DNA of 64,000 bases from IMG/VR virus record IMGVR_UViG_3300034104_003795, positions 26,370-90,369 of that record; one strand, given 5' to 3'. The notes under the pieces were generated by a model. That model ran no database searches. It saw only the letters and a program-made list of their open reading frames with translations, and was not told the DNA's origin. Of this stretch, positions 1-64,000 are shown piece after piece; within the stretch, counting starts at the first letter, position 1, and every line of letters starts with the position of its first letter. The DNA is from a virus. Both the position numbers and the translations under genes were made by a program.

Positions 1-65
1 GAAAGAAACCCAATATCGTAGTATGTAGTATTTTATTTTACTCATACTAATAAATATTAACTAAA

Positions 66-1445
66 CTAAATACCGATTTCTTTAAGACGGAGTAACTCCT
101 GCTGAATATGTTTATTGAAAGGATTCCATTTAATATTTTCTAACATCCACTTACGATACCAAATTGGAATCTTACGAATTTCAGTATCTTTGTATTTTCC
201 GAATGTCATCTTAACCACCGGTCCTTGTGCAGCTATATCGTGCGGCGATGGTTGATTTTGTTTATGTAAACCAATTTCATGAAGTGGAATACCTGTCAAT
301 AACTTCTGACCTTCTCCATATAATTTCCAAAGGGGTACTTCGTAATCAAAATATAAATCTTCTACCTTCCCGAACTTCGGTACACTTCCCACGAAATCAA
401 TTATAAGCCCATTCTGCTTCTCAGGATGGATACGTGTCACTCTACCAACAAATTGATACCACCAACTCAAAGAAGCCGTAGGTCTCCCCGTAATGATACA
501 ATCCAGTTGTGGATGGTCAAACCCTACTGAAAGGATTGTAACTTGTACGATGATTCTTAATACACCTCTTTTAAATTCATCTATTATCCTATCTCTATCG
601 GCATCCGCCATACCACTATATATCGGTGCACAACTTGGTAGACGGGTTGAAAGTTCTTTTGCTTCTTCAATTGAAGGAACTGCCACCAATATTGATTTTC
701 TATCCGGTAATTGAGCTATTTTACGAATTATCTTACCTGCAATATCCTGGTCTTTGTACGCCCTTCTAATACTTTCTTCGGTATATTCAGCATTTGTTGA
801 ATTATATACTAAATCACCGGTTTCAAAATCGTATGATTCATATTGTAGTGGTGACCAGAATCCTAAATCAACCATTTCCTTAATTTGAGCAACGTGGATG
901 ATTTCTTTGAAGAAATTACCCTTTTTACTCTTTGAAGTAAGCATTACTAACTTTGAAAATGGTTTTCCGAACTCATCCATATTAGTTTGTAACTTTAAAG
1001 GGGTTGCTGTTAATCCTAATATGTGTGTTATTTTAGATGCAGTTAAAAATCTCCTTAACATACCATCTGGTTCTCTAGGAAAACGGTCACATTCATCAAT
1101 AATCACCTTTTTTATCCCTAATTCGTGGAATTTCCAAGCAATATTAACAATTGAACCGATTGTAGCATAAGTTACATCACCAATCTCCTTTTCATTCATA
1201 GATGCGGAGTAAATTGATGCTTTTCCACCTAAATTGATGAATTTATTGTAATTTTGTTCTAATAACTCTTTTGAAGGCTGAATAACTAGGATTTTTTCAC
1301 CCAATTGGTGAGCAATTTCAGCAATAACGATACTTTTACCAAAAGCGGTAGGGGCAACAATGATTGAAGGGTGCGGCTTCTTACTTTTAAAGAATTCCAC
1401 ACCCTTTTTTACAGGTTCTATCTGATTCGGTCTTAATTCCATCAA
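66..1445 (-). CDS. Superfamily-2 DEAD/DEAH-like DNA/RNA helicase
   Basis: 459-aa ORF; Walker A 'APTAFGKS', DExD-like 'IIDECDRF', motif III 'LGLTATP', motif VI 'QFVGRVTR'. Confidence 0.7.
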   Translation of the reverse strand: MMELRPNQIEPVKKGVEFFKSKKPHPSIIVAPTAFGKSIVIAEIAHQLGEKILVIQPSKELLEQNYNKFINLGGKASIYSASMNEKEIGDVTYATIGSIVNIAWKFHELGIKKVIIDECDRFPREPDGMLRRFLTASKITHILGLTATPLKLQTNMDEFGKPFSKLVMLTSKSKKGNFFKEIIHVAQIKEMVDLGFWSPLQYESYDFETGDLVYNSTNAEYTEESIRRAYKDQDIAGKIIRKIAQLPDRKSILVAVPSIEEAKELSTRLPSCAPIYSGMADADRDRIIDEFKRGVLRIIVQVTILSVGFDHPQLDCIITGRPTASLSWWYQFVGRVTRIHPEKQNGLIIDFVGSVPKFGKVEDLYFDYEVPLWKLYGEGQKLLTGIPLHEIGLHKQNQPSPHDIAAQGPVVKMTFGKYKDTEIRKIPIWYRKWMLENIKWNPFNKHIQQELLRLKEIGI

Positions 1446-1446
1446 A

Positions 1447-1797
1447 TTATTTTAAATATTCCGGTCCATACACACCATATTGGGCAGTTCCATCTATAAT
1501 ATTACCTCTAGCGTGCTTTGCTGGAGCTTTCCAAGTGGCTGCTTTCAATAAATCACCTTTTTTTATCGGTGAACCTTTCAAATCACCATCAACTCTACTA
1601 ATAAATCCCCAACAAGATGTACCTTGCCAAATTCTAATGAATTTATTACCAACTTCAATCACTACCGGTTTGTATTGATTGGGCATACTACATTTTTCGT
1701 AATATTCTTTACGTTCTTTATCCAATTTTTCAATAAAATTAGCTACAATAGGGTTACTTTTCAAATAATCCAATGCTTTTTGATTCGGTGTTCTCAT
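1447..1797 (-). CDS. hypothetical protein (116 aa)
   Basis: ORF separated by 1 nt from helicase ORF; no recognisable motif. Confidence 0.45.
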   Translation of the reverse strand: MRTPNQKALDYLKSNPIVANFIEKLDKERKEYYEKCSMPNQYKPVVIEVGNKFIRIWQGTSCWGFISRVDGDLKGSPIKKGDLLKAATWKAPAKHARGNIIDGTAQYGVYGPEYLK

Positions 1798-2044
1798 ATT
1801 TCTTAATTTTTATTTACAATTTTTAAAATCAAAGGTGAATTTCTTACGAGCCCACTCTTTTTTCTCTTTTTTCTTCTTGTCAACTACTGTTTTTTCACGA
1901 AAACGTCCATCGTAAGCTCCCGCTTGTATCATATCGGCTCGTTTTAACGTTAATTCATAATTTTTCATAATCATAATCTTTTTACTATGTAAAAATACGA
2001 AAAAATTTCCAATTTTCCAAATTTTTTTTCATAAAAATACCCTC

Positions 2045-2129
2045 ATAAGTCATTGAAAATCAACAAATTATGAACTTTTTTGAGTTTTTTATAAATATTT
2101 GATTATCAACCACTTATAAGTCATTGACC
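2045..2129. promoter_or_regulatory. intergenic regulatory motifs: ATAAGTCATTGAAAATCAA (2045-2063) and TTGATTATCAACCACTTATAAGTCATTGACC (2098-2129)
   Basis: same palindromic TTGAT..ATCAA / TCATTGA..TCAATGA motif family recurs in >=9 intergenic regions of the window. Confidence 0.5.
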
Positions 2130-2151
2130 TTCAATAATTTATCTCAAAATA

Positions 2152-2183
2152 TTTGGTTTGGTGGAAATTTTTTCGTATATTTG
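2152..2183 (+). promoter_or_regulatory. Bacteroidetes-type sigma-A promoter candidate (-33 TTTG, -7 TATATTTG)
   Basis: TTTG at 2152-2155, TATATTTG at 2176-2183 (spacer 20 nt); upstream of 2380 ORF with ~190-nt leader. Confidence 0.35.
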
Positions 2184-2379
2184 TTAAACTTTTACAAAAA
2201 ATGAATATAGTTATAAGAGTAAAAAATGTTTCAAAGCCTATGAATGTAGAATATACATATACAAATTTATATATAACGAATTTGACTGTAAAAAGTCATA
2301 AACTCTAAAAGGGTATGGGGAGTAATCTCTATACCTTTTTTATTTTTAATGGTTACAATTTAAACAAAAAACAAAACAC

Positions 2380-5300
2380 ATGAAAAAAATCGGAAAATTT
2401 CTCCTTATGGTAGTGATAACACTATTATCATTTGGAGCAAGTGCGCAAGAAACTACCTCTGAAATTCAGGGTTTGGTTTCTGATGGAAAAGCCGGATTAG
2501 CAGGTGTAACAATTGTAGCTACTCACCAGCCAACGGGTACGAAGTATAGTACTTCTTCTCGTACTGATGGTAGATACAACTTGCCAAACTTGAAAATCGG
2601 TGGACCGTATTCAATTCACGTAACATCAATTGGTTTCAAAGCAGAACATCAAGACGATATTACATTGTTATTGGGTCAGTCACACAAGGCAAACTTTATT
2701 TTGAAAGAAGCATCAACAACTTTGAAAGAAGTAGTTGTAACTTCAGGACAAAGTAAGGTATTTAACTCTAGCCGTAATGGTTCTCAAGAGATTATCAACA
2801 GACAATTGATTGAGAGAATACCAAACGTTAATAGAAGCTGGAAAGATTTAGTTAAATTAGTACCTTCACAAAACAACTTATCATTTGGTGGTTTATCTTC
2901 TCAATTGAATAACGTTACTTTGGATGGTGCTAACTTCAATAACTCTTTCGGTTTAGGTGATGGTACATTGGGTGGTCAAACTGGAGCACAACCAATCTCA
3001 TTGGATGCGATTGAGCAAATCCAAGTTAACGTTTCACCGTTTGATGTTAAGTTCGGTGGTTTCGCAGGTGGTTCAATCAACACCGTAACTCGTAGTGGTA
3101 AGAACCAATCATTCGGTTCGGTTTACCAATTCTTTAAGAATAAAGATTTACAGGGTTACAAAGTTGGTGATGTAACTTTACCAAAGCAAGATTTCACTTA
3201 TGATTTAAAAGGATTCACCGCAGGTGGAGCAATTGTTAAAAACAAATTGTTCTTCTTTGTAAATGGTGAACAAGAAAGTAGAATGGAACCTGGTACACAA
3301 TGGGTAGCATCTGATGCCAACAATACACCAAATGGTATCAACGTATCTCAAGCTAAAGCAGCTGATTTGGATGCATTGAGAAAGTTCTTAATTGAAAAAT
3401 ATAATTACGATCCAGGTGCATATCAAGGATACCAATATGGTTCAGTATCAAAAAGATTGACTACTAAATTAGATTGGAATATTAATAGTAAAAATTCATT
3501 CTCATTGAAATATACACTATTACGTTCATCAGCAGATATTCCAGCATCTAACTCACAATCGGTAAATGCATCAAATGGTAGAAGACCAAGTACAACTTCA
3601 ATGCCGTTTTATGGTGGTGGTTATACGATTAATAACAATGCGGATATTATTATTGGTGAGTTAAACACTAGATTCTCAAATAACGCTTCCAACAAATTAC
3701 AAATTGGATACACTAAATTGAGAGATTTTAGAGGAACATTGACTAGTGGTAATTTCCCACAAGTAGATATATTAGATGGTAACGGTCAACCTTTCACAAC
3801 TTTTGGTTATGAAAGATTTACTTATGGTAACGTTTTAAATTCAGATGTAATTCAATTGAATAACATTTTCAACTTATATAAAGGTAAGCATGAATTTACA
3901 TTCGGTACACAAAATTCATTTAAGAAATATTCAAATGGATTCTCACCTAACTATGCCGGAGCATTCCGTTTTAATAGTTTAGCTGATTTCTACGCATCTG
4001 CAGAAGGTACAAAACCGGCAGCTGCGTATGATTTATCGTGGTCATTAACCGGTGATTTTCCGTTGGTTGGTCCAAAGAATACTGAATTAAGTTTATTTGC
4101 TCAGGACAAATTTAGAGTAAAAGATAACTTAACAATCACTTACGGTTTGAGAGCGGATTATGTATCTTTCGCTGATAATTTCCTTTACAATCCAGTAGTT
4201 GATACATTATCTAAATTCTATGATGGTGTAAGATTAAATACAGGTTTAGCACCTAAAAATGCTTTACAACTTTCGCCTAGAATTGGTTTCAACTGGGATG
4301 TGAATAATGACCAAACATTGCAAGTTCGCGGTGGTACTGGTTTATTTCAAGGACCTCCACCATTCGTTTGGATATCTAACCAAGCATCTAATAGTGGTAT
4401 GGCATTATTCGGAAGTATTACAAACGCAACCGGATATATGTTTAATCCAGATATTAATGCATATAGACCAACTCCAACACCTGGTTTATCTAGAGCATAT
4501 TCTCTTAACGTAACTGACCCTAACTACAAATTCCCTCAAGTATGGAAATCAACGTTAGCAGTAGATAAGAAAGTATTAGGATGGACCGTAACTGCGGAAG
4601 GAACTTATATTAAGAACATCAACGCTACTGTATTCCAAAACGTTGCATTACCTTCAACAGGAAATATTACGTTAAGTGATGGTAGAACTCGTTTCATCAA
4701 ACGTTCAGTTTACGATGCAACTGGAACTGCTCAAACATCAGCTAATCCAAACATTGGTAACGCAATTTATATGACTAATGCAAACGTTGGTTATGTATTA
4801 TTCGGAACATTGCAGGTTCAAAGACAATTTAAGAATTTAGCGGTAAACGCTTCTTACACTCGTCAAACTGCAAAAGATGGTACAATCAATGGTTCTACTG
4901 CATTTACAATGTGGGGAGCTAGACCAACATCTACAAACCCTAATAACTTTGAAGAAGGTTTTTCAAACAACTACCTACCTCATAGAATCATAGGTTCATT
5001 TGTTTATGGTAAAGAGTTTATTAAGAATACAAGAACTTCAATTGGTTTATTATATGAAGCTTCTCCAAATTCTCCACAATCTTCTCTATCTTACACATAC
5101 GCGGGTGATTTGAATAATGATGGTTTCAATGGTAATGATTTAATCTTCGTTCCTAAAGATGCATCTCAAATCAAATTAACTAACGCATCTGCAGTAGGTG
5201 GTGTAGCTGATACTCGTACACAAGAAGAATTATGGAATCAATTAGATGCTTTCATTTCAAATAACAAATACCTTTCAACTCGTAGAGGCCAGTTTGCTGA

Positions 5301-5640
5301 AAGACAAGCATTAGTATTACCTTGGGTTCATAGATTAGATTTGAATTTCACACAAGATGTTTATATCAAAGTTAAAGATACAAAACATACTTTAAGATTC
5401 ACAGCCGATATCTATAACTTCACAAACTTCATCAGCAAAGATTGGGGTGTAAACCAAACTCCAACAACTGTAACTCCACTTAACTTCGTAAGATTGGATA
5501 CTGATGGAAAAACTCCGGTATTCTCATTCCCTTATTTAGATGGAAGAAACAAAGTTCCGTTTACTGATTCATTCAGAGATAACGTAGGATTTAGTTCTCG
5601 CTACCAAATTCAATTGGGTGTAAGATATATCTTTAACTAA
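2380..5640 (+). CDS. TonB-dependent receptor-like outer-membrane protein (SusC/RagA-type, N-terminal carboxypeptidase-regulatory-like domain)
   Basis: 1086 aa; signal peptide MKKIGKFLLMVVITLLSFGASAQE; N-terminal 'GLVSDGKAGLAGVTIVATH...GRYNLPNLKIGGPYSIHVTSIGF' CarbopepD_reg-like; Gly/Asn/Thr/Tyr-rich beta-barrel-like body ending ...GVRYIFN. Confidence 0.7.
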   Translation: MKKIGKFLLMVVITLLSFGASAQETTSEIQGLVSDGKAGLAGVTIVATHQPTGTKYSTSSRTDGRYNLPNLKIGGPYSIHVTSIGFKAEHQDDITLLLGQSHKANFILKEASTTLKEVVVTSGQSKVFNSSRNGSQEIINRQLIERIPNVNRSWKDLVKLVPSQNNLSFGGLSSQLNNVTLDGANFNNSFGLGDGTLGGQTGAQPISLDAIEQIQVNVSPFDVKFGGFAGGSINTVTRSGKNQSFGSVYQFFKNKDLQGYKVGDVTLPKQDFTYDLKGFTAGGAIVKNKLFFFVNGEQESRMEPGTQWVASDANNTPNGINVSQAKAADLDALRKFLIEKYNYDPGAYQGYQYGSVSKRLTTKLDWNINSKNSFSLKYTLLRSSADIPASNSQSVNASNGRRPSTTSMPFYGGGYTINNNADIIIGELNTRFSNNASNKLQIGYTKLRDFRGTLTSGNFPQVDILDGNGQPFTTFGYERFTYGNVLNSDVIQLNNIFNLYKGKHEFTFGTQNSFKKYSNGFSPNYAGAFRFNSLADFYASAEGTKPAAAYDLSWSLTGDFPLVGPKNTELSLFAQDKFRVKDNLTITYGLRADYVSFADNFLYNPVVDTLSKFYDGVRLNTGLAPKNALQLSPRIGFNWDVNNDQTLQVRGGTGLFQGPPPFVWISNQASNSGMALFGSITNATGYMFNPDINAYRPTPTPGLSRAYSLNVTDPNYKFPQVWKSTLAVDKKVLGWTVTAEGTYIKNINATVFQNVALPSTGNITLSDGRTRFIKRSVYDATGTAQTSANPNIGNAIYMTNANVGYVLFGTLQVQRQFKNLAVNASYTRQTAKDGTINGSTAFTMWGARPTSTNPNNFEEGFSNNYLPHRIIGSFVYGKEFIKNTRTSIGLLYEASPNSPQSSLSYTYAGDLNNDGFNGNDLIFVPKDASQIKLTNASAVGGVADTRTQEELWNQLDAFISNNKYLSTRRGQFAERQALVLPWVHRLDLNFTQDVYIKVKDTKHTLRFTADIYNFTNFISKDWGVNQTPTTVTPLNFVRLDTDGKTPVFSFPYLDGRNKVPFTDSFRDNVGFSSRYQIQLGVRYIFN

Positions 5641-5648
5641 TAATAAAT

Positions 5649-5676
5649 GGGGAGAAGAAATTCTCCCCTTTATTTT
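5649..5676 (+). terminator. rho-independent terminator
   Basis: GGGGAGAA-gaaa-TTCTCCCC hairpin followed by TTTATTTTG. Confidence 0.7.
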
Positions 5677-5704
5677 GTCCTTTAAATAAATTTTCGTATA
5701 TTTG
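5674..5704 (+). promoter_or_regulatory. Bacteroidetes-type promoter candidate (-33 TTTG, -7 TATATTTG) directly abutting ATG 5709
   Basis: TTTG 5674-5677, N19, TATATTTG 5697-5704; implies near-leaderless transcript. Confidence 0.4.
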
Positions 5705-5708
5705 TACA

Positions 5709-6248
5709 ATGAGTAAAATTATTAATCTATTCGGTGGACCTTCAATTGGTAAATCCACACAAGCGGCCGGTTTGTATTATGAAATGAAAAAGGCAGGATA
5801 CAATGTTGAGATGCCTTATGAGTTTCCAAAGTTACAAGCTTGGGAAAGAAATGTATATGCAGTTAAAGACCAATTTTATATTACCGCTAATCAACATCGT
5901 AACATTTCTCGTCTTTATGGACAGGTAGATTATATTATTGTTGATTCTCCAATTCTATTTGGATTAATTTATAAAAATCACTATAACGAAGAACCGGAAT
6001 ATCCTTCTATGTTTTATGGATATAAGTTTGACGAGTTTATTGTTGACTTGCATGGACATTACGATTCTCTTAATATAGTGTTAGATAGAGACCCTACAAT
6101 GTACCAAGAAGATGGAAGATTTCAAAATTTAGAAGAAAGTATAGAAATTGATAAAGAGATTGTTGGTATGCTTGAAAAATACAATGTAGAGTATTTTAAA
6201 GTACCAATCAATAATGATACAGCCAATATCATTATATCACTATTATAG
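5709..6248 (+). CDS. P-loop NTPase / putative nucleoside(-tide) kinase
   Basis: 179 aa; Walker A 'LFGGPSIGKST' at N-terminus; small kinase-like size. Confidence 0.5.
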   Translation: MSKIINLFGGPSIGKSTQAAGLYYEMKKAGYNVEMPYEFPKLQAWERNVYAVKDQFYITANQHRNISRLYGQVDYIIVDSPILFGLIYKNHYNEEPEYPSMFYGYKFDEFIVDLHGHYDSLNIVLDRDPTMYQEDGRFQNLEESIEIDKEIVGMLEKYNVEYFKVPINNDTANIIISLL

Positions 6249-6552
6249 TATAATACATTTTATTAACTATCACAATTAAAGTTGTTTATCACAATGTGGA
6301 TAGCTAGTATTACCATACCTTTTTATACGATATTTATTAAAACAAATTAGCGCTTGTTTTATTATTATGTTATTTTGATTAACTTAAACAAATAGAAACA
6401 TGCAAACAATTGTAGATTTCGTATTCAATTTTCACTTCCTTGTAGGTGGATTAGTTGGATACTTCGCTGTTCCTTTCTTAGTAAAATTCGCTAAAGGATT
6501 CCTAAAGAAGTAATAGTAAATTAAAAACAAAGTTGATATTAGCTAATCAAAC

Positions 6553-6590
6553 AAACCCTCATAGAAATATGGGGGTTTTTTATTTTTTCA
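6553..6590 (+). terminator. rho-independent terminator
   Basis: ACCCTCATA-gaaa-TATGGGGGT hairpin followed by TTTTTTATTTTTT. Confidence 0.65.
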
Positions 6591-6707
6591 TTATATATAT
6601 TATTGAAACCTTGTGGTTAATCCTTTAGTGTTCTCCGAAACATTTGAGTTGAAAATAAAACCCTCAACGAATAAAGGCTTAAATAAACAAACAAAAACAA
6701 GAAAATT

Positions 6708-7496
6708 ATGTACAACATTACAAACACGTGGTCTGCTACAAAAAGACCAGAAGCCTTCATTACGAAAGGTAAAAAAAGAATCAAACAATTTGATGGACAA
6801 GTATATCTCTCCGATGGAGATGAATACGAAATCGAATTATTCAATCCTACACAAGAAGTAGTATTAGCAAAAATTAAAATTGATGGAGATTATATTGCCG
6901 GTGGTGGTATAGTTCTTCGTAGGGGTGAAAGAGTATTTTTAGAACGATTCTTGGATTCACCAGAGAAGTTTAAATACTCAACCTATGTAGTTAATGGAAA
7001 TAATACAGAGGTTCAGGATGCGATTGCAAATAACGGATATGTAGAGATTGAATTCTATTCAGAATACAAACCAACTTGGAATAGTGGATTCCTAACAACA
7101 GGTACATTCAACCCCCAAACCATTAATGGAAATCCAATAACATATACTACAACGGGTAATAGTGGAAATTTCACTTTAACATCAGGCAATACAACTAGTA
7201 CATTCTATAATGCTAGTTTAACTTCTAATACATTAGCCGGTCCAAATATTAGAAACCTATCCAATAAGATAGAAACCGGTACAACTGAAAAGGGTAGTAG
7301 TTCAGACCAAACATTTCAACATACAAACAAAACATTCAATTCGTTTTCGTTTTGGAATGTAGCTTGGCAAATTCTACCAACATCGCAAAAACAATATACG
7401 GCAGAAGAAGTAGGTGTAAACTATTGTGGAAATTGTGGAGCTAAAAGAAAGAAATCATCTTTTAAATTCTGCCCGCACTGCGGAAATAAATTCTAA
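6708..7496 (+). CDS. hypothetical protein with C-terminal CxxC...CxxC zinc ribbon and Ser/Thr/Asn-rich central region
   Basis: 262 aa; C-terminus 'NYCGNCGAKRKKSSFKFCPHCGNKF'. Confidence 0.5.
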   Translation: MYNITNTWSATKRPEAFITKGKKRIKQFDGQVYLSDGDEYEIELFNPTQEVVLAKIKIDGDYIAGGGIVLRRGERVFLERFLDSPEKFKYSTYVVNGNNTEVQDAIANNGYVEIEFYSEYKPTWNSGFLTTGTFNPQTINGNPITYTTTGNSGNFTLTSGNTTSTFYNASLTSNTLAGPNIRNLSNKIETGTTEKGSSSDQTFQHTNKTFNSFSFWNVAWQILPTSQKQYTAEEVGVNYCGNCGAKRKKSSFKFCPHCGNKF

Positions 7497-7528
7497 TAAG
7501 TTATAATAAATCACAAGGTATTCAAAGA

Positions 7529-7556
7529 AAAAGGGAAGTGTAATTACTTCCCTTTC
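7529..7556. terminator. bidirectional rho-independent terminator between convergent genes
   Basis: AAGGGAAGT-gtaatt-ACTTCCCTT hairpin flanked by A-run upstream and T-run downstream. Confidence 0.7.
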
Positions 7557-7573
7557 TTTTTTATAATAATTTA

Positions 7574-8152
7574 TTAAAATGGTTCACCGGTTGTTAAATC
7601 TCCACCCGTTATTTTTGGTTTAGAAGTCCACCAGTCTTTGGGTAAAGTATTTAAAATAAATACTTGAGCCCTTGCGGTAAAATCCGGACGCATTATCGTA
7701 AATAATAATAGTTTTGCAAAAAACTGCTCATCTTCTTTTGTAAGCTTATGTTTTGTTTTTAGTTTCTTATATGAAGATGTTTTTAATAGTTTTTCTACAA
7801 CTCTTTTTGCAGTTGAATTCGGCTTGAAATCAGGAGCATTAATAGTTTTCCAAATTCTCCAAGTACCATGTAAATCAGATTTATCAGATGTTTTAACTTT
7901 TCTAAAGTCATCGGCTGTTTTTTCAAAGTCACCTTCATCGGAAAGAATCTTTGCAAAATCTTTTACAAATGGTTTATCATCCCACATATCATTTATTGCC
8001 TGAATAACGTTATCATTTGGAAGTGGTTTATCTTTTATTCCCGGTGTACCTTTATCCCAGTTTTTATTAATAAACTTTAATCCATACGATGCAAGATACA
8101 AAGCGGCTAATGTAAGTAAACCAGCACCTAAATCTTCTTTTAAAATTTTCAT
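7574..8152 (-). CDS. hypothetical membrane-anchored protein (192 aa)
   Basis: N-terminal hydrophobic segment 'AGLLTLAALYLASYGL'; Lys-rich body. Confidence 0.45.
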   Translation of the reverse strand: MKILKEDLGAGLLTLAALYLASYGLKFINKNWDKGTPGIKDKPLPNDNVIQAINDMWDDKPFVKDFAKILSDEGDFEKTADDFRKVKTSDKSDLHGTWRIWKTINAPDFKPNSTAKRVVEKLLKTSSYKKLKTKHKLTKEDEQFFAKLLLFTIMRPDFTARAQVFILNTLPKDWWTSKPKITGGDLTTGEPF

Positions 8153-8176
8153 ACATATAAATATAATGGAAACTAA

Positions 8177-8503
8177 TTATCCACTATACGCAGTAATGTG
8201 CTTTATCTTACCATCGTTAGTCCAATCAATTACATCCACTATTTTAAGTGTAGAACCACCAATTTCCAATTGTATGTGACCGTATGTACGATTACCACTA
8301 ATACGAACCTCATCAATCTTTAGATGAAATTCATTGTTAAAAAGGTTCTCATTCATTTCAAGTACAGCTAATCTACCCTTCCATTGTCCATTCCAATCAG
8401 TTAGGGTAATATCTTCACTATACAATTCTTCTAACCCTTTTGGGTTTTTACTCAAAAACAAGTTAAAGTACTTGTGTGTTAATTCAATTAAATTTAATTC
8501 CAT
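8177..8503 (-). CDS. hypothetical protein (108 aa)
   Basis: ORF in minus-strand operon; no motif recognised. Confidence 0.45.
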   Translation of the reverse strand: MELNLIELTHKYFNLFLSKNPKGLEELYSEDITLTDWNGQWKGRLAVLEMNENLFNNEFHLKIDEVRISGNRTYGHIQLEIGGSTLKIVDVIDWTNDGKIKHITAYSG

Positions 8504-8516
8504 AATATTTTATTTT

Positions 8517-10391
8517 TTAAACTACATCTTTTTGTTTACGGTTGATATCTCTATCGGATAACTCTATGTTTGATACGGCACTAGAACCACCTTTTGCTCT
8601 TGCTTTATTATGTGCTCTATCTGTTTCTTCTGTAGACCCTAGCAGATTTACTAACTCGTCAAAATCGGATGAAACCAATTTAGAAACGGTTGGTAGTTCG
8701 GAGCATGATATAAATCCAATTTCGCAAAAAGGATGTTTAGATGTTTTCATATCAATCATAGTAGTTTGAAATGCATGTTCAATGTGTTTGTTAAATACAT
8801 TAATAACACACGAGTGGTCATGTCCCCAAGTTAATAAATCACCAATAAAGTGTCTACCAAAAGACTTTTCAATATCTTTTGTTTCGTTTTTTTCACATTT
8901 CTTTTCAATATCTACCCAATCATTTTGGTATTCTTTAGCCAAGTCTTTTGCAGAAAGAGGATGTGGTTTTGTTGTAAAATCAAAAGCTTTCTTACTTTTC
9001 CAAAATTCAATCTGGTCCTTACCATCTTCGGTTTGCCAATAATTAGTATTTTGTGGATGTGTTATTTTAGATTCTATAAAACATACCATAAGAATACTAT
9101 GAATAAATTCATACATATTTGAATCTTTTATATCCAATTTCCACTTATCTCTTCCGTGAGAATATACATAATTGTTTCTATAATAATTCAAAGCAAACAT
9201 ACAATATATGAAAAAGGAAGCCTTCTCATAAGTTTTTTTGAATACTTTAGCGTTGGGTTGGGCATCAATATCTGATATAGCAGCCATAACTTTTACCATA
9301 TCCGTAAGAAGTTTATCACCCCATTCTATTATAAAAGGCGAATCATCTTTAAATAAGATTTTACAAATGTCTGATTTTGTTTTTACCTCAAATCTATTAA
9401 TGGATTGTGGTTGAGCATAAATTGTAGCCATTAGTACTCCTATAAAGTATTGCCAACCACCATCATTTCTCTTAAAAGTACCTTTAGAGATTGATAATGG
9501 ACTTGTTTTAGTATAGAATAATTTCTCGTATTTATTTAAATCATTTGTTCTCTCTGGCATCAAATTATCTCTAAACCAAGTAGAATATGCGGAAAATGAT
9601 TGAATTGCTTCGAATGCAAAGTCATCCCATCCAGCCGATTGGTTACTTCGTTTAACGTATGTCATTATACTACTAAAATCATTTGAATCAACAATTTCAA
9701 TTATACATAATTGACAAGATTCCAAATAACTTTGAAATATATTTTTTCTTTCATCGTAACTCAAATCTTTTGCAAAATCATATAATAACCACTCACCTGC
9801 GGAACAAAGTTTTGTTTTTAATTCATGCAAACTCGTAACGGTTTCATTATAAACTTCACCATTAATTTCCGCCTTTAAATTAGAGTATTCAACTTGAGTT
9901 GTTTTTTTCTTATTTTTAGGTTCAAGATTTCCCAAATAATCTTGTTTTATAGAATCAAATCTATGTTGTCCATTGATTATGAAATACTGACCAGTTTTTT
10001 CAGTAAAGTAATTCAGATAAATTGTTAAACTAGCAATTACACTTTCGTATCTTTCAATCAAAACATTATTTTGCTTTGATTTTTTTGATTGTTCGTACTT
10101 TATATCTTCTCGTTTTTCATCAATCTGTCTTTTGATTATATTAACAACGGTTTCTGCTTTTATAATATAATACCCTGCGGAAGTACCATACCCAGTTGTT
10201 ACTGATGCGCACATTCCCTTTTGTGTATCAAAATTCAACTCTCTCATTAAGCGATTTAGAGTTGGGTCATTGATGATTACATCAATATTATCAATTAATG
10301 ATTTTAGAGAAGTTCCAAATATTCTAGTGAGAATATCTTTAGATGCTGTTATTTTTATAGCATCGTTTTCAAATAAAGGAGAATATATCAT
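8517..10391 (-). CDS. large nuclease-like protein, possibly GmrSD-like (DUF262 ParB-like + DUF1524 His-Me finger)
   Basis: 624 aa; 'YFIINGQHRF' resembles DUF262 (I/V)DGQQR motif; C-terminal 'GHDHSCVINVFNKHIEHAF' His-rich HNH-like patch; weak, by-eye only. Confidence 0.35.
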   Translation of the reverse strand: MIYSPLFENDAIKITASKDILTRIFGTSLKSLIDNIDVIINDPTLNRLMRELNFDTQKGMCASVTTGYGTSAGYYIIKAETVVNIIKRQIDEKREDIKYEQSKKSKQNNVLIERYESVIASLTIYLNYFTEKTGQYFIINGQHRFDSIKQDYLGNLEPKNKKKTTQVEYSNLKAEINGEVYNETVTSLHELKTKLCSAGEWLLYDFAKDLSYDERKNIFQSYLESCQLCIIEIVDSNDFSSIMTYVKRSNQSAGWDDFAFEAIQSFSAYSTWFRDNLMPERTNDLNKYEKLFYTKTSPLSISKGTFKRNDGGWQYFIGVLMATIYAQPQSINRFEVKTKSDICKILFKDDSPFIIEWGDKLLTDMVKVMAAISDIDAQPNAKVFKKTYEKASFFIYCMFALNYYRNNYVYSHGRDKWKLDIKDSNMYEFIHSILMVCFIESKITHPQNTNYWQTEDGKDQIEFWKSKKAFDFTTKPHPLSAKDLAKEYQNDWVDIEKKCEKNETKDIEKSFGRHFIGDLLTWGHDHSCVINVFNKHIEHAFQTTMIDMKTSKHPFCEIGFISCSELPTVSKLVSSDFDELVNLLGSTEETDRAHNKARAKGGSSAVSNIELSDRDINRKQKDVV

Positions 10392-10466
10392 TTTTTATGT
10401 TTTATGGGTTTAAAATCTTTTAACTATACAAATATACAACTATTTTTTCAGACCACCAAATCTTTT

Positions 10467-10973
10467 TTAATATTTTATTAGGGATACCACATTTTTACCA
10501 CCGATTCGGATATCACCATGTAGGTAGGTTAAATCAATAAGGGTTACTGCTCCAATCACATTATACCCAGCTAACCTCAATAGTTCCTCTGCCGCAAGTA
10601 AAGTTCCGCCAGTAGCAAGAACATCATCTACAATCACTATATCACCTTTACCTTCTTTAACCTCTAATATATCATGTCCATACTCTTTGGATGAATCTAT
10701 TTTTATTGTAGGTGGTGGTAACTTACCTGCCTTACGAATAGGAACGAATCCTTTACTATCTACTCCTGCGATTGCGGAAGCAAATATAAATCCTCTTGCC
10801 TCTATTCCTGCAACTGAATGACAAGGAAAGTTTTCATCTATTAAAACTACCATTTCATCTATCGCAGATTGAAATGCTCTACCATCTGAAAGGAGTGGTG
10901 TTATATCCCTAAAAGTTACTCCGTCAATCGGAAATCCTTCTACATCGTTAATTAATCTTTTTAAATTTTCCAT
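10467..10973 (-). CDS. apt: adenine phosphoribosyltransferase
   Basis: 168 aa; 'GVTFRDITPLL' N-terminal APRT signature and PRPP-binding 'IVIVDDVLATGGTLLAA'. Confidence 0.85.
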   Translation of the reverse strand: MENLKRLINDVEGFPIDGVTFRDITPLLSDGRAFQSAIDEMVVLIDENFPCHSVAGIEARGFIFASAIAGVDSKGFVPIRKAGKLPPPTIKIDSSKEYGHDILEVKEGKGDIVIVDDVLATGGTLLAAEELLRLAGYNVIGAVTLIDLTYLHGDIRIGGKNVVSLIKY

Positions 10974-10974
10974 T

Positions 10975-11280
10975 TTATATTGTGTTTAAATAATGTACCA
11001 ATGATTCGCCAAAAAGTTCCATATCATGTAATGTTGCTTGATATACAACATCTTCTATAATATCTCCAGTAGAATCATTCATAAGTTTTATATCATAGGT
11101 AAGTTCACTCCATTCATCATTTAATAAACCTTGCCTAAATATAACCAATGTTATTGTTCGTTTACCATCTTTATGTCTGGCCTGCAAAGCATAATGTTCT
11201 TTACCCGCATCGGTTCTACCAATCTGCCAATCACCATACCATTGGTTTTGTATCTTCTTAAAATTTTCTATTGTTAGCAT
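10975..11280 (-). CDS. MLTIENI-family small protein (array A, member 1)
   Basis: starts MLTIENFKKIQNQWYGDWQIG; conserved N-terminus and W-x-I...Y-x-F pattern. Confidence 0.6.
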   Translation of the reverse strand: MLTIENFKKIQNQWYGDWQIGRTDAGKEHYALQARHKDGKRTITLVIFRQGLLNDEWSELTYDIKLMNDSTGDIIEDVVYQATLHDMELFGESLVHYLNTI

Positions 11281-11282
11281 AA

Positions 11283-11753
11283 TTAAAAAGGTATTACTGG
11301 ATGGTATTTATCAACTATTTCTTCTACCATTCCCCAAAAGTTTTTATAATTCAAATCATGCCCTCTAAACCAACCTCTATAATCCCATTCACCTTTATCA
11401 TCGTTAATATACACTTGATACATCATTTCTGGATAATATGGTACAGGTGCAACTTGAAGTTCTCTACCCAAAGTAATATATACTCTCAATTTTTTATCTT
11501 CTCTATGTACAAGTTGAAATGTATATACTTCTTCCGATTCATCCGCAGATAGAATATCCCATCCCCAAAAAATCATCGTAGTAAGTTCTTTATCGTAATT
11601 TTGTATATGTAATTTTTTCTTTTTCATATTTGGTTCTTTTGGTGTAACTGTTACTATAACCTTTCCATAGTTTTTAGGATTGATTGGTTTACTATATCCC
11701 TTTCTAATAAGTTGGTTAGGTCTAAATCCACCTTTTAATTTATTTATTCTCAT
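11283..11753 (-). CDS. MLTIENI-family related protein with N-terminal extension (array A)
   Basis: internal 'LHIQNYDKELTTMIFWGWDILSADESEEVYTFQL' matches family pattern; start could alternatively be internal MKKKK. Confidence 0.5.
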   Translation of the reverse strand: MRINKLKGGFRPNQLIRKGYSKPINPKNYGKVIVTVTPKEPNMKKKKLHIQNYDKELTTMIFWGWDILSADESEEVYTFQLVHREDKKLRVYITLGRELQVAPVPYYPEMMYQVYINDDKGEWDYRGWFRGHDLNYKNFWGMVEEIVDKYHPVIPF

Positions 11754-11754
11754 A

Positions 11755-12063
11755 TTACATTGATGCCTTTAAGCAACTACTAAACGTTCTCATCACATTT
11801 GTAAATTTTCCAAACCATTTCGCAGTTATAATATGAATTGGACAATTAGGATAGTTTAATCGGTATTCCCATGCCTTCTCAATATCATTATAATGCCCAA
11901 TCTTACTTACCTCAATCCAAATATAACGGTGTACACCGGAACTATCATCTCTGAATTGAAATCTATAATTTGTATCCGTTTCAATAGCCTCAGTACAAAT
12001 AAATCTTTCTTTATGAAACATCGCTGTTACTATCTTATCGTAATTTTGTATTATTAGTTTCAT
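11755..12063 (-). CDS. MLTIENI-family divergent member (array A)
   Basis: MKLIIQNYDKIV...; family-like pattern. Confidence 0.5.
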   Translation of the reverse strand: MKLIIQNYDKIVTAMFHKERFICTEAIETDTNYRFQFRDDSSGVHRYIWIEVSKIGHYNDIEKAWEYRLNYPNCPIHIITAKWFGKFTNVMRTFSSCLKASM

Positions 12064-12067
12064 TCAT

Positions 12068-12376
12068 CTATTTTTTATGTTCTGATTGAATATAACATTC
12101 CATCATCAACCAAAATTGCTCCTTATCTTTAAATTGAGAAAGTGGTAGTTGCCCTTTCCAAATTATATTCGTATAAGAACGATACATAACACTAACCTCA
12201 ACTTTACCATTTTTAATTTCTCTCCCTAATTGTACCGCAGCATGTGTAGTATTACCATCAATACATTTCAATTTAAATGTATAATACTGATTGGTTTCTT
12301 GTGCAAAATATATTACCCAATTTTGTATTAGATAATTCTTTAAATCTGCGTAATTACTAATATCTAACTTTTTCAT
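12068..12376 (-). CDS. MLTIENI-family divergent member (array A)
   Basis: 'NYLIQNWVIYFAQETNQYYTFKL' family pattern. Confidence 0.5.
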   Translation of the reverse strand: MKKLDISNYADLKNYLIQNWVIYFAQETNQYYTFKLKCIDGNTTHAAVQLGREIKNGKVEVSVMYRSYTNIIWKGQLPLSQFKDKEQFWLMMECYIQSEHKK

Positions 12377-12384
12377 TTATTATA

Positions 12385-12687
12385 TTATCTTTGTAACCCA
12401 CCCATTATTTCGGTGAATTTGTTCACTAAATTATTTATATCTTTTATATAGTCAAGCGTTACCGCATATCCTATTGGTTTATCATCTAATGTAAATTTAT
12501 ATTCTCCACTACTTTCAGCAATTCTATTAAGAGATAATTTCCTTACATCATCTATTTTACCTGTTAAAGGGTTTTTTCTTAACAATACGAAGTGATACCA
12601 ATTGTCAGTTTCACTAATACTATCCACCAACCAATGTTTGTCAAACGCATATTGGTTTAATTTATTTACATTTAATATTGTTAGCAT
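12385..12687 (-). CDS. MLTIENI-family member (array A)
   Basis: MLTILNVNKLNQYAFDKHWLV... Confidence 0.6.
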   Translation of the reverse strand: MLTILNVNKLNQYAFDKHWLVDSISETDNWYHFVLLRKNPLTGKIDDVRKLSLNRIAESSGEYKFTLDDKPIGYAVTLDYIKDINNLVNKFTEIMGGLQR

Positions 12688-12688
12688 G

Positions 12689-12964
12689 TTATATTAATTC
12701 ATCTATTAAAAATCTTACAAACTCATCTCTATCTCCCATACACTCTATTGGTAGATAATGTTCTTTTTGTGTTTCTAAACAATAGACATGATAATCACCA
12801 TGCTTTGTTTTCTTCCTATCAATACAAAGGTTAAACATATCAAAAGGTGAACCATTGTGTATTGTCTTTATATAGTAGATATCATCTCCTATTGACAAGT
12901 TATGTATCTTCCAATGGCCTATATACTTACCAGCCAATGTATTTATGTTTTGTATTGTTAGCAT
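12689..12964 (-). CDS. MLTIENI-family member (array A)
   Basis: MLTIQNINTLAGKYIGHWKIH... Confidence 0.6.
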   Translation of the reverse strand: MLTIQNINTLAGKYIGHWKIHNLSIGDDIYYIKTIHNGSPFDMFNLCIDRKKTKHGDYHVYCLETQKEHYLPIECMGDRDEFVRFLIDELI

Positions 12965-12965
12965 T

Positions 12966-13286
12966 TTATATCTTTTCTTTGTTCATTAAAATATATTCCA
13001 ATTGGTTAATCATATTATCTTTATCGGCTATGAAATCTGCGGTGACACATACATCGGTTCGTTTTGAATCAAATATGAAGAAGTACGATAAGTTAGGTGA
13101 ACCAACACCTCTAATACCAGTTCTCTCCAACATAATCTTATGTCTTGTTGTGAATCCACTCCCATCCCAATCCTTAACCAATTCAAATATGTAAGTATCG
13201 GGTCTACCTTCATATATCAGTTGTATTGTCCAACCATCTGCCAAAGGTCTCCCTTCTAATTTCAATATGTTTTCTATTGTTAGCAT
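12966..13286 (-). CDS. MLTIENI-family member (array A)
   Basis: MLTIENILKLEGRPLADGWTIQ... Confidence 0.6.
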   Translation of the reverse strand: MLTIENILKLEGRPLADGWTIQLIYEGRPDTYIFELVKDWDGSGFTTRHKIMLERTGIRGVGSPNLSYFFIFDSKRTDVCVTADFIADKDNMINQLEYILMNKEKI

Positions 13287-13287
13287 C

Positions 13288-13668
13288 TTAAATTAAATTT
13301 TGGTCTTTAGCCCATCTCATTATCACCTTGGTTGCGTACATTTCTAAATTGTTTTGGAATAGTTTCATATCCTTTATTTGTGATATCTTTAACCAATCAT
13401 CACTATCCATTAAATTATTTTCCATTTGGTATATTCCTTTTTCATCCGGCGTTCTACGAAGATAGATACAAAGTGGTACATCATAATCCGAAACGGCTTT
13501 ATATTCAAATCGGTATGATTCATCCGTCTCACCTGTTACTGCAGTTACATCACCGGGAAACTCAATAACTCGCTCACACTCCCATTCTAATAATTCAGAA
13601 GGGACGTACAAGTTTTGAAGTTTTATTTTAGTACCTACTAATTTTTCTATGTTCTTTATTGTTATCAT
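13288..13668 (-). CDS. MLTIENI-family member (array A)
   Basis: MITIKNIEKLVGTKIKLQNL... Confidence 0.55.
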   Translation of the reverse strand: MITIKNIEKLVGTKIKLQNLYVPSELLEWECERVIEFPGDVTAVTGETDESYRFEYKAVSDYDVPLCIYLRRTPDEKGIYQMENNLMDSDDWLKISQIKDMKLFQNNLEMYATKVIMRWAKDQNLI

Positions 13669-14036
13669 CCGAATACTAAATTTTTAATATCATCATATTG
13701 TTTAATACTAGCACCATTCAAACTATTTTTTACAATATACACACCAAACCTTCTCAACGAGCCCATCATTACTCTTTTAGAATTAAAGGAATTTGACCTA
13801 ACTCTTAAAGGATACGCCATATCTTTGGAATGATTAACTAAATAACAACCCCAACCCAATTCTTTTGGATGGGCTGAACTTCTCATAATGATAAGATAAC
13901 AAATGTGGTTCTCTATACCATCGTTGTACATAAACTCAATAGCATACAAATCTCTTTGAGCAACACAATATATTACCGATATCTTATCATCGGTCCATCC
14001 ACCTAACTTTTCAACACCATCAATAGTTAATCTCAT
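13665..14036 (-). CDS. MLTIENI-family member (array A)
   Basis: MRLTIDGVEKLGGWTDDKISVIYC... Confidence 0.55.
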   Translation of the reverse strand: MRLTIDGVEKLGGWTDDKISVIYCVAQRDLYAIEFMYNDGIENHICYLIIMRSSAHPKELGWGCYLVNHSKDMAYPLRVRSNSFNSKRVMMGSLRRFGVYIVKNSLNGASIKQYDDIKNLVFG

Positions 14037-14127
14037 ATTATACGTTTAGCAGGATATCAATAACATTAATAAGAGTATAAGCAAATACACTCCTAACATT
14101 TTCATTGTAGTCCAATCGTTTTTCTTT

Positions 14128-14487
14128 TTAGTTTTCATCCCAATACTTTTTACCTTTACGAACAACCTCATGCATACAAGCGATGAAGTATCCAAATTTC
14201 TTTATATCATCTACATCCAAATACTCAATCGTTACACCATGCAATCCCATCCAAAACAATTCGTACTTACCAGATACGTTTGGGTTTCGGTAAAGATAAA
14301 TTTTGAAACTATCTTCCCATTGTTTATATGGATTATTGGTTTTGGTGATGAAAGGTATTGCCGGAAAATGGAATACATACGCACTCCCATTAACTATCTC
14401 ACCTTTCTCTACCGTTATCTTTTCAATAGTACGATTGTGGAAATGGTGACCGGTAAGTTTGTTGATACCTTCTATGTTTAAGACCAT
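14128..14487 (-). CDS. MLTIENI-family divergent member (array A)
   Basis: MVLNIEGINKLTGHHF... Confidence 0.5.
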   Translation of the reverse strand: MVLNIEGINKLTGHHFHNRTIEKITVEKGEIVNGSAYVFHFPAIPFITKTNNPYKQWEDSFKIYLYRNPNVSGKYELFWMGLHGVTIEYLDVDDIKKFGYFIACMHEVVRKGKKYWDEN

Positions 14488-14723
14488 ATACCTTTCAGTT
14501 TTAAAAAGTTAAGGAATGAAGATTTCGGAGATACAGTCGAAAAATCATATTGGTCGTTGAGGTAATTTGCTTTGATAGTACTTTCCGGGTCTACATACGA
14601 TTGAGAAACCTTCAACTCCGCCTTCCATTGTTGGTATTGAGGATTTAGCATAGTAGTTGTTCTTTCGTTTTCCAAGACCTCATACGCTTGGACATCATTG
14701 TAGTTGTTATAAGTTGTACTCAT
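14478..14723 (-). CDS. hypothetical protein (81 aa)
   Basis: ORF overlapping upstream neighbour by 10 nt. Confidence 0.4.
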   Translation of the reverse strand: MSTTYNNYNDVQAYEVLENERTTTMLNPQYQQWKAELKVSQSYVDPESTIKANYLNDQYDFSTVSPKSSFLNFLKLKGIWS

Positions 14724-14745
14724 AATAAGGGTTTTATAATATAAA

Positions 14746-14961
14746 TTAATCTAAATAGTTATCAAATAGTAGGTATATCGTCCATACTACACCGAATACC
14801 AATACACCTGCTATAAAGGCAATGGAAACCGGTGGTATTAATAGGAATACCTTAAATGGCCGTTCCTTTAACCATCTCTTATCAGTATCGGAGAATATAA
14901 ATTGAATACCTAATGCTGATAGGAAGTTTAATAGGAATAGGATAAGGAATAGTAATACCAT
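14746..14961 (-). CDS. small membrane protein (2 TM, 71 aa)
   Basis: two hydrophobic helices. Confidence 0.45.
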   Translation of the reverse strand: MVLLFLILFLLNFLSALGIQFIFSDTDKRWLKERPFKVFLLIPPVSIAFIAGVLVFGVVWTIYLLFDNYLD

Positions 14962-15206
14962 TATTTCTTTGATTTAGTACGTTTAGTAGAAGCGGGTTTA
15001 GTTTCTTCTACAATCCCTGTGTTATCTGATGCCGTAGGGATTGTATCATCTATAAACTGACCACCATACGGAAAGAATTGTTTCCCACTAATACTGATGG
15101 AATGGATACGTCCAACTTTTCCTTTGATATGTGATTCGGATGGGTTTTCGGAATAGTACACACCATCTACTAACATCTTACCTTCTCTAACTTTAAAACT
15201 TTTCAT
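14961..15206 (-). CDS. hypothetical protein (81 aa)
   Basis: start/stop overlap with neighbour. Confidence 0.4.
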   Translation of the reverse strand: MKSFKVREGKMLVDGVYYSENPSESHIKGKVGRIHSISISGKQFFPYGGQFIDDTIPTASDNTGIVEETKPASTKRTKSKK

Positions 15207-15241
15207 AATCTTTAATTTTTGTTTTTATAATGAATAATTGT

Positions 15242-15598
15242 TTATACTAAATAATTTTGTTGAACGAACTTTAAGATATTGGTTCTATCCTTACCCGATA
15301 CACCTTTGAATGATTTGAACGAATAGATATCATCCGCCCAATACTTTGTCATAGTGTTGGTATGTGTAGGACGTACCTCAAAGAAACGTACAAAGAAGTA
15401 ATTGGGTTCACCACCGAATTCACTTTTGATACTAATAGGTACATATACTACCTCGCAACTATCCGAAGGAATCTTTGTTACTTCATCTAACCATATATCA
15501 ATAGGTTTAGAGAAATGTGAAAACCTCTCTATCTCATTGTAGAACCTTTTCCAAGTACTCTTACTTAACTTAATTGAATCTACATACTTCATAGCCAT
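15242..15598 (-). CDS. hypothetical protein (118 aa)
   Basis: ORF only. Confidence 0.45.
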   Translation of the reverse strand: MAMKYVDSIKLSKSTWKRFYNEIERFSHFSKPIDIWLDEVTKIPSDSCEVVYVPISIKSEFGGEPNYFFVRFFEVRPTHTNTMTKYWADDIYSFKSFKGVSGKDRTNILKFVQQNYLV

Positions 15599-15617
15599 AA
15601 TCTTAATTTTTATTTTA

Positions 15618-15941
15618 TTACTTTGTGTTTAATGCGGGTTTGTGTTTCTTAACCAATTCCATCTCTCTAATGTGAGCGGCCTCTTTACCTCTTACTACAT
15701 CTAATACCGATACTTCATATACCAATTCTAAATCATCAATGTAGTTGAACATATCCATATACAATTTCCAATCCCAATTTTCCCTTCTCGCTCTACTAAA
15801 ATGTTTTTGTAACCGAACCTTTGCGGAACGAAGGAACGCCCGACCGGTTGAAGCCGTAATACCAATATATTCGTTACCATTGAAGGTATTTGTAATAAGG
15901 TATATAATATGATTCCTATCTGTACGTTTCTTCCTACTCAT
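15618..15941 (-). CDS. GIY-YIG domain endonuclease (free-standing, homing-endonuclease-like)
   Basis: 'HIIYLITNTFNGNEYIGIT' = GIY-x10-YIG motif near N-terminus; start set at internal ATG 15939-15941 (MSRKKRTD...) because the ORF-track start at 16073 is TTG and a promoter-like motif lies at 15963-15994. Confidence 0.6.
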   Translation of the reverse strand: MSRKKRTDRNHIIYLITNTFNGNEYIGITASTGRAFLRSAKVRLQKHFSRARRENWDWKLYMDMFNYIDDLELVYEVSVLDVVRGKEAAHIREMELVKKHKPALNTK

Positions 15942-15962
15942 ATCTAACTTAACTTTTATACC

Positions 15963-15994
15963 TAAAATTACGAAAATTAATTGAGACCACCAAA
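15963..15994 (-). promoter_or_regulatory. Bacteroidetes-type promoter candidate (minus orientation: -33 TTTG ... -7 TAATTTTA)
   Basis: +strand 'taaaattacgaaaattaattgagaccaccaaat'; same architecture as other minus-strand promoters in window. Confidence 0.35.
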
Positions 15995-16079
15995 TTCTAC
16001 CTAAAAGTTCTCGATTGGAAATCAACCCTTTATAGATATATTTTAACCCCATACATAAGTCATTGACCGTCAACCAAGT

Positions 16080-16400
16080 ATATATTAACCCCTTTCCGTT
16101 CCATTTTAACCCTATGAACCCCTAAACCATACCTTTACCCTACCCATCCAAAATAACCCCAAGAAACCCCCTCGAAATGATTCATATATACGGCTATACT
16201 GTACAACCCACTGGTACCCCAATCCTAACCTATTGATTGTCAATGAGTTATAACCAATTGATAATGAAGGGGTTATATATAGGGAATATCCACCATACCA
16301 ATAAGGACGGATACAATAAAGACAGGTACAATAGTAATAAAGACTATATACCATTAGGGGTAATATATAAAAATCTCGTATAGCGAAAAACTTGGGCTCG
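16080..16400. other. strongly strand-asymmetric (C/pyrimidine-rich on + strand; G-tract-rich on - strand) non-coding region
   Basis: runs such as ccctttccg..aacccctaaacc..cccaagaaaccccctcg; only Tyr-rich spurious ORFs; candidate ncRNA / G-quadruplex-forming / origin-like element. Confidence 0.35.
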
Positions 16401-16475
16401 ATACGAGAAGGGGTTAGGGGGCCCTCTAATAAAAAAATATTTTCTACGGTTCCAAGAAATTCAGTCCCCTACAGT

Positions 16476-16554
16476 CCCTATGGCGCCTACGTTCCAGAGG
16501 ATTGGTATGCATGTATATATGTGTGTCCTCTACAATCCTTATGGCGCCTACGTT
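16476..16554. repeat. 18-nt direct repeat CCCT(A/T)TGGCGCCTACGTT x2 (16476-16493, 16537-16554)
   Basis: seen directly; one mismatch; 43-nt spacer. Confidence 0.6.
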
Positions 16555-16729
16555 GCGTGAGATTGTGTTTTTGATTGAAGTAAAATCTTTTTTGTTAAGG
16601 TAGTCCGTCCATGTGGGTAAGTTATAGACACAAGAAAGGGGACCCGATTCCCAGTCAGTCCCCTCAGTCAACTTGCTCATTTAATAAACGTCAAATCACC
16701 AAACACTCCTCATTCAAGAGGATAATATT

Positions 16730-17035
16730 TTATTTATTCATATAGTCCAATCCTATGTAGATATCGAACCATTGATTTATAACTCTATACTTTAGCCCCA
16801 TTCCTTTACTATCATAATCTGTATAATCAGGTCCAGCTACCGCCTTCACTTCATTATATAGTGCTTCCGCATCTTCTTTGTGTATGGCACATAGGGCGTG
16901 TATTTTTGCTTTAATACTAGCTTCGTGTCTCATACCTACTTCCCATACCGAGTGGCTATCTGACATCATATAGGACCAATCATGCTCATTCACTAACTGC
17001 ATTAGGTCACTTCTCATTGTATTACTTATACTCAT
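16730..17035 (-). CDS. hypothetical protein (101 aa)
   Basis: ORF only. Confidence 0.45.
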   Translation of the reverse strand: MSISNTMRSDLMQLVNEHDWSYMMSDSHSVWEVGMRHEASIKAKIHALCAIHKEDAEALYNEVKAVAGPDYTDYDSKGMGLKYRVINQWFDIYIGLDYMNK

Positions 17036-17279
17036 ATACTTAATTTTTTATAATAAATAAAATGTTACTGTCTCAGCTTTCCGCCAGGGTATATCATTTT
17101 GGGTACCGGGTCTATATGCATTACCCAGCACAGCCTTTCGGTTACTATGTCTACCACGTGGACGGACACGGCCACCACCACAGGTTGCAGATAGTAACTT
17201 CTTTATAGATAATATCTGGATTTCGGACTCAAACTTTACAGTCAATAATTTTTCACTCATTGTATAAGGGGTTTATGAA

Positions 17280-17579
17280 TTAATAAGAATAAGCCTTTGT
17301 ACTAGCTTCTTCCATCTCTGCCAAATAGGCTTTACCATTGGCTGTACCCCAATATGATTTAGGGATACTATTATCGTATGGATTTGTACGCACAATACGT
17401 TCAATCACTTCCGCTTCCAACTCATTCGAGCGTAGAAAACCATTCACCAATTTTTCCATAAGGTCAGAACGTGTCTCACGTCTGTCCAACTTATTGTATG
17501 CGGCCAAGGCCATAACTAATGTTTTCAACTCTTTATTTGAGAAAGCCGATACTAACAGGTCACAATTTTGATTATACAT
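17280..17579 (-). CDS. hypothetical protein (99 aa)
   Basis: ORF; AACCCCTT box 12 nt upstream of ATG. Confidence 0.45.
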   Translation of the reverse strand: MYNQNCDLLVSAFSNKELKTLVMALAAYNKLDRRETRSDLMEKLVNGFLRSNELEAEVIERIVRTNPYDNSIPKSYWGTANGKAYLAEMEEASTKAYSY

Positions 17580-17604
17580 ATAGATAATTTAAGGGGTTTA
17601 AAAA

Positions 17605-17913
17605 TTACTTCAAAAGGTATTTAGAACACATACCGAAACCAGCAGACTGTAAGTCCGATTTGATTTCCTTATGGAACTTTTTAGGGAACTTACCCATTGA
17701 AACCGGATACTCTCTCAAGATTGAATTGATCTTGGTTGTTTCAGATTTGAAAAGGGAAAGGAACTCTCTAGCCTCATTGAAGGCTTTACGAGTCTTACAT
17801 TGGATACGGTGGGTATTACCCAAGAAGTCAGTATATTCTACTGATACGTTAAAACGGGGGTTTTCACTCATTTTAGAGGCTGAGAAACTCTTAAAGGGAT
17901 TTTGCGTATTCAT
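17605..17913 (-). CDS. hypothetical protein (102 aa)
   Basis: ORF only. Confidence 0.45.
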   Translation of the reverse strand: MNTQNPFKSFSASKMSENPRFNVSVEYTDFLGNTHRIQCKTRKAFNEAREFLSLFKSETTKINSILREYPVSMGKFPKKFHKEIKSDLQSAGFGMCSKYLLK

Positions 17914-17934
17914 ATCTTATCATTTTTATTACAT

Positions 17935-18340
17935 AATAAAGATAGGGGTATTTTCCGAGCTGGCCAAACTTTTTGGGACTTATTTTAAAAATTCTTGCTT
18001 GAGAATCAATGACTTATGTAAGGGGTTGAATATCAATGACTTATAAAACGTTGGTTTTCAATGAGTTACGATTCAGTATAGATTAGGGGTATTTCACCCA
18101 GCCCCTACACAGATTCCAGAAGACCTGTCCAGAAAATGTGGATAACTTGATAAAAAACGGGTAAAACTACACAGAAAAATGTTCAAAATATAATATGTAG
18201 CATGTTAGTGTGTTAATTAGTATATTAACCCCACCAGTCCATCTGGGCCCAGGTCCCGCGGGACTTGTGGTACTTTGGGAACATCAGCGAGGTACATTGG
18301 GTACATTAGGGACATAAAAAAACCGGTCACATCGGACCGG
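17935..18340. other. long non-coding region: candidate replication origin / regulatory hub
   Basis: three TCAATGA(C/G)TTA(T/C) motifs (18006-18069), perfect DnaA box TGTGGATAA (18137-18145), adjacent GC-rich palindromes CTGGGCCCAG + GTCCCGCGGGAC (18243-18264), direct repeat GGTACATT(G/A)GG (18291-18315). Confidence 0.4.
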
Positions 18341-18341
18341 C
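18313..18341 (-). terminator. rho-independent terminator (minus strand)
   Basis: CCGGTC-acatcg-GACCGG hairpin preceded on + strand by A7 (T-run on minus). Confidence 0.55.
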
Positions 18342-18366
18342 TAATTATTTACTAACCTATCTTAAT

Positions 18367-18540
18367 TACTTAACGATAGTAGTAGTATCAGCTGCTACTG
18401 GAGCTACAGTTGAATCCACAGCTACTGCTGTTGTATCTACTGCTACTGCTGTTGAATCAGTAGTTACTTCTGTTGAAGTTGAACCACCACAAGCTACCAA
18501 TGATGTAGCGATTACGAAAATTGCGATTACTTTTTTCATC
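18367..18540 (-). CDS. small secreted lipoprotein with TTAVAVD repeats (57 aa)
   Basis: MKKVIAIFVIATSLVAC (signal peptide + lipobox LVAC) followed by Thr/Ala/Val-rich repeats; not in ORF track (<60 aa); bracketed by two terminator hairpins. Confidence 0.5.
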
Positions 18541-18605
18541 TTTGTTGTTTTTATATTTGTTTTATTGTTTACCCATTAAAATAACAGGTATAAGTATTGG
18601 TTGTC

Positions 18606-18646
18606 TTAAAAAATTGGGACCGGCTAAATAGGTATCTGCCGGTCCC
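18606..18646 (-). terminator. rho-independent terminator (minus strand)
   Basis: GGGACCGGC...GCCGGTCCC 9-bp stem, A6 on + side (T-run on minus). Confidence 0.65.
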
Positions 18647-18667
18647 TAATAAATTTATCAGTTAAGA

Positions 18668-18862
18668 TTAACCAACCCACTCATTACGAAGAGTCTTCGC
18701 TTTCTTTAATGAAGTCTCATATTGAGAATAAGTGATACCATCTTCGGTAACTCTCACGCGATAAGATACAGTACCAGATGGACGTGTAATCTTTTGAATG
18801 TTGTTAGAAACTGTTTCGTACATGTTTCCACGCTTTGCTGCTTTTTTTGACTTATTAGCCAT
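18668..18862 (-). CDS. small basic protein (64 aa)
   Basis: ORF; Lys/Arg-rich. Confidence 0.45.
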   Translation of the reverse strand: MANKSKKAAKRGNMYETVSNNIQKITRPSGTVSYRVRVTEDGITYSQYETSLKKAKTLRNEWVG

Positions 18863-18948
18863 AGTTTTGAACGGTTGACCTCTTACACCGCTAGGTTTAG
18901 TTTATTTCGGTCCAACTTATTAATAGGGGTGGTCCTTACCCTTTATCT

Positions 18949-19146
18949 TTATAGAATATCAAAGATACGAAATATTTCTGATACTTCCAAATTTATTTTT
19001 TCCTTACGTTCAAGGTCAGCAATAACCCTATCTACCATTGCTTCTGTTATTTGGGGTGATGCCATGCTCATATCTTTCATTAACTCTTGCATCGCTTCCC
19101 ACTTGTCACCTTCAACTTCTATACAAATATACGAATAATTTCCCAT
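18949..19146 (-). CDS. hypothetical protein (65 aa)
   Basis: ORF only. Confidence 0.4.
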   Translation of the reverse strand: MGNYSYICIEVEGDKWEAMQELMKDMSMASPQITEAMVDRVIADLERKEKINLEVSEIFRIFDIL

Positions 19147-19163
19147 ACTACCAAATTTATTTT

Positions 19164-19421
19164 TTAGGATGTAAAATACAACTCACCATTGTTGCTATAT
19201 ACCCTATCCACACTATTTTCTACAATAGTAACCAAGTTACCCTTGCGTAACCCTTCGGAATAGAATTTAGCATACTGGTCAGTAGATTGCTCTAATACTT
19301 CAATAAACGGTCCAGCATCTATTGTACGGCACCCAACAATCGGGGTATGTGTAAATGCAATGCGGACTTGGGGAAAGTCACTTAACAGTTGACGATAATA
19401 ACCTTTTGGCGGTAAATTCAT
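19164..19421 (-). CDS. hypothetical protein (85 aa)
   Basis: ORF only. Confidence 0.45.
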   Translation of the reverse strand: MNLPPKGYYRQLLSDFPQVRIAFTHTPIVGCRTIDAGPFIEVLEQSTDQYAKFYSEGLRKGNLVTIVENSVDRVYSNNGELYFTS

Positions 19422-19432
19422 ATTATTTGTTT

Positions 19433-19900
19433 TTATTTTGTAACTAACAATGCGTTAAATGGATTTCTATCTACAACCTCAACGGCTGCTATACCAAGGT
19501 CTGCTAACTCATCAGCTACTTTGGTTAAACCTTTCGCTACGATGTTAAAACCGTGTACCTCATCAATAGCAATCTTTGCGTACTCTAAATTCACATACCT
19601 ACGTCCGCTAAGGTCATCCATAATCTTTGCCGGTCCCATTGTGATTTGAACCATCTCTGGAAACTTCTCATTACTTACATCCGATATTGCGCAGTTTAAG
19701 TACTTAATGTGCGGTAACGGGTTCTTTTTACTACCAGCTTTAAAACCTTCTCTTAATGCTTGGATGGTCTTAATACTCTTAGCCTTCTTTGTAGCGGGCT
19801 TCTTTGCTGTTTTCTTTACAACCTTTTTAGTGGCTGCTTTCTTAACTACTTTTTTAGCTACCTTTTTAGGTGCTGACTTCTTTGTGACTTTCTTATTCAT
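19433..19900 (-). CDS. Lys/Ala-rich histone H1-like / AlgP-like DNA-binding protein
   Basis: N-terminal 'KKSAPKKVAKKVVKKAATKKVVKKTAKKPATKKAK' repeat tract followed by globular C-terminal domain. Confidence 0.5.
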   Translation of the reverse strand: MNKKVTKKSAPKKVAKKVVKKAATKKVVKKTAKKPATKKAKSIKTIQALREGFKAGSKKNPLPHIKYLNCAISDVSNEKFPEMVQITMGPAKIMDDLSGRRYVNLEYAKIAIDEVHGFNIVAKGLTKVADELADLGIAAVEVVDRNPFNALLVTK

Positions 19901-19928
19901 ATCTTATTAAATTAAAGGGGTTATTAAA

Positions 19929-20228
19929 TTACTTCACCATACCAATACGCTTCCAACTACCATTCCATTCCTCACCATTCAGGTACCAATTCCAATTCTT
20001 TTGTTTGATGTGTACGCCGGGTATACCATTCAGACGTTCTTTTGTAGTGTTTGAGGACCATCCAGCGTTTGTTATACTCAATACTCCTAGCTCGTCAATA
20101 GTTGCAATAGTATTACCATGCAATCTGAGCTTATATATACCATAGGACTCTTCTACACTCATATTAGATTTGCGGAAGGTCTCTTTACTTAAAAACTTGT
20201 CAATAGATTCTTTTGTGATTTTTCTCAT
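19929..20228 (-). CDS. hypothetical protein (99 aa)
   Basis: ORF; AACCCCTT box 4 nt upstream of ATG. Confidence 0.45.
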   Translation of the reverse strand: MRKITKESIDKFLSKETFRKSNMSVEESYGIYKLRLHGNTIATIDELGVLSITNAGWSSNTTKERLNGIPGVHIKQKNWNWYLNGEEWNGSWKRIGMVK

Positions 20229-20246
20229 AATAAGGGGTTTAACGGA

Positions 20247-20525
20247 TTACTTAACAATTTCAACCATACTCAAAGGTACGTTAAATGTACCAATACCAAA
20301 TCGGACTTTACAACGGGTACGATTGATTTCAATTACTGAACCAGTCGAACCTTGTACTCTGGGTGAATTCACTTTAACGTTGTCACCAACTCTTAATTGG
20401 TTTTTAACTTCATACGCCCTATCTAATCGAGATTCTTTTAATAGGGATACTACATAGGAATTCAACAACTTCAAGTCAAGTGAACTCATTTTTTGAATTT
20501 CTGCACGCATTTTTGAACTAATCAT
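20247..20525 (-). CDS. hypothetical protein (92 aa), KOW-like C-terminus
   Basis: 'VGDNVKVNSPRVQGSTGSVIEI'; AACCCCTT box 6 nt upstream. Confidence 0.45.
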   Translation of the reverse strand: MISSKMRAEIQKMSSLDLKLLNSYVVSLLKESRLDRAYEVKNQLRVGDNVKVNSPRVQGSTGSVIEINRTRCKVRFGIGTFNVPLSMVEIVK

Positions 20526-21300
20526 ATAATAAGGGGTTTAAATTTTAATACTTAATGTGAACACCATTCTGGTCATCCACAACTTTTGGATACCCGATGT
20601 TCGGCTCTCTAATAACAAAAGCAACGAAAACGATACCAAACCAAAGGATTGTCTTTAACATAGGGGTTATTTAGAAGTTTTGAAATAGTACTCATAAACG
20701 GTTTTACCTAAAACATATCCAAAAAGTGAAACTCCACTTATAAGGACGAACTCTAAAATTGTAATGTGTGTCATATCTCTTAATCTTATATACCAAAACT
20801 ACACCTATTTTTTAATATATCCAAGCTTTTTATCCACTTTTTTTGGTCCCCAAAGCGTAACTCGTTGATACTCAATCAAGAATTTTTTGGTAAAAAGCTG
20901 GATCTTGGTAAGTCATTGATTATCAACCACTTGCGGCAGCCGGACTTAACATAATATAATTTATAGGCGATTTAGGGGTTTTTCCATCGTAACACATTGA
21001 TTATCAACGAGTTGTGGACTTAACATAATATCCGTTATTGGGGGTCTCACTCAAAGGACGTACCCCGCCCTCCACTCCCTAAAGTTACGAAAAATACCTG
21101 ATATTTCCAACAGGTGTGGATAACTTTTTAATTAGTTGATAATCAATTCGTTATATGCCATCTCTAAACAATCCAACCAGTCTGCCGTGTCACCATCGGT
21201 TTCCAGTTGTCTTTTTATTTGTTTGGCATAACTAACTAACTCTTCGTCCATACCTAATTGGACAGCCCGTTGAATCATTTGAAGTTCTGTAAGCATATAT
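20526..21300. other. 775-nt non-coding region: candidate origin/regulatory region
   Basis: ~45-nt imperfect direct repeat (20909-20960 / 20996-21040: CATTGATTATCAAC..TTG.GGACTTAACATAATAT), TTGATACTCAATCAAGAATTTTTT (20865-20890), TTGATAATCAA (21136-21146), perfect DnaA box TGTGGATAA (21115-21123), near-DnaA box TTATCCACT (20830-20838); only tiny hydrophobic ORFs. Confidence 0.4.
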
Positions 21301-21304
21301 AACA

Positions 21305-21580
21305 TTATAGGTCAGTATCGGACCACTCATTTATTTTATCTAAACACCTTTGTAGTTTTAGAAGTTCCCTTTCGGCATCCTCTATTTGTTTACGTTTGTC
21401 CGCCATAATCGTTTGGACCAATGTAGTGGCGGCGTATTTCCTACCCCAGACTTTCGGATAATGGAAATTTGAACCAATAGGGATGTATTCACCTCTTATC
21501 AATGCATACCTGTCACCTCTTATGACAACCGCATCGTATTCACCCTCACCATTTTCCATTAACCTCATATCGTTATGCAT
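21305..21580 (-). CDS. hypothetical protein
   Basis: ORF-track frame 21305-21775 overlaps neighbour by 130 nt; start probably internal Met (MHNDMRLMENGEGEY...). Confidence 0.4.
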   Translation of the reverse strand: MHNDMRLMENGEGEYDAVVIRGDRYALIRGEYIPIGSNFHYPKVWGRKYAATTLVQTIMADKRKQIEDAERELLKLQRCLDKINEWSDTDL

Positions 21581-21644
21581 GGCACGATTTGATGCCACTT
21601 GCTCACCTGGTTTGACATGAGTATTTTTATGAGTCTTTTTTTCT

Positions 21645-22001
21645 TTACTTTCCTTTCTTTCTGTATGCACGTTTGACAAGTTTTTCGTTTTCCCTTGCTT
21701 GTATTTCGTATGGGTTATTTTTGTACCCGTATTTAATTTGATAATGATTGTACCAGCGGTATGACTGTTGTGCATGTGTCCATTCGTGTAGAATTGTTTT
21801 CTGAACCGCCACCATTCGTTTACATTGTGCTAAATTAATCCAAATTGTTTTTTCCCAATCGTAGTAACCACATTCGGCATCCTCTTTGGTATCCCAGTAA
21901 AAAGCAATTGCTCCACATCTGCTTTCACCCAGTTTTTCATGAGCCCAATTCCATAAACGGTTACAATCAAACTTCATTCCTATTTTATTACTTACACGCA
22001 T
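21645..22001 (-). CDS. putative zinc metallopeptidase-like protein (HExxH)
   Basis: 'ILHEWTHAQQSYRWYNHY'; paralog of 49120-49488 ('IVHEYTHYLQDPRWMTRYY'). Confidence 0.5.
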   Translation of the reverse strand: MRVSNKIGMKFDCNRLWNWAHEKLGESRCGAIAFYWDTKEDAECGYYDWEKTIWINLAQCKRMVAVQKTILHEWTHAQQSYRWYNHYQIKYGYKNNPYEIQARENEKLVKRAYRKKGK

Positions 22002-22039
22002 AAATATCTTTTAGATTTTAAATAGATTAATTAGATATA

Positions 22040-22071
22040 CAAATATACGAAAAAAAATCCATTCCACCAAA
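22040..22071 (-). promoter_or_regulatory. Bacteroidetes-type promoter candidate (minus orientation)
   Basis: +strand 'CAAATATAcgaaaaaaaatccattccacCAAA' = rc of TTTG-N20-TATATTTG. Confidence 0.45.
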
Positions 22072-22447
22072 TCTAATGCCAGTAAGGGTTACAGTAGTAT
22101 AGTGTATTAAATTCATATAAAAAAATTTTTTTGCGTGGAAAAGAATTCGTATATACCTCACATTATGACTGACATATACTAATTTTGACATCGTTTTTAT
22201 TGTGAAGTGGTAAAAAGTGGGATTTTGTGTTAAAGTGTGTTTTCATTGACACCCATCGGTTTTCAATTACTTTGTACTATCAAATTACATTTCATTAAAA
22301 ATTGTGACACTTACCCCTTAAAACGTAATTAAATTTTAGTAGTATCAAAATAGGGTTTTATCAAGTTTCAACGCAAGTCCCAACACCCTTTTGCTCACCA
22401 TCGTACTATCAATATTCGGACACAAAAAAGGGACCATTTAAGTATCC

Positions 22448-22642
22448 CTATTCTATTTCGTTTGTTGTACTATTGGTAGCGAGTAACTCGTATTTTTTAT
22501 TGATTAGGTTTCGTATTTGGGTACAAAGCTCGTATTCCTCAATCCCAATACATTCTTTTAATAACCATTGGAGACGTTGTATTTTATGTTGAAGTTCAAG
22601 GCGTTCCCTTTGTGTTAAACCGTGTGTGTGATTAGTATCCAT
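22448..22642 (-). CDS. hypothetical coiled-coil protein (64 aa)
   Basis: ORF only. Confidence 0.4.
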   Translation of the reverse strand: MDTNHTHGLTQRERLELQHKIQRLQWLLKECIGIEEYELCTQIRNLINKKYELLATNSTTNEIE

Positions 22643-22702
22643 AACATTGTAATTAATGCGGTTATCAATAGGAGCTCGGACCCATTACCTTTAATACGCC
22701 CC

Positions 22703-22894
22703 TTATTTATTCTTTTTGTTTTCATTTGGTTTATGTTCGTAATCCCATTCAGTTCCCCTACGGATTACGATATCTTTTTTGTTTTCTTTTGTACCGTATT
22801 CCTTACTATATACCAATATCTTTAAGGTTATGTAGAACCCTATAAAACCTATTAGAGCAAGGATATCAAAGAGGTTTATTTCATTACTCGGCAT
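22703..22894 (-). CDS. small membrane protein (63 aa)
   Basis: single TM helix; followed by further tiny hydrophobic ORFs 22895-23200. Confidence 0.4.
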   Translation of the reverse strand: MPSNEINLFDILALIGFIGFYITLKILVYSKEYGTKENKKDIVIRRGTEWDYEHKPNENKKNK

Positions 22895-23198
22895 CTTCTA
22901 TTCTATTGATTTGTTTTATTAGGTCTATTACACACCATACAGTCATTATACCTATTAACCCTATTACTATTCCCATAACTTATTTGTTTTTATTTTGTCT
23001 CCTTATTTCCCTATATATCAGTATTACTACTATTAACGTTATTAATCCCATTATCTATTAGTCTTTGTTTATATCCTTATGATTTTCGTTTATGTATCTG
23101 TCTACTATATACTGACCTATTCCATACCCTACTAACATTCCTATTACTATTACTACTATTAACATCTGTACTATAATTATTTTTATCTACGTCCGCTC

Positions 23199-23471
23199 TT
23201 ATTCCCAAACAAACTCCCAACTCCTATCAGCTCTTTGAACACTTAAACGAAATGGACCAACTCTTGGATGTGTCCCTCTTATAACCCATTCGGTTGGAGT
23301 AGTTATCAATTCCCTATCTACAAAATCCGCTGGTATACACGCCTTGTAATGTTTCTCTATTGCTTCAAACCCCATACCAGCAGTAACTCCAAAACCCCCA
23401 CCACCAGTGATATACCTTTCAAATGATTCTTGCCACCATGTATCCGTGTTTGTACTAAAATCTATTGCCAT
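23199..23471 (-). CDS. hypothetical protein (90 aa)
   Basis: ORF only. Confidence 0.45.
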   Translation of the reverse strand: MAIDFSTNTDTWWQESFERYITGGGGFGVTAGMGFEAIEKHYKACIPADFVDRELITTPTEWVIRGTHPRVGPFRLSVQRADRSWEFVWE

Positions 23472-23829
23472 ACTATTTGTTTTTAATTGTTTGTTATAAA
23501 TATATATTCAAATCTTATTTTTATTTCCTATTAATCCATTCTCTATTAATCAAGGCAGACACTATCAAAAATTTTCCCTATCGACCCGAACACCGATTCA
23601 CCGATACGATATATACTACAAGTACTGAATATACTATATGTATTATACTATGTATTACTATTGTCCGATTTTATTTTCTTATAGTTCGGAAATTACTTGC
23701 ACCCTTTGTTAGTTCCCTCAATTCCTTTACTTCATATAACAGGCAAAACATACCTATTGTAGCTACTATCATTAATATAAAGGTTATCCCCTCTAATATA
23801 TCTTTTGTTTTTAGTTCGTTATTCATATT

Positions 23830-24156
23830 TTATTGATTTACTATATTTTTTATATGAGTGTCCAAGCAAAAAGTAAAACTACTTATGGTCCTCATATACT
23901 CTATATCCCATGCCGAACGTCCATGAAAGCTTTGTTTTACTAGTCCGGTCTCCATTACATACCCACCTATTGTTTTTACTCTATTCAATTTTATAGTCAA
24001 CTCATCACGCCTAAAACCCCCGATTGTCCAATAACCTACCCGTTTATGGATTACAAATATATAGTTTTGTTCACCTATAAACATTTCACCTATCCGCCAT
24101 TCGGGTGTACCGGCAAACTTACTATTGAGTATGTTTATGTTTTCTATTGTTAGCAT
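23830..24156 (-). CDS. MLTIENI-family member (array B)
   Basis: MLTIENINILNSKFAGTPEWRIG... Confidence 0.6.
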   Translation of the reverse strand: MLTIENINILNSKFAGTPEWRIGEMFIGEQNYIFVIHKRVGYWTIGGFRRDELTIKLNRVKTIGGYVMETGLVKQSFHGRSAWDIEYMRTISSFTFCLDTHIKNIVNQ

Positions 24157-24157
24157 A

Positions 24158-24466
24158 CTATTCTTTTAACATTTTATCAATTAAGTTTCCTATAAAATAC
24201 GGCGTTATTTGATGCATACTCAACCATCTATTTACTTTACTTTGGTCAAAATCTTTATATAACCTATAAACGGGTTCGTTTCTGCCACTTACATATTGGC
24301 TCTCTCTATTCAAATAAAATACATTTTGTACCTTACCGTTTACAGAAACAGCAAATGCATATACATCCTTATAAACATCGGTTGTTTCTATCGCTTCACT
24401 TATATACCATATGTTAATAGATGAACCCACATTTATTATTTTATCTATGTTTTGTATTGTTAGCAT
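24158..24466 (-). CDS. MLTIENI-family member (array B)
   Basis: MLTIQNIDKIINVGSSINIWYIS... Confidence 0.6.
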   Translation of the reverse strand: MLTIQNIDKIINVGSSINIWYISEAIETTDVYKDVYAFAVSVNGKVQNVFYLNRESQYVSGRNEPVYRLYKDFDQSKVNRWLSMHQITPYFIGNLIDKMLKE

Positions 24467-24783
24467 AGTATATATTTGTTTACTAAAAATTCTATTGAGC
24501 TTACAAACTGTCTCATGTCCGATATATCCTTTGTTCTTAAATATATTCTACTCGTAGGATTACTATTATCATACATCGCGTAGGTTGTTTCCATATTAGG
24601 ACCAAATACGTCCGAAGTTCTAAGTAAAACTAATAACTCGTCAGATTTTGATTTACGCGGACATCTTAAATGTATTTGATATGCTCTTTCATATTGAGTA
24701 GTATTTCTTATATAATATTCTACAACACGATTCTTAACTATTGGTACATCTAATATCTTATATGTATTTTCTATTGTTAGCAT
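24460..24783 (-). CDS. MLTIENI-family member (array B)
   Basis: start set at internal MLTIENTYKILD (ORF track started 54 nt upstream at alternative codon). Confidence 0.55.
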   Translation of the reverse strand: MLTIENTYKILDVPIVKNRVVEYYIRNTTQYERAYQIHLRCPRKSKSDELLVLLRTSDVFGPNMETTYAMYDNSNPTSRIYLRTKDISDMRQFVSSIEFLVNKYILC

Positions 24784-24793
24784 ATTATTTGTT

Positions 24794-25117
24794 TTAATTA
24801 CTGAAACTATGCAATTGACCACCCAATATACCAACAAACATTTTCAATTGTAAGTAACCTTTTGTTAGTATTGTATAACCATTATCTTGGTCATTATACA
24901 TTTTCCACTCACCTAACGTACTACTAAATTCATTATATCTTAATAGTTTAAAGTTTACATACTTTGGATGCTTTACGCCAAATGTAGTACCATACTCAAA
25001 TCTTACTTTAATAATATAATCATGCTTTTGTTCCTCTATACTCATTACTACCCAATGTGCATGTGGTGTATGTATTTTTTTTCCTACTATCTTTTGTATG
25101 TTTTTTATTTTTAGCAT
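24794..25117 (-). CDS. MLTIENI-family member (array B)
   Basis: MLKIKNIQKIVGKKIHTPHAHWVV... Confidence 0.55.
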   Translation of the reverse strand: MLKIKNIQKIVGKKIHTPHAHWVVMSIEEQKHDYIIKVRFEYGTTFGVKHPKYVNFKLLRYNEFSSTLGEWKMYNDQDNGYTILTKGYLQLKMFVGILGGQLHSFSN

Positions 25118-25127
25118 ATATTATTTT

Positions 25128-25451
25128 TTATATATCGTATGAGGTATCAATCATTTCAGTCATTCGTTTTATCAATAACCTCTTATCACTTATAGTTTCA
25201 ATTGGTATGTATGTTTTAATCTTATACATTCTTTGCATACCCGGCCCACCTGCTGATATTCCAAATTCATATCCAATTCCATGTAGGTTTTGTTTATTCA
25301 AAGCAAATATTTCTTTTGGGCCTTTTCTATTTTCAATTAAGATTAGGTATTCATCGGTGTCATCTATAATTTTGTCCACTACCCAATACATACCCATCTT
25401 ATCATAAAACGAATCACTTATTAACCGTCCTCTATTTTCTATTGTGAGCAT
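25128..25451 (-). CDS. MLTIENI-family member (array B)
   Basis: MLTIENRGRLISDSFYDKMGMYWVV... Confidence 0.6.
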   Translation of the reverse strand: MLTIENRGRLISDSFYDKMGMYWVVDKIIDDTDEYLILIENRKGPKEIFALNKQNLHGIGYEFGISAGGPGMQRMYKIKTYIPIETISDKRLLIKRMTEMIDTSYDI

Positions 25452-25758
25452 ATATCATTCCAGTTTGTATGTGTAACTCTAATATGAAGTTTTTCATTGT
25501 AAGGTTTTCCGGCGTTACATAAACATTTTGTTTTAGTTTTGCCGATGTCATTTCATATCCCCTACTATTCCTTATAGTTCGCATCAATTTATATACAATA
25601 CCATCGTTTATACTTGCCACATTGTTTTCCATCAAAGGAAATACCCCAAAACTATAATGGTCATAATATGCTCTTGCGATACCAATTATAAACTTCCGTC
25701 CGCTACTCAATTGGAATTCCTTACCGTCTATATTTTGTATGTTTTCTATTGTCAACAT
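25432..25758 (-). CDS. MLTIENI-family member (array B)
   Basis: MLTIENIQNIDGKEFQLSSGRKFII... Confidence 0.6.
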   Translation of the reverse strand: MLTIENIQNIDGKEFQLSSGRKFIIGIARAYYDHYSFGVFPLMENNVASINDGIVYKLMRTIRNSRGYEMTSAKLKQNVYVTPENLTMKNFILELHIQTGMIYAHNRK

Positions 25759-25918
25759 TCATTCCGTTTATTAGGTCTTTTAAAATAACATTCCAATTAT
25801 CCGCATTGTCCATTACTACTCTTTGATATTGCTTTAATATCGTATCCCTTTGCTCCTTTGTTAATTCTACGTCTAATTCTTGCTCTATTCCTTTGATATC
25901 GTCTATTGTAACATTCAT
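25721..25918 (-). CDS. hypothetical protein (65 aa)
   Basis: ORF only. Confidence 0.4.
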   Translation of the reverse strand: MNVTIDDIKGIEQELDVELTKEQRDTILKQYQRVVMDNADNWNVILKDLINGMNVDNRKHTKYRR

Positions 25919-25927
25919 ACGATTTAT

Positions 25928-26236
25928 TTATTTAGATATTGCTTTACTAATTATGTCCACAATCCTATTCAACCGCCATTCACTCTTTTTTTCTCTTATT
26001 GTTTTCGGTTCGTCATCCTTTGTATTGTTATATACATTGACGGATGTATTGTATTGACTTATTAAGGATTGATAATAGATTTGATGTAAGTGATGCGGGA
26101 TGTTTGTAAAATCAGCTTCAACAGTTACAGGCATTTTAGTACCTGTTCCGTATATTTGTATTGAAGTTTTGATTTGTACTTTACCATTACCCTTCATTGT
26201 AAGGTGTCTACTATCCGTTGAAATGTTTATACTCAT
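25928..26236 (-). CDS. hypothetical protein, paralog of 38114-38419
   Basis: shared 'V..EADF.NIP....Q' core (VTVEADFTNIPHHLHQ vs VKIEADFDNIPEKYQ). Confidence 0.5.
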   Translation of the reverse strand: MSINISTDSRHLTMKGNGKVQIKTSIQIYGTGTKMPVTVEADFTNIPHHLHQIYYQSLISQYNTSVNVYNNTKDDEPKTIREKKSEWRLNRIVDIISKAISK

Positions 26237-26366
26237 CCGAAACTATTTAATACTTTTTTAATTACTCTTTTTACCATTCGTTGTGCCACAAATAATGCAA
26301 TTAGTGCACCAACTCCGGCTCCTATTAAGAAGCCCCAAATAAATTGAAATTCTATACTCATATTTT

Positions 26367-26675
26367 TTATTTTAAAGATTCTAACATATCTTTTATCAAA
26401 TCAGTCACATATACAGTGCCTAACTTCAAATCCGGTTTATTTAATATCCTTCTAATTGGTATTCCACTTCCCGATTGATTAGACCAAAACCATAATTCAT
26501 AAAGTGCCGAATCACTCTTACCTATTGCGGTTCGTTCTAAATTAACTTGCAATCGTAGGCCATTGGATTTTCTTAATTCAATTAGGTATGCACTATCCAA
26601 TGTTACTACTTTACCTATTCTCCATTCACCTACATCCTGTTTGTAAAGTTTTTCTATGTTTACTATTGTTAGCAT
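26367..26675 (-). CDS. MLTIENI-family member (array B)
   Basis: MLTIVNIEKLYKQDVGEWRIGKV... Confidence 0.6.
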   Translation of the reverse strand: MLTIVNIEKLYKQDVGEWRIGKVVTLDSAYLIELRKSNGLRLQVNLERTAIGKSDSALYELWFWSNQSGSGIPIRRILNKPDLKLGTVYVTDLIKDMLESLK

Positions 26676-26676
26676 A

Positions 26677-26973
26677 CTAAATAAATGATTCTAAATGATT
26701 ACTGAATATATCAATATTTTTCATATCGTCTCTGTGTATATACTTTTTTTCATTTCCACATTCTAATTTGTATTGGTGTCCAAGTTTAAACGGTGAAAAA
26801 CTTCTGTCCAAAACTATTTTCTTGTCCCAACCATTTTCAGTTTGCTCAATAAAAATTACATAGTGATTCAAATGTGGTCTTATTGAAGTTACAACCCATT
26901 CCATTGGACCGGCACTTCCGCTACCATGCAATATAGTACCTAATAACTTTTTTTCGTTTTCTATTGTTAGCAT
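26677..26973 (-). CDS. MLTIENI-family member (array B)
   Basis: MLTIENEKKLLGTILHGSGSAGPMEWVV... Confidence 0.6.
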   Translation of the reverse strand: MLTIENEKKLLGTILHGSGSAGPMEWVVTSIRPHLNHYVIFIEQTENGWDKKIVLDRSFSPFKLGHQYKLECGNEKKYIHRDDMKNIDIFSNHLESFI

Positions 26974-26974
26974 C

Positions 26975-27337
26975 TTAATAAGTGTTTGGTAGCATATATC
27001 TTAATACATCAATAAATTTATCCATTGTGTCTATATCGGTACAATATCCACGTTGTACTTGTCCATAACAAAACAATTCATATGTATTTTCATGTTGAAC
27101 TCTATAAAAACTTAACTTAGCTTCCTCAATTCTTGCACGAGTCATAGAATAGTATTGCTGATTAGGTGAACTTATAACAGGCACTTGCGTTTGGAATTGA
27201 AATACATATGTAATTTCGTCATCCATCGTTACATTGACGTTTGTTACACACCAAATCAAATTACCGGTTGCACTTGGTATAATTGTTTTTAATAACTTTT
27301 CAGGATTTTTTAATATCATTTTATTTGTTATTATCAT
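26975..27337 (-). CDS. MLTIENI-family divergent member (array B)
   Basis: MIITNKMILKNPEKLL...GNLIWCV. Confidence 0.5.
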   Translation of the reverse strand: MIITNKMILKNPEKLLKTIIPSATGNLIWCVTNVNVTMDDEITYVFQFQTQVPVISSPNQQYYSMTRARIEEAKLSFYRVQHENTYELFCYGQVQRGYCTDIDTMDKFIDVLRYMLPNTY

Positions 27338-27548
27338 CTAAACATTTGTTACAACTTCCGTCCTCATTCAATAATGTACTATGTATTGGACAGATATCGT
27401 TTCGTTTATCTTCGTCCAAAACTATATAACGATACCCATCTTTTGTTTGAGTAAACTCGCCCAACTTCGCTATTTGTTTTACTACATTCATTTTTCCGGT
27501 ATTCGCCATCAAAGCAATTGTGTCCTCTAAATAAATTATTTTTGCCAT
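27321..27548 (-). CDS. hypothetical Cys-containing protein (75 aa)
   Basis: 'CPIHSTLLNEDGSCNKC'. Confidence 0.4.
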   Translation of the reverse strand: MAKIIYLEDTIALMANTGKMNVVKQIAKLGEFTQTKDGYRYIVLDEDKRNDICPIHSTLLNEDGSCNKCLDDNNK

Positions 27549-27757
27549 TCTTTACGATGTTTTATAAACCAATAAATGTGAATCATTAATACACAAGCAT
27601 TAACTACAATTGTAGGTCCCGCCATAATACCCAATCCGTAAACTATCCAAAACATAGAACCGATTGAATTTATTAAACGCAATCGGTAAATGTTTTCTAT
27701 TGTGAACGAATAAAGGACCACTACAGTTCCTATGTATCCGAATATATCCCAATTCAT
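27536..27757 (-). CDS. small membrane protein (73 aa, 2-3 TM)
   Basis: hydrophobic helices. Confidence 0.45.
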   Translation of the reverse strand: MNWDIFGYIGTVVVLYSFTIENIYRLRLINSIGSMFWIVYGLGIMAGPTIVVNACVLMIHIYWFIKHRKEWQK

Positions 27758-27759
27758 AA

Positions 27760-28011
27760 CTAATCAAATAAATCTTTAAATAATCCGGCTTCAACTCTTT
27801 TACCAAATGCTTCACCTAATAATTCAATTGTAAGTTCATTAGCTTTATCTTGCCTTTCAACTTCCTTACTGAATCTTTCAGGTGTTAATTCGTCCAACTC
27901 TTTGATATTGAAATGCTGTGTTGGTATTGTGAATACTACATACCCCTCGTTTGTTTTACGAATATCAATCCCGTCTTTAATCCATTCTTTTAACTCAATC
28001 ATTTTCTTCAA
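27760..28011 (-). CDS. hypothetical protein (83 aa)
   Basis: ORF only. Confidence 0.4.
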   Translation of the reverse strand: MKKMIELKEWIKDGIDIRKTNEGYVVFTIPTQHFNIKELDELTPERFSKEVERQDKANELTIELLGEAFGKRVEAGLFKDLFD

Positions 28012-28198
28012 TGTTAAATTCTATATTGTCAATAATTGTTCTACTAACTGGATAATATGCAATTCCAATTGCTTTACCCTGCTCATTTCGTTTCCAAAAT
28101 TCGTAAAGACCGGAGTCTGACCAAGATATTCCATCTGCTTCAACTTTACGATTCATATAAGATTCGCCTGTTATAACTAAAATGTGGTATGCATTCAT
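27995..28198 (-). CDS. hypothetical protein (67 aa)
   Basis: ORF only. Confidence 0.4.
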   Translation of the reverse strand: MNAYHILVITGESYMNRKVEADGISWSDSGLYEFWKRNEQGKAIGIAYYPVSRTIIDNIEFNIEEND

Positions 28199-28201
28199 AA
28201 A

Positions 28202-28648
28202 TTAAATGTTTGTTTCATTAATCACTTCAATTGAAATAATAGAATCACCTTGTCTGATAAAATCAACCACTTCAACCCCTTCAATTACTTTACCGAAGCA
28301 AGTGTGATTGCCGTCCAAATGTGCAACTCCTGCTCTATTGTGACAAATAAAGAATTGTGAACCACCAGTATTTCGACCGGCGTGTGCCATACTTAATACA
28401 CCCCTATCATGAAATTGCTTTGGTGCATTCACCTCACACGGAATTGTATAACCAGGTCCGCCATCACCTCTACCGTTCGGACATCCACCTTGAACCATAA
28501 AGTTTGGAATAACTCTATGAAAGTTTAATCCATTGTAAAATCCTTTTTCAACTAATTTTTTAAAGTTACCAGATGCAATTGGTGTCTCGTCATATAGTTC
28601 GACTACCATGTTACCTTTTGCTGTTTTAAATAATACTTTTGTTGCCAT
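28202..28648 (-). CDS. peptidyl-prolyl cis-trans isomerase, cyclophilin type
   Basis: 'FHRVIPNFMVQGGCPNG...GPGY', 'GVLSMAHAGRNTGGSQFFICH' cyclophilin signatures. Confidence 0.85.
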   Translation of the reverse strand: MATKVLFKTAKGNMVVELYDETPIASGNFKKLVEKGFYNGLNFHRVIPNFMVQGGCPNGRGDGGPGYTIPCEVNAPKQFHDRGVLSMAHAGRNTGGSQFFICHNRAGVAHLDGNHTCFGKVIEGVEVVDFIRQGDSIISIEVINETNI

Positions 28649-28653
28649 AATTT

Positions 28654-28965
28654 TTATTTTATAATCATTAATAATTCTTGTTCTCTGAATAAATAATATT
28701 CTTTGTTTTCTAGTTTCACAATTTGTGCAGTCCCGATTTGTGGCATCATAACCTTATCGCCTACTTTCACACTCATTGGAATTTTAACCCCATCGTTTGT
28801 GTATATACCTTCACCAACTGAAACTACAACTCCAATCTTTGTATCTTCTGCTCTAGCGGTTTCTGGAATGATAATACCACCTGTTGTTTTTGTTTGTACT
28901 TCTTCTTTCTCAATAAGTACTCTGTCCGCTAACGGCTTTGCTAATTGAAATGTTTCTTTGCTCAT
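28654..28965 (-). CDS. groES: co-chaperonin GroES (Cpn10)
   Basis: 103 aa; 'KPLADRVLIEKEE..TKTTGGIIIPETA....IGVVVSVGEG' and C-terminal 'YYLFREQELLMII' GroES pattern. Confidence 0.8.
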   Translation of the reverse strand: MSKETFQLAKPLADRVLIEKEEVQTKTTGGIIIPETARAEDTKIGVVVSVGEGIYTNDGVKIPMSVKVGDKVMMPQIGTAQIVKLENKEYYLFREQELLMIIK

Positions 28966-28976
28966 TATTGTTTTTG

Positions 28977-29570
28977 TTAAATTTTTACATTAAAGTTTAT
29001 AATACATCGAGTATCCTTTGAAGGTCCAGAGCTTGAATGGTATCTATTTCCATTGAATAACACTACTCTACCTTTTTTTGGACTTACTCTTTTTAGTATT
29101 TCAGGCTTTGCATCTTTTGAAATCGGTCCATCATTTTTTGTTCTATTGAATATAAACGTATCCCCATCGGTATCGTTTACATAATATAAACAAACAAGAT
29201 GTTCGTAACCAATATCAATATGCGGATTGTCATATTCCTTTCGTAATTCACTTGCCAATGGAAAATGCATAAAACTTCTTGCGTTATAAATTTCTTTACA
29301 TTCTTTTCCAATTTTTTTACAAGCTTCATTTGGTATAATTTTCACTTCATTTAATAATGAATCATTTACAAAACGCGGATTATCCTGTTTGATGTAACAT
29401 GCTATACCAGGTGTTAATTGTTTAATACCCAATCTTTTTATTTCAGATAAAGGTAAAGCGATATCTTTAAAAAATATCCATGACAATCTTGTAGAACTAA
29501 AAAGTTCTTCTAATTTGTCTTGGGTAGATTTTGGTAAAAAATCGTCAATCACAATTATATCGTCAATCAT
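28977..29570 (-). CDS. 2OG-Fe(II) oxygenase superfamily protein (prolyl-4-hydroxylase-like)
   Basis: HxD...H triad 'PHIDIG...YYVND' and 'GNRYHSSSG'; 'GRVVLFNG'. Confidence 0.65.
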   Translation of the reverse strand: MIDDIIVIDDFLPKSTQDKLEELFSSTRLSWIFFKDIALPLSEIKRLGIKQLTPGIACYIKQDNPRFVNDSLLNEVKIIPNEACKKIGKECKEIYNARSFMHFPLASELRKEYDNPHIDIGYEHLVCLYYVNDTDGDTFIFNRTKNDGPISKDAKPEILKRVSPKKGRVVLFNGNRYHSSSGPSKDTRCIINFNVKI

Positions 29571-30184
29571 TATGCTTTTGGTTTTGTTGTTTTCTTTTTT
29601 GTTTTTACAAATGGTGCATCGGTTTTAATTCCGTCCATTTGTTTAGGGTTTTTCTTTTTAGGTTGGATTTTATTAACAATTGAAACTCTGTCCTTATCAG
29701 CCGATTCTACTAATACATCTTTTGCTAATTGGTCAATAACAGGACCTAATTCTGATTCAATCATTTGTTTAGTTTGTGCATCCAATCTATCGGAAATATC
29801 TTGCTTAGCAATTTCAGCCATTTTCTTTTTACCTTCGTCCGATACTCTACTCATTGGAACCTGTGCCAATGGGTCACTATCCCCATAACTGCCACCAATT
29901 GTAGTTAGTTTTGCCGTAGTTACCGGTATTGATGGGTCTGGTGCTGGAAATTCTCCCTTCCTTAATTCCTCTTTAAGTTTTTCCTCGTCAATAATATTGT
30001 TATTAACTAAAAATTGGCGAACTTCATCATTAGGATTCGTTGGTATAATACCTGCTAACTTTTGAAGTGCATCCTTATCAAATCCATCTTCGTTTTTTGT
30101 TGGTTTGTTTTTCTTTTGTTGTACATCGTAAACTAGCTTACCAACGAATGCTAATACTACGAATAGGAAAATCCATGCTAACAT
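29570..30184 (-). CDS. membrane-anchored protein (N-terminal TM, 204 aa)
   Basis: 'MLAWIFLFVVLAFVGKLVY'; Lys-rich C-terminus; a 41-aa TM mini-ORF lies just upstream (30194-30319). Confidence 0.45.
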   Translation of the reverse strand: MLAWIFLFVVLAFVGKLVYDVQQKKNKPTKNEDGFDKDALQKLAGIIPTNPNDEVRQFLVNNNIIDEEKLKEELRKGEFPAPDPSIPVTTAKLTTIGGSYGDSDPLAQVPMSRVSDEGKKKMAEIAKQDISDRLDAQTKQMIESELGPVIDQLAKDVLVESADKDRVSIVNKIQPKKKNPKQMDGIKTDAPFVKTKKKTTKPKA

Positions 30185-30330
30185 ATTGTTTTATTTTAAA
30201 ATTGATTGTAAAAGTATCCAGAACATTCTAAATCCAAAATATAGAATATAAAATCCTAACCCTATTACAGCTAGGTATCCGAATGTTTCTAATGCTTTTG
30301 TTAATTTTTCTTTCATAATTTATTATTTTA

Positions 30331-30594
30331 TTATCCATTCACTCTTTTAATAGTACAATCCTCATATCTACAGTCATAGTACTCTTCTTGATTATCAGGA
30401 TTAATAACCAATAATCTTGCTCCAATCATTTTGATAATTGCCGGCTGATATGTAACCGGTGATAAAACTCTTTCACCTACATATTCTCTAATATGAATCT
30501 TAGCATTATCATATCGTACTATTTCAATGTGTTTATTACTCATTTGTGTTTCTTTTAATCCTTTGTCCCAAACTTCTCTTTGAGCTAAACTCAT
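30331..30594 (-). CDS. hypothetical protein (87 aa)
   Basis: ORF only. Confidence 0.4.
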   Translation of the reverse strand: MSLAQREVWDKGLKETQMSNKHIEIVRYDNAKIHIREYVGERVLSPVTYQPAIIKMIGARLLVINPDNQEEYYDCRYEDCTIKRVNG

Positions 30595-31175
30595 TATTTT
30601 CTTTTTTTCTTTGGTGTTTCAATAGTTGCAGATGCTTCGCGTGGTTTCCAATATTCATCAAAACTTTTTTTAGCTTCACCCCTATCAACCATGTCATAAT
30701 ACATTTTTAAAGCGTAATTACGGCAAATAGTTCGAACCCATCCGTTATTCCAAATTCCAACTTCAACTTCTGAACCGCTTTCCTCACATACTCCATATGA
30801 TTTTTGTTCGGCGTTTCTAATCAATGCCCAATTTTTATCGGATGTACCTGTCACATAGAAACGTAACCCACCGAATTTTTCTTTGCATTGTGTAACCTTT
30901 GTAATCCAGTCACCTTTTTTTAAGTCATTAACTTTGATACCATCCACTAATTCGTAAATAATTTTAAACCAACCATTACCAACTTCAAACTCATATCTAT
31001 ACGGATTTGTTTGTTGGATGTAATCAATTTTACGAGTCCACTTTATATTTTTATGGATATACGCTAACGCTTTATTGTATGTTTTTTCAAACATATTGTG
31101 CTCATATCCTCTAACTGTGAATGTAAACATTTCTGGATACAATTCAACAATCTTCATACTATTTTCCTTTGTCAT
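30594..31175 (-). CDS. hypothetical protein (193 aa)
   Basis: ORF only. Confidence 0.45.
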   Translation of the reverse strand: MTKENSMKIVELYPEMFTFTVRGYEHNMFEKTYNKALAYIHKNIKWTRKIDYIQQTNPYRYEFEVGNGWFKIIYELVDGIKVNDLKKGDWITKVTQCKEKFGGLRFYVTGTSDKNWALIRNAEQKSYGVCEESGSEVEVGIWNNGWVRTICRNYALKMYYDMVDRGEAKKSFDEYWKPREASATIETPKKKRK

Positions 31176-31419
31176 CTTTTACTTTTTTCTTTTTACCTTT
31201 CAATTGTTTTTCGGCAATAGTTAATTCATCGGTTTCATCCGGTGATACAATCGTATCATTCTTTACTATTGCGGTTTTCAATGTTCCCTTCCATTCTTGT
31301 TTAGGAATAAATTTCCAAACGCCACTCCTTACTTTTTCTTCTGCGTCCTGGTCATCGGTTCTACGAATTTCATCCAAATCGTAGCTCTTTGTTTGTTTAA
31401 TACATTTAATACACTTCAT
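31159..31419 (-). CDS. hypothetical protein (86 aa)
   Basis: ORF only. Confidence 0.4.
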   Translation of the reverse strand: MKCIKCIKQTKSYDLDEIRRTDDQDAEEKVRSGVWKFIPKQEWKGTLKTAIVKNDTIVSPDETDELTIAEKQLKGKKKKVKDDKGK

Positions 31420-31511
31420 TGGTTTAAGCCTCCATGCTTATTTTTGTTTGTTAATTTATACAAATATACAAAAAAGTCTTGGAATTACCAAGACTTTATG
31501 TAATTATTTTA

Positions 31512-32486
31512 TTATTGAATGCTTTTAAACAACTGCGGTACAGTACCATATACTGGCAATTTACCATCCCACTTTTGTACATATTCTAATTGAATAAGTA
31601 ATGGTGTCAATGTTTGTTGCTTCATTCTATTTGCTTCAGCTTCAGCTTTTGCCGATGTAAGTAATGCTTGTGCGTTACCTTCCGCAGTTGCTACTTTAAT
31701 CTTTGCTTCAGCTTCGGCAGTTTTTACTTTATTTTCAGCCATCAATGCCGCCTGAACTGCGTTATTCTTAGCCTCAATTGCCGTTTTGAATGTTTCAGGA
31801 TATACTAAATTTGATGTAAACTGATTAACAATAAATCCTTCTGCTAATAGTTGCCCTTCTAATATCTTACGAACCTCAACTTCATATGCTTGTCTATTAC
31901 CAATTAATTCATCAGCTGTATATTTGTTGGTTGCCAATCTGAATGCGTCAAATACGGATGTTTTCAAAAACCCTTCTTCTATTTGGTCCAAACTTCTACG
32001 ATATTTAGCGAAGATTGATGGAACTTTCTCTCTCTTTACTGAATAGTTAATGATTGGTGAAACGTGAAACTCACTACCATCTTTACTATTTACTACAAAT
32101 GAATTTTCACCTGTATATTCTTTGTGTTGAATGAATGTAGGGAACTCATAGATTGAATGTGTAATTGGATTATAGAATACCATACCAGTTACTTCAGTCA
32201 CATCACTTACACCTTTGTTATCACCATAAAGGTTTACTTTAACACCCACGTGTCCTGCATCAATTCTTTCGCAAGACTTAAATAAAAATACCATTAGAAA
32301 TAATCCAACGATACTACCACCGATAATCTTTGTCATCTTTTTAATTTTTAATTGTTGTTCTAATTTATATTGTTGTAATTGTTCTTCACGCTCTTTTTGT
32401 TGGCGAGCATACCTTTCTTCAAACGATTCGAATGCCATATTACTTTGTTTTTTTAGTGTACTTACGTTTTGGTTTACTTTGCTCAT
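31512..32486 (-). CDS. SPFH/band-7 (prohibitin/HflK-like) membrane protein
   Basis: N-terminal TM 'IIGGSIVGLFLMVFLF', SPFH core, C-terminal Ala/Glu-rich 'AEAEAKIKVATAEGNAQALLTSAKAEAEA' coiled coil. Confidence 0.65.
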   Translation of the reverse strand: MSKVNQNVSTLKKQSNMAFESFEERYARQQKEREEQLQQYKLEQQLKIKKMTKIIGGSIVGLFLMVFLFKSCERIDAGHVGVKVNLYGDNKGVSDVTEVTGMVFYNPITHSIYEFPTFIQHKEYTGENSFVVNSKDGSEFHVSPIINYSVKREKVPSIFAKYRRSLDQIEEGFLKTSVFDAFRLATNKYTADELIGNRQAYEVEVRKILEGQLLAEGFIVNQFTSNLVYPETFKTAIEAKNNAVQAALMAENKVKTAEAEAKIKVATAEGNAQALLTSAKAEAEANRMKQQTLTPLLIQLEYVQKWDGKLPVYGTVPQLFKSIQ

Positions 32487-32727
32487 CTAATATTTTTTGA
32501 GCTTCCTTCAATTCCTCTTTATCAACTATACCACCTTTATCCGATGTTATATAGCTGTAAAGTGCTAATCCACCCCATACAATCAATAACAAAAATCCAA
32601 TACCTGCTAATATGTTTGATACGGTATCGGCCTTTGTAAGACCAGGATAAATTACGAATTCTAAAATCAAAAATATCGTAATGATATTAAAGATTTGCGT
32701 TTTGTACTTTTTTAAAAAATCTATCAT
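32440..32727 (-). CDS. small membrane protein (95 aa, 2 TM; NfeD-like partner position)
   Basis: two TM helices; immediately upstream of SPFH gene. Confidence 0.4.
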   Translation of the reverse strand: MIDFLKKYKTQIFNIITIFLILEFVIYPGLTKADTVSNILAGIGFLLLIVWGGLALYSYITSDKGGIVDKEELKEAQKILDEQSKPKRKYTKKTK

Positions 32728-32748
32728 TTTATTTTATGTTTTATTTTA

Positions 32749-32780
32749 CAAATATACGAAATTATTTTGAATATACCAAA
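32749..32780 (-). promoter_or_regulatory. Bacteroidetes-type promoter candidate (minus orientation)
   Basis: +strand 'CAAATATAcgaaattattttgaatataCCAAAT' = rc of TTTG-N20-TATATTTG. Confidence 0.45.
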
Positions 32781-32781
32781 T

Positions 32782-33066
32782 TTATTTAAGAATCTTATTA
32801 ACTAACTTATTCCACTCTTGCACTTCAATCTTATCGGCGTTATACATTTCAAACTCAAATTCATCAACGTTGGCCGGTACTACTAATATGTGATAATCAT
32901 CTTTAATATCGTCTTTAAACATACTATCCCTAACTTGTCTAATTTCGGTACTGCTCATAGCTTGTGGTACTCTAATTACAAATATAGGTTTTGCTTTTGT
33001 AGAAAACATCATTGGTTGCTGATTTAATTGAGCTACCATTTGTTGTGCTATTTGTGTTGGATTCAT
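32782..33066 (-). CDS. hypothetical protein (94 aa)
   Basis: ORF only. Confidence 0.4.
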   Translation of the reverse strand: MNPTQIAQQMVAQLNQQPMMFSTKAKPIFVIRVPQAMSSTEIRQVRDSMFKDDIKDDYHILVVPANVDEFEFEMYNADKIEVQEWNKLVNKILK

Positions 33067-33067
33067 A

Positions 33068-33403
33068 TTAAGGTATTAAATGTCTTACTAATATTGTTAA
33101 TGAAATCACTATCCATATCGTATTGAATGCAATCAATGTAGGTAAATCCTTTCTCATTGATGCCCAAATTAACAAAGAGGATGTAATCAATGTTAAGAAA
33201 TGAAATTGCCAAATCTCAATGCCAAATATTAAACCTGGAATGATAATGATTGCTTTGGCAAACCATGCAAAGAATTCAATCACATTATAATCTGTCCAAT
33301 AATTTTTGTCCAAGAACATTTTATAACGTTTGAATATTTTTTTAATTCCAATTCCTAAATACAAAGCGAATAGGAATACAATATATGTGATTATGTATTT
33401 CAT
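33068..33403 (-). CDS. polytopic membrane protein (111 aa)
   Basis: 3-4 hydrophobic helices. Confidence 0.45.
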   Translation of the reverse strand: MKYIITYIVFLFALYLGIGIKKIFKRYKMFLDKNYWTDYNVIEFFAWFAKAIIIIPGLIFGIEIWQFHFLTLITSSLLIWASMRKDLPTLIAFNTIWIVISLTILVRHLIP

Positions 33404-33981
33404 TACTTTAAATCTTTTTTAACATCTTCTTTTACTTTTTCCAAATAAACTAATCTGTCATTGTGAGAAACAAATGGCACACTCCAAAATTGTCTTGTCT
33501 TTGTTTTGAACCAACCGAACACAAATGAATATACACCCATCACCAATCTTAATTTTACCGAATTCAAATAAAGTGTCATAACAGGTAAAGCAGGTGCACC
33601 ATGTGTTAAATAAGTTCTTACTTTTTTGTCACTTAACAAAGGAGTTGGATATCCATACACCTTTGTAACAGGCGTAAACTTATATGCAAATCCAGGTGTA
33701 AAGATTTGGTCAAAGAATGATTCCATAGCCGGCGAACATCTAAACCAATATACCGGTGATACGAAGTAAATCTTATCAGCCCAAGTAATTAATTGTTTGT
33801 ATTCACTAACTTTATCTTTATGGAATTCAAACGTTTTGTTTTCTGCATACAAATCAATTACAAATACTTCTTGCTTATTTTTCTCAAGAGTTTCTTTGAT
33901 TGTCTTTGCAATACCATTGGTGCAAAAACTTTCTTTGTTTGGATGCCCAATTACTATTAAATTTTTCATAACTTTATCCAT
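33403..33981 (-). CDS. flavodoxin-like NAD(P)H:quinone oxidoreductase / FMN reductase family protein
   Basis: 'MKNLIVIGHPNKESF' and 'IYFVSPVYWF' flavodoxin_2-like signatures. Confidence 0.6.
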   Translation of the reverse strand: MDKVMKNLIVIGHPNKESFCTNGIAKTIKETLEKNKQEVFVIDLYAENKTFEFHKDKVSEYKQLITWADKIYFVSPVYWFRCSPAMESFFDQIFTPGFAYKFTPVTKVYGYPTPLLSDKKVRTYLTHGAPALPVMTLYLNSVKLRLVMGVYSFVFGWFKTKTRQFWSVPFVSHNDRLVYLEKVKEDVKKDLK

Positions 33982-34376
33982 TTGTTATTGGATTCTAATC
34001 TTGTTGCACCTATAAATTTCATATTCCATTCATCAGGTGCTATTAATGAAAGGAATGGACTACCATCATTTTTTTCGTATAGATAATATGTTTCACCTAT
34101 TACAGGTATAAAGTTGTAAGTTACTGAATATACAAATTCATTCCAACTAACTTCATCCACTAATTTTTTGAATTCATCTTTTATTTCCTCATACTTTTTA
34201 GTGAATATCTTATTAGCGTTTTGAGCTTGTATTTGTTTCCAACCACCAACATCTTCTAATTTAATAGCAGGTGCTCCATTGTTACTACCATAGACTAATT
34301 CTCTTGGATAGTAACCGCGTTCCTCATCCCATACAACTAAATCGGGTTTCTTTTTACTCATAACTTGCTCTATCAA
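33966..34376 (-). CDS. hypothetical protein (136 aa)
   Basis: ORF only. Confidence 0.45.
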   Translation of the reverse strand: MIEQVMSKKKPDLVVWDEERGYYPRELVYGSNNGAPAIKLEDVGGWKQIQAQNANKIFTKKYEEIKDEFKKLVDEVSWNEFVYSVTYNFIPVIGETYYLYEKNDGSPFLSLIAPDEWNMKFIGATRLESNNKWIKL

Positions 34377-35466
34377 TATTAATTACAAAAGGAAAACGAG
34401 GAATACCATCCGGTGTTAAATTGAAATACTTAATCGTTGCTTGTTTACCTATTAGTTTCTTTTTACTCTTTAACATTTCAGCAGTTTCTTCCCATGTCCC
34501 CTTTACATTTGATTTGAAAGGTTTACCATCTGCGGTTTCAAATACCATATAACCGGCAGTTCCAGTTCTATTACCCTCACCCTCACAAATATCTTTAATG
34601 ATATATTCTTCGTCCACAAATGATTTATGTTTCAATAAAGATTTGCTTCTCTTATTCTCATACTTACTATCCAATCGTAACATCTGGCCTTCGAATCCTT
34701 TATCTACATACTCACCATACAATTCCATAACTTCATCTTCGCTATTACACGTATCGGTTTCAACTAATACACAATGTTTTTCAAACGAATCAAGTTCAAC
34801 ATCAAATAACTGGTCCAATGCATAACAACGTTCACCAAAGTTTGAACTATTACTTGGTATATCATAAATCCAATACTGAATATTCTTTTTACTTTCAAGC
34901 AAATCAGCATCGGTTGGTTTTGTTTTCTTAACCAACGATACAATTGCATTGAAATCGTTAGCGAACTTATCAGCATATAACTCACCATCCAATATCAATG
35001 TAGGGTGCGTTTCAAATACACTATTCAAACTCTCTCTAATGTGTGGTGCTGAAATGATTGGTTTACCATTTCTACTAAACATACCATCCTTTGTAACTAT
35101 ACAACGAATACCATCTAGCTTTGGCTGTGAGAATATTGGATATGTAACCTTATCTTTATAATCATCCCACTTAGCCGCTAACATTGGTTCAAAGTATTGA
35201 GTCTTATTGATGTGTTTGATATTCTCAAAGTAACCACTCTCTAATTTCTTTGTACGTTTAGCTTCAGCTTCTTTAAGAGCTTGTTCATTATCGGTAGTAC
35301 CATTTGCTTTACCTACATTCTTACCATACACTACTGTCCATTCGTTTGTAGTGATTGCCCCACCAACTTGTCCACTATGGGTTCGGTATTTGTTACTCAC
35401 TACTTCAATTGTCCACTCTTGAGTAGCGCCTGTCTTTGTTTTTTTGTAAATTGTTTCTAACTTCAT
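34354..35466 (-). CDS. ATP-dependent DNA ligase
   Basis: motif I 'PKLDGIRC' (KxDGxR), motif III 'ILDGELY', motif IV 'EGQMLR', motif V 'LLKHK'. Confidence 0.8.
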   Translation of the reverse strand: MKLETIYKKTKTGATQEWTIEVVSNKYRTHSGQVGGAITTNEWTVVYGKNVGKANGTTDNEQALKEAEAKRTKKLESGYFENIKHINKTQYFEPMLAAKWDDYKDKVTYPIFSQPKLDGIRCIVTKDGMFSRNGKPIISAPHIRESLNSVFETHPTLILDGELYADKFANDFNAIVSLVKKTKPTDADLLESKKNIQYWIYDIPSNSSNFGERCYALDQLFDVELDSFEKHCVLVETDTCNSEDEVMELYGEYVDKGFEGQMLRLDSKYENKRSKSLLKHKSFVDEEYIIKDICEGEGNRTGTAGYMVFETADGKPFKSNVKGTWEETAEMLKSKKKLIGKQATIKYFNLTPDGIPRFPFVINIDRASYE

Positions 35467-35477
35467 ATCTTATTTTT

Positions 35478-35840
35478 TTACATTTTTTGATTAATAATTT
35501 CAGCCAAACTTTTTAATACTTTAAAAAATAATTCAGGTGTTTTGAGTGCACCATTATTAACTTCTACCTTACCATTATGCCCTTCATTGGTCATAGCCGT
35601 TATTTTATATGTTGGTACTATTTCAGTATCATATTCAATGCTAAATACAACATGCGGCGGAACAAGATAGTTTGTACCTTTGTTTTCAAATTTAGCTAAT
35701 ACAACTGCTCCCCAATTACCGTTTGATGAACCTACTTTATCCAAAGTATTTACACTCTCAACTTTATATACAGCTTCATTTGCATGGGCTATTGGAAAAT
35801 TAAACTCACTTCCTTTTATTTTTTCTATACCTACTATCAT
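35478..35840 (-). CDS. hypothetical protein (120 aa)
   Basis: ORF only. Confidence 0.45.
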   Translation of the reverse strand: MIVGIEKIKGSEFNFPIAHANEAVYKVESVNTLDKVGSSNGNWGAVVLAKFENKGTNYLVPPHVVFSIEYDTEIVPTYKITAMTNEGHNGKVEVNNGALKTPELFFKVLKSLAEIINQKM

Positions 35841-36178
35841 AATAATTTATTTATTAGGGTTACTACATAAGTTTTAAAGTAATCCTTTTTTCTAAAATGA
35901 ACTTTACTAACATAATCTTCTATTAATGCCGGCGTAGATTCACCTTTTTTATAAACACAAACCTTATTCATTTTGTTTATATTATCCGCGAATATACCTA
36001 CTGAATATTTCACATTTGAAACAGGAGCAACTACTCTTTTTATATCAAAGTATTCAATCAGTTCCGGCTCACTACTTGTACGAATAATATTATTAGGGGC
36101 TATCACAAACACATCACCATTCTTAGCAAAGAGTTCGGAACGATATAATTTTTCAAAATTTTCTATTTTCTTAACCAT
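35837..36178 (-). CDS. hypothetical protein (113 aa)
   Basis: ORF only. Confidence 0.45.
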   Translation of the reverse strand: MVKKIENFEKLYRSELFAKNGDVFVIAPNNIIRTSSEPELIEYFDIKRVVAPVSNVKYSVGIFADNINKMNKVCVYKKGESTPALIEDYVSKVHFRKKDYFKTYVVTLINKLL

Positions 36179-36179
36179 G

Positions 36180-36443
36180 CTAATTATGTTTCATACCTTT
36201 ACAAACACCATATCCCTGCCTTTGTGATAACTTATACAATCTATTTGCATCTTCCATCGGCATTATCTGAATTTCATTACCAGTTTTGTGGTTAGCTATT
36301 GCTACCCCACCAACTCTTTGTGTTGTACTACAATTCACACAACTTCTATAACCATACTTTGTGAATCGTAAAAGTGGCATATCATTACCACATTTAACAC
36401 AACTAGTCATTTCTAATTTGTTTACATTTACTTTCATATTCAT
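36180..36443 (-). CDS. C4 zinc-finger protein (TraR/DksA-like)
   Basis: 'CVKCGNDM...YGYRSCVNCS' CxxC-x17-CxxC. Confidence 0.4.
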   Translation of the reverse strand: MNMKVNVNKLEMTSCVKCGNDMPLLRFTKYGYRSCVNCSTTQRVGGVAIANHKTGNEIQIMPMEDANRLYKLSQRQGYGVCKGMKHN

Positions 36444-36455
36444 ATCTTATAATTT

Positions 36456-36926
36456 TTATACCATTGGAAAACCAGCAGCTGAATTTGTTGTTGAGTTTTT
36501 CCAAGATGGATTAGCTGCAAGAGCATCAATTGATGAACCCATAGGGGCTTTTATTGTTGGGGCCCAACCTTTTGAATGGGTACTAAAATGTTTACTGAAT
36601 TGTGATGCTAAACCTCTACCTCTAATTTGTTGTGTAGGTTGTCCGATACTATCCCAAGCACTTTCCCACTTAACAGGTAAGATACCATCCCTAACAGTAA
36701 TTTCACAAATCGCTGTAGGTTTGAAATTAACAATATCTTTTCTATCTACTTTACGGAAAATGTTTTGGCGATTTTCTCTATCAACTTCTATAAAAGTAAT
36801 TGAACGAGCTTTTACACTACATACTTTTAATTCTTTTGTTCCGGTTTTACCATTAAGGGAAACGTGAACTTTACATACCAATCCCTTAATAAAGGAATCC
36901 GGCAACTGAATAGGTAATTGTTTCAT
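36456..36926 (-). CDS. hypothetical protein (156 aa)
   Basis: ORF; promoter-like motif 36949-36980 upstream. Confidence 0.45.
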   Translation of the reverse strand: MKQLPIQLPDSFIKGLVCKVHVSLNGKTGTKELKVCSVKARSITFIEVDRENRQNIFRKVDRKDIVNFKPTAICEITVRDGILPVKWESAWDSIGQPTQQIRGRGLASQFSKHFSTHSKGWAPTIKAPMGSSIDALAANPSWKNSTTNSAAGFPMV

Positions 36927-37138
36927 ATCTTTAAATTTTTAATACAACGTAAAGATACGAAAAAAGCCTGAAACGGCCAAATTTATTTTGAAGTTTTTTT
37001 GGGGAATTAGGGTAATTTAAGGTGATAAAACGTACAGAAACACCCCAAATTTCCCCTAAAATACACAAGTAAGGTGAATATACCACCCACCATATTAGGC
37101 CAGTTTATATGTATAACTCATTGAGAACCAATAAGTTA

Positions 37139-37164
37139 TAAGTCATTGATTATCAATCAGTTAT
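37139..37164. promoter_or_regulatory. TAAGTCATTGATTATCAATCAGTTAT palindromic motif
   Basis: member of recurrent TTGATNATCAA motif family; overlaps 3' end of 37153-38112 gene. Confidence 0.45.
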
Positions 37165-38112
37165 GATGGCATGTATTTTTTGATTCAGGTCTATAAATTT
37201 ATTAGTTATATCCTGACAAATACCATTGTTATAATTTTCGGAATTTTGAATAGGAATTATTTTTGATAAAAATCCAGAAGGTCTCAAATAATCAACTTTA
37301 TCACGTATTCTAAAATTTTCCTGATACATAGTTTGTCCGTTTACTTCTTTATTATAATCGGAAACTCTACCTTGATTATGCGTTCTTACAAAACACAAAA
37401 TCTTTTTTATTGAATTATGTCCCAATCCTAAATAATCTAAACTTCCCAAAAATTCAAGATCATCAACAAAAAAAGATGTTAGATTTATTTTATCTTTAAC
37501 TCTTTTTACCGAAGAAGTTCTCATTGAATATGAATGATAAATTGATAATTGATTTGCTTTTGCCGCATGAATTATTGAAGTATAATGTTGCGGGGTTTCA
37601 AAGTAATTATCTATAAATTGCCACGGATTTGTCCACGGACTATTGTTTGGAATAGTATAACCTGCCCACATAGCTCTTGTTTTTTCGTGCTCAAATGGAT
37701 TTTTGGTTTCAACTAATGATGTTAGTTTATTATCATTAAAAAATATAGATGAACCATATGTAAAATCTAATTCACTATTAGTAGTATAAACATCTACTAA
37801 AAATTTCAAAGAATCATTTAATAGAATATCATCATCATCTAATCTAATCATTATTTCTCCCAATGAAAGTTCTGGTGATAGAATCCAGCTATTTTGAAAT
37901 AAATCATAACTAGATTTAGTACTCATATACAAAACTCTCTTATCAGAATTTCTTTGCTTAAACCATTTATAAATTGAAAAATTAATATCAGATGCAGAAT
38001 CATCAAACATTAATACTTCCCAATCAGTATGTGATTGTAATTCAATTGACGCCAATGCCTCTTTTAAAAACTCTGGTCTATTGCATGTTCGTACTACTAC
38101 GGTTACTTTCAT
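37153..38112 (-). CDS. family-2 glycosyltransferase
   Basis: 'MKVTVVVRTCNRPEFLKEALASIELQSHTDWEVLMFDDSASD' GT2 N-terminal Rossmann signature with DDS (DxD-like). Confidence 0.6.
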   Translation of the reverse strand: MKVTVVVRTCNRPEFLKEALASIELQSHTDWEVLMFDDSASDINFSIYKWFKQRNSDKRVLYMSTKSSYDLFQNSWILSPELSLGEIMIRLDDDDILLNDSLKFLVDVYTTNSELDFTYGSSIFFNDNKLTSLVETKNPFEHEKTRAMWAGYTIPNNSPWTNPWQFIDNYFETPQHYTSIIHAAKANQLSIYHSYSMRTSSVKRVKDKINLTSFFVDDLEFLGSLDYLGLGHNSIKKILCFVRTHNQGRVSDYNKEVNGQTMYQENFRIRDKVDYLRPSGFLSKIIPIQNSENYNNGICQDITNKFIDLNQKIHAIITD

Positions 38113-38113
38113 A

Positions 38114-38419
38114 TTAAATATTTACATTAGCTTTCCAAAACTGCCACCATTTTTTCTTTGGCGGTGGTACACATTGTGAGAACGGATTATCTCCAAATGA
38201 AACCGTATCCAAGTATTTAGCACTCATCATATTCAAGAATACCTCTTGATATTTTTCAGGAATATTATCAAAGTCAGCTTCAATTTTTACATCTAAACTA
38301 ATAGCACCATCACCAATTGTAGTTAATTTTAAGTTATTGTGAATAGTTACTACTTTGGCGGCTTTTACATTTATATTAGCACCACCACCTAAATATAATT
38401 CACGTTCTTTCTTTGTCAT
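38114..38419 (-). CDS. hypothetical protein, paralog of 25928-26236
   Basis: shared EADFxNIP core. Confidence 0.5.
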   Translation of the reverse strand: MTKKERELYLGGGANINVKAAKVVTIHNNLKLTTIGDGAISLDVKIEADFDNIPEKYQEVFLNMMSAKYLDTVSFGDNPFSQCVPPPKKKWWQFWKANVNI

Positions 38420-38420
38420 A

Positions 38421-38825
38421 TTAATCTATTTTTATAACTCTAGTAACACGTCCGGTTACCATTTTCATTTTCTTTTGTGAAGCCGGTGGTTCACCTATGC
38501 CGTTAGCCATCCAGCTTTTTATTTCCATCTCACCCAAATAATCGGATACGTTTGGAATATATTTTTTACCAAAATCTTCTAATATATGCCACTCACATAT
38601 ATCTTTTACCGAAACTAATTTACCATCTGAATTATGGATATACTCGCCAAAAATTGGTATCATAACTTCGAAGATAAAAAACATATTATGTGTCAATGCA
38701 CGATGTCTATTATCGGAAAAGTATTTTTTACTACTATCCATTTTGTTATGAAGTGGTAAGTAATCTTCTACCTTGCCACCCCATAACTTAACGGATGATT
38801 GAGAATGTTTTAAGGGATTTGCCAC
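38421..38825 (-). CDS. hypothetical protein (134 aa)
   Basis: ORF only. Confidence 0.45.
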   Translation of the reverse strand: MANPLKHSQSSVKLWGGKVEDYLPLHNKMDSSKKYFSDNRHRALTHNMFFIFEVMIPIFGEYIHNSDGKLVSVKDICEWHILEDFGKKYIPNVSDYLGEMEIKSWMANGIGEPPASQKKMKMVTGRVTRVIKID

Positions 38826-38831
38826 TTTAAA

Positions 38832-39212
38832 TTAGTTTTGAGTTTCTACAATATCGTCATCTTCATCTTCTTCCAACTCACCATAGTAATCATCGGATAC
38901 AGTTGTTTCACAAGTCAACTCACCATCTTCATAACGAATACGGCCTGTTGTACCGGCATTATTGAAATTATACACCACACCGGTTGCATCAATAATTTCA
39001 AATAAGAAATCAATATCATCGCCTTCACTCATATCCCAATCACCTTTTACCTCTGACCACTTTCCGTCTTTATAATCGGATACGTGAATTGAATGAAATG
39101 AATCAAAGTTATCACCACCACCACAAAACTCAATTTCAACTTCCGAAGTTTCTGAATTGAAATCAGGATAATACTCTTTAATTTTAGCTAAAAATTGTTT
39201 TTTAAGTCCCAT
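38832..39212 (-). CDS. acidic hypothetical protein (126 aa)
   Basis: Asp/Glu-rich C-terminus. Confidence 0.45.
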   Translation of the reverse strand: MGLKKQFLAKIKEYYPDFNSETSEVEIEFCGGGDNFDSFHSIHVSDYKDGKWSEVKGDWDMSEGDDIDFLFEIIDATGVVYNFNNAGTTGRIRYEDGELTCETTVSDDYYGELEEDEDDDIVETQN

Positions 39213-39229
39213 AACATTTGTTTTTGTTT

Positions 39230-39667
39230 TTATAAATTGTTTTCTTCTATTTTATTTTCTACTCTTATTCTTATACAGGTTTGAGGTAACTTACAACTCA
39301 TTAAATAATTGTTTACATACCCCATTATATTAGCTGAACCAATTGGGTTAGCCGAATGTACATAGATTTGTGGTAAAGGTATATTTTTAGTCATACTTTC
39401 AGCCACCAACCATTTAGCACAATCATATCCAGTTTTTTCATTTACTATATTATCGTAATTCAATTTGTAATTTGGAAGTGCATTGTTATAAAATTCATCT
39501 GTAGCTTGTTCACCTAAATCGTGGTCTAATGAAATCACTTCATAATTTTCTAAACCATTCAATCTAATATGTGCTACAAAGTCATCATAACTTCTGACAA
39601 TTGTCCAATCTTCTGCAATTGGAGTTCTAATATCATCCAAATACAATCTTATTTTTTGTTTTTTCAT
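39230..39667 (-). CDS. hypothetical protein (145 aa)
   Basis: ORF only. Confidence 0.45.
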   Translation of the reverse strand: MKKQKIRLYLDDIRTPIAEDWTIVRSYDDFVAHIRLNGLENYEVISLDHDLGEQATDEFYNNALPNYKLNYDNIVNEKTGYDCAKWLVAESMTKNIPLPQIYVHSANPIGSANIMGYVNNYLMSCKLPQTCIRIRVENKIEENNL

Positions 39668-39671
39668 AACT

Positions 39672-40433
39672 CTACATTAAAAATTCAATCTCACCAGTTT
39701 CAAAATTATAATTGAAGCTAATCGGATTATTTTCAGCCTCATATCTTAAATTGCAACTACATCCATTAAAAGTATGCAAATCATGCCACTTAGTCAATCC
39801 CATAGTTTTCCAACCATATGCCTCATGTATATGTCCCGCAAAATGTAAGTGTGGTTGCACTTCTCTTAATCGGTGATATAAATCTGAACATCCTACATTT
39901 TGATTCGTATTAGATGCCCTATCATTGTATCCGTATATTGGAGTATGTGTAATAACAATATCGGTATCCATTGGTATTTCATTCCAACATTGTGTTATAT
40001 CATGCCCCCTATCTTTATTAAATGCCCACCCATATCCAAAAGACGGTGAATGTGGTGAACCCCAAATGTTAATACCTTCTAACTTAATAGAACTATTCTC
40101 TAAATAATAAACGTTATCGGGTAAATTATCTAATAACTCAATTAACCAATCGGGTTTACCTTCACTACCCGGCGTATCAAATACCCTTCTCTCAAAGTAT
40201 GCAGATTTTTCTTCGTACATTCGTTCACTTTGAAATGTAAGGTCGTGGTTACCAGCTATAAACACTTTGTGTGTATAATCCTGCTTATCAAACCATTCAA
40301 TAAACTTTTCCACTTCGTGCTTTCTACCAATAGACGTGAAATCGCCTGAATGGATTAATAGTTGTCCACCAGGCAATTTACCATTAAGTTGATTATGCTT
40401 ATTGTGTGTATCCGAAATGTGCGTAATTCTCAT
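39672..40433 (-). CDS. calcineurin-like metallophosphoesterase
   Basis: motifs 'ISDTH', 'GDFT', 'GNHD', 'GHIH'. Confidence 0.75.
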   Translation of the reverse strand: MRITHISDTHNKHNQLNGKLPGGQLLIHSGDFTSIGRKHEVEKFIEWFDKQDYTHKVFIAGNHDLTFQSERMYEEKSAYFERRVFDTPGSEGKPDWLIELLDNLPDNVYYLENSSIKLEGINIWGSPHSPSFGYGWAFNKDRGHDITQCWNEIPMDTDIVITHTPIYGYNDRASNTNQNVGCSDLYHRLREVQPHLHFAGHIHEAYGWKTMGLTKWHDLHTFNGCSCNLRYEAENNPISFNYNFETGEIEFLM

Positions 40434-40609
40434 AACATATTAGTTGTAACAAAGATACGAAATTAATTTTAATTTTCAAAATCTTTTATTTTATCGGGCC
40501 ATTTATCCCTCATATATTGTACATATCGGTCTTGTTGCATTCCGTTATAGAACATCCAAGCAAAGTAGTAATCAAACCACCATTCTAATTTTCGTAACAT
40601 TTTTTCTAA

Positions 40610-40873
40610 TTAAAAGTAAATAGTTGCTTCATTGTTTTCATTAATAGAAACTTCAACCGTATGCTTTAACACATTAAGTATGTACAAAATTTCAGGTTGG
40701 TCTAAAACTGCATCAACTAATGAAACTTGTCTTATATTAGCTCCTTCATTTTCGCTTACATACTTAATTTCAGAAAATTGAACACACTTTAAGTTTTCAG
40801 TAATTTGAAGAACTGCGTGTTCTGGTTGTCCTGCCAAGCCGATATTTACTATTCTTGCTGTTTGTTTTTCCAT
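40610..40873 (-). CDS. hypothetical protein (87 aa)
   Basis: ORF only. Confidence 0.4.
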   Translation of the reverse strand: MEKQTARIVNIGLAGQPEHAVLQITENLKCVQFSEIKYVSENEGANIRQVSLVDAVLDQPEILYILNVLKHTVEVSINENNEATIYF

Positions 40874-40895
40874 AGTTTTTATTTTTATATAAGTA

Positions 40896-41309
40896 TTAAT
40901 TTAAACAAATATTTTTAAGGATATCTTCACCATCCTTAATTCTTTTTACTTTCTCATTTAGTTTATCAACCAATACTCTAGCTTCTTTTACACTTTCCAT
41001 TAATTGTGCACGATAGTTTTCAACACCCTTCTTTTCCTCAATTTCTAAACAAAATCTATCAATAGAATTGTTGATAAGATTTGCAAGTGGTTCATCATCA
41101 CCATCTATAAAACTAACTTCCATCATATTGAGTAAAGATGCACACATAGCAGATTTGATACTTCCACTAACACCTTTTTCACTATCCAATACATTACATA
41201 ATAGAATAATCAAAGCAAATCTTTGCTCGTTTATTCTCATATTTTTTTCACCTGCGGTTAATTTCTTTTTTCTCATTTTAAAAGTTTTGTGAGCTGAATT
41301 AAATACCAT
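40896..41309 (-). CDS. hypothetical protein (137 aa)
   Basis: ORF only. Confidence 0.45.
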   Translation of the reverse strand: MVFNSAHKTFKMRKKKLTAGEKNMRINEQRFALIILLCNVLDSEKGVSGSIKSAMCASLLNMMEVSFIDGDDEPLANLINNSIDRFCLEIEEKKGVENYRAQLMESVKEARVLVDKLNEKVKRIKDGEDILKNICLN

Positions 41310-41466
41310 TTTGGTACTTCAAATTGAGCTCTAATAAATAGTACTAATTGAAATGATGTCTTATATCTAAGCTCATCATCCGTTTCTTCCATTTTCCTAT
41401 TAACATGTCTAACAATAGGAAAGCTTAGAAGAATCCATACTAATAAAATTGTTAATCCATCCATAC

Positions 41467-42186
41467 CTATAAATATCTACTGAATACCTTTCGGTACTCT
41501 TTATTCAATTGTTTACAAAGTTTTTTACTCACACCCTTACTAAATTTAGCGTAGTCCCATCCCCAACTTAAATATGCTTGAATCTCATCATCAATCACAC
41601 TTTCAGTATATCCCATATCCAATAAATTTTGACGGAATTTCGTATAATCTTTCAAAGGAATTGTTTGAGTAATTTCATTCATTAACTCCTTATACTCTTT
41701 GTTAGTGTAATACAAACCATGTGCAACTTCGTGCTGAAATGTATCACCTTCCATATCCTTAGCTCCGATAATATAAGCGTTCCAGTTACGAGTATTCTTT
41801 TTATTGAACATCTTTAATTCAATAGTACCTACAATATCGCTCATCGTTTCATCCCATTTACTTTTCCAAGTATCAGGCATTGAACGAACACCATTGTAAC
41901 TATTTTTTGGGTTTCGGTTTTCTTTACCTTCATAACATTCCCATGCAGTTTTCAATGGAATATTAAACCCACCCCAATCAAACGCGTAAGTAAAAGCACC
42001 TTTCTTTGTACGGCTATACCATTCAATATAATCCCAAATGTTAAAGTGCTTACCTCTAAAATCAGGGTTAGGTGATTCATAAAACTCTTGAACTCTACAA
42101 AAGGTCATAGCTCTATCATAGGCATCTTCAATAGTTACAGCGAATACTCTATCTCTAACTTCGGTTATTTTATAATCTATTTTCAT
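41467..42186 (-). CDS. putative zinc metallopeptidase-like protein (HExxH)
   Basis: 'FQHEVAHGLYY'. Confidence 0.45.
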   Translation of the reverse strand: MKIDYKITEVRDRVFAVTIEDAYDRAMTFCRVQEFYESPNPDFRGKHFNIWDYIEWYSRTKKGAFTYAFDWGGFNIPLKTAWECYEGKENRNPKNSYNGVRSMPDTWKSKWDETMSDIVGTIELKMFNKKNTRNWNAYIIGAKDMEGDTFQHEVAHGLYYTNKEYKELMNEITQTIPLKDYTKFRQNLLDMGYTESVIDDEIQAYLSWGWDYAKFSKGVSKKLCKQLNKEYRKVFSRYL

Positions 42187-42187
42187 A

Positions 42188-42382
42188 CTATCTATTTTTT
42201 GTTGGTGTCCTAATACTCGTCACCTGAGCTTTACTTACCGTCAATAAATTATCACTATTAAGTACCTTTCCACATTCAATACATTTAAACTTCGCGGTAG
42301 GTAGTTCTTTATCCCAAACCAATTCTTTTGTTAGTGCTCCACATTTACATTGATAAGTGTGATTCTTTAATGTACTTTTCAT
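42188..42382 (-). CDS. zinc-ribbon protein (64 aa)
   Basis: 'CKCGA...CIECGK'. Confidence 0.4.
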   Translation of the reverse strand: MKSTLKNHTYQCKCGALTKELVWDKELPTAKFKCIECGKVLNSDNLLTVSKAQVTSIRTPTKNR

Positions 42383-42568
42383 TTTCTAAAAGTTTACAAT
42401 TCTTCAATGATTCCTAATATCTCAGCCAATCCAAATGTGATTGCTGAATTACCAAATTGTTGATTGAATAGGAAATAACATGCTCCTAATCTTAATACAC
42501 TTTTAAACAGTGAAATGTAAAAGTGACTTTTTGCATTACTTGCTTTTGGCTGTGCCATAATTTTATTT

Positions 42569-42805
42569 TTAACTAATTACAAAATCGTATAAATCTCTTA
42601 CTGAATAAATTCCATCTCTACTACTCATTGTATCAATGTCCGAAAGTCTTTCAACATTACAACCTTCGTTAATCTCATCATAGGTACAATTGATATTACA
42701 ACTACCTTCTACACAATACCAACGTTTGCCGCTGTTTGTTTCATATACAAAAATAGTACCTCTATTTCGGGTACCATAAAATCCATTTACTTCATATAAA
42801 TTCAT
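42569..42805 (-). CDS. hypothetical protein (78 aa)
   Basis: ORF only. Confidence 0.4.
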   Translation of the reverse strand: MNLYEVNGFYGTRNRGTIFVYETNSGKRWYCVEGSCNINCTYDEINEGCNVERLSDIDTMSSRDGIYSVRDLYDFVIS

Positions 42806-42967
42806 AACTTTATTTTTTATTTTACAAATATTTCACATTGACCGTTAAGAGCTAAATTCTTACGAACATACTCTAAATTAGCTTTGGTAGGTTTAAGGTC
42901 AGATTTAGTCCATTTACCTTCCCAATTTTTATACCATATACTTTTCATATCTTATATTTTATTTTAA

Positions 42968-43327
42968 TTAAATTCCTTGCTCTCTACGAAGGTCATATTC
43001 TTCCTTCTCAATTTCGTTATACTCAACTACTTTTAAGTAAGGTTTGAAATCGGTCATATAGTAACCATTAAGGTTAGCCAAACTAATCATCGTATCAATA
43101 AATGATTTACGAACATAGGTCATATCAGATGAACCAAATCCCTGGTCACTCGGCCAATCTTGGTAATCTTCGGCTACATCATTAAGTGCTTCATACACCG
43201 CATCGGCGTAAGTTATAATTCTTTTAGAATATCTTCCCTCAACCGGGAAAGTGTTTCTAACTACATCGAACCCTTCTACCAAAGAAGCGGTTGCTAATAC
43301 TGAATTCAAATTGAAAGGTAAACTCAT
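42968..43327 (-). CDS. hypothetical protein (119 aa)
   Basis: ORF; AACCCCTT box 4 nt upstream. Confidence 0.45.
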   Translation of the reverse strand: MSLPFNLNSVLATASLVEGFDVVRNTFPVEGRYSKRIITYADAVYEALNDVAEDYQDWPSDQGFGSSDMTYVRKSFIDTMISLANLNGYYMTDFKPYLKVVEYNEIEKEEYDLRREQGI

Positions 43328-43342
43328 AATAAGGGGTTTTAA

Positions 43343-43570
43343 TTATTTGTTATTGAATAAATTAGAAATTTGTGTTGGGGTATATCCACATTTGAACACA
43401 TCATTCAAAGTACATACTGTATCGTACTTCAAATTTAACCAACTATCCGAATCACACAAATCATCAATACAATTTTGAATAGCGATTGGATACTTTTGAA
43501 GTTCGGCAAGAAGAACATTAATGTTATCAACATTCATTCGGTTGATAATTGGATTTTGAGAATTCATCAT
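43343..43570 (-). CDS. hypothetical protein (75 aa)
   Basis: ORF only. Confidence 0.4.
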   Translation of the reverse strand: MMNSQNPIINRMNVDNINVLLAELQKYPIAIQNCIDDLCDSDSWLNLKYDTVCTLNDVFKCGYTPTQISNLFNNK

Positions 43571-43653
43571 AATTTTAAATTTTATTACATAGTAAAACTA
43601 CAAAATTACATTGAGACCACCAAATTTTTAGGGTAAAATCTTTAAAAAAAGTT

Positions 43654-43721
43654 CATTGAAAATCAATGACTTATGGGTAATAAAATCAAATATTCGTAAC
43701 TCATTGATAATCAACGGATTA
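43654..43721. promoter_or_regulatory. perfect inverted repeat TCATTGAAAATCAATGA (43654-43670) plus CTCATTGATAATCAACGGATT (43701-43721)
   Basis: recurrent intergenic palindromic motif family. Confidence 0.5.
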
Positions 43722-43822
43722 CATATTAAAGGGTTTCTAGGTAATTTTAGGGGTTATTTTCCAATAAAGGATGTCTAACCCTACCAACACCAAGAAACCC
43801 TTCAGGATTCGTTAAAAATAGG

Positions 43823-44200
43823 TTATTCTACACCATTTTTGGTATTCCAAACATCGTTCAATTTACCCATTATCATACTGGTTAAAACAGGCCCTGCTAA
43901 CCCATCCAACACATATAAAATATCGTTATCTGTGTACTTTAACTTTATACTATCGTTTATGTCATCAATTTCAGATTGAGCATAAAATTCGTTTTCCAAT
44001 TCAGTTTGTTCCTGAATTAATTGTCCAACCACCTCATCGGGTAATTGTTCACTTTGTTGTTTATAATTTTCCATATATTCTACATATTCAAATGCCGAAA
44101 TTTCAAATCGTTCATCCATTTCTTCCGGCGTTAAGTTATTGAGTAACGTTTCTTTTAGTTTTCCCATATTAAATATTTTCTTCCCTATAAATTCTTTCAA
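43823..44200 (-). CDS. acidic hypothetical protein (125 aa)
   Basis: ORF only. Confidence 0.45.
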   Translation of the reverse strand: MKEFIGKKIFNMGKLKETLLNNLTPEEMDERFEISAFEYVEYMENYKQQSEQLPDEVVGQLIQEQTELENEFYAQSEIDDINDSIKLKYTDNDILYVLDGLAGPVLTSMIMGKLNDVWNTKNGVE

Positions 44201-44789
44201 ACTTTTTGGGTAACTTACTATAATCCATTTTAAAGTTAGCCGGCATTGCTGCCACTAAACGTTTGTTGTTATATGGCTGGTTACCTGGTTTACTCCATTT
44301 TCTAGATTGTTTTAACCAATTGTAGAACATCAAATATGCATTAGCTCTCTTAATGTACTTATCGGTATCAATACTCAATCCCCATTCGTTAATCATTCGT
44401 ACACTTCTCATCTCATTATCCCTTTCCAAACCAATAGCAATTTCAAATGCTTTGTTCAATGTTTGAGGTCTTTTGTACTTACCTTCCAACCACTCATCAA
44501 TAACAGGTAATGCTCTACCTGCTTTTTTCCACAAATGAAATCCATCTTGCCATTGTGTAAGGTGACAATATTCGTGAACCAATATTTCCAATCCATCCGG
44601 CTTACCCATTGAAGCTGCCAGTATAGCACCTTTTTCAGGATCCGCCTCATCAAAGTATCCACTACATCTAATTGTAGGTGATAACTTTACATAAGCCACA
44701 TCTTTAATGTGGTTCTTTACACCCAAGCGTTTACACTCATCCTTTACGAACTGAATGAATGCTTTATCATTTTTTGTATAACGTTTCAT
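44169..44789 (-). CDS. putative zinc metallopeptidase-like protein (HExxH)
   Basis: 'LVHEYCHLTQWQDGFHLW'. Confidence 0.45.
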   Translation of the reverse strand: MKRYTKNDKAFIQFVKDECKRLGVKNHIKDVAYVKLSPTIRCSGYFDEADPEKGAILAASMGKPDGLEILVHEYCHLTQWQDGFHLWKKAGRALPVIDEWLEGKYKRPQTLNKAFEIAIGLERDNEMRSVRMINEWGLSIDTDKYIKRANAYLMFYNWLKQSRKWSKPGNQPYNNKRLVAAMPANFKMDYSKLPKKFERIYREENI

Positions 44790-44804
44790 ATTAAGGGGTT
44801 TTTA

Positions 44805-44836
44805 CAAATATACGAAATTATTTTGAATCTACCAAA
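44805..44836 (-). promoter_or_regulatory. Bacteroidetes-type promoter candidate (minus orientation)
   Basis: +strand 'CAAATATAcgaaattattttgaatctaCCAAAT'; TATATTTG box ends 13 nt before ATG 44789. Confidence 0.45.
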
Positions 44837-44837
44837 T

Positions 44838-45257
44838 CTATACTATTTGATTCACAAAAATCGTACTCAATACTTTTATTTTGTTTCTTTTGTTTTGAGC
44901 ATGATTATATGAATAACCATGTCTTTTTCTGAATTCAATAATCAACTTATCAGCTTCTACCGAATATCCATACTTTCTTAAAGTTAGAATTGCCCAACTA
45001 TCAGCTTCAGCTTCATCATTTGGACCTTTAATACCCGTATGATTGAATACTATATGCCCAACTTCATGTGCCTCTACTATCTTTTGTGTTGAAGCAGATT
45101 GGTCACCATCAATGAATATCAACTTTTGGTCAGGTGCTACAAACCCATAACCATACTCATTGAATAGTGGTGCGAGTTGTTGATATTGATAATCACCCTT
45201 ATCAACAACCGCTACAATCACTCCTTTATGAAATTCACTTTCAAATACTTTTCCCAT
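44838..45257 (-). CDS. ImmA/IrrE-like (peptidase M78-type) HExxH metallopeptidase domain protein
   Basis: 'VEAHEVGHIVFNH'. Confidence 0.5.
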   Translation of the reverse strand: MGKVFESEFHKGVIVAVVDKGDYQYQQLAPLFNEYGYGFVAPDQKLIFIDGDQSASTQKIVEAHEVGHIVFNHTGIKGPNDEAEADSWAILTLRKYGYSVEADKLIIEFRKRHGYSYNHAQNKRNKIKVLSTIFVNQIV

Positions 45258-45260
45258 AAC

Positions 45261-45752
45261 TTACCAAATTTCAAATCCACCACATCCTCTCAAGAACGTA
45301 ACGAACTCTTTTATTCTACCTAATGATGTACTATGTGCCGATTCTACTACCATACCATCTTTAGTTACAACCGAACTAAAAAGGATACTACCATACTCAT
45401 ACTGCTGATTTAATTCGGTTTCCTTTTCAGAACCAATAAATTTACCAGTACCGGCTTCGCACCAAGCACCCAATACTATTTGAATACGGTCATCATTATC
45501 AACCATATATTCATTGTAAGTGGCACTATTAGATATAAGTAGTTCAATAGCATCTGCCAACTTATCACATTGCTTTTGTGTTCTCAATCCTTTACCATCG
45601 TTTGAACCCCAATAAGAGAAATCAATCTTTAACTTTGATTGTTCAGCTGCTAATTGGCAAATGTAATTGATAGGTCTCCAACCCCACCAATTAGCCCTAA
45701 AATAATCACCTTCGTTTGTTGTAGGCTTTCTGCCTGAAATATCAACTCCCAT
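45261..45752 (-). CDS. hypothetical protein (163 aa)
   Basis: ORF only. Confidence 0.45.
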   Translation of the reverse strand: MGVDISGRKPTTNEGDYFRANWWGWRPINYICQLAAEQSKLKIDFSYWGSNDGKGLRTQKQCDKLADAIELLISNSATYNEYMVDNDDRIQIVLGAWCEAGTGKFIGSEKETELNQQYEYGSILFSSVVTKDGMVVESAHSTSLGRIKEFVTFLRGCGGFEIW

Positions 45753-45771
45753 AACTTATAATTTAATTTGT

Positions 45772-46230
45772 TTACCAACTTGCCCTATATGCGAAATCGT
45801 CAGCCGATTCATCACTAAGCGCTTCTTCTAAAATTTCAATTGTGTTATCAATATCTTGGTAGTAATACTCATCGTATCCAGTACTACCAAAAAAGAAACC
45901 GCTTTGTGTAGGTAACAATTGTTCAGCTTTTCTTTTATCAATCTTTACAATCCTACATATCCCAAGCAATTCTTCTAACTTCTCTCTACTCACATAAGAT
46001 TCTTGACACTCATCTTTACCATCCTGCACATTGTCAACAAACCAATTGTGAATTTGATTAGCTTTTCTCCAATAACCAACTTCCTCAACTACATACTTAA
46101 CCCTATTAGGTTTAATTGTGGTATCTACATCACCACCTTTCTTTACAAGAACTTCTTGCTTAATTTCCGGCTTTACCCATTCACCTTGCCAAATGTAATT
46201 CTTTTTGTACAAATACATGTCTAATCCCAT
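45772..46230 (-). CDS. hypothetical protein (152 aa)
   Basis: ORF only. Confidence 0.45.
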   Translation of the reverse strand: MGLDMYLYKKNYIWQGEWVKPEIKQEVLVKKGGDVDTTIKPNRVKYVVEEVGYWRKANQIHNWFVDNVQDGKDECQESYVSREKLEELLGICRIVKIDKRKAEQLLPTQSGFFFGSTGYDEYYYQDIDNTIEILEEALSDESADDFAYRASW

Positions 46231-46268
46231 AACTTTAATTTTTATTTTTGTTTATTAATAATTTATTT

Positions 46269-46715
46269 TTATGATTCATAATCTTCTTCATCATCCCACA
46301 TATCATTATTCTCATCTTCATCATCATCACCATAAAAGAATCCCTGCTCATCACAACTATCAGGTCCACTCATTTGATAAACCCAACCATCAGCTTGCTC
46401 CACTAAATTAGGATAGTACACACCATCCGTTCCAACTCCACTGCCATTGTTTTTACCAAATGCTAAACTAATACCCTCTTGTCTCATATCAAAGGTATAT
46501 TTTTCACCACCCTCATAAACCGATGTTACTCCATTCATTTCAGCAAGTAATTCATAATAATCCTTACCACCAAATACACCATAACCATCGTAATCATCTT
46601 CGGTCCATACATTACCTTTGTTATCCATCATTTGTACTCTAAACGTTCTACGAATAGAATATTTGTTAGCGATACTCTTATCGGTATCTTGCGTTTTCCA
46701 ACTAAAAAATCCCAT
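46269..46715 (-). CDS. hypothetical protein with poly-acidic C-terminus (148 aa)
   Basis: 'DDDEDENNDMWDDEEDYES'. Confidence 0.45.
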   Translation of the reverse strand: MGFFSWKTQDTDKSIANKYSIRRTFRVQMMDNKGNVWTEDDYDGYGVFGGKDYYELLAEMNGVTSVYEGGEKYTFDMRQEGISLAFGKNNGSGVGTDGVYYPNLVEQADGWVYQMSGPDSCDEQGFFYGDDDEDENNDMWDDEEDYES

Positions 46716-46718
46716 AAC

Positions 46719-47060
46719 TTACTTTTTATTTTTTATTAATATAATATGTTTACAATCTTTACCACGTCCGAAACTATGCGCAGGACAACTACAATTCCAA
46801 ACACCTTCATCATTTATCACTTTGTAGGTATTACCTTTACTACCTGCTACTTCGTATTCCTTACGTTCTTTCTTAACAGGTTTTACTTTATCTTTAACAC
46901 CATACTCAATTTTATCCCAAAGTTTTTCCAACTCATCCCATCTATAACTTCTATCTACTTTTACCCAACCATCACCAGCGGAACTACATATGATATACCA
47001 TTGTTTACTGAATATACCTTGAAAGGATACCGGTGGAAAGTGTGAACGAAATCTTCTCAT
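46719..47060 (-). CDS. SWIM zinc-finger protein
   Basis: 'CSCPAHSFGRGKDCKHI' CxC...CxH. Confidence 0.45.
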   Translation of the reverse strand: MRRFRSHFPPVSFQGIFSKQWYIICSSAGDGWVKVDRSYRWDELEKLWDKIEYGVKDKVKPVKKERKEYEVAGSKGNTYKVINDEGVWNCSCPAHSFGRGKDCKHIILIKNKK

Positions 47061-47064
47061 TGTA

Positions 47065-47280
47065 TTATCTATATAGGGTTACAAAATGTCCGAAGTGTTT
47101 ATCAAAGGTTGCTACTAAATGTTCATAGTCACCTTTCATCATTTCGGCTTGGATAGCTTTACTATCTAATCCCAATTGTTTAGCCAAATTACTAGCTCTA
47201 CCAATTAACATAAACGCGTTACCATCAGGTCCCGTCAAATCAATTTCAATTCCTAAACTTTGTTTTTTACTTTTTATCAT
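47065..47280 (-). CDS. hypothetical protein (71 aa)
   Basis: ORF only. Confidence 0.4.
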   Translation of the reverse strand: MIKSKKQSLGIEIDLTGPDGNAFMLIGRASNLAKQLGLDSKAIQAEMMKGDYEHLVATFDKHFGHFVTLYR

Positions 47281-47297
47281 AACTTAATTTTTAACGA

Positions 47298-47510
47298 TTA
47301 ATAAAAGAAACTATTCCAAGCAATCCAATTCGGTACTTTGTACTTAACACCAACAAACTCCGGTTTAGGAAACTTATTGTAAGGTGATGGAACTGATTCA
47401 AATGTTGAATTCACTTTGTTTACTTTAACCAATCTTGCTCTACAAGTTGGTGATTGATTTTGAGAAGTATCTTTCCCAATAACCGATTTTAATTCTTCTA
47501 TCTTATTCAT
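47298..47510 (-). CDS. hypothetical protein (70 aa)
   Basis: ORF only. Confidence 0.4.
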   Translation of the reverse strand: MNKIEELKSVIGKDTSQNQSPTCRARLVKVNKVNSTFESVPSPYNKFPKPEFVGVKYKVPNWIAWNSFFY

Positions 47511-47513
47511 AAC

Positions 47514-47714
47514 TTAATATTTACTAATTTTCTTTTCGTATTGTTTTGTAATTGTGATTGATTTTAATTCAGGATTACTATTTGCTATTATCATAATAGT
47601 CGAATAACTCAATCCTTTAATTATAATCTTATCACCTGACTGTGATACTATTTCAATATCATGTGTTGTTTTGTAATTCATATTAGGCAACTTTATGATA
47701 AATTGTTTCACCAT
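47514..47714 (-). CDS. hypothetical protein (66 aa)
   Basis: ORF only. Confidence 0.4.
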   Translation of the reverse strand: MVKQFIIKLPNMNYKTTHDIEIVSQSGDKIIIKGLSYSTIMIIANSNPELKSITITKQYEKKISKY

Positions 47715-48213
47715 TAGAGAATCTAGCGGTAACTCCTAACTTCATAGAATAATCTTTGAATATATTTTCAGTTACTTCAACTAATTCATTCCTTAACTTC
47801 TCAGCTTTTTTCTCAGCCAATAAAGCGTAAGCTTTGATTTTAGAATTTGATAAAGCTGTATTGTATCCAATACCATTTTCTAATTCACCAATCTCATATT
47901 CATCACCATTGATAAAATAATGAGCGTTCCAATCCAAATTCACACCTTCATAGTAACCACTACGAATAACAGGTGAAACCCAAACTTCTAAACTGAAATC
48001 GTTGTATGAAAACTCTTTTGTTAATGAACCCAAAACACGTGAAGGAAAACTTCTACATTCGTGCGGGTCACTTTTGTTACCATCGTACCAATCGGCGTGG
48101 TTTTTAAATTCATAAGTAAGATTATCTACTAAATCTTCATAATCCCATTCGTTCTCTAATGAACACGCGAAAATGTGGGTAGCGTTTACATTGTGGAAAT
48201 TGCTTGTAGCCAT
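47683..48213 (-). CDS. hypothetical protein (176 aa)
   Basis: first gene after large regulatory intergenic region 48214-48571. Confidence 0.45.
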   Translation of the reverse strand: MATSNFHNVNATHIFACSLENEWDYEDLVDNLTYEFKNHADWYDGNKSDPHECRSFPSRVLGSLTKEFSYNDFSLEVWVSPVIRSGYYEGVNLDWNAHYFINGDEYEIGELENGIGYNTALSNSKIKAYALLAEKKAEKLRNELVEVTENIFKDYSMKLGVTARFSNGETIYHKVA

Positions 48214-48307
48214 AATTTTTAAGTTTTATTACATCGTAAAACTACAAAAAAGGCATGAAACTACCAAATATTTTAGGGGTTATTTTTAGGGGTAAAGACG
48301 TAACTAA

Positions 48308-48391
48308 TTGATTCTCAATCAAGAATTTTTTAGGGGGCGTAACTGATTGATTTTCAATGATTTATAACTCATTGATTATCAACGAGTTAGA
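48308..48391. promoter_or_regulatory. cluster of three palindromic motifs: ATTGATTCTCAATCAAGAATTTTTT, TGATTGATTTTCAATGATTTAT, CTCATTGATTATCAACGAGTT
   Basis: same three-part arrangement as 52375-52463; upstream of minus-strand operon. Confidence 0.5.
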
Positions 48392-48571
48392 ATCTCTCCT
48401 TTTTAACGTCCTTTATTATCTGATGAACTGATAATTCCGGGTGCTCCTTTGCATAAGCTATTACTCTTAAAATGAATATAGCAACTTCATCTTTTTTTTC
48501 TAATTTCTTAACCAAATTTATTAGGTCATCTAAATTCTCATAAAACTTACCCATAGGTTATAATTTATTAA

Positions 48572-48898
48572 TTAATCTATCCACTGTGAACGATGTGTTT
48601 TATGTCCCCTCACATTTAATTCAGGAACTTTTGCGGTAATATGTTTAGCCGCTTCTTTTAACTTATCATTACGAACCATCTCACCTTCTCTACCAATTTC
48701 TTTTGCTCTTTTTAATTGCTTTGTTGACAGATTCCCACCCATAGTTACTGATGCGAACTTCTTAACGTGATACTGGTCCAAAGGTACTGATTGTTCTTTT
48801 AGGTATGCCGATTTACTATCCAAATATTCAAAGAAAGCATCTTCGGATAATTCCTTCATTTGCTCATCGGTTAATTCTTGTTCAGGATTATATTTCAT
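48572..48898 (-). CDS. hypothetical protein (108 aa)
   Basis: ORF only. Confidence 0.45.
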   Translation of the reverse strand: MKYNPEQELTDEQMKELSEDAFFEYLDSKSAYLKEQSVPLDQYHVKKFASVTMGGNLSTKQLKRAKEIGREGEMVRNDKLKEAAKHITAKVPELNVRGHKTHRSQWID

Positions 48899-48916
48899 AA
48901 GTGTATAAATATTAAG

Positions 48917-49129
48917 TTAATCATTTACTATTTCAGCTTCGGATACTTCGTTTACTAAATAGTGGGTATCATCCGGTCCTCTCAATAGTTTTTCTACACA
49001 ATAGTATTCACATACTTCTTGTGCATTGAATTTGTTTGAGAATAAACCTTGCACAAACCAACTATCTGCTTTGAACTTTCTTTTCACTATCCACAAAGAG
49101 TTGTTAGCGTTTAAAAATTCTATTTGCAT
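48917..49129 (-). CDS. hypothetical protein (70 aa)
   Basis: ORF only. Confidence 0.4.
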   Translation of the reverse strand: MQIEFLNANNSLWIVKRKFKADSWFVQGLFSNKFNAQEVCEYYCVEKLLRGPDDTHYLVNEVSEAEIVND

Positions 49130-49488
49130 ACTTTATACCAATTTAAATCTTCCATTATAAATGCCTGTTTTTCGTATGGGTGATTATTGTATTTGTATCC
49201 CATATTATAATAGCGTGTCATCCATCTAGGATCCTGTAAATAATGTGTGTATTCGTGCACTATTGTTTTTGCCAAATCACTTTTTGATGTTATATTTTTT
49301 GAATAGATTATAATTTCGTTTTCTTCTGGGTCATACTCACCATGCCATTCGTTATCTATACCTTCCGATTCCGGAGTTTTTTCTATAACTAAATACGGCG
49401 TATGTGTATGGTATTTACTTTCACCCAAAAGTTCAACAGTCCTATCAAAATATAATTCAGCCAATCTCTCCACTTCTTTTTTATTCAT
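49120..49488 (-). CDS. putative zinc metallopeptidase-like protein (HExxH), paralog of 21645-22001
   Basis: 'TIVHEYTHYLQDPRWMTRYY'. Confidence 0.5.
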   Translation of the reverse strand: MNKKEVERLAELYFDRTVELLGESKYHTHTPYLVIEKTPESEGIDNEWHGEYDPEENEIIIYSKNITSKSDLAKTIVHEYTHYLQDPRWMTRYYNMGYKYNNHPYEKQAFIMEDLNWYKVCK

Positions 49489-49795
49489 AATTTTGTATTT
49501 TAGCTGATAACAGCTTTTTAAATGTATCCATTCTTTTTAGGTCTAATTTAGACATATCAAATATCTCAATTGGATTCCATTGGTTATCTATATAGACACC
49601 GCATGCAATACGTTTATCCAACATCGTAATAACAATAGTAAATGCTTTATTATCCTGATTACCACCACTAACAGGATTCAGTCTTAATGTATGTGATTGT
49701 GGTGCAACTGTCATAGTATCTTTACAAACTTCATACATTACATTGTTAGTATAAAGATGTTCACCATAAATTTTATTCCAATTTTCTATTAACAT
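49481..49795 (-). CDS. hypothetical protein (104 aa)
   Basis: ORF only. Confidence 0.45.
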   Translation of the reverse strand: MLIENWNKIYGEHLYTNNVMYEVCKDTMTVAPQSHTLRLNPVSGGNQDNKAFTIVITMLDKRIACGVYIDNQWNPIEIFDMSKLDLKRMDTFKKLLSAKIQNYE

Positions 49796-49961
49796 AATTT
49801 ATTATTTAATCCATTCATAATATGCATGTTGGTATGCCTCTACGGGTGTAAAACCTTCACTAATATATCTTTGTGCGTATTCCTCAACTTCTACTCTCAA
49901 TCCATATGCAGATGCTTCTTCTAATATCAATTCAATATCCATTTGTTCATCTATTGTAATA

Positions 49962-50177
49962 CTATTTGTCATTGTTTTCTCTTTTAATAGTTACATTTGA
50001 TTTGAAAAGAATATTTGCCAAAAAGTTTATACCCATAGCTTGATATAATGTAATTTGCGTTACACCAAATATATTAGGCATCAACCAATTCCATAACCAC
50101 ATTGTTGGAAATGCCAAAATGATTGCTGATAATAACAGCAATCCTACTACAATTAAAAATGCTTCTAATGCTTTCAT
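49962..50177 (-). CDS. small membrane protein (71 aa)
   Basis: hydrophobic helices. Confidence 0.4.
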   Translation of the reverse strand: MKALEAFLIVVGLLLLSAIILAFPTMWLWNWLMPNIFGVTQITLYQAMGINFLANILFKSNVTIKRENNDK

Positions 50178-50178
50178 T

Positions 50179-50448
50179 TTATGATATGTTTGTTGTTAAT
50201 AATTCATCGGTATCACTATAAAATAATTCAGCAGTTGATTCGCCACCATTATCACCGGGTTCCATATCGGTTTCAGTACCATATAAACTTTCACTATCTT
50301 CATAGGTATTATCAAAATTATCATTTTTGAAACACTCAATCATTTTAGTTTTAGCTTCATCCAATGTCTCACATTCAATTGTGTGATGTTCCCTTACCCA
50401 CATTGTTATTTTCTTATCAATGTAGAAATTAAATTTTTCGTTACTCAT
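50179..50448 (-). CDS. acidic hypothetical protein (89 aa)
   Basis: ORF only. Confidence 0.4.
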   Translation of the reverse strand: MSNEKFNFYIDKKITMWVREHHTIECETLDEAKTKMIECFKNDNFDNTYEDSESLYGTETDMEPGDNGGESTAELFYSDTDELLTTNIS

Positions 50449-50466
50449 AATTTTTATTTTTAATTT

Positions 50467-50730
50467 TTAAAACCCACCAACAAAGCAATTAGCTTTACAC
50501 ATTGTTAATAAATAAATGTTGTTTCTACAATCGACATCTGCTCTACTCATAGCAAGGTACAAGTTGTTATCAACTACGGCCTGTACAAACCCGCCACCGG
50601 CGTAGGAACTCTTATCACGTGTACACATAATAGAAACCATAACATCCAAAATATGTTCACTTACATTTGTGAACCCATAATCAATAGCGAATTGAGTAGC
50701 TCGCTCTCTACATTGTTCTCTAATATCCAT
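50467..50730 (-). CDS. hypothetical protein (87 aa)
   Basis: ORF only. Confidence 0.4.
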   Translation of the reverse strand: MDIREQCRERATQFAIDYGFTNVSEHILDVMVSIMCTRDKSSYAGGGFVQAVVDNNLYLAMSRADVDCRNNIYLLTMCKANCFVGGF

Positions 50731-50752
50731 AACTTTATTTTTATTGTTTTAA

Positions 50753-50965
50753 TTAATCAATTTCTCCAAACATTCTAATCCATTCCTCGTGTGTAATTCC
50801 CGTCATAAGAAACTCTCTATCTTCCATAGATAAGTTGGGAACAATATTCTGAATTAATTCAGAAGTATTCCGTCTACTTTCAATTCTAAGCAATTGCTCC
50901 GGCGTAACATCAATGTTTAATGTATTTTCTTTACCGGTCAAACTACTTATTTTTGTAACATTCAT
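50753..50965 (-). CDS. hypothetical protein (70 aa)
   Basis: ORF only. Confidence 0.4.
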   Translation of the reverse strand: MNVTKISSLTGKENTLNIDVTPEQLLRIESRRNTSELIQNIVPNLSMEDREFLMTGITHEEWIRMFGEID

Positions 50966-51006
50966 ATCTTTATCGTTTTTATTTATTACTATTTTTATTG
51001 TTTTAA

Positions 51007-51738
51007 TTAATCAATTTCAACTACTACCCAATTTGATGGATTCGCTACCTTAATGATATATTTAGCATCGGTATATCTTTTACCTTCTTTAGCTATATAT
51101 CTTTGTGTTTTACGATTCTTATAAGGAGTTCTCAATGATTGTAAAATGTGTGAGAAACTATTAGAACCGGTAAGTTGTTTGTAGTATGTTTCCAATTCAC
51201 CATGCGATACTGCACCTTTCCTATCCACATAATCTAAAAGAGCTTGTGTAATATATCCACGTTCTCTTATATTTTTTAAGTGGTTATCGTAATCTTTACT
51301 AACCGATGATTCATATCTATCTGAATCTTGTTGCAACGTTGAACGATAATCTTCATCGGCTTCTTCGTTACTTACAAAATGTGAATTCGTATTATCAAAC
51401 ACATTCACATCTAAAAGGTCCTGATAGGTATATTTTTCAATACCACCATTACAGTTGTATATAGTTAAGGTCTTTCCATCCCAATCCCAATCTTCATAAT
51501 CATCACCATTTTTAAGCCATCTTTGAATAGCATCCAATTGTGATTGAGTTGGTTCATCAAACCAATCTGATTCACTAACTTCTTCATCAATAGCTTCTTC
51601 GGCTATTTTAGAATTCAATTCACCATATAATTTTTCTAACAAAGATTCATTAACTTCTTTATTAACAAAGTTACCATTATGGTAGGTAATACCCAACGAA
51701 TAAATGAGTTCGTTAATCTCTTTAATACTTAAATTCAT
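51007..51738 (-). CDS. hypothetical protein
   Basis: ORF-track frame extends to 51828 and overlaps the next gene; internal Met (MNLSIKEINELIY) gives non-overlapping start. Confidence 0.45.
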   Translation of the reverse strand: MNLSIKEINELIYSLGITYHNGNFVNKEVNESLLEKLYGELNSKIAEEAIDEEVSESDWFDEPTQSQLDAIQRWLKNGDDYEDWDWDGKTLTIYNCNGGIEKYTYQDLLDVNVFDNTNSHFVSNEEADEDYRSTLQQDSDRYESSVSKDYDNHLKNIRERGYITQALLDYVDRKGAVSHGELETYYKQLTGSNSFSHILQSLRTPYKNRKTQRYIAKEGKRYTDAKYIIKVANPSNWVVVEID

Positions 51739-51742
51739 ATTC

Positions 51743-52021
51743 TTATTTTTTACTTTTATAATATTGAAATAATTCAGCCCAACCACTACAAGCATCCCAA
51801 TCGTACTTATAGAATGTTTTTGTACCAAATGATACTGAACCGATACATTCAGGTCTACCGCCTAACTTTGATTCGTTCATATCCTTTAACTTTAAGAACT
51901 TCTTATAACCGGACATCAAATCTTTACCATCCGAATTTTCCATAAGGTTACATACCAAAGGATACTTTTTAAGGAAAGCTACACAAGCCTTCTCATTAAC
52001 TTTAAAAACTAGCTTATTCAT
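51743..52021 (-). CDS. hypothetical protein (92 aa)
   Basis: ORF only. Confidence 0.45.
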   Translation of the reverse strand: MNKLVFKVNEKACVAFLKKYPLVCNLMENSDGKDLMSGYKKFLKLKDMNESKLGGRPECIGSVSFGTKTFYKYDWDACSGWAELFQYYKSKK

Positions 52022-52027
52022 ATTTTA

Positions 52028-52282
52028 TTATTTATTATCAATTAAGTAAATTGTACCTTTAACATAAGGACCACCCCATCTTTGATATTCAAATAATTCA
52101 TTCCATAACCAATCACAATAGTCATCGGTTACACCTTTAGTCAAATCTTCATTAAAGAATGTTATTGCTTTAACAAACTTCAATCTTCGTTTAGCTAATT
52201 GCGGGTTAATACTTACTTCAATCATAGCATCGTTCAAATGTGAACCCACTATAATACCTAAATTTGTTTCAAAACTACTCAT
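52028..52282 (-). CDS. hypothetical protein (84 aa)
   Basis: first gene after regulatory intergenic region. Confidence 0.4.
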   Translation of the reverse strand: MSSFETNLGIIVGSHLNDAMIEVSINPQLAKRRLKFVKAITFFNEDLTKGVTDDYCDWLWNELFEYQRWGGPYVKGTIYLIDNK

Positions 52283-52374
52283 ATTTTCAATCTTTATTAT
52301 ACCTAAAACTACAAAATAGTTACCAATCTACCAAATATTTAAGGGACTATTTTTACCCCTAAAAGCGTAACTAA

Positions 52375-52463
52375 TTGATTCTCAATCAAGAATTTTTGGG
52401 CAAAAAATAACCCATTGAAAATCAATGAGTTATGAATGTGTTGAAAATCAATGAGTTATGAAT
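52375..52463. promoter_or_regulatory. cluster of three palindromic motifs: ATTGATTCTCAATCAAGAATTTTT, CATTGAAAATCAATGAGTTATGAAT x2
   Basis: same motif family and same arrangement as 48308-48391. Confidence 0.5.
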
Positions 52464-52789
52464 TATCCATAATTTTCCCAATAATATTGCCTTACAGCTC
52501 CACCCAATTCCATATCATTAGGATATTGTTCAACTAGGTATTTAGGTATTGAAATAAGTTCTCTACCCGCTGAACTTCCTTTGGTATAACAAATACCACA
52601 AAGTTGTCCAACTCCTTCTACATATCCAGTTCTTATATCAATATGTGTGCTTGTTTTATATTGTGTTTTCTTTCCACAAATTACACAATTATCATATTGA
52701 ACGTCATCTTTAATTGTAGTAAATGCAGGATTAATTCCTGTTACTAAATTATCTTCTCCAATTTGTAATGTTACGTGATGTTCTCCCAT
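52463..52789 (-). CDS. hypothetical Cys-rich protein (108 aa)
   Basis: 'CVICGKK...CGICYTKGS'. Confidence 0.45.
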   Translation of the reverse strand: MGEHHVTLQIGEDNLVTGINPAFTTIKDDVQYDNCVICGKKTQYKTSTHIDIRTGYVEGVGQLCGICYTKGSSAGRELISIPKYLVEQYPNDMELGGAVRQYYWENYG

Positions 52790-52825
52790 AGTATTAATAT
52801 TTATTGTTTATATAAATATATAGTT

Positions 52826-53257
52826 CTATTTTGAATTTTCCAAATCTAAATTGGCAGTGTACCATTCTAATATTTCTTCACCTGCTATTATATCCCTAGT
52901 TGCAACTCCATCTGTTGTTATATTAATATTTTCTTCATTTGGATATGCCGAATTACAATACGATACCGAATGACAAATGAAATTTATCCCTTTAAACAAT
53001 CTAAATAATTTATAACCACAATCTTCGTTTATAAAATACATATCCAAAAGGTCTTGTACCCCTTCTGGTAAATTTTTTAATTTATCTTTGGGAAGCATAT
53101 ACACACCCGTTTCTCCATCCCATTGTGGAAATACTTGCTCTCCTTTTTTTATATCTTTAATTGCAAATACACCTATCCCGTGAATTGGTGATGGTGCAAT
53201 TTTGCTTTTCACATTCATTTCTAAATGGTCTATAACCTTTTGTATATTTGTATTCAT
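52826..53257 (-). CDS. SET-domain protein (putative lysine methyltransferase)
   Basis: 'HGIGVFAIKDIKKGEQVF', 'FICHSVSYCNSAYPNE' (NHSCxPN-like), C-terminal 'EILEWY' (ELxxDY-like). Confidence 0.5.
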   Translation of the reverse strand: MNTNIQKVIDHLEMNVKSKIAPSPIHGIGVFAIKDIKKGEQVFPQWDGETGVYMLPKDKLKNLPEGVQDLLDMYFINEDCGYKLFRLFKGINFICHSVSYCNSAYPNEENINITTDGVATRDIIAGEEILEWYTANLDLENSK

Positions 53258-54792
53258 TAACTATAAAATTTTCCTGACATTAAATTCTTTATAAATTGTT
53301 CCTGTGTTTGTAATAACTTAGCTCCTTCATCCGCACGTCTTATAATTTTAGTGTGTAGTTGTTTTGTATAATGTATAAGAGAATATTTTTTTAATGTATT
53401 AAATACTGCGGGTTTAGATAGAGTTTCCAATCCGTACAATGTCCAACACCAAACACCCCAACCAGATGAACCATTGTAACTGGAAAAATCAAATGTAGAA
53501 GGACTTCTATATTTACAAATTTCTATGATATTTTTTACAAAATCACTCATTGGTAATTCGTTATTACAAAACTTCCAAAATTCTGAATCATTTCGTTTAT
53601 TATAGTAATGGATTCGTATTAGGTCTTTATACTCATCTACCAGAGTTCCCATAACCTCATTGTATCGTTTTAAATTTTGTTCTAAAAAAAATTCTTTTTT
53701 ATTTAAAGAAAAGAAATTACTGAATAACGTATCAACTTGTAATAACGTTGTATGAATTGACGTAGCTTGAAGTGGTTCTAAAAATGAAGATGATAATCCT
53801 ATCGCTACAACATTTTTAATCCAAAATTTATCTAATCTACCTGGATCAAAACTTAATTTTCTTATCGGTTGTATTTTCCTACCAGTTGTTTTTTCCAATT
53901 CTTCAAGCGCCTTATCATCACTTACAAATTTATCGCAATATACATAACCACATCCATATCTTTCTTGCGTTGGTATTTGCCACATCCAACCATTCGGCAT
54001 TGACCAAGCCAAAGTTTCTAATTTAGCTTCTTCCGGTCCTTTTTCGTATTGATGTATATAAGGTAATGCGGAATTTACGGGAAGTTCATTTGAATAACTT
54101 ATCCATTTTGCACCCATTTTATTAATTAACTTCTTATGAAATCCAGTACAATCTATCCAAAAGTCTGCCTCTAACGGAATTAAGTTACCTTCCAATTTTA
54201 CGCTATCACATTCACCTGTTATTGGATTTATATTAACATCATCAACTTTAGCATCTATGTGTTTTACACCGTTTTCTATACAAACACTTTTAAAATATTC
54301 ACCAACTTTATGGGCATCAAAGTGATAACCATGTATACCCATATTTTCTTTACCGTTAATGTGATAATCCGATATTCCTCTGGACATAAAATGTCCCGCT
54401 ATGGATGAATCATAAAAATTACCCTGCATACAGGAAGCAAGAAATTCACTATCTACGTTATATCCCGCGGTTTCAGACGGTTGTATGGGACTTAAAAATT
54501 CAGTACCAACCCCATTCCAATCTTTAAAACGTATTCCGTATTTTGGCACTGCACGTGACCCTTTAAAAAAGTTAAATTCAGTTTTTTTCAAAGCAGAAAA
54601 ACGAGTAGCTACCATTTGTTGCATTAACGCAGTAGTTCCTTCTCCGGCCCCGATAATTGGTATATCGGAACTTTCAATTACAGTAATATCTATTTGCTCT
54701 AATCTATCCTGTTTGTATAATTGGTTTTGATTTGCAAAGAATGCCGCAGTCAACCAACCCGCTGTTCCCCCACCTACTATAACAATTTTCAT
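53257..54792 (-). CDS. flavin-dependent halogenase (tryptophan-halogenase family)
   Basis: N-terminal FAD fold 'MKIVIVGGGTAGWLTAAFFA'; 'IIGAGEGTT'; diagnostic 'GWMWQIP' (WxWxIP); 'SFLEPLQATSI' (= F(I/L)EPLxSTGI motif). Confidence 0.75.
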   Translation of the reverse strand: MKIVIVGGGTAGWLTAAFFANQNQLYKQDRLEQIDITVIESSDIPIIGAGEGTTALMQQMVATRFSALKKTEFNFFKGSRAVPKYGIRFKDWNGVGTEFLSPIQPSETAGYNVDSEFLASCMQGNFYDSSIAGHFMSRGISDYHINGKENMGIHGYHFDAHKVGEYFKSVCIENGVKHIDAKVDDVNINPITGECDSVKLEGNLIPLEADFWIDCTGFHKKLINKMGAKWISYSNELPVNSALPYIHQYEKGPEEAKLETLAWSMPNGWMWQIPTQERYGCGYVYCDKFVSDDKALEELEKTTGRKIQPIRKLSFDPGRLDKFWIKNVVAIGLSSSFLEPLQATSIHTTLLQVDTLFSNFFSLNKKEFFLEQNLKRYNEVMGTLVDEYKDLIRIHYYNKRNDSEFWKFCNNELPMSDFVKNIIEICKYRSPSTFDFSSYNGSSGWGVWCWTLYGLETLSKPAVFNTLKKYSLIHYTKQLHTKIIRRADEGAKLLQTQEQFIKNLMSGKFYS

Positions 54793-54797
54793 ATATT

Positions 54798-55007
54798 TTA
54801 TTTTTTAGTTTCTTCCATATTACCAACATATTGATATACATCCCATAATCTTCCTAATGCGTATTCCAATTGAAATTTAAGTTCACTATCAGTTTCCGTT
54901 AATGGATGTTCTACACAATGGTCATTTAGGGTACACATTATAACATGCAATCTGTCCATCAATTCTAAATAGTGTCCATCATTAATTTTTGTTTCATTTT
55001 CTGGCAT
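54798..55007 (-). CDS. hypothetical protein (69 aa)
   Basis: ORF only. Confidence 0.4.
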   Translation of the reverse strand: MPENETKINDGHYLELMDRLHVIMCTLNDHCVEHPLTETDSELKFQLEYALGRLWDVYQYVGNMEETKK

Positions 55008-55018
55008 ATATCATTTGT

Positions 55019-55735
55019 TTAAAATTCAGTTATACATCCTGTATTTTTGAAATTACTTCTATAATGAACCCGAATACCTCTGTCTTTTTGAGTTGCTATG
55101 TATGGTTTAAGTTCATTAATATCAAATATGTCAAACCATTTTTTCATATAACTATCCCAAGATATAGTGTTACATATATCAAACATTTTTTCAATTGAAT
55201 AGTTTTCTTTTTGTTGAACATATGCCATACCAAGACTTGATTCAGGTGTATTATTATTCCTTAAATTGTTAATTAGATTGTCTTTTGTTTTATTAAACAT
55301 GATTTTCATATTCTCAACAGTACCACATATTATATGGTCTCCTATGTGAAATGGATATGGACAATTCAATGGTCTAAAAAACATAGAACTACATAATAGT
55401 TTTTCATCTGACTTTAATGAATGGAACATCTTATCAATATCGGTCCAGTATTCATCACCTCTAACTTTAATAGCATATTTTGTTTCAGTTAAATTCAATC
55501 CATTTAAAGTTGATACCAATTGATATTCTAAGTTTTGCATATGTCCCTGTCCGGCGAATTCAAAATCAACTCCATCTGCTTTTACCACTTTCCAATTTGA
55601 TGGTATTTCAAATGGTATAGTATAATCATTCCAAGTTGATATGATAACTTTATGATTTGAATAATTTTCAATCCACATTTTCAATGGCTCATCTTCACAT
55701 CTTCCTTGTATTATAATTGTTAAATCATTTATCAT
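55019..55735 (-). CDS. hypothetical protein (238 aa), possibly glycosyltransferase-like
   Basis: in-operon ORF; no firm motif. Confidence 0.4.
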   Translation of the reverse strand: MINDLTIIIQGRCEDEPLKMWIENYSNHKVIISTWNDYTIPFEIPSNWKVVKADGVDFEFAGQGHMQNLEYQLVSTLNGLNLTETKYAIKVRGDEYWTDIDKMFHSLKSDEKLLCSSMFFRPLNCPYPFHIGDHIICGTVENMKIMFNKTKDNLINNLRNNNTPESSLGMAYVQQKENYSIEKMFDICNTISWDSYMKKWFDIFDINELKPYIATQKDRGIRVHYRSNFKNTGCITEF

Positions 55736-55738
55736 ATT

Positions 55739-56464
55739 TTATTTTTTAACCTTTTCATATAAAATTTCCCAATCAATAAAAGATTGCACTTTGTCACCAT
55801 ACTCTTTCATATACCACTCATGCATTTGTTCTGCATGTGTAATATCTATATTATAATCAACATACATATTTTCTATTGAATCAAACATATGAAAATATTT
55901 GTACATCGCATCGGGTTCACCATACGCAAAATAATCGCTCCAATGTGTTTCTATTTTATAGAATTCAATGTTACTTTTTGGAACTACGAATTTAGCTTTT
56001 TTGAGTTCAATCTGATGGAATAACATGTCAAATCTTACTCTCATTATAACATCGTACTGATGTGGATTTTCTATTAAATCCCAAGCACGCTTAACCATCC
56101 ACCATTGGTCTCTTATTCTTTCAACATAATAAGTTCCATGATATATTGCTCTTGGATTTACTTTAAACACATCATCATCTCTATCTAAAAATGAAATATT
56201 AGGGAATCTATTTTTTTCATAATTTTCCCAAGATTCAAAGTTATAATTTTTAAGATATGGTTTTAATTTTGATATTAAACTATCTTTATCAACTGGATGA
56301 TATGCTAAATTAAACTTACCAACACTATTGATAGAATGTTGATTGACATCCCAAGTATTAAAATAAACATCTGCATTATATTTTTTAAATAAATGTTCTT
56401 CTAAATTAGCAAATACTAATTCAAAATCTCTACAATGTCCTGTTAATACAATTGCTACTTTCAT
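55739..56464 (-). CDS. hypothetical protein (241 aa), possibly glycosyltransferase-like
   Basis: 'MKVAIVLTGHCRDFE' Rossmann-like start; no firm motif. Confidence 0.4.
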   Translation of the reverse strand: MKVAIVLTGHCRDFELVFANLEEHLFKKYNADVYFNTWDVNQHSINSVGKFNLAYHPVDKDSLISKLKPYLKNYNFESWENYEKNRFPNISFLDRDDDVFKVNPRAIYHGTYYVERIRDQWWMVKRAWDLIENPHQYDVIMRVRFDMLFHQIELKKAKFVVPKSNIEFYKIETHWSDYFAYGEPDAMYKYFHMFDSIENMYVDYNIDITHAEQMHEWYMKEYGDKVQSFIDWEILYEKVKK

Positions 56465-56465
56465 A

Positions 56466-56921
56466 TTATATTTTAACTAAATGGTCAGCCGCATAAGTTG
56501 CAATTGGACCTAATGTTTTATATCTAACTTCATATCCCATACCTTCTACTAAACCAACCGCTTGTCTAAACACTTCATTTGATTTAAAGCGTGGGTCTGG
56601 ATTTAAATCAATATCAATCCATTTTGGTTTTGGAATACCAGCTTCTTTTAAAAATTCCGCAGTTTCAATTGCATACCAAACTTCATTCAATAATCTAACT
56701 GAACGAGTAAACTCTCTATCTGCTTTCCATCTTCTATAAAGTACATGCGCACCTTTTCCGGTAGTGTACAAAGCCACAACAACCGCATATATTGTTTTAT
56801 CTGCAAAGTTTTGGGAATCGCATCCAATAAGAATTTCAATTCCATCATTGTTTTCCAAATAATTTTTAACATAAGGGATAAGTTCAAATTCTTCTTTACC
56901 ATACAATTTTTTGTACTTCAT
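56466..56921 (-). CDS. hypothetical protein (151 aa), possibly RNase-H-like fold
   Basis: weak resemblance to YkuK/DUF458 family; by-eye only. Confidence 0.3.
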   Translation of the reverse strand: MKYKKLYGKEEFELIPYVKNYLENNDGIEILIGCDSQNFADKTIYAVVVALYTTGKGAHVLYRRWKADREFTRSVRLLNEVWYAIETAEFLKEAGIPKPKWIDIDLNPDPRFKSNEVFRQAVGLVEGMGYEVRYKTLGPIATYAADHLVKI

Positions 56922-56926
56922 ATATT

Positions 56927-57739
56927 TTATTTTTTACCAAAGTGAGATACTATGTGTTTTACTATTAAACTCATTTTATCTGCACTTTCATTTGCTACTC
57001 TTTGCACTTCTTCGTGCGTTATTTCTACTATCTTACCTGCAACTCCTAAATCAGTAATCAAAGACATTGAGAATACTTTAACCCCCATATGTCTAGCAAC
57101 TAATACTTCAGGTATAGTTGACATCCCAACTGCATCTCCACCTATTATACTCATATATCTATACTCTGCTGGCGTTTCATAGTTTGGACCGGATACTGCT
57201 ATCAATACTCCTTCATGCGTTCTAATATCAACTTCACATTGTTTCGCTACTTCAATCATTTCCTTATCATATGCCGCACTAACATCTAAAAAACGAGGTC
57301 CCATTGAATCATCATTTGGACCTAACAATGGATTATCACCCATTAGATTAATATGGTCATTTACAAACATCACATCACCAATTTCAAAGTTAGGATTCAT
57401 ACCACCCGTTGCGTTGGATGTTATCAATCTTTCGATACCTAACATTTTCAGTATTCGTATTGGGTATGTAATTTCTTGCATTGTATATCCTTCGTAATAA
57501 TGATTTCTACCCTGAAGTGCTACTACCGGTACTCCATCAAGTGTACCAAATATTAAATTACCACTATGCCCTTCAATCGTTGGTGTGATAAAACCCGGAA
57601 TATCTTTATATGGTATTGTAGCTGTAATATCTATATCGTTAGCCACATCACCTAATCCTGAACCCAATACCAATCCTATCTTTGGTCTAGTATATGTAAA
57701 CTTATTAATGTAATTTAATGTTTCGTTATATTGTGCCAT
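56927..57739 (-). CDS. purine nucleoside phosphorylase (PunA-type, PNP/MTAP family)
   Basis: 'IGLVLGSGLG', 'HSGNLIFGTLDGVPVVALQGRNHYYEG', 'SNATGG'. Confidence 0.8.
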   Translation of the reverse strand: MAQYNETLNYINKFTYTRPKIGLVLGSGLGDVANDIDITATIPYKDIPGFITPTIEGHSGNLIFGTLDGVPVVALQGRNHYYEGYTMQEITYPIRILKMLGIERLITSNATGGMNPNFEIGDVMFVNDHINLMGDNPLLGPNDDSMGPRFLDVSAAYDKEMIEVAKQCEVDIRTHEGVLIAVSGPNYETPAEYRYMSIIGGDAVGMSTIPEVLVARHMGVKVFSMSLITDLGVAGKIVEITHEEVQRVANESADKMSLIVKHIVSHFGKK

Positions 57740-58157
57740 TTGTTATTCTTTTTTTAATTTCGGTTGTACTGATTCCTCTGGTGTATGATAGGTAAACTAA
57801 TACAATATCATTTTCATCCAGCCAATCCTGTGTGAATTGCATTTGTGTATAATAATCTTTCTTTGCCCAATCATCACCAATTGCTATGATATCAGGTTTA
57901 ACTTGTAATATTGATGGTTTACTATCTGCACCCCCGATGTTAGGAATAACCTCATCAACAAACTTACAAAACTCCAAAGACTTCTTTCGTTCTTCGTAAG
58001 TCATAATTGGTGGTTTACCTTTATAGTATTCAATAAACTCATCTGTGTTTAGTGATACTATTACTTTATCAGCTATTTTAGAACATTGTTTAAGAAAGTT
58101 CATGTGGCCATAATGTAATATGTCAAATGTTCCACCGGTGTATAATATTTTACTCAT
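57726..58157 (-). CDS. cytidylyltransferase-like nucleotidyltransferase (TagD/RfaE-domain-II type)
   Basis: 'LYTGGTFDILHYGHMNFL' (HxGH motif). Confidence 0.7.
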   Translation of the reverse strand: MSKILYTGGTFDILHYGHMNFLKQCSKIADKVIVSLNTDEFIEYYKGKPPIMTYEERKKSLEFCKFVDEVIPNIGGADSKPSILQVKPDIIAIGDDWAKKDYYTQMQFTQDWLDENDIVLVYLSYTRGISTTEIKKRITNGTI

Positions 58158-58845
58158 ATATTCGTTTAAAAGGTATATTTACTCTGTTTAATTCTGCTTC
58201 AATTTCTATTACATTATTTGTATGTAATCCATCCCCACAATAATCCGTATATTTTCTAGTAGGAAGTTCTAATATAATTGAATTTTCTATTTGTTTTGTT
58301 TTATCATATAATTCATGTCCTAATAATATTTCAATAGATTCATTTCTTTCGAGAATTGGAAATAGATGATTTAATTTTTTAGGATTTATTGCAAGTGTAC
58401 AAGCATTAACTTCATACGATGGTCTAGTTGCATATGCAATTGGAGGCCACGGTGGTGCGGGCCAATCTCCACATGCTAAATCAAATGTATTATCTAAAAG
58501 AAATCTAATTGTTTCACCGCTTGTAAAAAATGAATCTTCATCTAATATTAGAACTTTATCATATTCTCTAGTTAGAGCCTGTATTTTATTTATACCTTCA
58601 GTAAAGTAAAATCCATTTAATGTAGAACCTGCTGCAGATGTATTTCCAAAATTCCATTTCTTCTTATCAAAATAAATTGATACTCCTAATTCTAAAAACT
58701 TTGGTATGTATTGAATGTATTCGCTTATATCATTATCATATAAAAAAAGACATCTTATATCAATATTAGGAAAAAGATGTCTCACCGATTGAACCGATAA
58801 ATAAGTTCTATCAGTTCGTTTATAATCTTTAAAAAATACTATCAT
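58150..58845 (-). CDS. hypothetical protein, possibly glycosyltransferase-like
   Basis: ORF-track start 58869 is a TTG inside tRNA-Leu; internal ATG (MIVFFKDYK) used; 'VLILDEDSFF' DxD-like. Confidence 0.4.
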   Translation of the reverse strand: MIVFFKDYKRTDRTYLSVQSVRHLFPNIDIRCLFLYDNDISEYIQYIPKFLELGVSIYFDKKKWNFGNTSAAGSTLNGFYFTEGINKIQALTREYDKVLILDEDSFFTSGETIRFLLDNTFDLACGDWPAPPWPPIAYATRPSYEVNACTLAINPKKLNHLFPILERNESIEILLGHELYDKTKQIENSIILELPTRKYTDYCGDGLHTNNVIEIEAELNRVNIPFKRIYE

Positions 58846-58861
58846 ATTATTAAGTTGTTTG

Positions 58862-58942
58862 TGCCCCAAGAGAGATTCGAACTCTCACACCTCTCGATAT
58901 CAGTTCCTAAAACTGATGTGTCTACCGTTCCACCATCAGGGC
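58862..58942 (-). tRNA. tRNA-Leu (anticodon TAG)
   Basis: type-II cloverleaf; acceptor GCCCTGA/TTGGGGC, anticodon loop TTTAGGA, 13-nt variable arm, T-arm GAGAG-TTCGAAT-CTCTC. Confidence 0.8.
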
Positions 58943-59470
58943 ATATTTTTGTAATGATTTTAAAAATAATTCAATTCCTTTGTTGTGATTAGCTTCCCAA
59001 TCATCCGGATTACCGCTATCACTTACATATTTGTATGCAGTAAAATCAAATCCATAAATCTTACATACCTTTGCAATTGAGTATGCTTCCATATCACATA
59101 TTACAGATGGTGTGGTTTGAAAATGGTCTTGTGTATAACATATATTATATCCCAATCCATTGAAATCAATATTACCCATCAATATTTCATTATCAAATGG
59201 TGTTTTTGTTTTATCTGCAAATGGTCTAGCGTCCATATCGTTTTGGACAAATGTTTTACACTTAAATAAACTACCAACCATAACGGCATGCCCACCCGCA
59301 CTTCCGTAGTTTATAACTACTACATCTTTGGGGTCTAAATCTTTAAGAGTTTCAGTTGCTTTTATAGCCGCATTTACTTTTCCAACACCAGTATAAACAA
59401 CTTTAACACCTTCCGGTGCTTTTTCCTTTGGAAACTCATTTTCTAATGCAACAAATAATATAACGTTCAT
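58922..59470 (-). CDS. mtnN: 5'-methylthioadenosine/S-adenosylhomocysteine nucleosidase
   Basis: 'MNVILFVALENEF', 'VVYTGVGKVNAAIKATETL', 'VINYGSAGG', 'DMEAYSIAKVC'; start set at internal ATG 59470; 3' end overlaps tRNA-Leu by ~21 nt. Confidence 0.7.
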   Translation of the reverse strand: MNVILFVALENEFPKEKAPEGVKVVYTGVGKVNAAIKATETLKDLDPKDVVVINYGSAGGHAVMVGSLFKCKTFVQNDMDARPFADKTKTPFDNEILMGNIDFNGLGYNICYTQDHFQTTPSVICDMEAYSIAKVCKIYGFDFTAYKYVSDSGNPDDWEANHNKGIELFLKSLQKYALMVER

Positions 59471-59477
59471 AACAATA

Positions 59478-59565
59478 AGTATGCTGTTAGAGTAGGATTC
59501 GAACCATACAGGAGGAGATTCAAAAAGTAACATTTAGTGCTTGCAAGCTGGTGGTCAACCCCATA
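59478..59565 (-). other. tRNA-like fragment with degenerate T-arm (possible pseudo-tRNA)
   Basis: contains GGTTCGAATCC T-loop but T-stem pairs only 2 bp and no acceptor pairing found. Confidence 0.25.
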
Positions 59566-59661
59566 TTACTTTTCTATTTCTTTATCCTCGCCCACGAGAC
59601 GAGTGGGTGTGTTTGCCAGGTTATAACATAGATAACCAATTTCACCATCTAACAATTTTTG

Positions 59662-59746
59662 CGGAGAAACAGGGATTCGAACCCCAGAACCTGTTACAGT
59701 TGCCGGTTTTCAAGACCGGTGCATTCAACCACTCTGCCATTTCTCC
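59662..59746 (-). tRNA. tRNA-Ser (anticodon TGA)
   Basis: acceptor GGAGAAA/TTTCTCC, anticodon stem-loop CCGGT-CTTGAAA-ACCGG, long variable arm. Confidence 0.85.
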
Positions 59747-59763
59747 GTTAAGTACTCTAATAA

Positions 59764-60027
59764 TTAGAATACTTTTTCTTCGCTTTTACCGTCTAAACTA
59801 TTTTCGGTATCGGCATGCTTTCTTCTAGCTTCTTCTGCTTCTTTATATATTCTAACCCAAGTTAAGAATATATCTACTGGCGCTAATATCCAACACATAA
59901 TCAATAGAGCCATAGAATCTAATCCAGGTGAAATACCTAATCCACCAGCCATTACATCTCTATTCCATTTTCGTATTGACATTATAACACAATAGATGAA
60001 ACACATTACATAATAAGTAATAAACAT
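59764..60027 (-). CDS. small membrane protein (87 aa) within tRNA island
   Basis: ORF with 2-3 hydrophobic helices; uncertain. Confidence 0.3.
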   Translation of the reverse strand: MFITYYVMCFIYCVIMSIRKWNRDVMAGGLGISPGLDSMALLIMCWILAPVDIFLTWVRIYKEAEEARRKHADTENSLDGKSEEKVF

Positions 60028-60046
60028 AACATTTGTTTTTAATGAG

Positions 60047-60118
60047 TTACCCGAACTGGACTCGAACCAATACGAACAGAATCAAAATCTGTGATGCTAA
60101 CCATTACATCATCGGGCA
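60047..60118 (-). tRNA. tRNA-Gln (anticodon TTG)
   Basis: U1-A72 acceptor TGCCCGA/TCGGGTA, anticodon stem-loop ACAGA-TTTTGAT-TCTGT. Confidence 0.8.
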
Positions 60119-60254
60119 ATAATCTCAAGCATTCTACTTCCCGCAGTGCGAAATTGTATCTTACTTAGCCCATCGCTAGCGGTATGGGTACTTGAGTTTT
60201 AGTAATTGAAAAACATCTATTCTTCTTGCGGCCTAATACTAACAGGCCCACTTG

Positions 60255-60327
60255 AGCGAGAGACCAGGCTCGAACTGGCCACCTGAAGCTTGGAAGGCTA
60301 CCGCTCTACCAAATGAGCTACTCTCGC
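60255..60327 (-). tRNA. tRNA-Gly (anticodon TCC)
   Basis: acceptor GCGAGAG/CTCTCGC, D-arm GCTC-ATTTGGTA-GAGC, anticodon loop CTTCCAA. Confidence 0.85.
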
Positions 60328-60385
60328 TAAAGAGTGTAGTGGAAGATATCATTCCTGCAGTTACTACACGTTTTATCTGCTTTGG

Positions 60386-60458
60386 AGCGGAAGACCAGGC
60401 TCGAACTGGCCACCCTGACCTTGGCAAGGTCATGCTCTACCAAATGAGCTACTTCCGC
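60386..60458 (-). tRNA. tRNA-Gly (anticodon GCC)
   Basis: acceptor GCGGAAG/CTTCCGC, anticodon stem-loop TGACC-TTGCCAA-GGTCA. Confidence 0.85.
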
Positions 60459-60515
60459 AATTAATAGGTGAGGCTATTACCATCATTAAGTCTTTAATGC
60501 TTTAGACACCTATTG

Positions 60516-60589
60516 TGGACCCACTTGGAATCGAACCAAGCACCTAATGATTATGAGTCATTTGCTCTAACCGAATGAGCTATAGGTCC
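60516..60589 (-). tRNA. tRNA-Met (anticodon CAT; elongator/initiator/Ile2 not distinguishable)
   Basis: acceptor GGACCTA/TGGGTCC, anticodon stem-loop AATGA-CTCATAA-TCATT. Confidence 0.8.
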
Positions 60590-60593
60590 GATG

Positions 60594-60667
60594 TGGAGAA
60601 GAAGGGATTCGAACCCATGACCCCCTGCGTGCAAGGCAGGTGCTCTAGCCAACTGAGCTACTTCCCC
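60594..60667 (-). tRNA. tRNA-Ala (anticodon TGC)
   Basis: acceptor GGGGAAG/CTTCTCC with G3:U70 identity pair, anticodon stem-loop CCTGC-CTTGCAC-GCAGG. Confidence 0.85.
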
Positions 60668-60678
60668 ATAAGTGAACG

Positions 60679-60763
60679 TACCGGGGATGGGATTCGAACC
60701 CACACGAGCGATTTCTGCTCAAAAGATTTTAAGTCTTTCATGTCTACCATTCCATCACCCCGG
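60679..60763 (-). tRNA. tRNA-Leu (anticodon TAA)
   Basis: acceptor GCCGGGG/CCCCGGT, anticodon loop CTTAAAA, long variable arm GAGC-AGAAATC-GCTC. Confidence 0.85.
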
Positions 60764-60789
60764 CGGCGATACTATTTTTAATAACTATA

Positions 60790-60831
60790 CAAAGATACGA
60801 ATAATAATTTAATTATCCAAATCCTTTTTTA
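60790..60831 (-). promoter_or_regulatory. Bacteroidetes-type promoter candidate driving minus-strand tRNA cluster
   Basis: +strand 'CAAAGATAcgaataataatttaattatCCAAAT'. Confidence 0.4.
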
Positions 60832-61258
60832 TATTATATATTTTAACCCTTCTGATTTTAGTTCCACTCTCATCAGGATTAATTAATATATCAATTTTTT
60901 TTCTCCACCTCTTTGCCATCAAATCTCTGACAGTATAAACACCATCTAATTTTCCAGCACCCTTCACTCTTACTTTTTGTCCAAACTTATACTTTCGTTT
61001 CAGGTCTCTACTAATCGCTATTACCTTTTGTTTCTTTGGATTAAGACTATCCAACTTATAACCACTTGCGGTAATTAAGGGAGTTGAATCGGTTTGGCCG
61101 GCGGATACCGTATATGTTGTAACCGTAACTACATCATAAGGTATGTGTTTCTTTTCTATCATTATATCCGCAACTTCTTCCTCACTCATTTCGGAGTCAA
61201 TCATATTATGTGGAATAAACATAATAACAGTTAAGAATAAAAGAATAACTTTTCTCAT
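60809..61258 (-). CDS. 3D-domain (MltA/YuiC-like) putative peptidoglycan hydrolase, secreted
   Basis: signal peptide MRKVILLFLTVIMFIP; 'VTVTTYTVSAGQTDSTPLITASGYKL' and 'GVYTVRDLMAKRWRKKIDIL' match 3D-domain pattern. Confidence 0.6.
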   Translation of the reverse strand: MRKVILLFLTVIMFIPHNMIDSEMSEEEVADIMIEKKHIPYDVVTVTTYTVSAGQTDSTPLITASGYKLDSLNPKKQKVIAISRDLKRKYKFGQKVRVKGAGKLDGVYTVRDLMAKRWRKKIDILINPDESGTKIRRVKIYNIKKDLDN

Positions 61259-61276
61259 AACTTATTTTTTATTTAG

Positions 61277-61350
61277 TGATTCGGAAAGGATTCGAACCTT
61301 TGACCCCAAACTTAGAAGGTTTGTGCTCTATCCAGCTGAGCTACCGAACC
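61277..61350 (-). tRNA. tRNA-Arg (anticodon TCT)
   Basis: acceptor GGTTCGG/CCGAATC, anticodon stem-loop CAAAC-CTTCTAA-GTTTG. Confidence 0.85.
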
Positions 61351-61456
61351 ATATAGTAAGAGAGATACTACGTCTAATATCTCAATGTTTCTACCGGCCG
61401 TCTATGGAATATGCGCACTGACCATAAACTAAACTTTCGTCTGCTCTTACTACTTG

Positions 61457-61527
61457 CGGAAAGTACGGGAATCGAACCCGTCACATTGCCGTGACAAGGC
61501 AACATTATACCGATTAACTAACTCTCC
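61457..61527 (-). tRNA. tRNA-Asp (anticodon GTC)
   Basis: acceptor GGAGAGT/ACTTTCC, anticodon stem-loop TTGCC-TTGTCAC-GGCAA, 4-nt variable loop. Confidence 0.8.
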
Positions 61528-61556
61528 AAATTACATTATCGTTCTTTAACTAATTT

Positions 61557-61814
61557 TTATTTTTTATTGTTAGTTAATTTTTGTTCTAATTTATCCAATC
61601 TCGAATCTAATTGAGAAAAGATGTGATTTTCTAATTCATCTGCTCTACGATTAAAGTCAGTTTGATTTCTATCAACTTGACGATACAAATCTTCGCCGAT
61701 GCTTTCTAATTCTTTTTCTATTTTTCTTGCCTTAACAAGCCCAATAACAGCAACTATCGACACTGCGATAACCACCACTACAGACATTCCTAAAACGAAT
61801 GATAATATTTCCAT
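61557..61814 (-). CDS. small membrane-anchored coiled-coil protein (85 aa)
   Basis: N-terminal TM 'FVLGMSVVVVIAVSIVAVIGLV' + charged helical region. Confidence 0.4.
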   Translation of the reverse strand: MEILSFVLGMSVVVVIAVSIVAVIGLVKARKIEKELESIGEDLYRQVDRNQTDFNRRADELENHIFSQLDSRLDKLEQKLTNNKK

Positions 61815-61851
61815 AATTTATTTCTCCTATATGTCAAAGAACGATAATGTG

Positions 61852-61924
61852 AGCCCAAGACAAGAATCGAACTTGCGACCTACTGATTACAAATCAGTTG
61901 CTCTACCTGCTGAGCTACTCGGGC
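61852..61924 (-). tRNA. tRNA-Thr (anticodon TGT)
   Basis: acceptor GCCCGAG/CTTGGGC, anticodon stem-loop ACTGA-TTTGTAA-TCAGT. Confidence 0.85.
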
Positions 61925-62024
61925 GTTTAGGAAAGTAGAAGATGGGTGCGTGGACATCTACTTTTATGATTGGCATTTCTAACCGATTTATGCATACTAA
62001 TATGCTTATCCCAATCAACCTTTG

Positions 62025-62096
62025 TACTCTGTACGGGATTCGAACCCGTATTACATCCGTGAAAGGGATGTGACCTAACCCTTAGTCGAACAGAGC
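62025..62096 (-). tRNA. tRNA-Glu (anticodon TTC)
   Basis: acceptor GCTCTGT/ACAGAGT, 3-bp D-stem with 10-nt loop, anticodon stem-loop CATCC-CTTTCAC-GGATG. Confidence 0.8.
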
Positions 62097-62114
62097 GTTA
62101 ATGTTAATGTTATA

Positions 62115-62146
62115 CAAATATACGAATAATATCTGATATAACCAAA
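62115..62146 (-). promoter_or_regulatory. Bacteroidetes-type promoter candidate driving minus-strand tRNA cluster
   Basis: +strand 'CAAATATAcgaataatatctgatataaCCAAAT'. Confidence 0.4.
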
Positions 62147-62309
62147 TCTATTTTAACAATAGGTTTTATATTTTTTTATACCACCTTTCAAACGTCTTAT
62201 ACATATCATACAAGCTCCGTTTTCTCTTATTATTTTTCTTATTCGGTATAACTTATTACTTCGTCTATTAATTTCAAACTTATCATTTTTCATAATGTCC
62301 AATTTAATG

Positions 62310-62398
62310 CGGAGAATGTTGGATTCGAACCAACGGTACAACTTTCATCGTACAACGGTTTAGCAAACCGGCCCCATCGTCCACTCGGGCAATTCTCC
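62310..62398 (-). tRNA. tRNA-Ser (anticodon GCT)
   Basis: acceptor GGAGAAT/ATTCTCC, anticodon loop TTGCTAA, long variable arm, T-arm GTTGG-TTCGAAT-CCAAC. Confidence 0.8.
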
Positions 62399-62400
62399 GT

Positions 62401-62475
62401 TGGGGTGTAAGGACGGTATCGAACCGTCTTATCTAGCTCCACAAACTAGCGCATCACCTTAATGCTTCAAACACC
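62401..62475 (-). tRNA. tRNA-His (anticodon GTG) with G-1 and genomically encoded CCA
   Basis: extra 5' G pairing with C73; anticodon stem-loop CTAGT-TTGTGGA-GCTAG; 3' ...CTTACAC-C-CCA. Confidence 0.8.
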
Positions 62476-62481
62476 ATTTGG

Positions 62482-62550
62482 TTGCGGGGCCAGGAATCGA
62501 ACCTGAATATCTGGCTTATGAGACCAAACGGATTACCTAATCTCCCCACA
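62482..62550 (-). tRNA. second CAT-anticodon tRNA (Met/fMet/Ile2) with shortened D-arm
   Basis: acceptor TGTGGGG/CCCCGCA, anticodon loop CTCATAA, T-arm TCAGG-TTCGATT-CCTGG; D-arm only ~13 nt. Confidence 0.55.
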
Positions 62551-62558
62551 ATATCAAG

Positions 62559-62629
62559 AGGCGAGTACAAGATTCGAACTTGTGTAAAAGCTTTTGCAGA
62601 GCTCCATATAACCACTCTAACAACTCGCC
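62559..62629 (-). tRNA. tRNA-Cys (anticodon GCA)
   Basis: acceptor GGCGAGT/ACTCGCC, anticodon stem-loop GAGCT-CTGCAAA-AGCTT, T-arm ACAAG-TTCGAAT-CTTGT. Confidence 0.75.
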
Positions 62630-62635
62630 ATTTTG

Positions 62636-62708
62636 TAGCCCCTAAAGGATTCGAACCCATACTCCGAAGTCCGTAGCTTCGTGTGCTAATCCATTACACC
62701 AAAGAGCC
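62636..62708 (-). tRNA. tRNA-Arg (anticodon ACG)
   Basis: acceptor GGCTCTT/AGGGGCT (three G:U pairs), anticodon stem-loop CGAAG-CTACGGA-CTTCG. Confidence 0.7.
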
Positions 62709-62712
62709 ATAG

Positions 62713-62783
62713 CACCGGTGGAAGGACTCGAACCCTCACAAACAGTTTTGGAGACTGGTATGCTACCATTACACTACACCGAT
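62713..62783 (-). tRNA. tRNA-Trp (anticodon CCA)
   Basis: A1-U72 acceptor ATCGGTG/CACCGGT (as in E. coli tRNA-Trp), anticodon loop CTCCAAA. Confidence 0.8.
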
Positions 62784-62789
62784 ATATTG

Positions 62790-62863
62790 TTGGAATAAAA
62801 AGAATCGAACTTTTAACCTTCCGCGTATCAGACGGATGCTCTAACCAATTGAGCTATATTCCA
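62790..62863 (-). tRNA. tRNA-Ile (anticodon GAT)
   Basis: acceptor TGGAATA/TATTCCA, D-arm GCTC-AATTGGTTA-GAGC, anticodon loop CTGATAC. Confidence 0.8.
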
Positions 62864-62911
62864 ATTTTGCACTTCCTATTTCCCAATGCTGTGTAGTGCG
62901 AACCATATCGG

Positions 62912-62985
62912 TTGGGAATGCAGGATTCGAACCTACGGCCTCTAGCTCCCAAAGCTAGCGCGATACCTGACTACGCTAATTCCCA
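62912..62985 (-). tRNA. tRNA-Pro (anticodon TGG)
   Basis: acceptor TGGGAAT/ATTCCCA, anticodon stem-loop CTAGC-TTTGGGA-GCTAG. Confidence 0.8.
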
Positions 62986-63060
62986 ATGTGATAAGTTTCC
63001 ATCCTATCGTATAATGTGTACATCATTATTTTAACTCAATATTAAGTTCGGAACTTTTTG

Positions 63061-63134
63061 TGACCCCTAATGGATTCGAACCATTGACTCCTATATTAAA
63101 AGTATAGTGCTCTAACCAACTGAGCTAAGAGGTC
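63061..63134 (-). tRNA. tRNA-Lys (anticodon TTT)
   Basis: acceptor GACCTCT/AGGGGTC, anticodon stem-loop CTATA-CTTTTAA-TATAG. Confidence 0.85.
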
Positions 63135-63174
63135 TGACTTTTGTCATACTTGTCACTTTCCATAGTATTTGTTT

Positions 63175-63384
63175 TTAATTGTTATCTTCTAATTCTATTT
63201 TACAATATTCGTCCAATGATATTTTATCAAATGTTATCCATTGTCCATTTCCAAAATCTACTGCGAACTTACCATCTTCTGGTAGATACGCAGTTACTAT
63301 TCCTTTACTACCCATTTCAATTTTTCCTTTTGGTGTCACCAACTCTTTTATTAATGTACCAACTCCATGATTAAAATCTGCCAT
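63175..63384 (-). CDS. hypothetical protein (69 aa) inside tRNA island
   Basis: ORF not overlapping tRNAs. Confidence 0.4.
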   Translation of the reverse strand: MADFNHGVGTLIKELVTPKGKIEMGSKGIVTAYLPEDGKFAVDFGNGQWITFDKISLDEYCKIELEDNN

Positions 63385-63406
63385 AATTGTTTTTTTAATT
63401 GTTAAG

Positions 63407-63479
63407 TGGTAATGAGTGGTATCGAACCACTTCCTAAAGATTTTCAGTCTTTCGCTTCTACCTAGTTAGCTTCATCACC
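63407..63479 (-). tRNA. tRNA-Phe (anticodon GAA)
   Basis: acceptor GGTGATG/CATTACC, anticodon stem-loop AAAGA-CTGAAAA-TCTTT. Confidence 0.8.
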
Positions 63480-63483
63480 GGTG

Positions 63484-63565
63484 TTGGGGTAGACGGACTC
63501 GAACCGCCGAACTCAAATGAGAGCTGATTTACAGTCAGCCGCAATTGCCACTATGCGATACCCCA
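63484..63565 (-). tRNA. tRNA-Tyr (anticodon GTA)
   Basis: acceptor TGGGGTA/TACCCCA, anticodon stem-loop GCTGA-CTGTAAA-TCAGC, 14-nt variable arm. Confidence 0.8.
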
Positions 63566-63670
63566 ATGGCGTTCCATATAACTCACATTTGATAGCCCTA
63601 TCGTGCTACTCACTCAATCCTACAACAGCTTTCAACTGAGAGATTGTAGGAATGTGTATGGAACATGTTG

Positions 63671-63745
63671 TGGAAGTTACAGGATTCGAACCTATGACCC
63701 TCACGGTGTAAACGTGATGCTCTAAACCAACTGAGCTAAACTTCC
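63671..63745 (-). tRNA. tRNA-Val (anticodon TAC)
   Basis: acceptor GGAAGTT/AACTTCC, anticodon stem-loop TCACG-TTTACAC-CGTGA. Confidence 0.85.
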
Positions 63746-63778
63746 TACTTATCCAATATGTCAAAGAACTTAATCTTG

Positions 63779-63850
63779 CGCTCCCTCTTGGATTCGAACC
63801 AAGGACCAACAGATTAACAGTCTGCTGCGCTACCGCTGCGCCAAAGGAGC
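63779..63850 (-). tRNA. tRNA-Asn (anticodon GTT)
   Basis: acceptor GCTCCTT/AGGGAGC, anticodon stem-loop GCAGA-CTGTTAA-TCTGT. Confidence 0.85.
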
Positions 63851-63851
63851 T

Positions 63852-63892
63852 TAAAACGAAAAAACCTCTAACCGATTTTATTCAGTTAGAGG
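63852..63892 (-). terminator. rho-independent terminator (minus strand), upstream boundary of tRNA island
   Basis: CCTCTAAC...GTTAGAGG 8-bp stem; + side A-run (T-run on minus strand). Confidence 0.6.
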
Positions 63893-64000
63893 TCTTTCTA
63901 TTTAAGTTAAGTTATGTAATTACCCAACATCAGTGTCCTCTAACTGCTTCGTACTAATATAATCCACCTTGCCTAAATTTAAGTTTGCCGGATTACTTAA

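Follow-up and report, generated by a model that had tools for sequence, protein, structure and literature searches.

Accessory-gene islands in phages and halogenases encoded by viruses are kinds of system already known. Phage halogenases include VirX1 from cyanophage Syn10, and those of cultured cyanophages and a pelagiphage occur alone, among unrelated accessory genes and without a SET gene. Giant viruses (chlorovirus PBCV-1, mimivirus) carry glycosylation clusters whose targets, capsid protein and fibrils, are known; halogenase and SET genes are absent from these clusters, as they are from the cyanomyophage gene sets of LPS type. SET domains transfer methyl groups to lysines of proteins. In known DNA glycosylation clusters, GT-B transferases stand beside a nucleotide kinase, a dCTPase and a homolog of thymidylate synthase (PMC13326640). 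We found no published account in the literature of a cluster such as the one analysed here, in line with the preliminary description of this locus, which knew of no phage pathway with this combination.

The cluster lies in the window, by which we mean the whole 64-kb stretch of DNA that was analysed, and comprises the following elements, in the order of transcription:

58922..59470, minus strand: MTAN-like nucleosidase of the PNP_UDP_1 superfamily (Pfam PNP_UDP_1, 4.7e-12)
58861..58942, minus strand: tRNA-Leu, anticodon TAG (ARAGORN and Rfam)
58150..58845, minus strand: DxD239, GT8-like glycosyltransferase with a predicted GT-A fold (231 aa from ATG)
57726..58157, minus strand: small cytidylyltransferase of the TagD/ECT/CCT type (CTP_transf_like, 3.4e-20)
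56927..57739, minus strand: purine nucleoside phosphorylase (PNP), trimeric PunA type (NCBIfam PRK08202, 348 bits; cut-off 218)
56466..56921, minus strand: DUF458/YkuK RNase H-like protein, constant border on the left of the variable slot (Pfam RNaseH_like, 1.7e-17)
55739..56464, minus strand: unk241, glycosyltransferase-like protein of 241 aa with a predicted GT-A fold, optional cassette
55019..55735, minus strand: WavE-family (LPS-core-type) protein, optional cassette (Pfam WavE, 9.6e-10)
54798..55007, minus strand: sm69, small conserved helical protein of 69 aa (alignment of 37 distinct homologs)
53257..54792, minus strand: flavin-dependent halogenase, tryptophan-halogenase family, SET-proximal subtype (Trp_halogenase, 7.4e-89)
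52826..53257, minus strand: minimal SET-domain protein of 143 aa, constant right border (Pfam SET, 36.4 bits; cut-off 22.4)
52463..52789, minus strand: Cys108, Zn-ribbon-like CxxC...CxxC protein of 108 aa, last gene of the unit
52397..52433, minus strand: intrinsic-terminator-like hairpin with a 12-bp stem and a T run, about 30 nt past the Cys108 stop

Neighbouring genes overlap by 1–14 nt or are separated by 1–36 nt. All the minus-strand genes that the preliminary description had listed are present at the coordinates it gave, and its enzyme identifications are borne out by family and profile matches, with the nucleosidase under the MTAN equivalog cut-offs. The four ORFs that it had left unassigned, in a block suspected of containing glycosyltransferase-like genes, comprise two predicted GT-A glycosyltransferases, one WavE-like protein and one DUF458/RNase H-like protein. 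Its statement that the block ends the protein-coding part of the window does not hold: further right, the tRNA genes are interspersed with a few small ORFs.

The main finding of this analysis is that the block is one version of a mix-and-match tailoring island, which is found at one fixed position in many related phages, all large and uncultured. The same gene order as in the window recurs in independent assemblies from several samples, and the block is therefore neither a product of chance nor an assembly artefact. The phages with the island form an abundant clade—uncultured, tRNA-rich, low in GC and large—and related metagenomic contigs (up to 274 kb) contained 44 distinct versions of the locus in 38 different gene orders. 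Constant across versions are the DUF458 gene at the left border (77–100% protein identity in relatives; its occurrence in 44/44 fully covered variants is by construction of the set), the SET and Zn-ribbon genes at the right border, and the terminator hairpin beyond. The halogenase is present in 84% of the 44 variants (0, 1, 2 and 3 copies in 7, 22, 13 and 2 of them, respectively), sm69 in 68% whether or not there is a halogenase, the methyltransferase cassettes MT24 and MT23 in 36% and 27%, unk241 in 30%, the WavE-like gene in 23%, the cytidylyltransferase in 16%, DxD239 in 14%, PNP in only about 11%, and the MTAN-like nucleosidase in at least 36%; the values for the nucleosidase, DxD239 and the cytidylyltransferase are too low, since many contigs break off left of the DUF458 gene. 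The cassettes vary independently, with the halogenase found without any glycosyltransferase, glycosyltransferases without a halogenase, and SET without either (SET lacks a halogenase in 7/44 variants). In other relatives, the same slot contains a GT29 sialyltransferase-like gene together with a CMP-sugar synthetase fusion, a sulfotransferase, or NAD-dependent sugar epimerases. The GC content of the island is in line with that of the remaining window. The association of enzymes noted in the preliminary description thus holds within the clade, where the enzyme types co-localise repeatedly rather than occurring individually, but not in cyanophages and the pelagiphage, with their lone halogenase. 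In contrast, its proposal of a single tailoring pathway is not supported, given the number of gene orders, the scarcity of PNP, the cytidylyltransferase, the WavE-like gene and unk241, and the absence of an enzyme that would build a scaffold.

The explanation that we favour, to which we give about an even chance, is that the tailoring island is co-transcribed and hypervariable and consists of separable modules rather than a single linear pathway, with one- and two-gene cassettes that would be shuffled among relatives between the fixed borders. Nearly all the cassettes in the slot are group-transfer (tailoring) enzymes, unlike a random dump of accessory genes, which could point to a single shared target and counts against a split into modules. 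All cassettes would then decorate the same scaffold, for instance a glycan or protein on the virion surface or a polymer of the host envelope, to which each phage lineage would add its own mix of sugars, glycerol-phosphate, methyl groups and halogens, thereby diversifying that structure. Such a combinatorial pathway, in essence the proposal of the preliminary description, is consistent with a slot filled almost only with GT-A transferases, several types of methyltransferase, halogenases, a sulfotransferase, epimerases and nucleotidyltransferases, with the fixed position and fixed end of the transcription unit, and with the co-localisation of the enzyme types even in a distant member of the clade (L055/56, 35–63% identity). 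It also fits a variant (L046) in which sm69 makes up the C-terminal portion of a methyltransferase of 402 aa, a fusion suggesting that sm69 is an adaptor common to several enzymes. We nevertheless consider this pathway possible but rather unlikely, because the island encodes neither a scaffold-forming enzyme nor a carrier, its cassettes vary independently of one another, PNP is so infrequent, and glycans are not among the known substrates of halogenases.

Within the island of separable modules that we prefer, one module would be devoted to glycoconjugate editing and would combine the GT8-like transferase and the TagD/ECT-like cytidylyltransferase with the second GT-A enzyme and the WavE-like enzyme, acting on a glycan or glycoprotein exposed on the infected cell or on the virion. 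DxD239, in which a D-E-D motif is invariant (41 homologs), and the cytidylyltransferase are a gene pair with an 8-nt overlap that recurs in relatives, the pairing being found in every locus covering that stretch except two rearranged or truncated contigs. The cytidylyltransferase displays HYGH and TRGISTT motifs, matches ethanolamine-phosphate cytidylyltransferase (1.6e-28) and TagD (1.6e-22) in the PDB, and scores 95.5 bits against the TagD model, under its 165-bit cut-off; its predicted product is a CDP-alcohol, e.g., CDP-glycerol. The WavE-like protein scores 38.6 bits against a 27-bit cut-off, with homologs at 57% identity in L045 and 34% in L054.

The closest cultured-phage homologs of the cytidylyltransferase occur with glycosyltransferases in replication and nucleotide-metabolism modules, a setting that would fit a DNA-directed role and counts against the module split. 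The glycosyltransferases, methyltransferases and perhaps the halogenase would in that case modify phage bases or their precursors, evading restriction, with PNP and the nucleosidase handling modified nucleosides. In favour of this, VirX1 prefers aza-indole-type heterocycles, according to a review, and the diversity of cassettes is like the glyco-diversity of phage DNA modifications. Moreover, in Streptomyces phages, the homologs of the cytidylyltransferase are accompanied by glycosyltransferases and surrounded by replication, dNMP-kinase and exonuclease genes, and in an unrelated phage type (L022 group), a halogenase and a SET gene lie at most 7 kb apart inside a replication/RNR module. However, the partners known from DNA glycosylation clusters (thymidylate-synthase homolog, nucleotide kinase, dCTPase and GT-B transferase) were found neither in the island nor in the 64-kb window, the two GT-A proteins are closest to protein-, LOS- and glycan-directed enzymes, and SET domains act on protein lysines, so we regard DNA hypermodification as highly improbable.

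The nucleosidase and PNP would form another module. The nucleosidase (182 aa from ATG, in an ORF that reaches 59533) scores 35–68 bits against NCBIfam nucleosidase/MTAN models, far under every equivalog cut-off, and is matched by MTANs in the PDB (E~3e-6) in an alignment that includes the DME and SD active-site stretches. Its 3' end overlaps by 21 nt the tRNA-Leu, the final gene of a 25-tRNA array. In relatives this tRNA flags the island's left side, preceding either the DUF458 gene or the DxD gene. PNP, an insertion, scores 317.6 bits against TIGR01700 (cut-off 293). The preliminary description had assigned the nucleosidase to by-product removal within its pathway, but together with PNP it better suits nucleoside salvage because the window also encodes, away from the island, a phosphoribosyltransferase:

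10467..10973, minus strand: phosphoribosyltransferase-domain protein (Pfam Pribosyltran, 1.1e-11)

This protein is a possible salvage partner, to which the module would feed, with the nucleosidase possibly also clearing SAH or MTA. The nearest cellular homologs of PNP (50–57% identity) are nearly all from Bacteroidota, a SusC-like receptor gene is present, and the helicase has its best matches in phages of Bacteroidota, the group to which the host probably belongs; confidence in this assignment is only moderate, since the best cultured-phage matches of the DNA ligase are in phages of Alphaproteobacteria.

The core in most relatives would be a module made of the His-rich sm69, the VirX1/BrvH-like halogenase, the SET methyltransferase and the Zn-ribbon protein, which may act on an aromatic substrate and a protein substrate. 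The halogenase, which matches phrog_2928 (3e-98) as well as BrvH (1.2e-51) and VirX1 (3.2e-43) in the PDB, directly adjoins SET in most variants, and this proximity, seen also in the L022 group, hints at a functional link for which our reading does not account. Reduced flavin would come from host reductases or from a phage protein encoded elsewhere in the window:

33403..33981, minus strand: Flavodoxin_2/FMN_red protein (Pfam Flavodoxin_2, 1.2e-24; FMN_red, 8.5e-12)

The clade conserves this candidate NAD(P)H:flavin reductase (65–99% identity in 70 IMG/VR contigs), whose gene is unlinked to the island; the L046 contig carries it, while the stretch analysed around its island shows no halogenase. 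In our alignment, Gln342 of the window halogenase occupies what we take to be the position of PrnA Glu346, which may denote low or different activity. FLEPLQATSI is found in 4/40 halogenase sequences, versus FLEPLEATSI in 33/40. As a review reports for one flavin-dependent halogenase (its reference 46), changing the equivalent active-site Glu to Gln is inactivating, and the window enzyme could thus be weak or re-purposed, acting on no substrate or only on very activated ones. We judge this very unlikely, since the catalytic Lys84, GxGxxG and WxWxIP are all intact, the protein is full length and 94% conserved in close relatives, and the same Gln is found in L003, in L045 and in the enzyme that the cultured Synechococcus phage Sf-CH3 encodes, suggesting a tolerated natural variant.

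The small proteins around the halogenase bear on what it might modify. sm69, with the motif INDGHYLELMDRLH...HPL...YQxxGN, gave no match in family searches, and neither did Cys108, which is conserved throughout, including its aromatic C terminus YYW/YENY (75 distinct homologs aligned). The SET gene and the halogenase stop codon have one base in common. The SET protein has 599 homologs, and cultured phages contain no homolog of it. The SET family profile matches the MLL1 SET domain with an E of 0.0075; the GxG stretch and the Tyr of 'GEEILEWY' are conserved, and in 'NHS' the His is kept but the Asn replaced. The protein is a putative protein-lysine methyltransferase. Cys108 directly follows SET in all loci of the clade, and the two are retained in variants without a halogenase. 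The hairpin (-8 kcal/mol or better, with a T run directly after) is present in 60/64 distinct relatives with compensatory stem changes, and is predicted to end the transcription unit that bears the tRNA array, at the end of which the locus lies. An alternative is that the halogenase, SET and the methyltransferases modify a small aromatic metabolite, sm69 or the Cys108 C terminus, yielding a halogenated effector or signal. BrvH and VirX1, the closest solved relatives, use free indoles and other heteroaromatics as halogenation substrates, the halogenase gene is flanked by small conserved ORFs, the Cys108 tail is conserved, and islands carry as many as three divergent halogenase paralogs. We consider such a product unlikely: RiPP, NRPS and PKS machinery is absent, both small proteins persist in variants without a halogenase, and neither shows a leader/variable-core pattern, conservation over its full length ruling out sm69 as a peptide precursor.

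Compared with known systems, the separable-module island that we favour resembles O-antigen and capsule loci in its cassette turnover. With the giant-virus glycosylation clusters and the cyanomyophage LPS-type gene sets, it shares no sequence homology beyond fold. Like the T4 glucosyl-hmC and RB69/DLP3 arabinosyl-5-hydroxycytosine clusters, it combines glycosyltransferases with a sugar-nucleotide-activating nucleotidyltransferase and varies among relatives, but those clusters have GT-B enzymes and the partner genes named above, whereas the island has GT-A enzymes and none of these partners. The DxD–cytidylyltransferase pair has a parallel in Streptomyces phages (Stanwilliamsviridae, SparkleGoddess genes 77–79), where a nucleotidyltransferase 50–54% identical follows directly, with the same 8-nt overlap, a gene for a ~215-aa glycosyltransferase; unlike the island pair, it lies within a replication module, and hhalign detects no similarity between its glycosyltransferase and the DxD protein (probability 0.1%). 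The SET protein is like PBCV-1 vSET and bacterial or archaeal minimal SET proteins in its size (~120–145 aa) and lack of flanking domains, and like vSET it is virus-carried and keeps the N-terminal GxG stretch and C-terminal catalytic Tyr; it differs from this comparison set in the replaced Asn of the NHS motif, in its constant pairing with a Zn-ribbon protein and in its weak resemblance to solved SET domains. BrvH (PDB 6FRL), a metagenomic indole brominase, is the best solved-structure match of the halogenase (residues 2–425), with all FAD and halogenation motifs aligned, but keeps the Glu (FLEPLESTSI), is bacterial or metagenomic, and lacks a comparable gene context. Finally, the halogenase belongs to the same Pfam/PHROG family as VirX1 and the 'tryptophan halogenase' of T4-like cyanophages and pelagiphage HTVC008M, with the same catalytic Lys and WxWxIP and 30–37% identity to the cultured cyanophage and pelagiphage enzymes, but differs from that comparison set in its Gln at the Glu346 position and in its setting, a fixed island in which zero to three copies lie beside SET amid glycosyl- and methyltransferase cassettes.

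The principal finding of our analysis is that the block of genes around the halogenase fits a hypervariable island of tailoring enzymes at a fixed locus in a clade of phages. The window is phage-like, with a low GC content (about 30-39%) and 25 tRNA genes at its right end. All the genes named in the preliminary description lie on the minus strand, from 59470 to 52463, and occur in the same order in independent assemblies from several samples.

Genes of the block in the window
58922-59470, minus: MTAN-like nucleosidase (PNP_UDP_1 superfamily)
58861-58942, minus: tRNA-Leu(tag) (ARAGORN, Rfam)
58150-58845, minus: 231-aa D-E-D protein (DxD239), without family match
57726-58157, minus: TagD/ECT-type cytidylyltransferase (CTP_transf_like)
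56927-57739, minus: purine nucleoside phosphorylase (PNP), above equivalog cut-offs
56466-56921, minus: DUF458/RNase H-like protein (RNaseH_like)
55739-56464, minus: 241-aa protein (unk241), without family match
55019-55735, minus: WavE-family protein (WavE)
54798-55007, minus: 69-aa ORF (sm69), without family match
53257-54792, minus: flavin-dependent halogenase (Trp_halogenase, E 7e-89)
52826-53257, minus: minimal SET-domain protein (SET)
52463-52789, minus: 108-aa CxxC...CxxC Zn-ribbon protein (Cys108), without family match

Neighbouring island genes either overlap, by 1-14 nt, or lie at most 36 nt apart, and about 30 nt past the last one there is a terminator-like hairpin (12 bp and a T run; 52397-52433, minus). 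Of 64 distinct relatives, 60 keep this hairpin, and the changes in its stem are compensatory. The island is probably transcribed together with the tRNA array and ends at this conserved terminator. A scan for sigma-70 promoters gave fewer matches than in shuffled sequence, and the matches of an Rfam scan were all tRNAs, without any riboswitch inside the island or close to it. None of 10 island proteins matched a PADLOC defence model, and the small ORFs downstream of the island (g84, g92 and others) had no Pfam match. The tRNA array (58861-63850, minus) comprises 25 tRNA genes interspersed with several small ORFs, including a 149-aa ORF (60809-61258) that is 80% identical in the related contig L042; tRNA-Leu(tag) and the MTAN-like ORF share 21 nt. 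In another related contig, L004, NUMOD3-/GIY-YIG-type homing-endonuclease-like ORFs (4809-5597 and 7876-8517) sit inside the tRNA array; it is possible that such ORFs drive rearrangements around the island.

When IMG/VR and metagenome contigs were searched with a SET family profile and with the halogenase, SET, WavE and the two GT-A-type proteins, far more than 100 loci came to light, mostly from one widespread clade. Its contigs reach 274 kb and have in common with the window many other small genes, the tRNA array and a gene order of DUF458 ... SET - Zn-ribbon - g84 - g92. No near-identical DNA was found among cultured phages. Loci covering the whole slot, with duplicates collapsed, yielded 44 distinct variants with 38 gene orders, in which the DUF458, SET and Zn-ribbon genes are constant, partly by selection because they were required for inclusion. 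The other genes come and go.

Occurrence among the 44 variants
halogenase: 84%
sm69: 68%
Methyltransf_24 O-methyltransferase-like gene: 36%
MTAN-like gene: at least 36%
241-aa GT-A: 30%
Methyltransf_23 gene: 27%
WavE: 23%
cytidylyltransferase: 16%
D-E-D glycosyltransferase: 14%
PNP: 11%

The number of halogenase copies ranges from none (7 variants) through one (22) and two (13) to three (2). In L042/L043, the slot (8095-9988) is occupied by a GT29 sialyltransferase-like gene together with a gene in which a CMP-sugar synthetase (CTP_transf_3) is fused to an RraA-like aldolase domain, and the 10 kb examined upstream of SET contain no halogenase. In the distant clade member L055/L056, the island (L055 7110-18356) encodes three divergent halogenases, two sugar epimerase/dehydratases, a sulfotransferase-like protein and a methyltransferase, and a different CTP_transf_like gene lies between the SET and Zn-ribbon genes. 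The same phage carries a heme oxygenase and a ferredoxin-dependent bilin reductase (e.g. L055 2535-3672). L054, a phage contig with several small genes common to the window, has a tmRNA gene beside tRNA genes (5870-6243), about 0.5 kb downstream of a WavE homolog.

The proposal that the block encodes a single biosynthetic pathway is not supported by this comparison. A linear pathway seems unlikely to us, because the components vary independently (38 architectures among 44 variants, individual components in 11-84%), no scaffold-forming enzyme is present in the island, the SET and Zn-ribbon genes persist without the halogenase or glycosyltransferases, and PNP is a rare insertion. Three modules would instead be brought together: a salvage module (nucleosidase and PNP), a glycoconjugate-editing module (the GT8-like/cytidylyltransferase pair, a second, putative GT-A protein and WavE) and a recurrent core module (sm69, halogenase, SET and Zn-ribbon protein).

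Within this core, the halogenase matches Pfam Trp_halogenase with 299.1 bits against a 21-bit cut-off (E 7.4e-89). Its GxGxxG (VGGGTAGW) and WxWxIP (GWMWQIP) motifs are intact and conserved in 38-40 relatives, and the best of its solved relatives is BrvH (1e-51), with the cyanophage enzyme VirX1 among the others (3e-43). Lys84 (VPKYGIRF) aligns with the catalytic Lys79 of PrnA and with the corresponding Lys of BrvH, while the position of PrnA Glu346 is occupied by Gln342 (FLEPLQATSI; codon 53767-53769), so that the active-site Glu is replaced. The PrnA sequence used for these two positions reproduces the PDB E-value. Glu is found at the equivalent site in 33 of 40 related sequences, and the Gln342-type substitution recurs in two related loci (L003 and L045) as well as in a cultured phage, the Synechococcus phage Sf-CH3, whose halogenase carries it. 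At least two halogenase subtypes exist in the clade, the one in the window being the SET-proximal subtype. VirX1 is an iodinating halogenase with a broad substrate range, a halogenase gene occurs in about 20 of 153 cyanophage genomes, and no natural substrate of a phage halogenase is known in the literature. The halogenases of cultured cyanophages and of a pelagiphage, which are 30-37% identical to that in the window, differ in standing alone amid unrelated genes. A Flavodoxin_2/FMN_red protein (33403-33981, minus), encoded beside DUF2452 and an ATP-dependent DNA ligase and 65-99% conserved across 70 IMG/VR contigs of the clade, could be a flavin reductase for the halogenase. It is not a halogenase-dependent, co-varying partner, being clade-wide and present even in a contig (L046) with no halogenase in the stretch examined around the island.

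The SET protein, a putative protein-lysine methyltransferase, matches almost the entire Pfam SET model (positions 1-104 of 105; 36.4 bits against a cut-off of 22.4). Its N-terminal GxG stretch (IHGIGVF) has invariant Gly27 and Gly29, and its C-terminal motif GEEILEWY contains an invariant Tyr133 corresponding to the catalytic Tyr of ELxF/YDY. The SAM-binding motif NHS(C)xxPN is altered (NFICHS in the window versus RFINHS in MLL1): the His is kept, but Cys takes the place of the Asn in the window, and hydrophobic residues do so in the family. The protein has 599 homologs in metagenomes; tblastn of the SET and DxD proteins against cultured phages gave no match. We also considered sm69, which is His-rich, and Cys108 as RiPP-like precursors and rejected this, since both are conserved over their full length, unlike peptide precursors, and persist without the halogenase.

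The two nucleoside enzymes differ in how precisely they can be assigned. PNP is of the PunA type and exceeds the equivalog cut-offs (PRK08202, 348 versus 218 bits; TIGR01700, 317.6 versus 293.35). The MTAN-like nucleosidase falls below them (PRK05584, 52.5 versus 169; TIGR01704, 34.7 versus 73.8), its best model being a generic "nucleosidase" (67.9 versus 129 bits), and its profile matches place it only at the level of the PNP_UDP_1 superfamily. In the catalytic stretches, which are those of Glu174 and Asp197 in the E. coli enzyme, its CDMEAYSIAKVC lines up with VEMEAAAVAQVC of PDB 4QEZ, and its YVSDSGN with ALSDIAG, at low domain scores. A SAM lyase was rejected as the source of MTA for the nucleosidase, because it was found in L061 and in neither the window nor the other loci examined; in L061 the S-AdoMet_lyase gene (1-510), whose product MTA would be an MTAN-type substrate, lies about 9 kb upstream of the island. 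Elsewhere in the window there is a phosphoribosyltransferase-domain protein (10467-10973, minus), which could complete purine salvage with PNP, and a SnoaL_2/NTF2-like protein (8177-8503, minus).

DxD239 and unk241 each have dozens of unnamed metagenomic homologs, and AlphaFold models built on alignments of these reached pLDDT values of 95.5 and 89, respectively. DxD239 is predicted to adopt a GT-A fold with a DxD metal/nucleotide-sugar motif; a BFVD fold search with it gave only generic viral GT-A matches (TM-score at most 0.66). For unk241, a GT-A fold and a DxD motif are putative. The WavE-like protein matches Pfam WavE with 38.6 bits against 27, over model positions 36-171 of 305. The earlier mention of glycosyltransferase-like genes is thus probably right for three of the "unknown" ORFs; the fourth is the DUF458 gene. 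BLASTP detected no paralogy among the glycosyltransferase-like proteins of the island. The cytidylyltransferase (CTP_transf_like, 73.1 versus 21 bits) has HYGH and TRGISTT motifs (HxGH and RTxGISTT) and is closest to ethanolamine-phosphate and glycerol-3-phosphate cytidylyltransferases (PDB matches ECT, 1.6e-28, and TagD, 1.6e-22), while scoring below the equivalog level for TagD (TIGR01518, 95.5 versus 165.4 bits) and for RfaE domain II (73 versus 181.5). Wherever either gene is present among the 44 variants, it is found together with the D-E-D glycosyltransferase, except in L076, where the contig ends just left of the cytidylyltransferase gene; a rearranged locus outside this set (L138) has it without the D-E-D glycosyltransferase. 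A second glycan-related spot in the window (37153-40433, minus) contains a GT2 glycosyltransferase (37153-38112, minus) near DUF6915, a cREC_REC domain protein and a calcineurin-like phosphoesterase.

What these enzymes act on is where alternative explanations have to be weighed. That the slot holds almost only group-transfer enzymes suggests a target common to them. The halogenase adjoins SET in most variants, and the two genes are also less than 7 kb apart in an unrelated type of phage, in which they lie within a replication module (L022 10001-20529: Hal - gp32-like - RecA - 5'-3' exonuclease - DnaB - SET - MazG - RNR). That stretch otherwise consists of replication genes. The nearest homologs of the cytidylyltransferase in cultured phages, those of Streptomyces phages, sit beside glycosyltransferases, with the same 8-nt overlap as in the window, in replication/nucleotide-metabolism modules; the partner glycosyltransferase is not detectably related, hhalign finding no homology between it and DxD239. 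One of these phages, SparkleGoddess, has a nucleotidyltransferase that is 51% identical to the cytidylyltransferase of the window; its gene and those of two glycosyltransferases (58982-60700) are found amid recombination, exonuclease and dNMP-kinase genes. Together these features keep a single target in play and, to a lesser degree, DNA modification as the role of the island. However, known phage DNA glycosylation clusters have GT-B enzymes beside a ThyA homolog, a kinase and a dCTPase (PMC13326640). The island differs from such hypermodification clusters in that its glycosyltransferases are GT-A rather than GT-B, and the 64-kb window shows neither a thymidylate-synthase-like base hydroxylase nor a dNMP kinase, a dCTPase or a 7-deazaguanine gene. 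It seems improbable to us that the island is a combinatorial decoration system whose halogenases, methyltransferases (SET included) and transferases of glycosyl or glycerol-phosphate groups converge on a single macromolecule of phage or host origin, for example a protein or glycan on the virion surface, or even DNA.

Several features point to a host in the Bacteroidota: the nearest cellular homologs of PNP (50-57% identity) are almost all from this phylum, the best matches of the helicase are in phages of Bacteroides and Cellulophaga, and a 1086-aa SusC/TonB-dependent-receptor-like ORF (2380-5640, plus) combines CarboxypepD_reg, Plug and outer-membrane beta-barrel domains. This ORF is on the strand opposite to nearly all other genes and recurs at the corresponding position of L152, an independent ENA contig. 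An outer-membrane receptor gene is unusual in a phage, and this SusC-like domain combination is typical of Bacteroidota. Against such a host, the best cultured-phage matches of the DNA ligase are in phages of Alphaproteobacteria. A GroES gene (Cpn10, 4.6e-26) adjoining a cyclophilin-type prolyl isomerase gene (7e-42; 28202-28965, minus) adds protein-folding helpers to the repertoire.

Aquatic phages commonly encode flavin-dependent halogenases, one of which, VirX1, is a prized biocatalyst. Halogenases, glycosyltransferases and hyperplastic accessory regions have all been known from phages before. What is new is a fixed, terminator-delimited island in which zero to three halogenases are shuffled with glycosyl- and methyltransferases, its constant association with both a minimal SET protein and a Zn-ribbon protein, and how abundant it is in metagenomes, as the 599 SET homologs show; we found no paper on a phage halogenase-SET-glycosyltransferase cluster. 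The island does not explain the role of phage halogenases, but it makes the question testable by offering defined partners, namely the recurring neighbours sm69, SET and Zn-ribbon protein and the phage-encoded flavin reductase candidate, and natural variants in halogenase presence and copy number (0-3) that amount to natural knock-outs. Should all enzymes act on one target, the result would be a novel type of viral macromolecule chemistry; combinatorial decoration would give the first case of a viral biopolymer halogenated by an enzyme, and would show what phage halogenases do in nature, which has long been sought. Should they not converge, the island would still be a rich, well-delimited source of GT-A, methyltransferase and halogenase variants.

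In the modular island that we favor, cassettes turn over much as they do in loci for O-antigen and capsule and in the glycosylation clusters that are specific to giant-virus lineages. From this likeness we infer that the target is subject to diversifying selection and is most likely a glycan or glycoprotein exposed on the infected cell or the virion. The island shows that large phages can carry O-antigen-like, rapidly reshuffled sets of glycan-tailoring genes, which points to an arms race over an exposed glycoconjugate.

Follow-up and report, generated by a model that had tools for sequence, protein, structure and literature searches.

The 511-aa protein encoded on the minus strand at positions 53257 to 54792 of the window, by which we mean the whole 64,000 nt stretch of viral DNA analysed here, is a member of the flavin-dependent halogenases of the Trp_halogenase family, as seen from its profile matches, its fold and its FAD-binding, WxWxIP and catalytic lysine features, and it has a glutamine at the position of the catalytic glutamate. 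Comparison with its homologues places the protein in a large and mostly viral clade, marked by the segment F-x-E-P-L-[E/Q]-A-T-S-I-H, and it is likely to be a two-component flavin-dependent halogenase whose gene is resident in a jumbo phage. The gene and the relevant elements of its product are:

53257-54792, minus strand: flavin-dependent halogenase homologue of 511 aa, ATG start (Pfam, PHROG, AlphaFold/Foldseek)
54754-54774, minus strand: GxGxxG FAD dinucleotide-binding motif GGGTAGW, residues 7-13
54541-54543, minus strand: catalytic lysine K84
54478-54492, minus strand: SPIQP, residues 101-105, in place of the indole-binding Trp2 motif HPFE(R/Q) (alignment to PyrH, family comparison)
53971-53991, minus strand: WxWxIP motif GWMWQIP, residues 268-274
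53755-53784, minus strand: divergent tunnel/halide motif FLEPLQATSI, residues 337-346

Family membership, fold and selection

An initial sequence-only reading had proposed a halogenase on the basis of three motifs in this ORF, all of which were found where it had placed them, far beyond chance expectation, and the Pfam search that it suggested gave a match to PF04820 (Trp_halogenase) with E=7.4e-89 (299 bits against a cut-off of 21), aligning residues 2-430 to profile positions 1-420 of 458. The match to phrog_2928 ('tryptophan halogenase') was of similar extent (E=3.1e-98, 331 bits; residues 1-440 on profile positions 1-419 of 475), and 30 chains of solved halogenases were matched with E values from 1e-51 to 2e-35. 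The AlphaFold (AF2) model of the protein (pLDDT 93.2, pTM 0.91) has the two-module fold consisting of a flavin monooxygenase-like box and a helical substrate pyramid, and in Foldseek it aligned over its full length (about 520 aligned columns) with PyrH, Xcc4156, Thal, AbeH, RebH, 2PYX and BrvH, at TM scores of 0.83-0.87. A grouping with non-halogenating flavin monooxygenases, raised beforehand as the finding that would speak against a halogenase, is not the case, as all of the best 50 Foldseek PDB matches are flavin-dependent halogenases. The gene is under purifying selection, with a dN/dS of about 0.13 (0.13 against a relative with 94% identity and 0.145 against one with 75%), and its GC and GC3 content are in line with those of the remaining window.

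The flavin-binding motif GGGTAGW is conserved in 116-117 of 117 aligned homologues, while W269, W271 and P274 of the WxWxIP motif, which is thought to prevent monooxygenation (PMC8407142), are invariant in 121/121 sequences. K84 corresponds by alignment to K79 of PrnA and RebH, K75 of PyrH and K83 of BrvH, and is invariant as well (119/119 homologues); since a K79A substitution abolishes the activity of PrnA (PMC5727139), retention of this lysine is a key feature. The catalytic Lys/Glu pair, which was to be checked by alignment, is present only in part: the lysine is kept, and the glutamate is replaced by Gln342 (codon CAA, 53767-53769, minus strand). This residue aligns without gaps to E346 of PrnA, and likewise to E354 of PyrH and E349 of BrvH (BrvH numbering from PMC5945002), the catalytic glutamate of the strict tryptophan halogenases being E346 in PrnA, E357 in RebH and E354 in PyrH. 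The third motif had been described as a match to F(I/L)EPLxSTGI, and FLEPLQATSI is indeed there, albeit in a divergent form with Gln and not Glu as x, Ala for Ser and Ser for Gly.

Of two family motif patterns (PMC8407142), Fx.Px.Sx.G, which is used for genome mining, finds its Phe and Pro in F337 and P340, with A343 in the place of Ser (this Ala is invariant in the clade) and S345, as in BrvH, in the place of Gly, whereas FX[DE]PX[EFL] fits the first five positions of FLEPLQ and fails at the last, which is Gln. Because of the Ser to Ala and Gly to Ser changes, the standard three-motif mining rule would miss this clade. The Glu of FLEPLQ, E339, is invariant (121/121 sequences).

Alternation of glutamine and glutamate in a mostly viral clade

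We aligned the protein with its 120 best homologues, and in these 121 sequences position 342 is either Gln (70) or Glu (51), with no other residue found. Among 150 representatives of clusters at 50% identity, approximately 37 have Gln and 101 have Glu. A neighbour-joining tree with VirX1 as outgroup has at least six switches between the two residues, which interchange repeatedly between otherwise near-identical active-site segments, and one phage (relative locus L066) contains a Q-type and an E-type halogenase paralogue together. From these alignments Q342 is no one-off lesion, and represents the natural state of a subclade. The clade comprises at least about 110 clusters at 50% identity, mostly viral, with a single bacterial EATSI protein found, from Pseudoxanthomonas, although the contig scan used short peptide patterns which more distant bacterial members could escape. 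Neither the solved structures nor the literature searched included a member of the [E/Q]ATSIH clade, and none of the 29 solved structures compared has Q-A at the aligned segment.

The alternation concerns a residue for which the role in PrnA and RebH, as base or in positioning of HOX, is debated. As only Glu and Gln occur at the site and several switches have taken place, the residue is probably a hydrogen-bonding positioner of the HOX/Lys pair rather than an obligatory base. Phenol-clade halogenases are without this Glu (it is F310 in CHEESY1), and the D307 residue at motif position 3 of CHEESY1 has been proposed to co-stabilise HOX (PMC12645471); by analogy with this Asp, the invariant Glu339 may act as the acidic partner.

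In the E346Q mutant of PrnA, the residue aligned with the natural Q342 has likewise been changed to Gln, and this enzyme is about 100-fold slower on tryptophan (PMC5727139), so that Q342 could mean low or altered activity. The protein could then be derived from a halogenase and have a changed chemistry, as a very slow halogenase, as a flavin oxidase or monooxygenase, or as a binding or scaffold partner of the co-transcribed SET-domain protein and p69 (see below). We consider this unlikely, while acknowledging that next to the mutant phenotype it would account for A343 and S345 breaking the Fx.Px.Sx.G pattern, for the lack of Q-A in the solved structures, and for a gene fixed beside a SET methyltransferase gene and not within a biosynthetic cluster. 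The PrnA change is an engineered one, whereas the Gln studied here is the conserved natural state of a subclade under purifying selection and with a different substrate pocket. Against a changed chemistry, K84, E339 and the WxWxIP and FAD motifs have all stayed invariant and are under purifying selection, and the presumed role of WxWxIP goes against a monooxygenase. The repeated interchange of Glu and Gln is also more in keeping with an isosteric swap that is tolerated than with lost function, and many active halogenases do without the catalytic Glu altogether (PMC12645471).

Predicted reaction and flavin supply

If the protein is a two-component halogenase, as we favour, reduced FAD would react with O2 at the flavin site made up of the GxGxxG and WxWxIP motifs, and halide attack on the resulting flavin hydroperoxide would yield hypohalous acid. 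This would reach Lys84 through the tunnel that the FLEPLQATS segment lines, and Lys84 would direct the electrophilic halogenation of an aromatic, electron-rich substrate. The reduced FAD would be provided by a host reductase, or possibly by a phage protein encoded in the window:

33403-33981, minus strand: Flavodoxin_2/FMN_red NAD(P)H oxidoreductase of 192 aa (Pfam PF02525, E=1e-24; PF03358, E=8e-12)

The gene for this protein lies 19 kb from the halogenase gene, and the protein is a possible source of reduced flavin; its NCBIfam matches to KefF, NAD(P)H oxidoreductase and azoreductase models were all below cut-off. No canonical flavin reductase (HpaC/RebF, Flavin_Reduct type) was among the matches listed, which covered 25 of 33 Pfam families for the 70 larger ORFs of the window.

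Substrate class

The Trp1 (ATFS..) and Trp2 (HPFE.) motifs as defined in PMC8269204 are not conserved in the 511-aa protein, reading GTTALM and SPIQP, respectively. Of the two motifs of the substrate lid, the Trp3 region (Q..Q) seems to differ and could not be aligned, and the C-terminal SYNGSSGWGVW only partly resembles Trp4 (YYHG....YS), the Trp4-like element being Y-H-G in paralogues. In the NCBIfam searches only sub-threshold matches to equivalog models were obtained (QhpG, 20.8 bits against a cut-off of 240; CmlS, 17.3 against 900). As HPF reads SPI and no tryptophan halogenase equivalog was matched, the substrate is most likely not free L-tryptophan.

The original designation as a 'PrnA/RebH type' enzyme finds no support, given the Gln at the catalytic Glu position and the lack of conservation in the Trp-binding motifs. 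That the protein is nevertheless a genuine tryptophan halogenase of this type, chlorinating free L-tryptophan, is in our view very unlikely: it would agree with the Pfam family name, with the 'tryptophan halogenase' label which JGI and GenBank give to the protein and its phage homologues, with the superposition of the fold on PyrH, Thal and RebH, and with the partial Y-[H/N]-G element at the place of Trp4, but it is at odds with the state of the Trp1 to Trp3 regions, the missing catalytic Glu, the absence of an equivalog match and the even distance (24-27% identity) to all characterised enzymes, and with the properties of the nearest solved relative. The latter is BrvH of Brevundimonas sp. BAL3 (PDB 6FRL), which among the solved proteins is closest in sequence (E=1e-51, approximately 27% identity), and which together with the 'group C' enzymes (Xcc4156, 2PYX) bears the name tryptophan halogenase without accepting tryptophan (PMC5945002, PMC8269204). 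These enzymes have an open substrate site and share with the phage protein the Ser for Gly at the end of the motif, FLEPLESTSI (PMC5945002, PMC8269204), although BrvH is bacterial and, unlike the phage protein, has retained HPF as well as E349 and the Ser after it.

Phage origin of the gene

The sequence-only reading had taken the gene to be phage-encoded, and this is borne out by its surroundings. The window contains 25 clustered tRNAs and long runs of small ORFs on the same strand, with PHROG matches to a helicase, a T4-type ligase, denV, GroES and thymidylate kinase, and the best match of the ligase is from a 595-kb uncultured phage. The exact halogenase protein is encoded on 30 contigs, the longest of 273,997 bp, and a relative is found on a contig of 255,830 bp, ERZ28594649 scaffold_3; IMG/VR contains 39 relatives with 43-94% identity. 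The gene order is found again on numerous independent contigs that come from different samples, some of them in IMG/VR, while relatives elsewhere adjoin tail sheath and tube genes or gp32 and RecA, and one relative contains a Kyanoviridae Gp96 domain. The gene is best explained as a resident of a T4-related jumbo phage of roughly 255-274 kb. Nucleotide searches with 8 kb and 25 kb of the window gave no match to GenBank phages, and the phage is thus one without a close cultured relative.

It is most improbable that the gene is instead part of a bacterial secondary metabolite locus, on bacterial DNA or in a chimeric assembly. In favour of such an origin, none of the genes recognised in the window is a virion structural gene, and some of the encoded proteins look cellular, but the recurrent gene order on independent contigs, the tRNAs, the T4-type PHROGs, the ligase type and the Gp96 domain in a relative are all difficult to reconcile with it, and the best bacterial relatives reach only 27-34% identity, with none above 34% in species-representative bacterial genomes. 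The cellular-looking proteins include a TonB-dependent-receptor-like protein, a purine nucleoside phosphorylase and a cyclophilin.

Comparison with known phage halogenases

The initial view that a phage-borne copy is highly unusual was mistaken, as homologues are present in 70 GenBank phage records (cyanomyoviruses, Pelagibacter phage HTVC008M, Campylobacter phages and others), there are the relatives in IMG/VR, and PHROGs has its own 'tryptophan halogenase' family in phrog_2928. Reports of such genes go back to 2005, with prnA of P-SSM2 (PMC1079782), followed by T4 gene cluster 212 in a cyanophage comparison in 2010 (PMC3037559), and by the biochemistry and structure of VirX1 from cyanophage Syn10 in 2019 (PMC8407142); a halogenase gene was also recorded in 20/153 cyanophage genomes (PMC10452541). 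Only the Gln at the catalytic Glu position and the fixed pairing with a SET-domain methyltransferase gene are unusual here. These findings do not overturn current understanding, and their value lies in enzyme discovery and as a guide to the use of halogenases by phages. Phage halogenase genes are widespread, and VirX1 has been studied only as a biocatalyst.

VirX1 (Syn10 CPUG_00131, PDB 6QGM, our locus L014) is the only characterised viral flavin-dependent halogenase, with demonstrated activity in the order I > Br > Cl (PMC8407142), whereas the activity of the present protein is a predicted one. Both are virus-encoded Trp_halogenase family members located outside a biosynthetic cluster, with the same fold, GxGxxG and WxWxIP motifs and catalytic Lys, and neither is a tryptophan-specific enzyme. 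They match with E=3e-43 at only about 29% identity, and VirX1 keeps both the catalytic Glu and the Ser in FIEPLESTGL where our protein has FLEPLQATSI, has YPFGP in place of SPIQP, and differs in host phage group and gene neighbourhood. With this identity and these active-site segments, the protein does not belong with VirX1-type viral iodinases.

The closest annotated relatives are the cyanomyovirus 'PrnA' proteins (cluster 212; S-PM2 S-PM2d167, Sf-CH3, S-RIM44 and Syn1 type), with 35-37% identity over 91% of the protein. This type shares the exact FLEPLQATSIH segment, including the Gln at the catalytic Glu position, and also has SPI for HPF. In S-PM2 and Sf-CH3 the halogenase gene adjoins tRNA genes and is preceded by a small overlapping ORF, but this ORF is unrelated to p69, there is no SET neighbour, and the genes reside in marine cyanophages of approximately 190 kb and not in the jumbo phage lineage described here.

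A conserved gene block around the halogenase

In this phage lineage the halogenase is part of a conserved block consisting of p69, one to three halogenase copies, a SET-domain gene and p108. The features surrounding the halogenase gene in the window are:

55019-55735, minus strand: WavE-like (LPS synthesis family) protein in a variable cassette upstream of the halogenase (Pfam PF07507, E=1e-9)
54798-55007, minus strand: p69, conserved His/Cys-rich ORF of 69 aa, ending 5 nt before the halogenase start
52826-53257, minus strand: SET-domain protein of 143 aa (Pfam SET, E=7e-9)
52463-52789, minus strand: p108, conserved ORF of 108 aa, last gene of the block
52407-52433, minus strand: terminator-like hairpin with a 12-bp stem and T run, just after p108 (consensus scan)

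The start codon of the SET-domain gene overlaps the stop codon of the halogenase gene (TAATG), and the SET-domain gene is directly downstream of the halogenase gene or genes in every relative of the lineage examined, including three look-ups that were anchored on SET. It is followed by p108 homologues with 50-99% identity in L001-L011, L024 and L025; p108 itself had no match in Pfam or PADLOC. The hairpin after p108, a strong one and the sole notable result of the promoter and terminator scan, is a possible end of the transcription unit, with the reservation that terminator-like sites in the region are about as numerous as in shuffled sequence, and promoter-like sites fewer, in this AT-rich DNA.

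Homologues of p69 (INDGHYLELMDRLHV..CT..DH..HPL) immediately precede the first of the halogenase copies in L007, L009, L024, L025, L064 and L066. We also considered whether the small upstream ORFs of most phage lineages form one family, and rejected this since the p69, L028, S-PM2 and L026/L027 types are unrelated in blastp and hhalign comparisons, the best pair reaching a probability of only 4%. PADLOC defence models matched neither the halogenase nor seven neighbouring proteins, and no biosynthetic gene cluster surrounds the halogenase. The strict pairing with the SET methyltransferase and two small proteins makes these candidate partners or substrates of the halogenase.

In relatives, the position of the WavE-like gene is taken by genes for methyltransferases, a sulfotransferase, PglD/DegT-like proteins or AdoMet decarboxylase. 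A more speculative reading, to which we give a low probability, is that the [E/Q]ATSIH clade is a virus-adapted branch in which the catalytic Glu has become dispensable, and that the p69-halogenase(s)-SET-p108 module acts on a macromolecular or envelope-related substrate of infection, and not on a secondary metabolite. The candidate targets would then be Trp or Tyr in proteins or peptides, or a precursor from the variable sugar- and methyl-transfer cassette upstream. Were this to be true, a viral halogenase would for the first time have been assigned a natural role, and the clade would provide a natural test of whether the Glu serves as a base or only positions HOX.

A role of SET as general partner of phage halogenases was considered and rejected. 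There was no SET homologue anywhere in the GenBank phage set and no SET neighbour for the cyanophage and pelagiphage halogenases examined, and in a second phage type (L044-like, with PolA, gp32 and RecA) the SET gene is not adjacent to the halogenase gene and is located 5.3 kb downstream of it.

Family membership and active-site residues of the halogenase

The open reading frame and its three motifs lie exactly where the sequence-only reading had placed them:

53257-54792 (-), halogenase ORF, ATG start, 511 aa
halogenase residues 7-13, GGGTAGW
halogenase residues 268-274, GWMWQIP
halogenase residues 337-346, FLEPLQATSI

Profile searches matched the protein to Pfam PF04820 Trp_halogenase (E=7.4e-89, residues 2-430) and to PHROG phrog_2928 'tryptophan halogenase' (E=3e-98), and 30 solved halogenase chains were matched at E=1e-51 to 2e-35, with BrvH as the top match, followed by PyrH, Tar14, RebH, PrnA, Thal and VirX1. 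An AlphaFold2 model built from 40 homologues (pLDDT 93.2, pTM 0.91) was compared with the PDB using Foldseek, and all of the top 50 matches were flavin-dependent halogenases (TM 0.83-0.87, full length), with no sign of the grouping with non-halogenating monooxygenases that had been named as the alternative. Judged by profile and predicted fold, the match to the flavin-dependent halogenase family is overwhelming.

Of the catalytic Lys/Glu pair, only the first residue is kept: K84, the counterpart of PyrH K75 and BrvH K83, does not vary in any of 119/119 homologues. The catalytic Glu is absent, and ungapped alignment places Gln342 opposite PrnA residue 346, PyrH E354 and the BrvH Glu (position from PMC5945002). 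In PrnA, E346Q makes the enzyme slower by about two orders of magnitude, and no activity is left in K79A (PMC5727139). After Gln342 comes Ala in place of the Ser of other enzymes, and the final Gly of the motif is replaced by Ser; because of these three changes the segment matches neither Fx.Px.Sx.G nor FX[DE]PX[EFL], the two published mining motifs (PMC8407142). The equivalent segment reads E-S-T in 29/29 solved structures compared. The tryptophan-binding motifs (as defined in PMC8269204) are not kept either, with GTTALM as Trp1 and SPIQP rather than HPFE(R/Q) as Trp2, and the protein matched no NCBIfam halogenase equivalog. Because of Gln342, the altered Trp1 and Trp2 and the unmatched equivalog, the earlier assignment stands at the level of the superfamily and is not supported for the PrnA/RebH tryptophan-halogenase type; the protein resembles BrvH and the other 'group C' enzymes.

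Alternation of Glu and Gln at position 342

The window halogenase shares the signature F-x-E-P-L-[E/Q]-A-T-S-I-H with its 120 best homologues and with the viral loci, and E339, A343, T344, I346 and H347 are invariant throughout. Position 342 is occupied by E or Q only (70 Q and 51 E in the 121 aligned sequences, i.e. the window halogenase and its 120 best matches), and in 150 representatives of 50%-identity clusters the counts were about 37 Q and 101 E. When VirX1 was used to root a neighbour-joining tree, the ancestral state came out as E, with at least six E/Q switches, and in one relative (L066) a Q-type and an E-type paralogue are adjacent. The genes of cyanophages S-PM2 and Sf-CH3 are 36-37% identical to the window halogenase and contain the exact FLEPLQATSIH, whereas the E form is found in HTVC008M, P-SSM2 and S-H38, and VirX1, recognised as Syn10 CPUG_00131 through its published motifs, differs in retaining the canonical ESTG. 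Comparison with a 94% relative gave a dN/dS of 0.13 and comparison with a 75% relative gave 0.145; the gene is under purifying selection. We infer that Gln342 is a tolerated isosteric state, the residue positioning HOX and the Lys via hydrogen bonding, and the invariant Glu339 may possibly be the acidic partner, by analogy with D307 of CHEESY1, a phenol-type enzyme with Phe at the E346 position (PMC12645471). A natural, recurrent Gln at the catalytic-Glu position, in a clade missed by the usual mining motif, is worth recording.

Distribution of phage-encoded halogenases

The suggestion that a phage-borne copy would be highly unusual does not hold. Homologues were found by tblastn in 70 GenBank phage records, including cyanomyoviruses (among them S-PM2, S-RIM44, Syn1, P-SSM2 and Syn9/Syn10), Campylobacter phages, an actinobacterial phage and Pelagibacter phage HTVC008M; the majority already bear the label 'tryptophan halogenase' in GenBank, which is also the JGI name for the window protein itself. 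A 2005 paper already discussed the P-SSM2 gene (PMC1079782), which appears as T4 gene cluster 212 in a 2010 comparison (PMC3037559). VirX1 of cyanophage Syn10 was characterised in 2019 as a halogenase that iodinates, and its crystal structure was solved (cited through PMC8407142), and a 2023 review gives such a gene for 20/153 cyanophages (PMC10452541). The window halogenase is a new, uncharacterised member of this recognised group.

The family comprises 4,295 clusters at 50% identity (E<=1e-3), 1,119 of them at E<=1e-30. IMG/VR contained 39 loci with 43-94% identity, spread over several phage types: the jumbo lineage of the window, a PolA/gp32/RecA/DnaB phage with the halogenase inside the replication module, and a T4-like phage in which two halogenases are flanked by a tail-fibre gene on one side and the sheath and tube genes on the other, one copy being fused to DUF6445. 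The best relatives found in species-representative bacterial genomes were 27-34% identical, in a scan that was not exhaustive because it was pattern-based. Tandem copies were located as follows, with the arrangement of L027 also present in L049:

L007 (255.8-kb contig) 7015-11533, three halogenases
L066 2976-5992, two halogenases
L027 6001-9562, 681-aa halogenase-DUF6445 fusion, then a second copy

A single planctomycete contig (L019, Pirellulales MAG JAYGDO010000348.1, 1-13467) has seven Trp_halogenase-family paralogues on both strands within 13 kb.

The window is phage DNA. It has small same-strand ORFs in long runs and 25 tRNA genes clustered at 58.9-63.9 kb, and its proteins match PHROG families for helicase, T4-type ATP ligase, endonuclease V, thymidylate kinase and GroES; the ligase has its closest match in a 595-kb uncultured phage, with T4-like alphaproteobacterial phages next. 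The gene order around the halogenase is repeated on independent metagenome and IMG/VR contigs, 30 contigs of up to 273,997 bp encode an identical protein, a 51% identical relative is on a 255,830-bp contig, and GC and GC3 of the gene are in line with those of the rest of the window. Nucleotide searches with 8 kb and 25 kb of the window gave no close cultured phage among GenBank phages.

58861-63850 (-), tRNA array, 25 genes, 19 different amino acids, some with two genes

This array starts about 4 kb upstream of the halogenase, and the S-PM2 and Sf-CH3 halogenases also adjoin tRNA genes.

A conserved block around the halogenase

The second feature worth recording is a fixed p69-halogenase-SET-p108 module:

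54798-55007 (-), p69, His/Cys-rich, 69 aa, ending 5 nt upstream of the halogenase start
52826-53257 (-), SET-domain gene, 143 aa, its start overlapping the halogenase stop (TAATG)

The p69 family (64-84 aa, invariant His and Cys positions, INDGHYLELMDRLHV..CT..DH..HPL) had no match in Pfam or PADLOC, and in this lineage is always directly upstream of the first halogenase copy. The SET domain has a lysine-methyltransferase fold; its gene is translationally coupled to the halogenase, and comes immediately after the halogenase(s) in every lineage relative examined (L007-L011, L024, L025, L063-L066). In the window it is followed by the 108-aa ORF p108 and then by a strong terminator-like hairpin, the latter from a consensus scan in which such sites were no more numerous than in shuffled sequence. 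All relatives examined, reaching down to 50% halogenase identity, keep the block, with one to three tandem halogenases, and it was recovered as well in three look-ups that started from the SET protein. SET as a general partner of phage halogenases was rejected, as its 575 homologues are metagenomic with none in GenBank phages, and the gene is absent from the cyanophage and pelagiphage halogenase loci; in the PolA-type phage it is 5.3 kb from the halogenase. In most phage lineages (L012-L055) a 65-103-aa ORF abuts or overlaps the halogenase start, and these ORFs belong to at least four families with no detectable mutual homology, one being a Ser-rich family of ~100 aa in PolA-type phages.

Flanking genes and other cargo

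Genes upstream of the block differ from phage to phage: the window has a WavE-like and a 241-aa ORF, and relatives have methyltransferases, a sulfotransferase, a PglD/DegT-like, AdoMet decarboxylase or Asp/Arg-hydroxylase-like gene. Beyond these two ORFs are an RNaseH-like protein and a nucleoside- and SAM-related cluster, listed here with an oxidoreductase gene that is 19 kb from the halogenase:

56927-59533 (-), nucleoside- and SAM-related cluster: purine nucleoside phosphorylase (NF006054, 348 bits, above cut-off), glycerol-3-phosphate-cytidylyltransferase-like and MTA/SAH-nucleosidase-like proteins
33403-33981 (-), Flavodoxin_2/FMN_red NAD(P)H oxidoreductase, KefF- or azoreductase-like, below NCBIfam cut-offs

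Taken with the SET gene, and with the AdoMet decarboxylase and methyltransferases that relatives carry, the nucleoside- and SAM-related cluster gives a hint of an accessory island centred on SAM. Among the Pfam matches listed for the 70 larger window ORFs there was no canonical flavin reductase; the oxidoreductase at 33403-33981, the only candidate, is a putative source of reduced flavin for the halogenase.

An unusual cargo gene within the phage DNA, on the strand opposite to most genes, has the full TonB-dependent receptor architecture, and its SusC-like layout is a possible hint of a Bacteroidota-type host:

2380-5640 (+), TonB-dependent receptor-like ORF, 1086 aa: CarboxypepD_reg, Plug, outer-membrane beta-barrel PF25183 (E=2e-40)

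Other cellular-type cargo in window 1-52000 (coordinates including 31512-32486, 37153-38112 and 28977-29570) comprises a cyclophilin-type PPIase, GroES, a Band_7/SPFH protein, a family-2 glycosyltransferase, a 2OG-Fe(II) oxygenase, a phosphoribosyltransferase, and SnoaL-like and cREC_REC domains.
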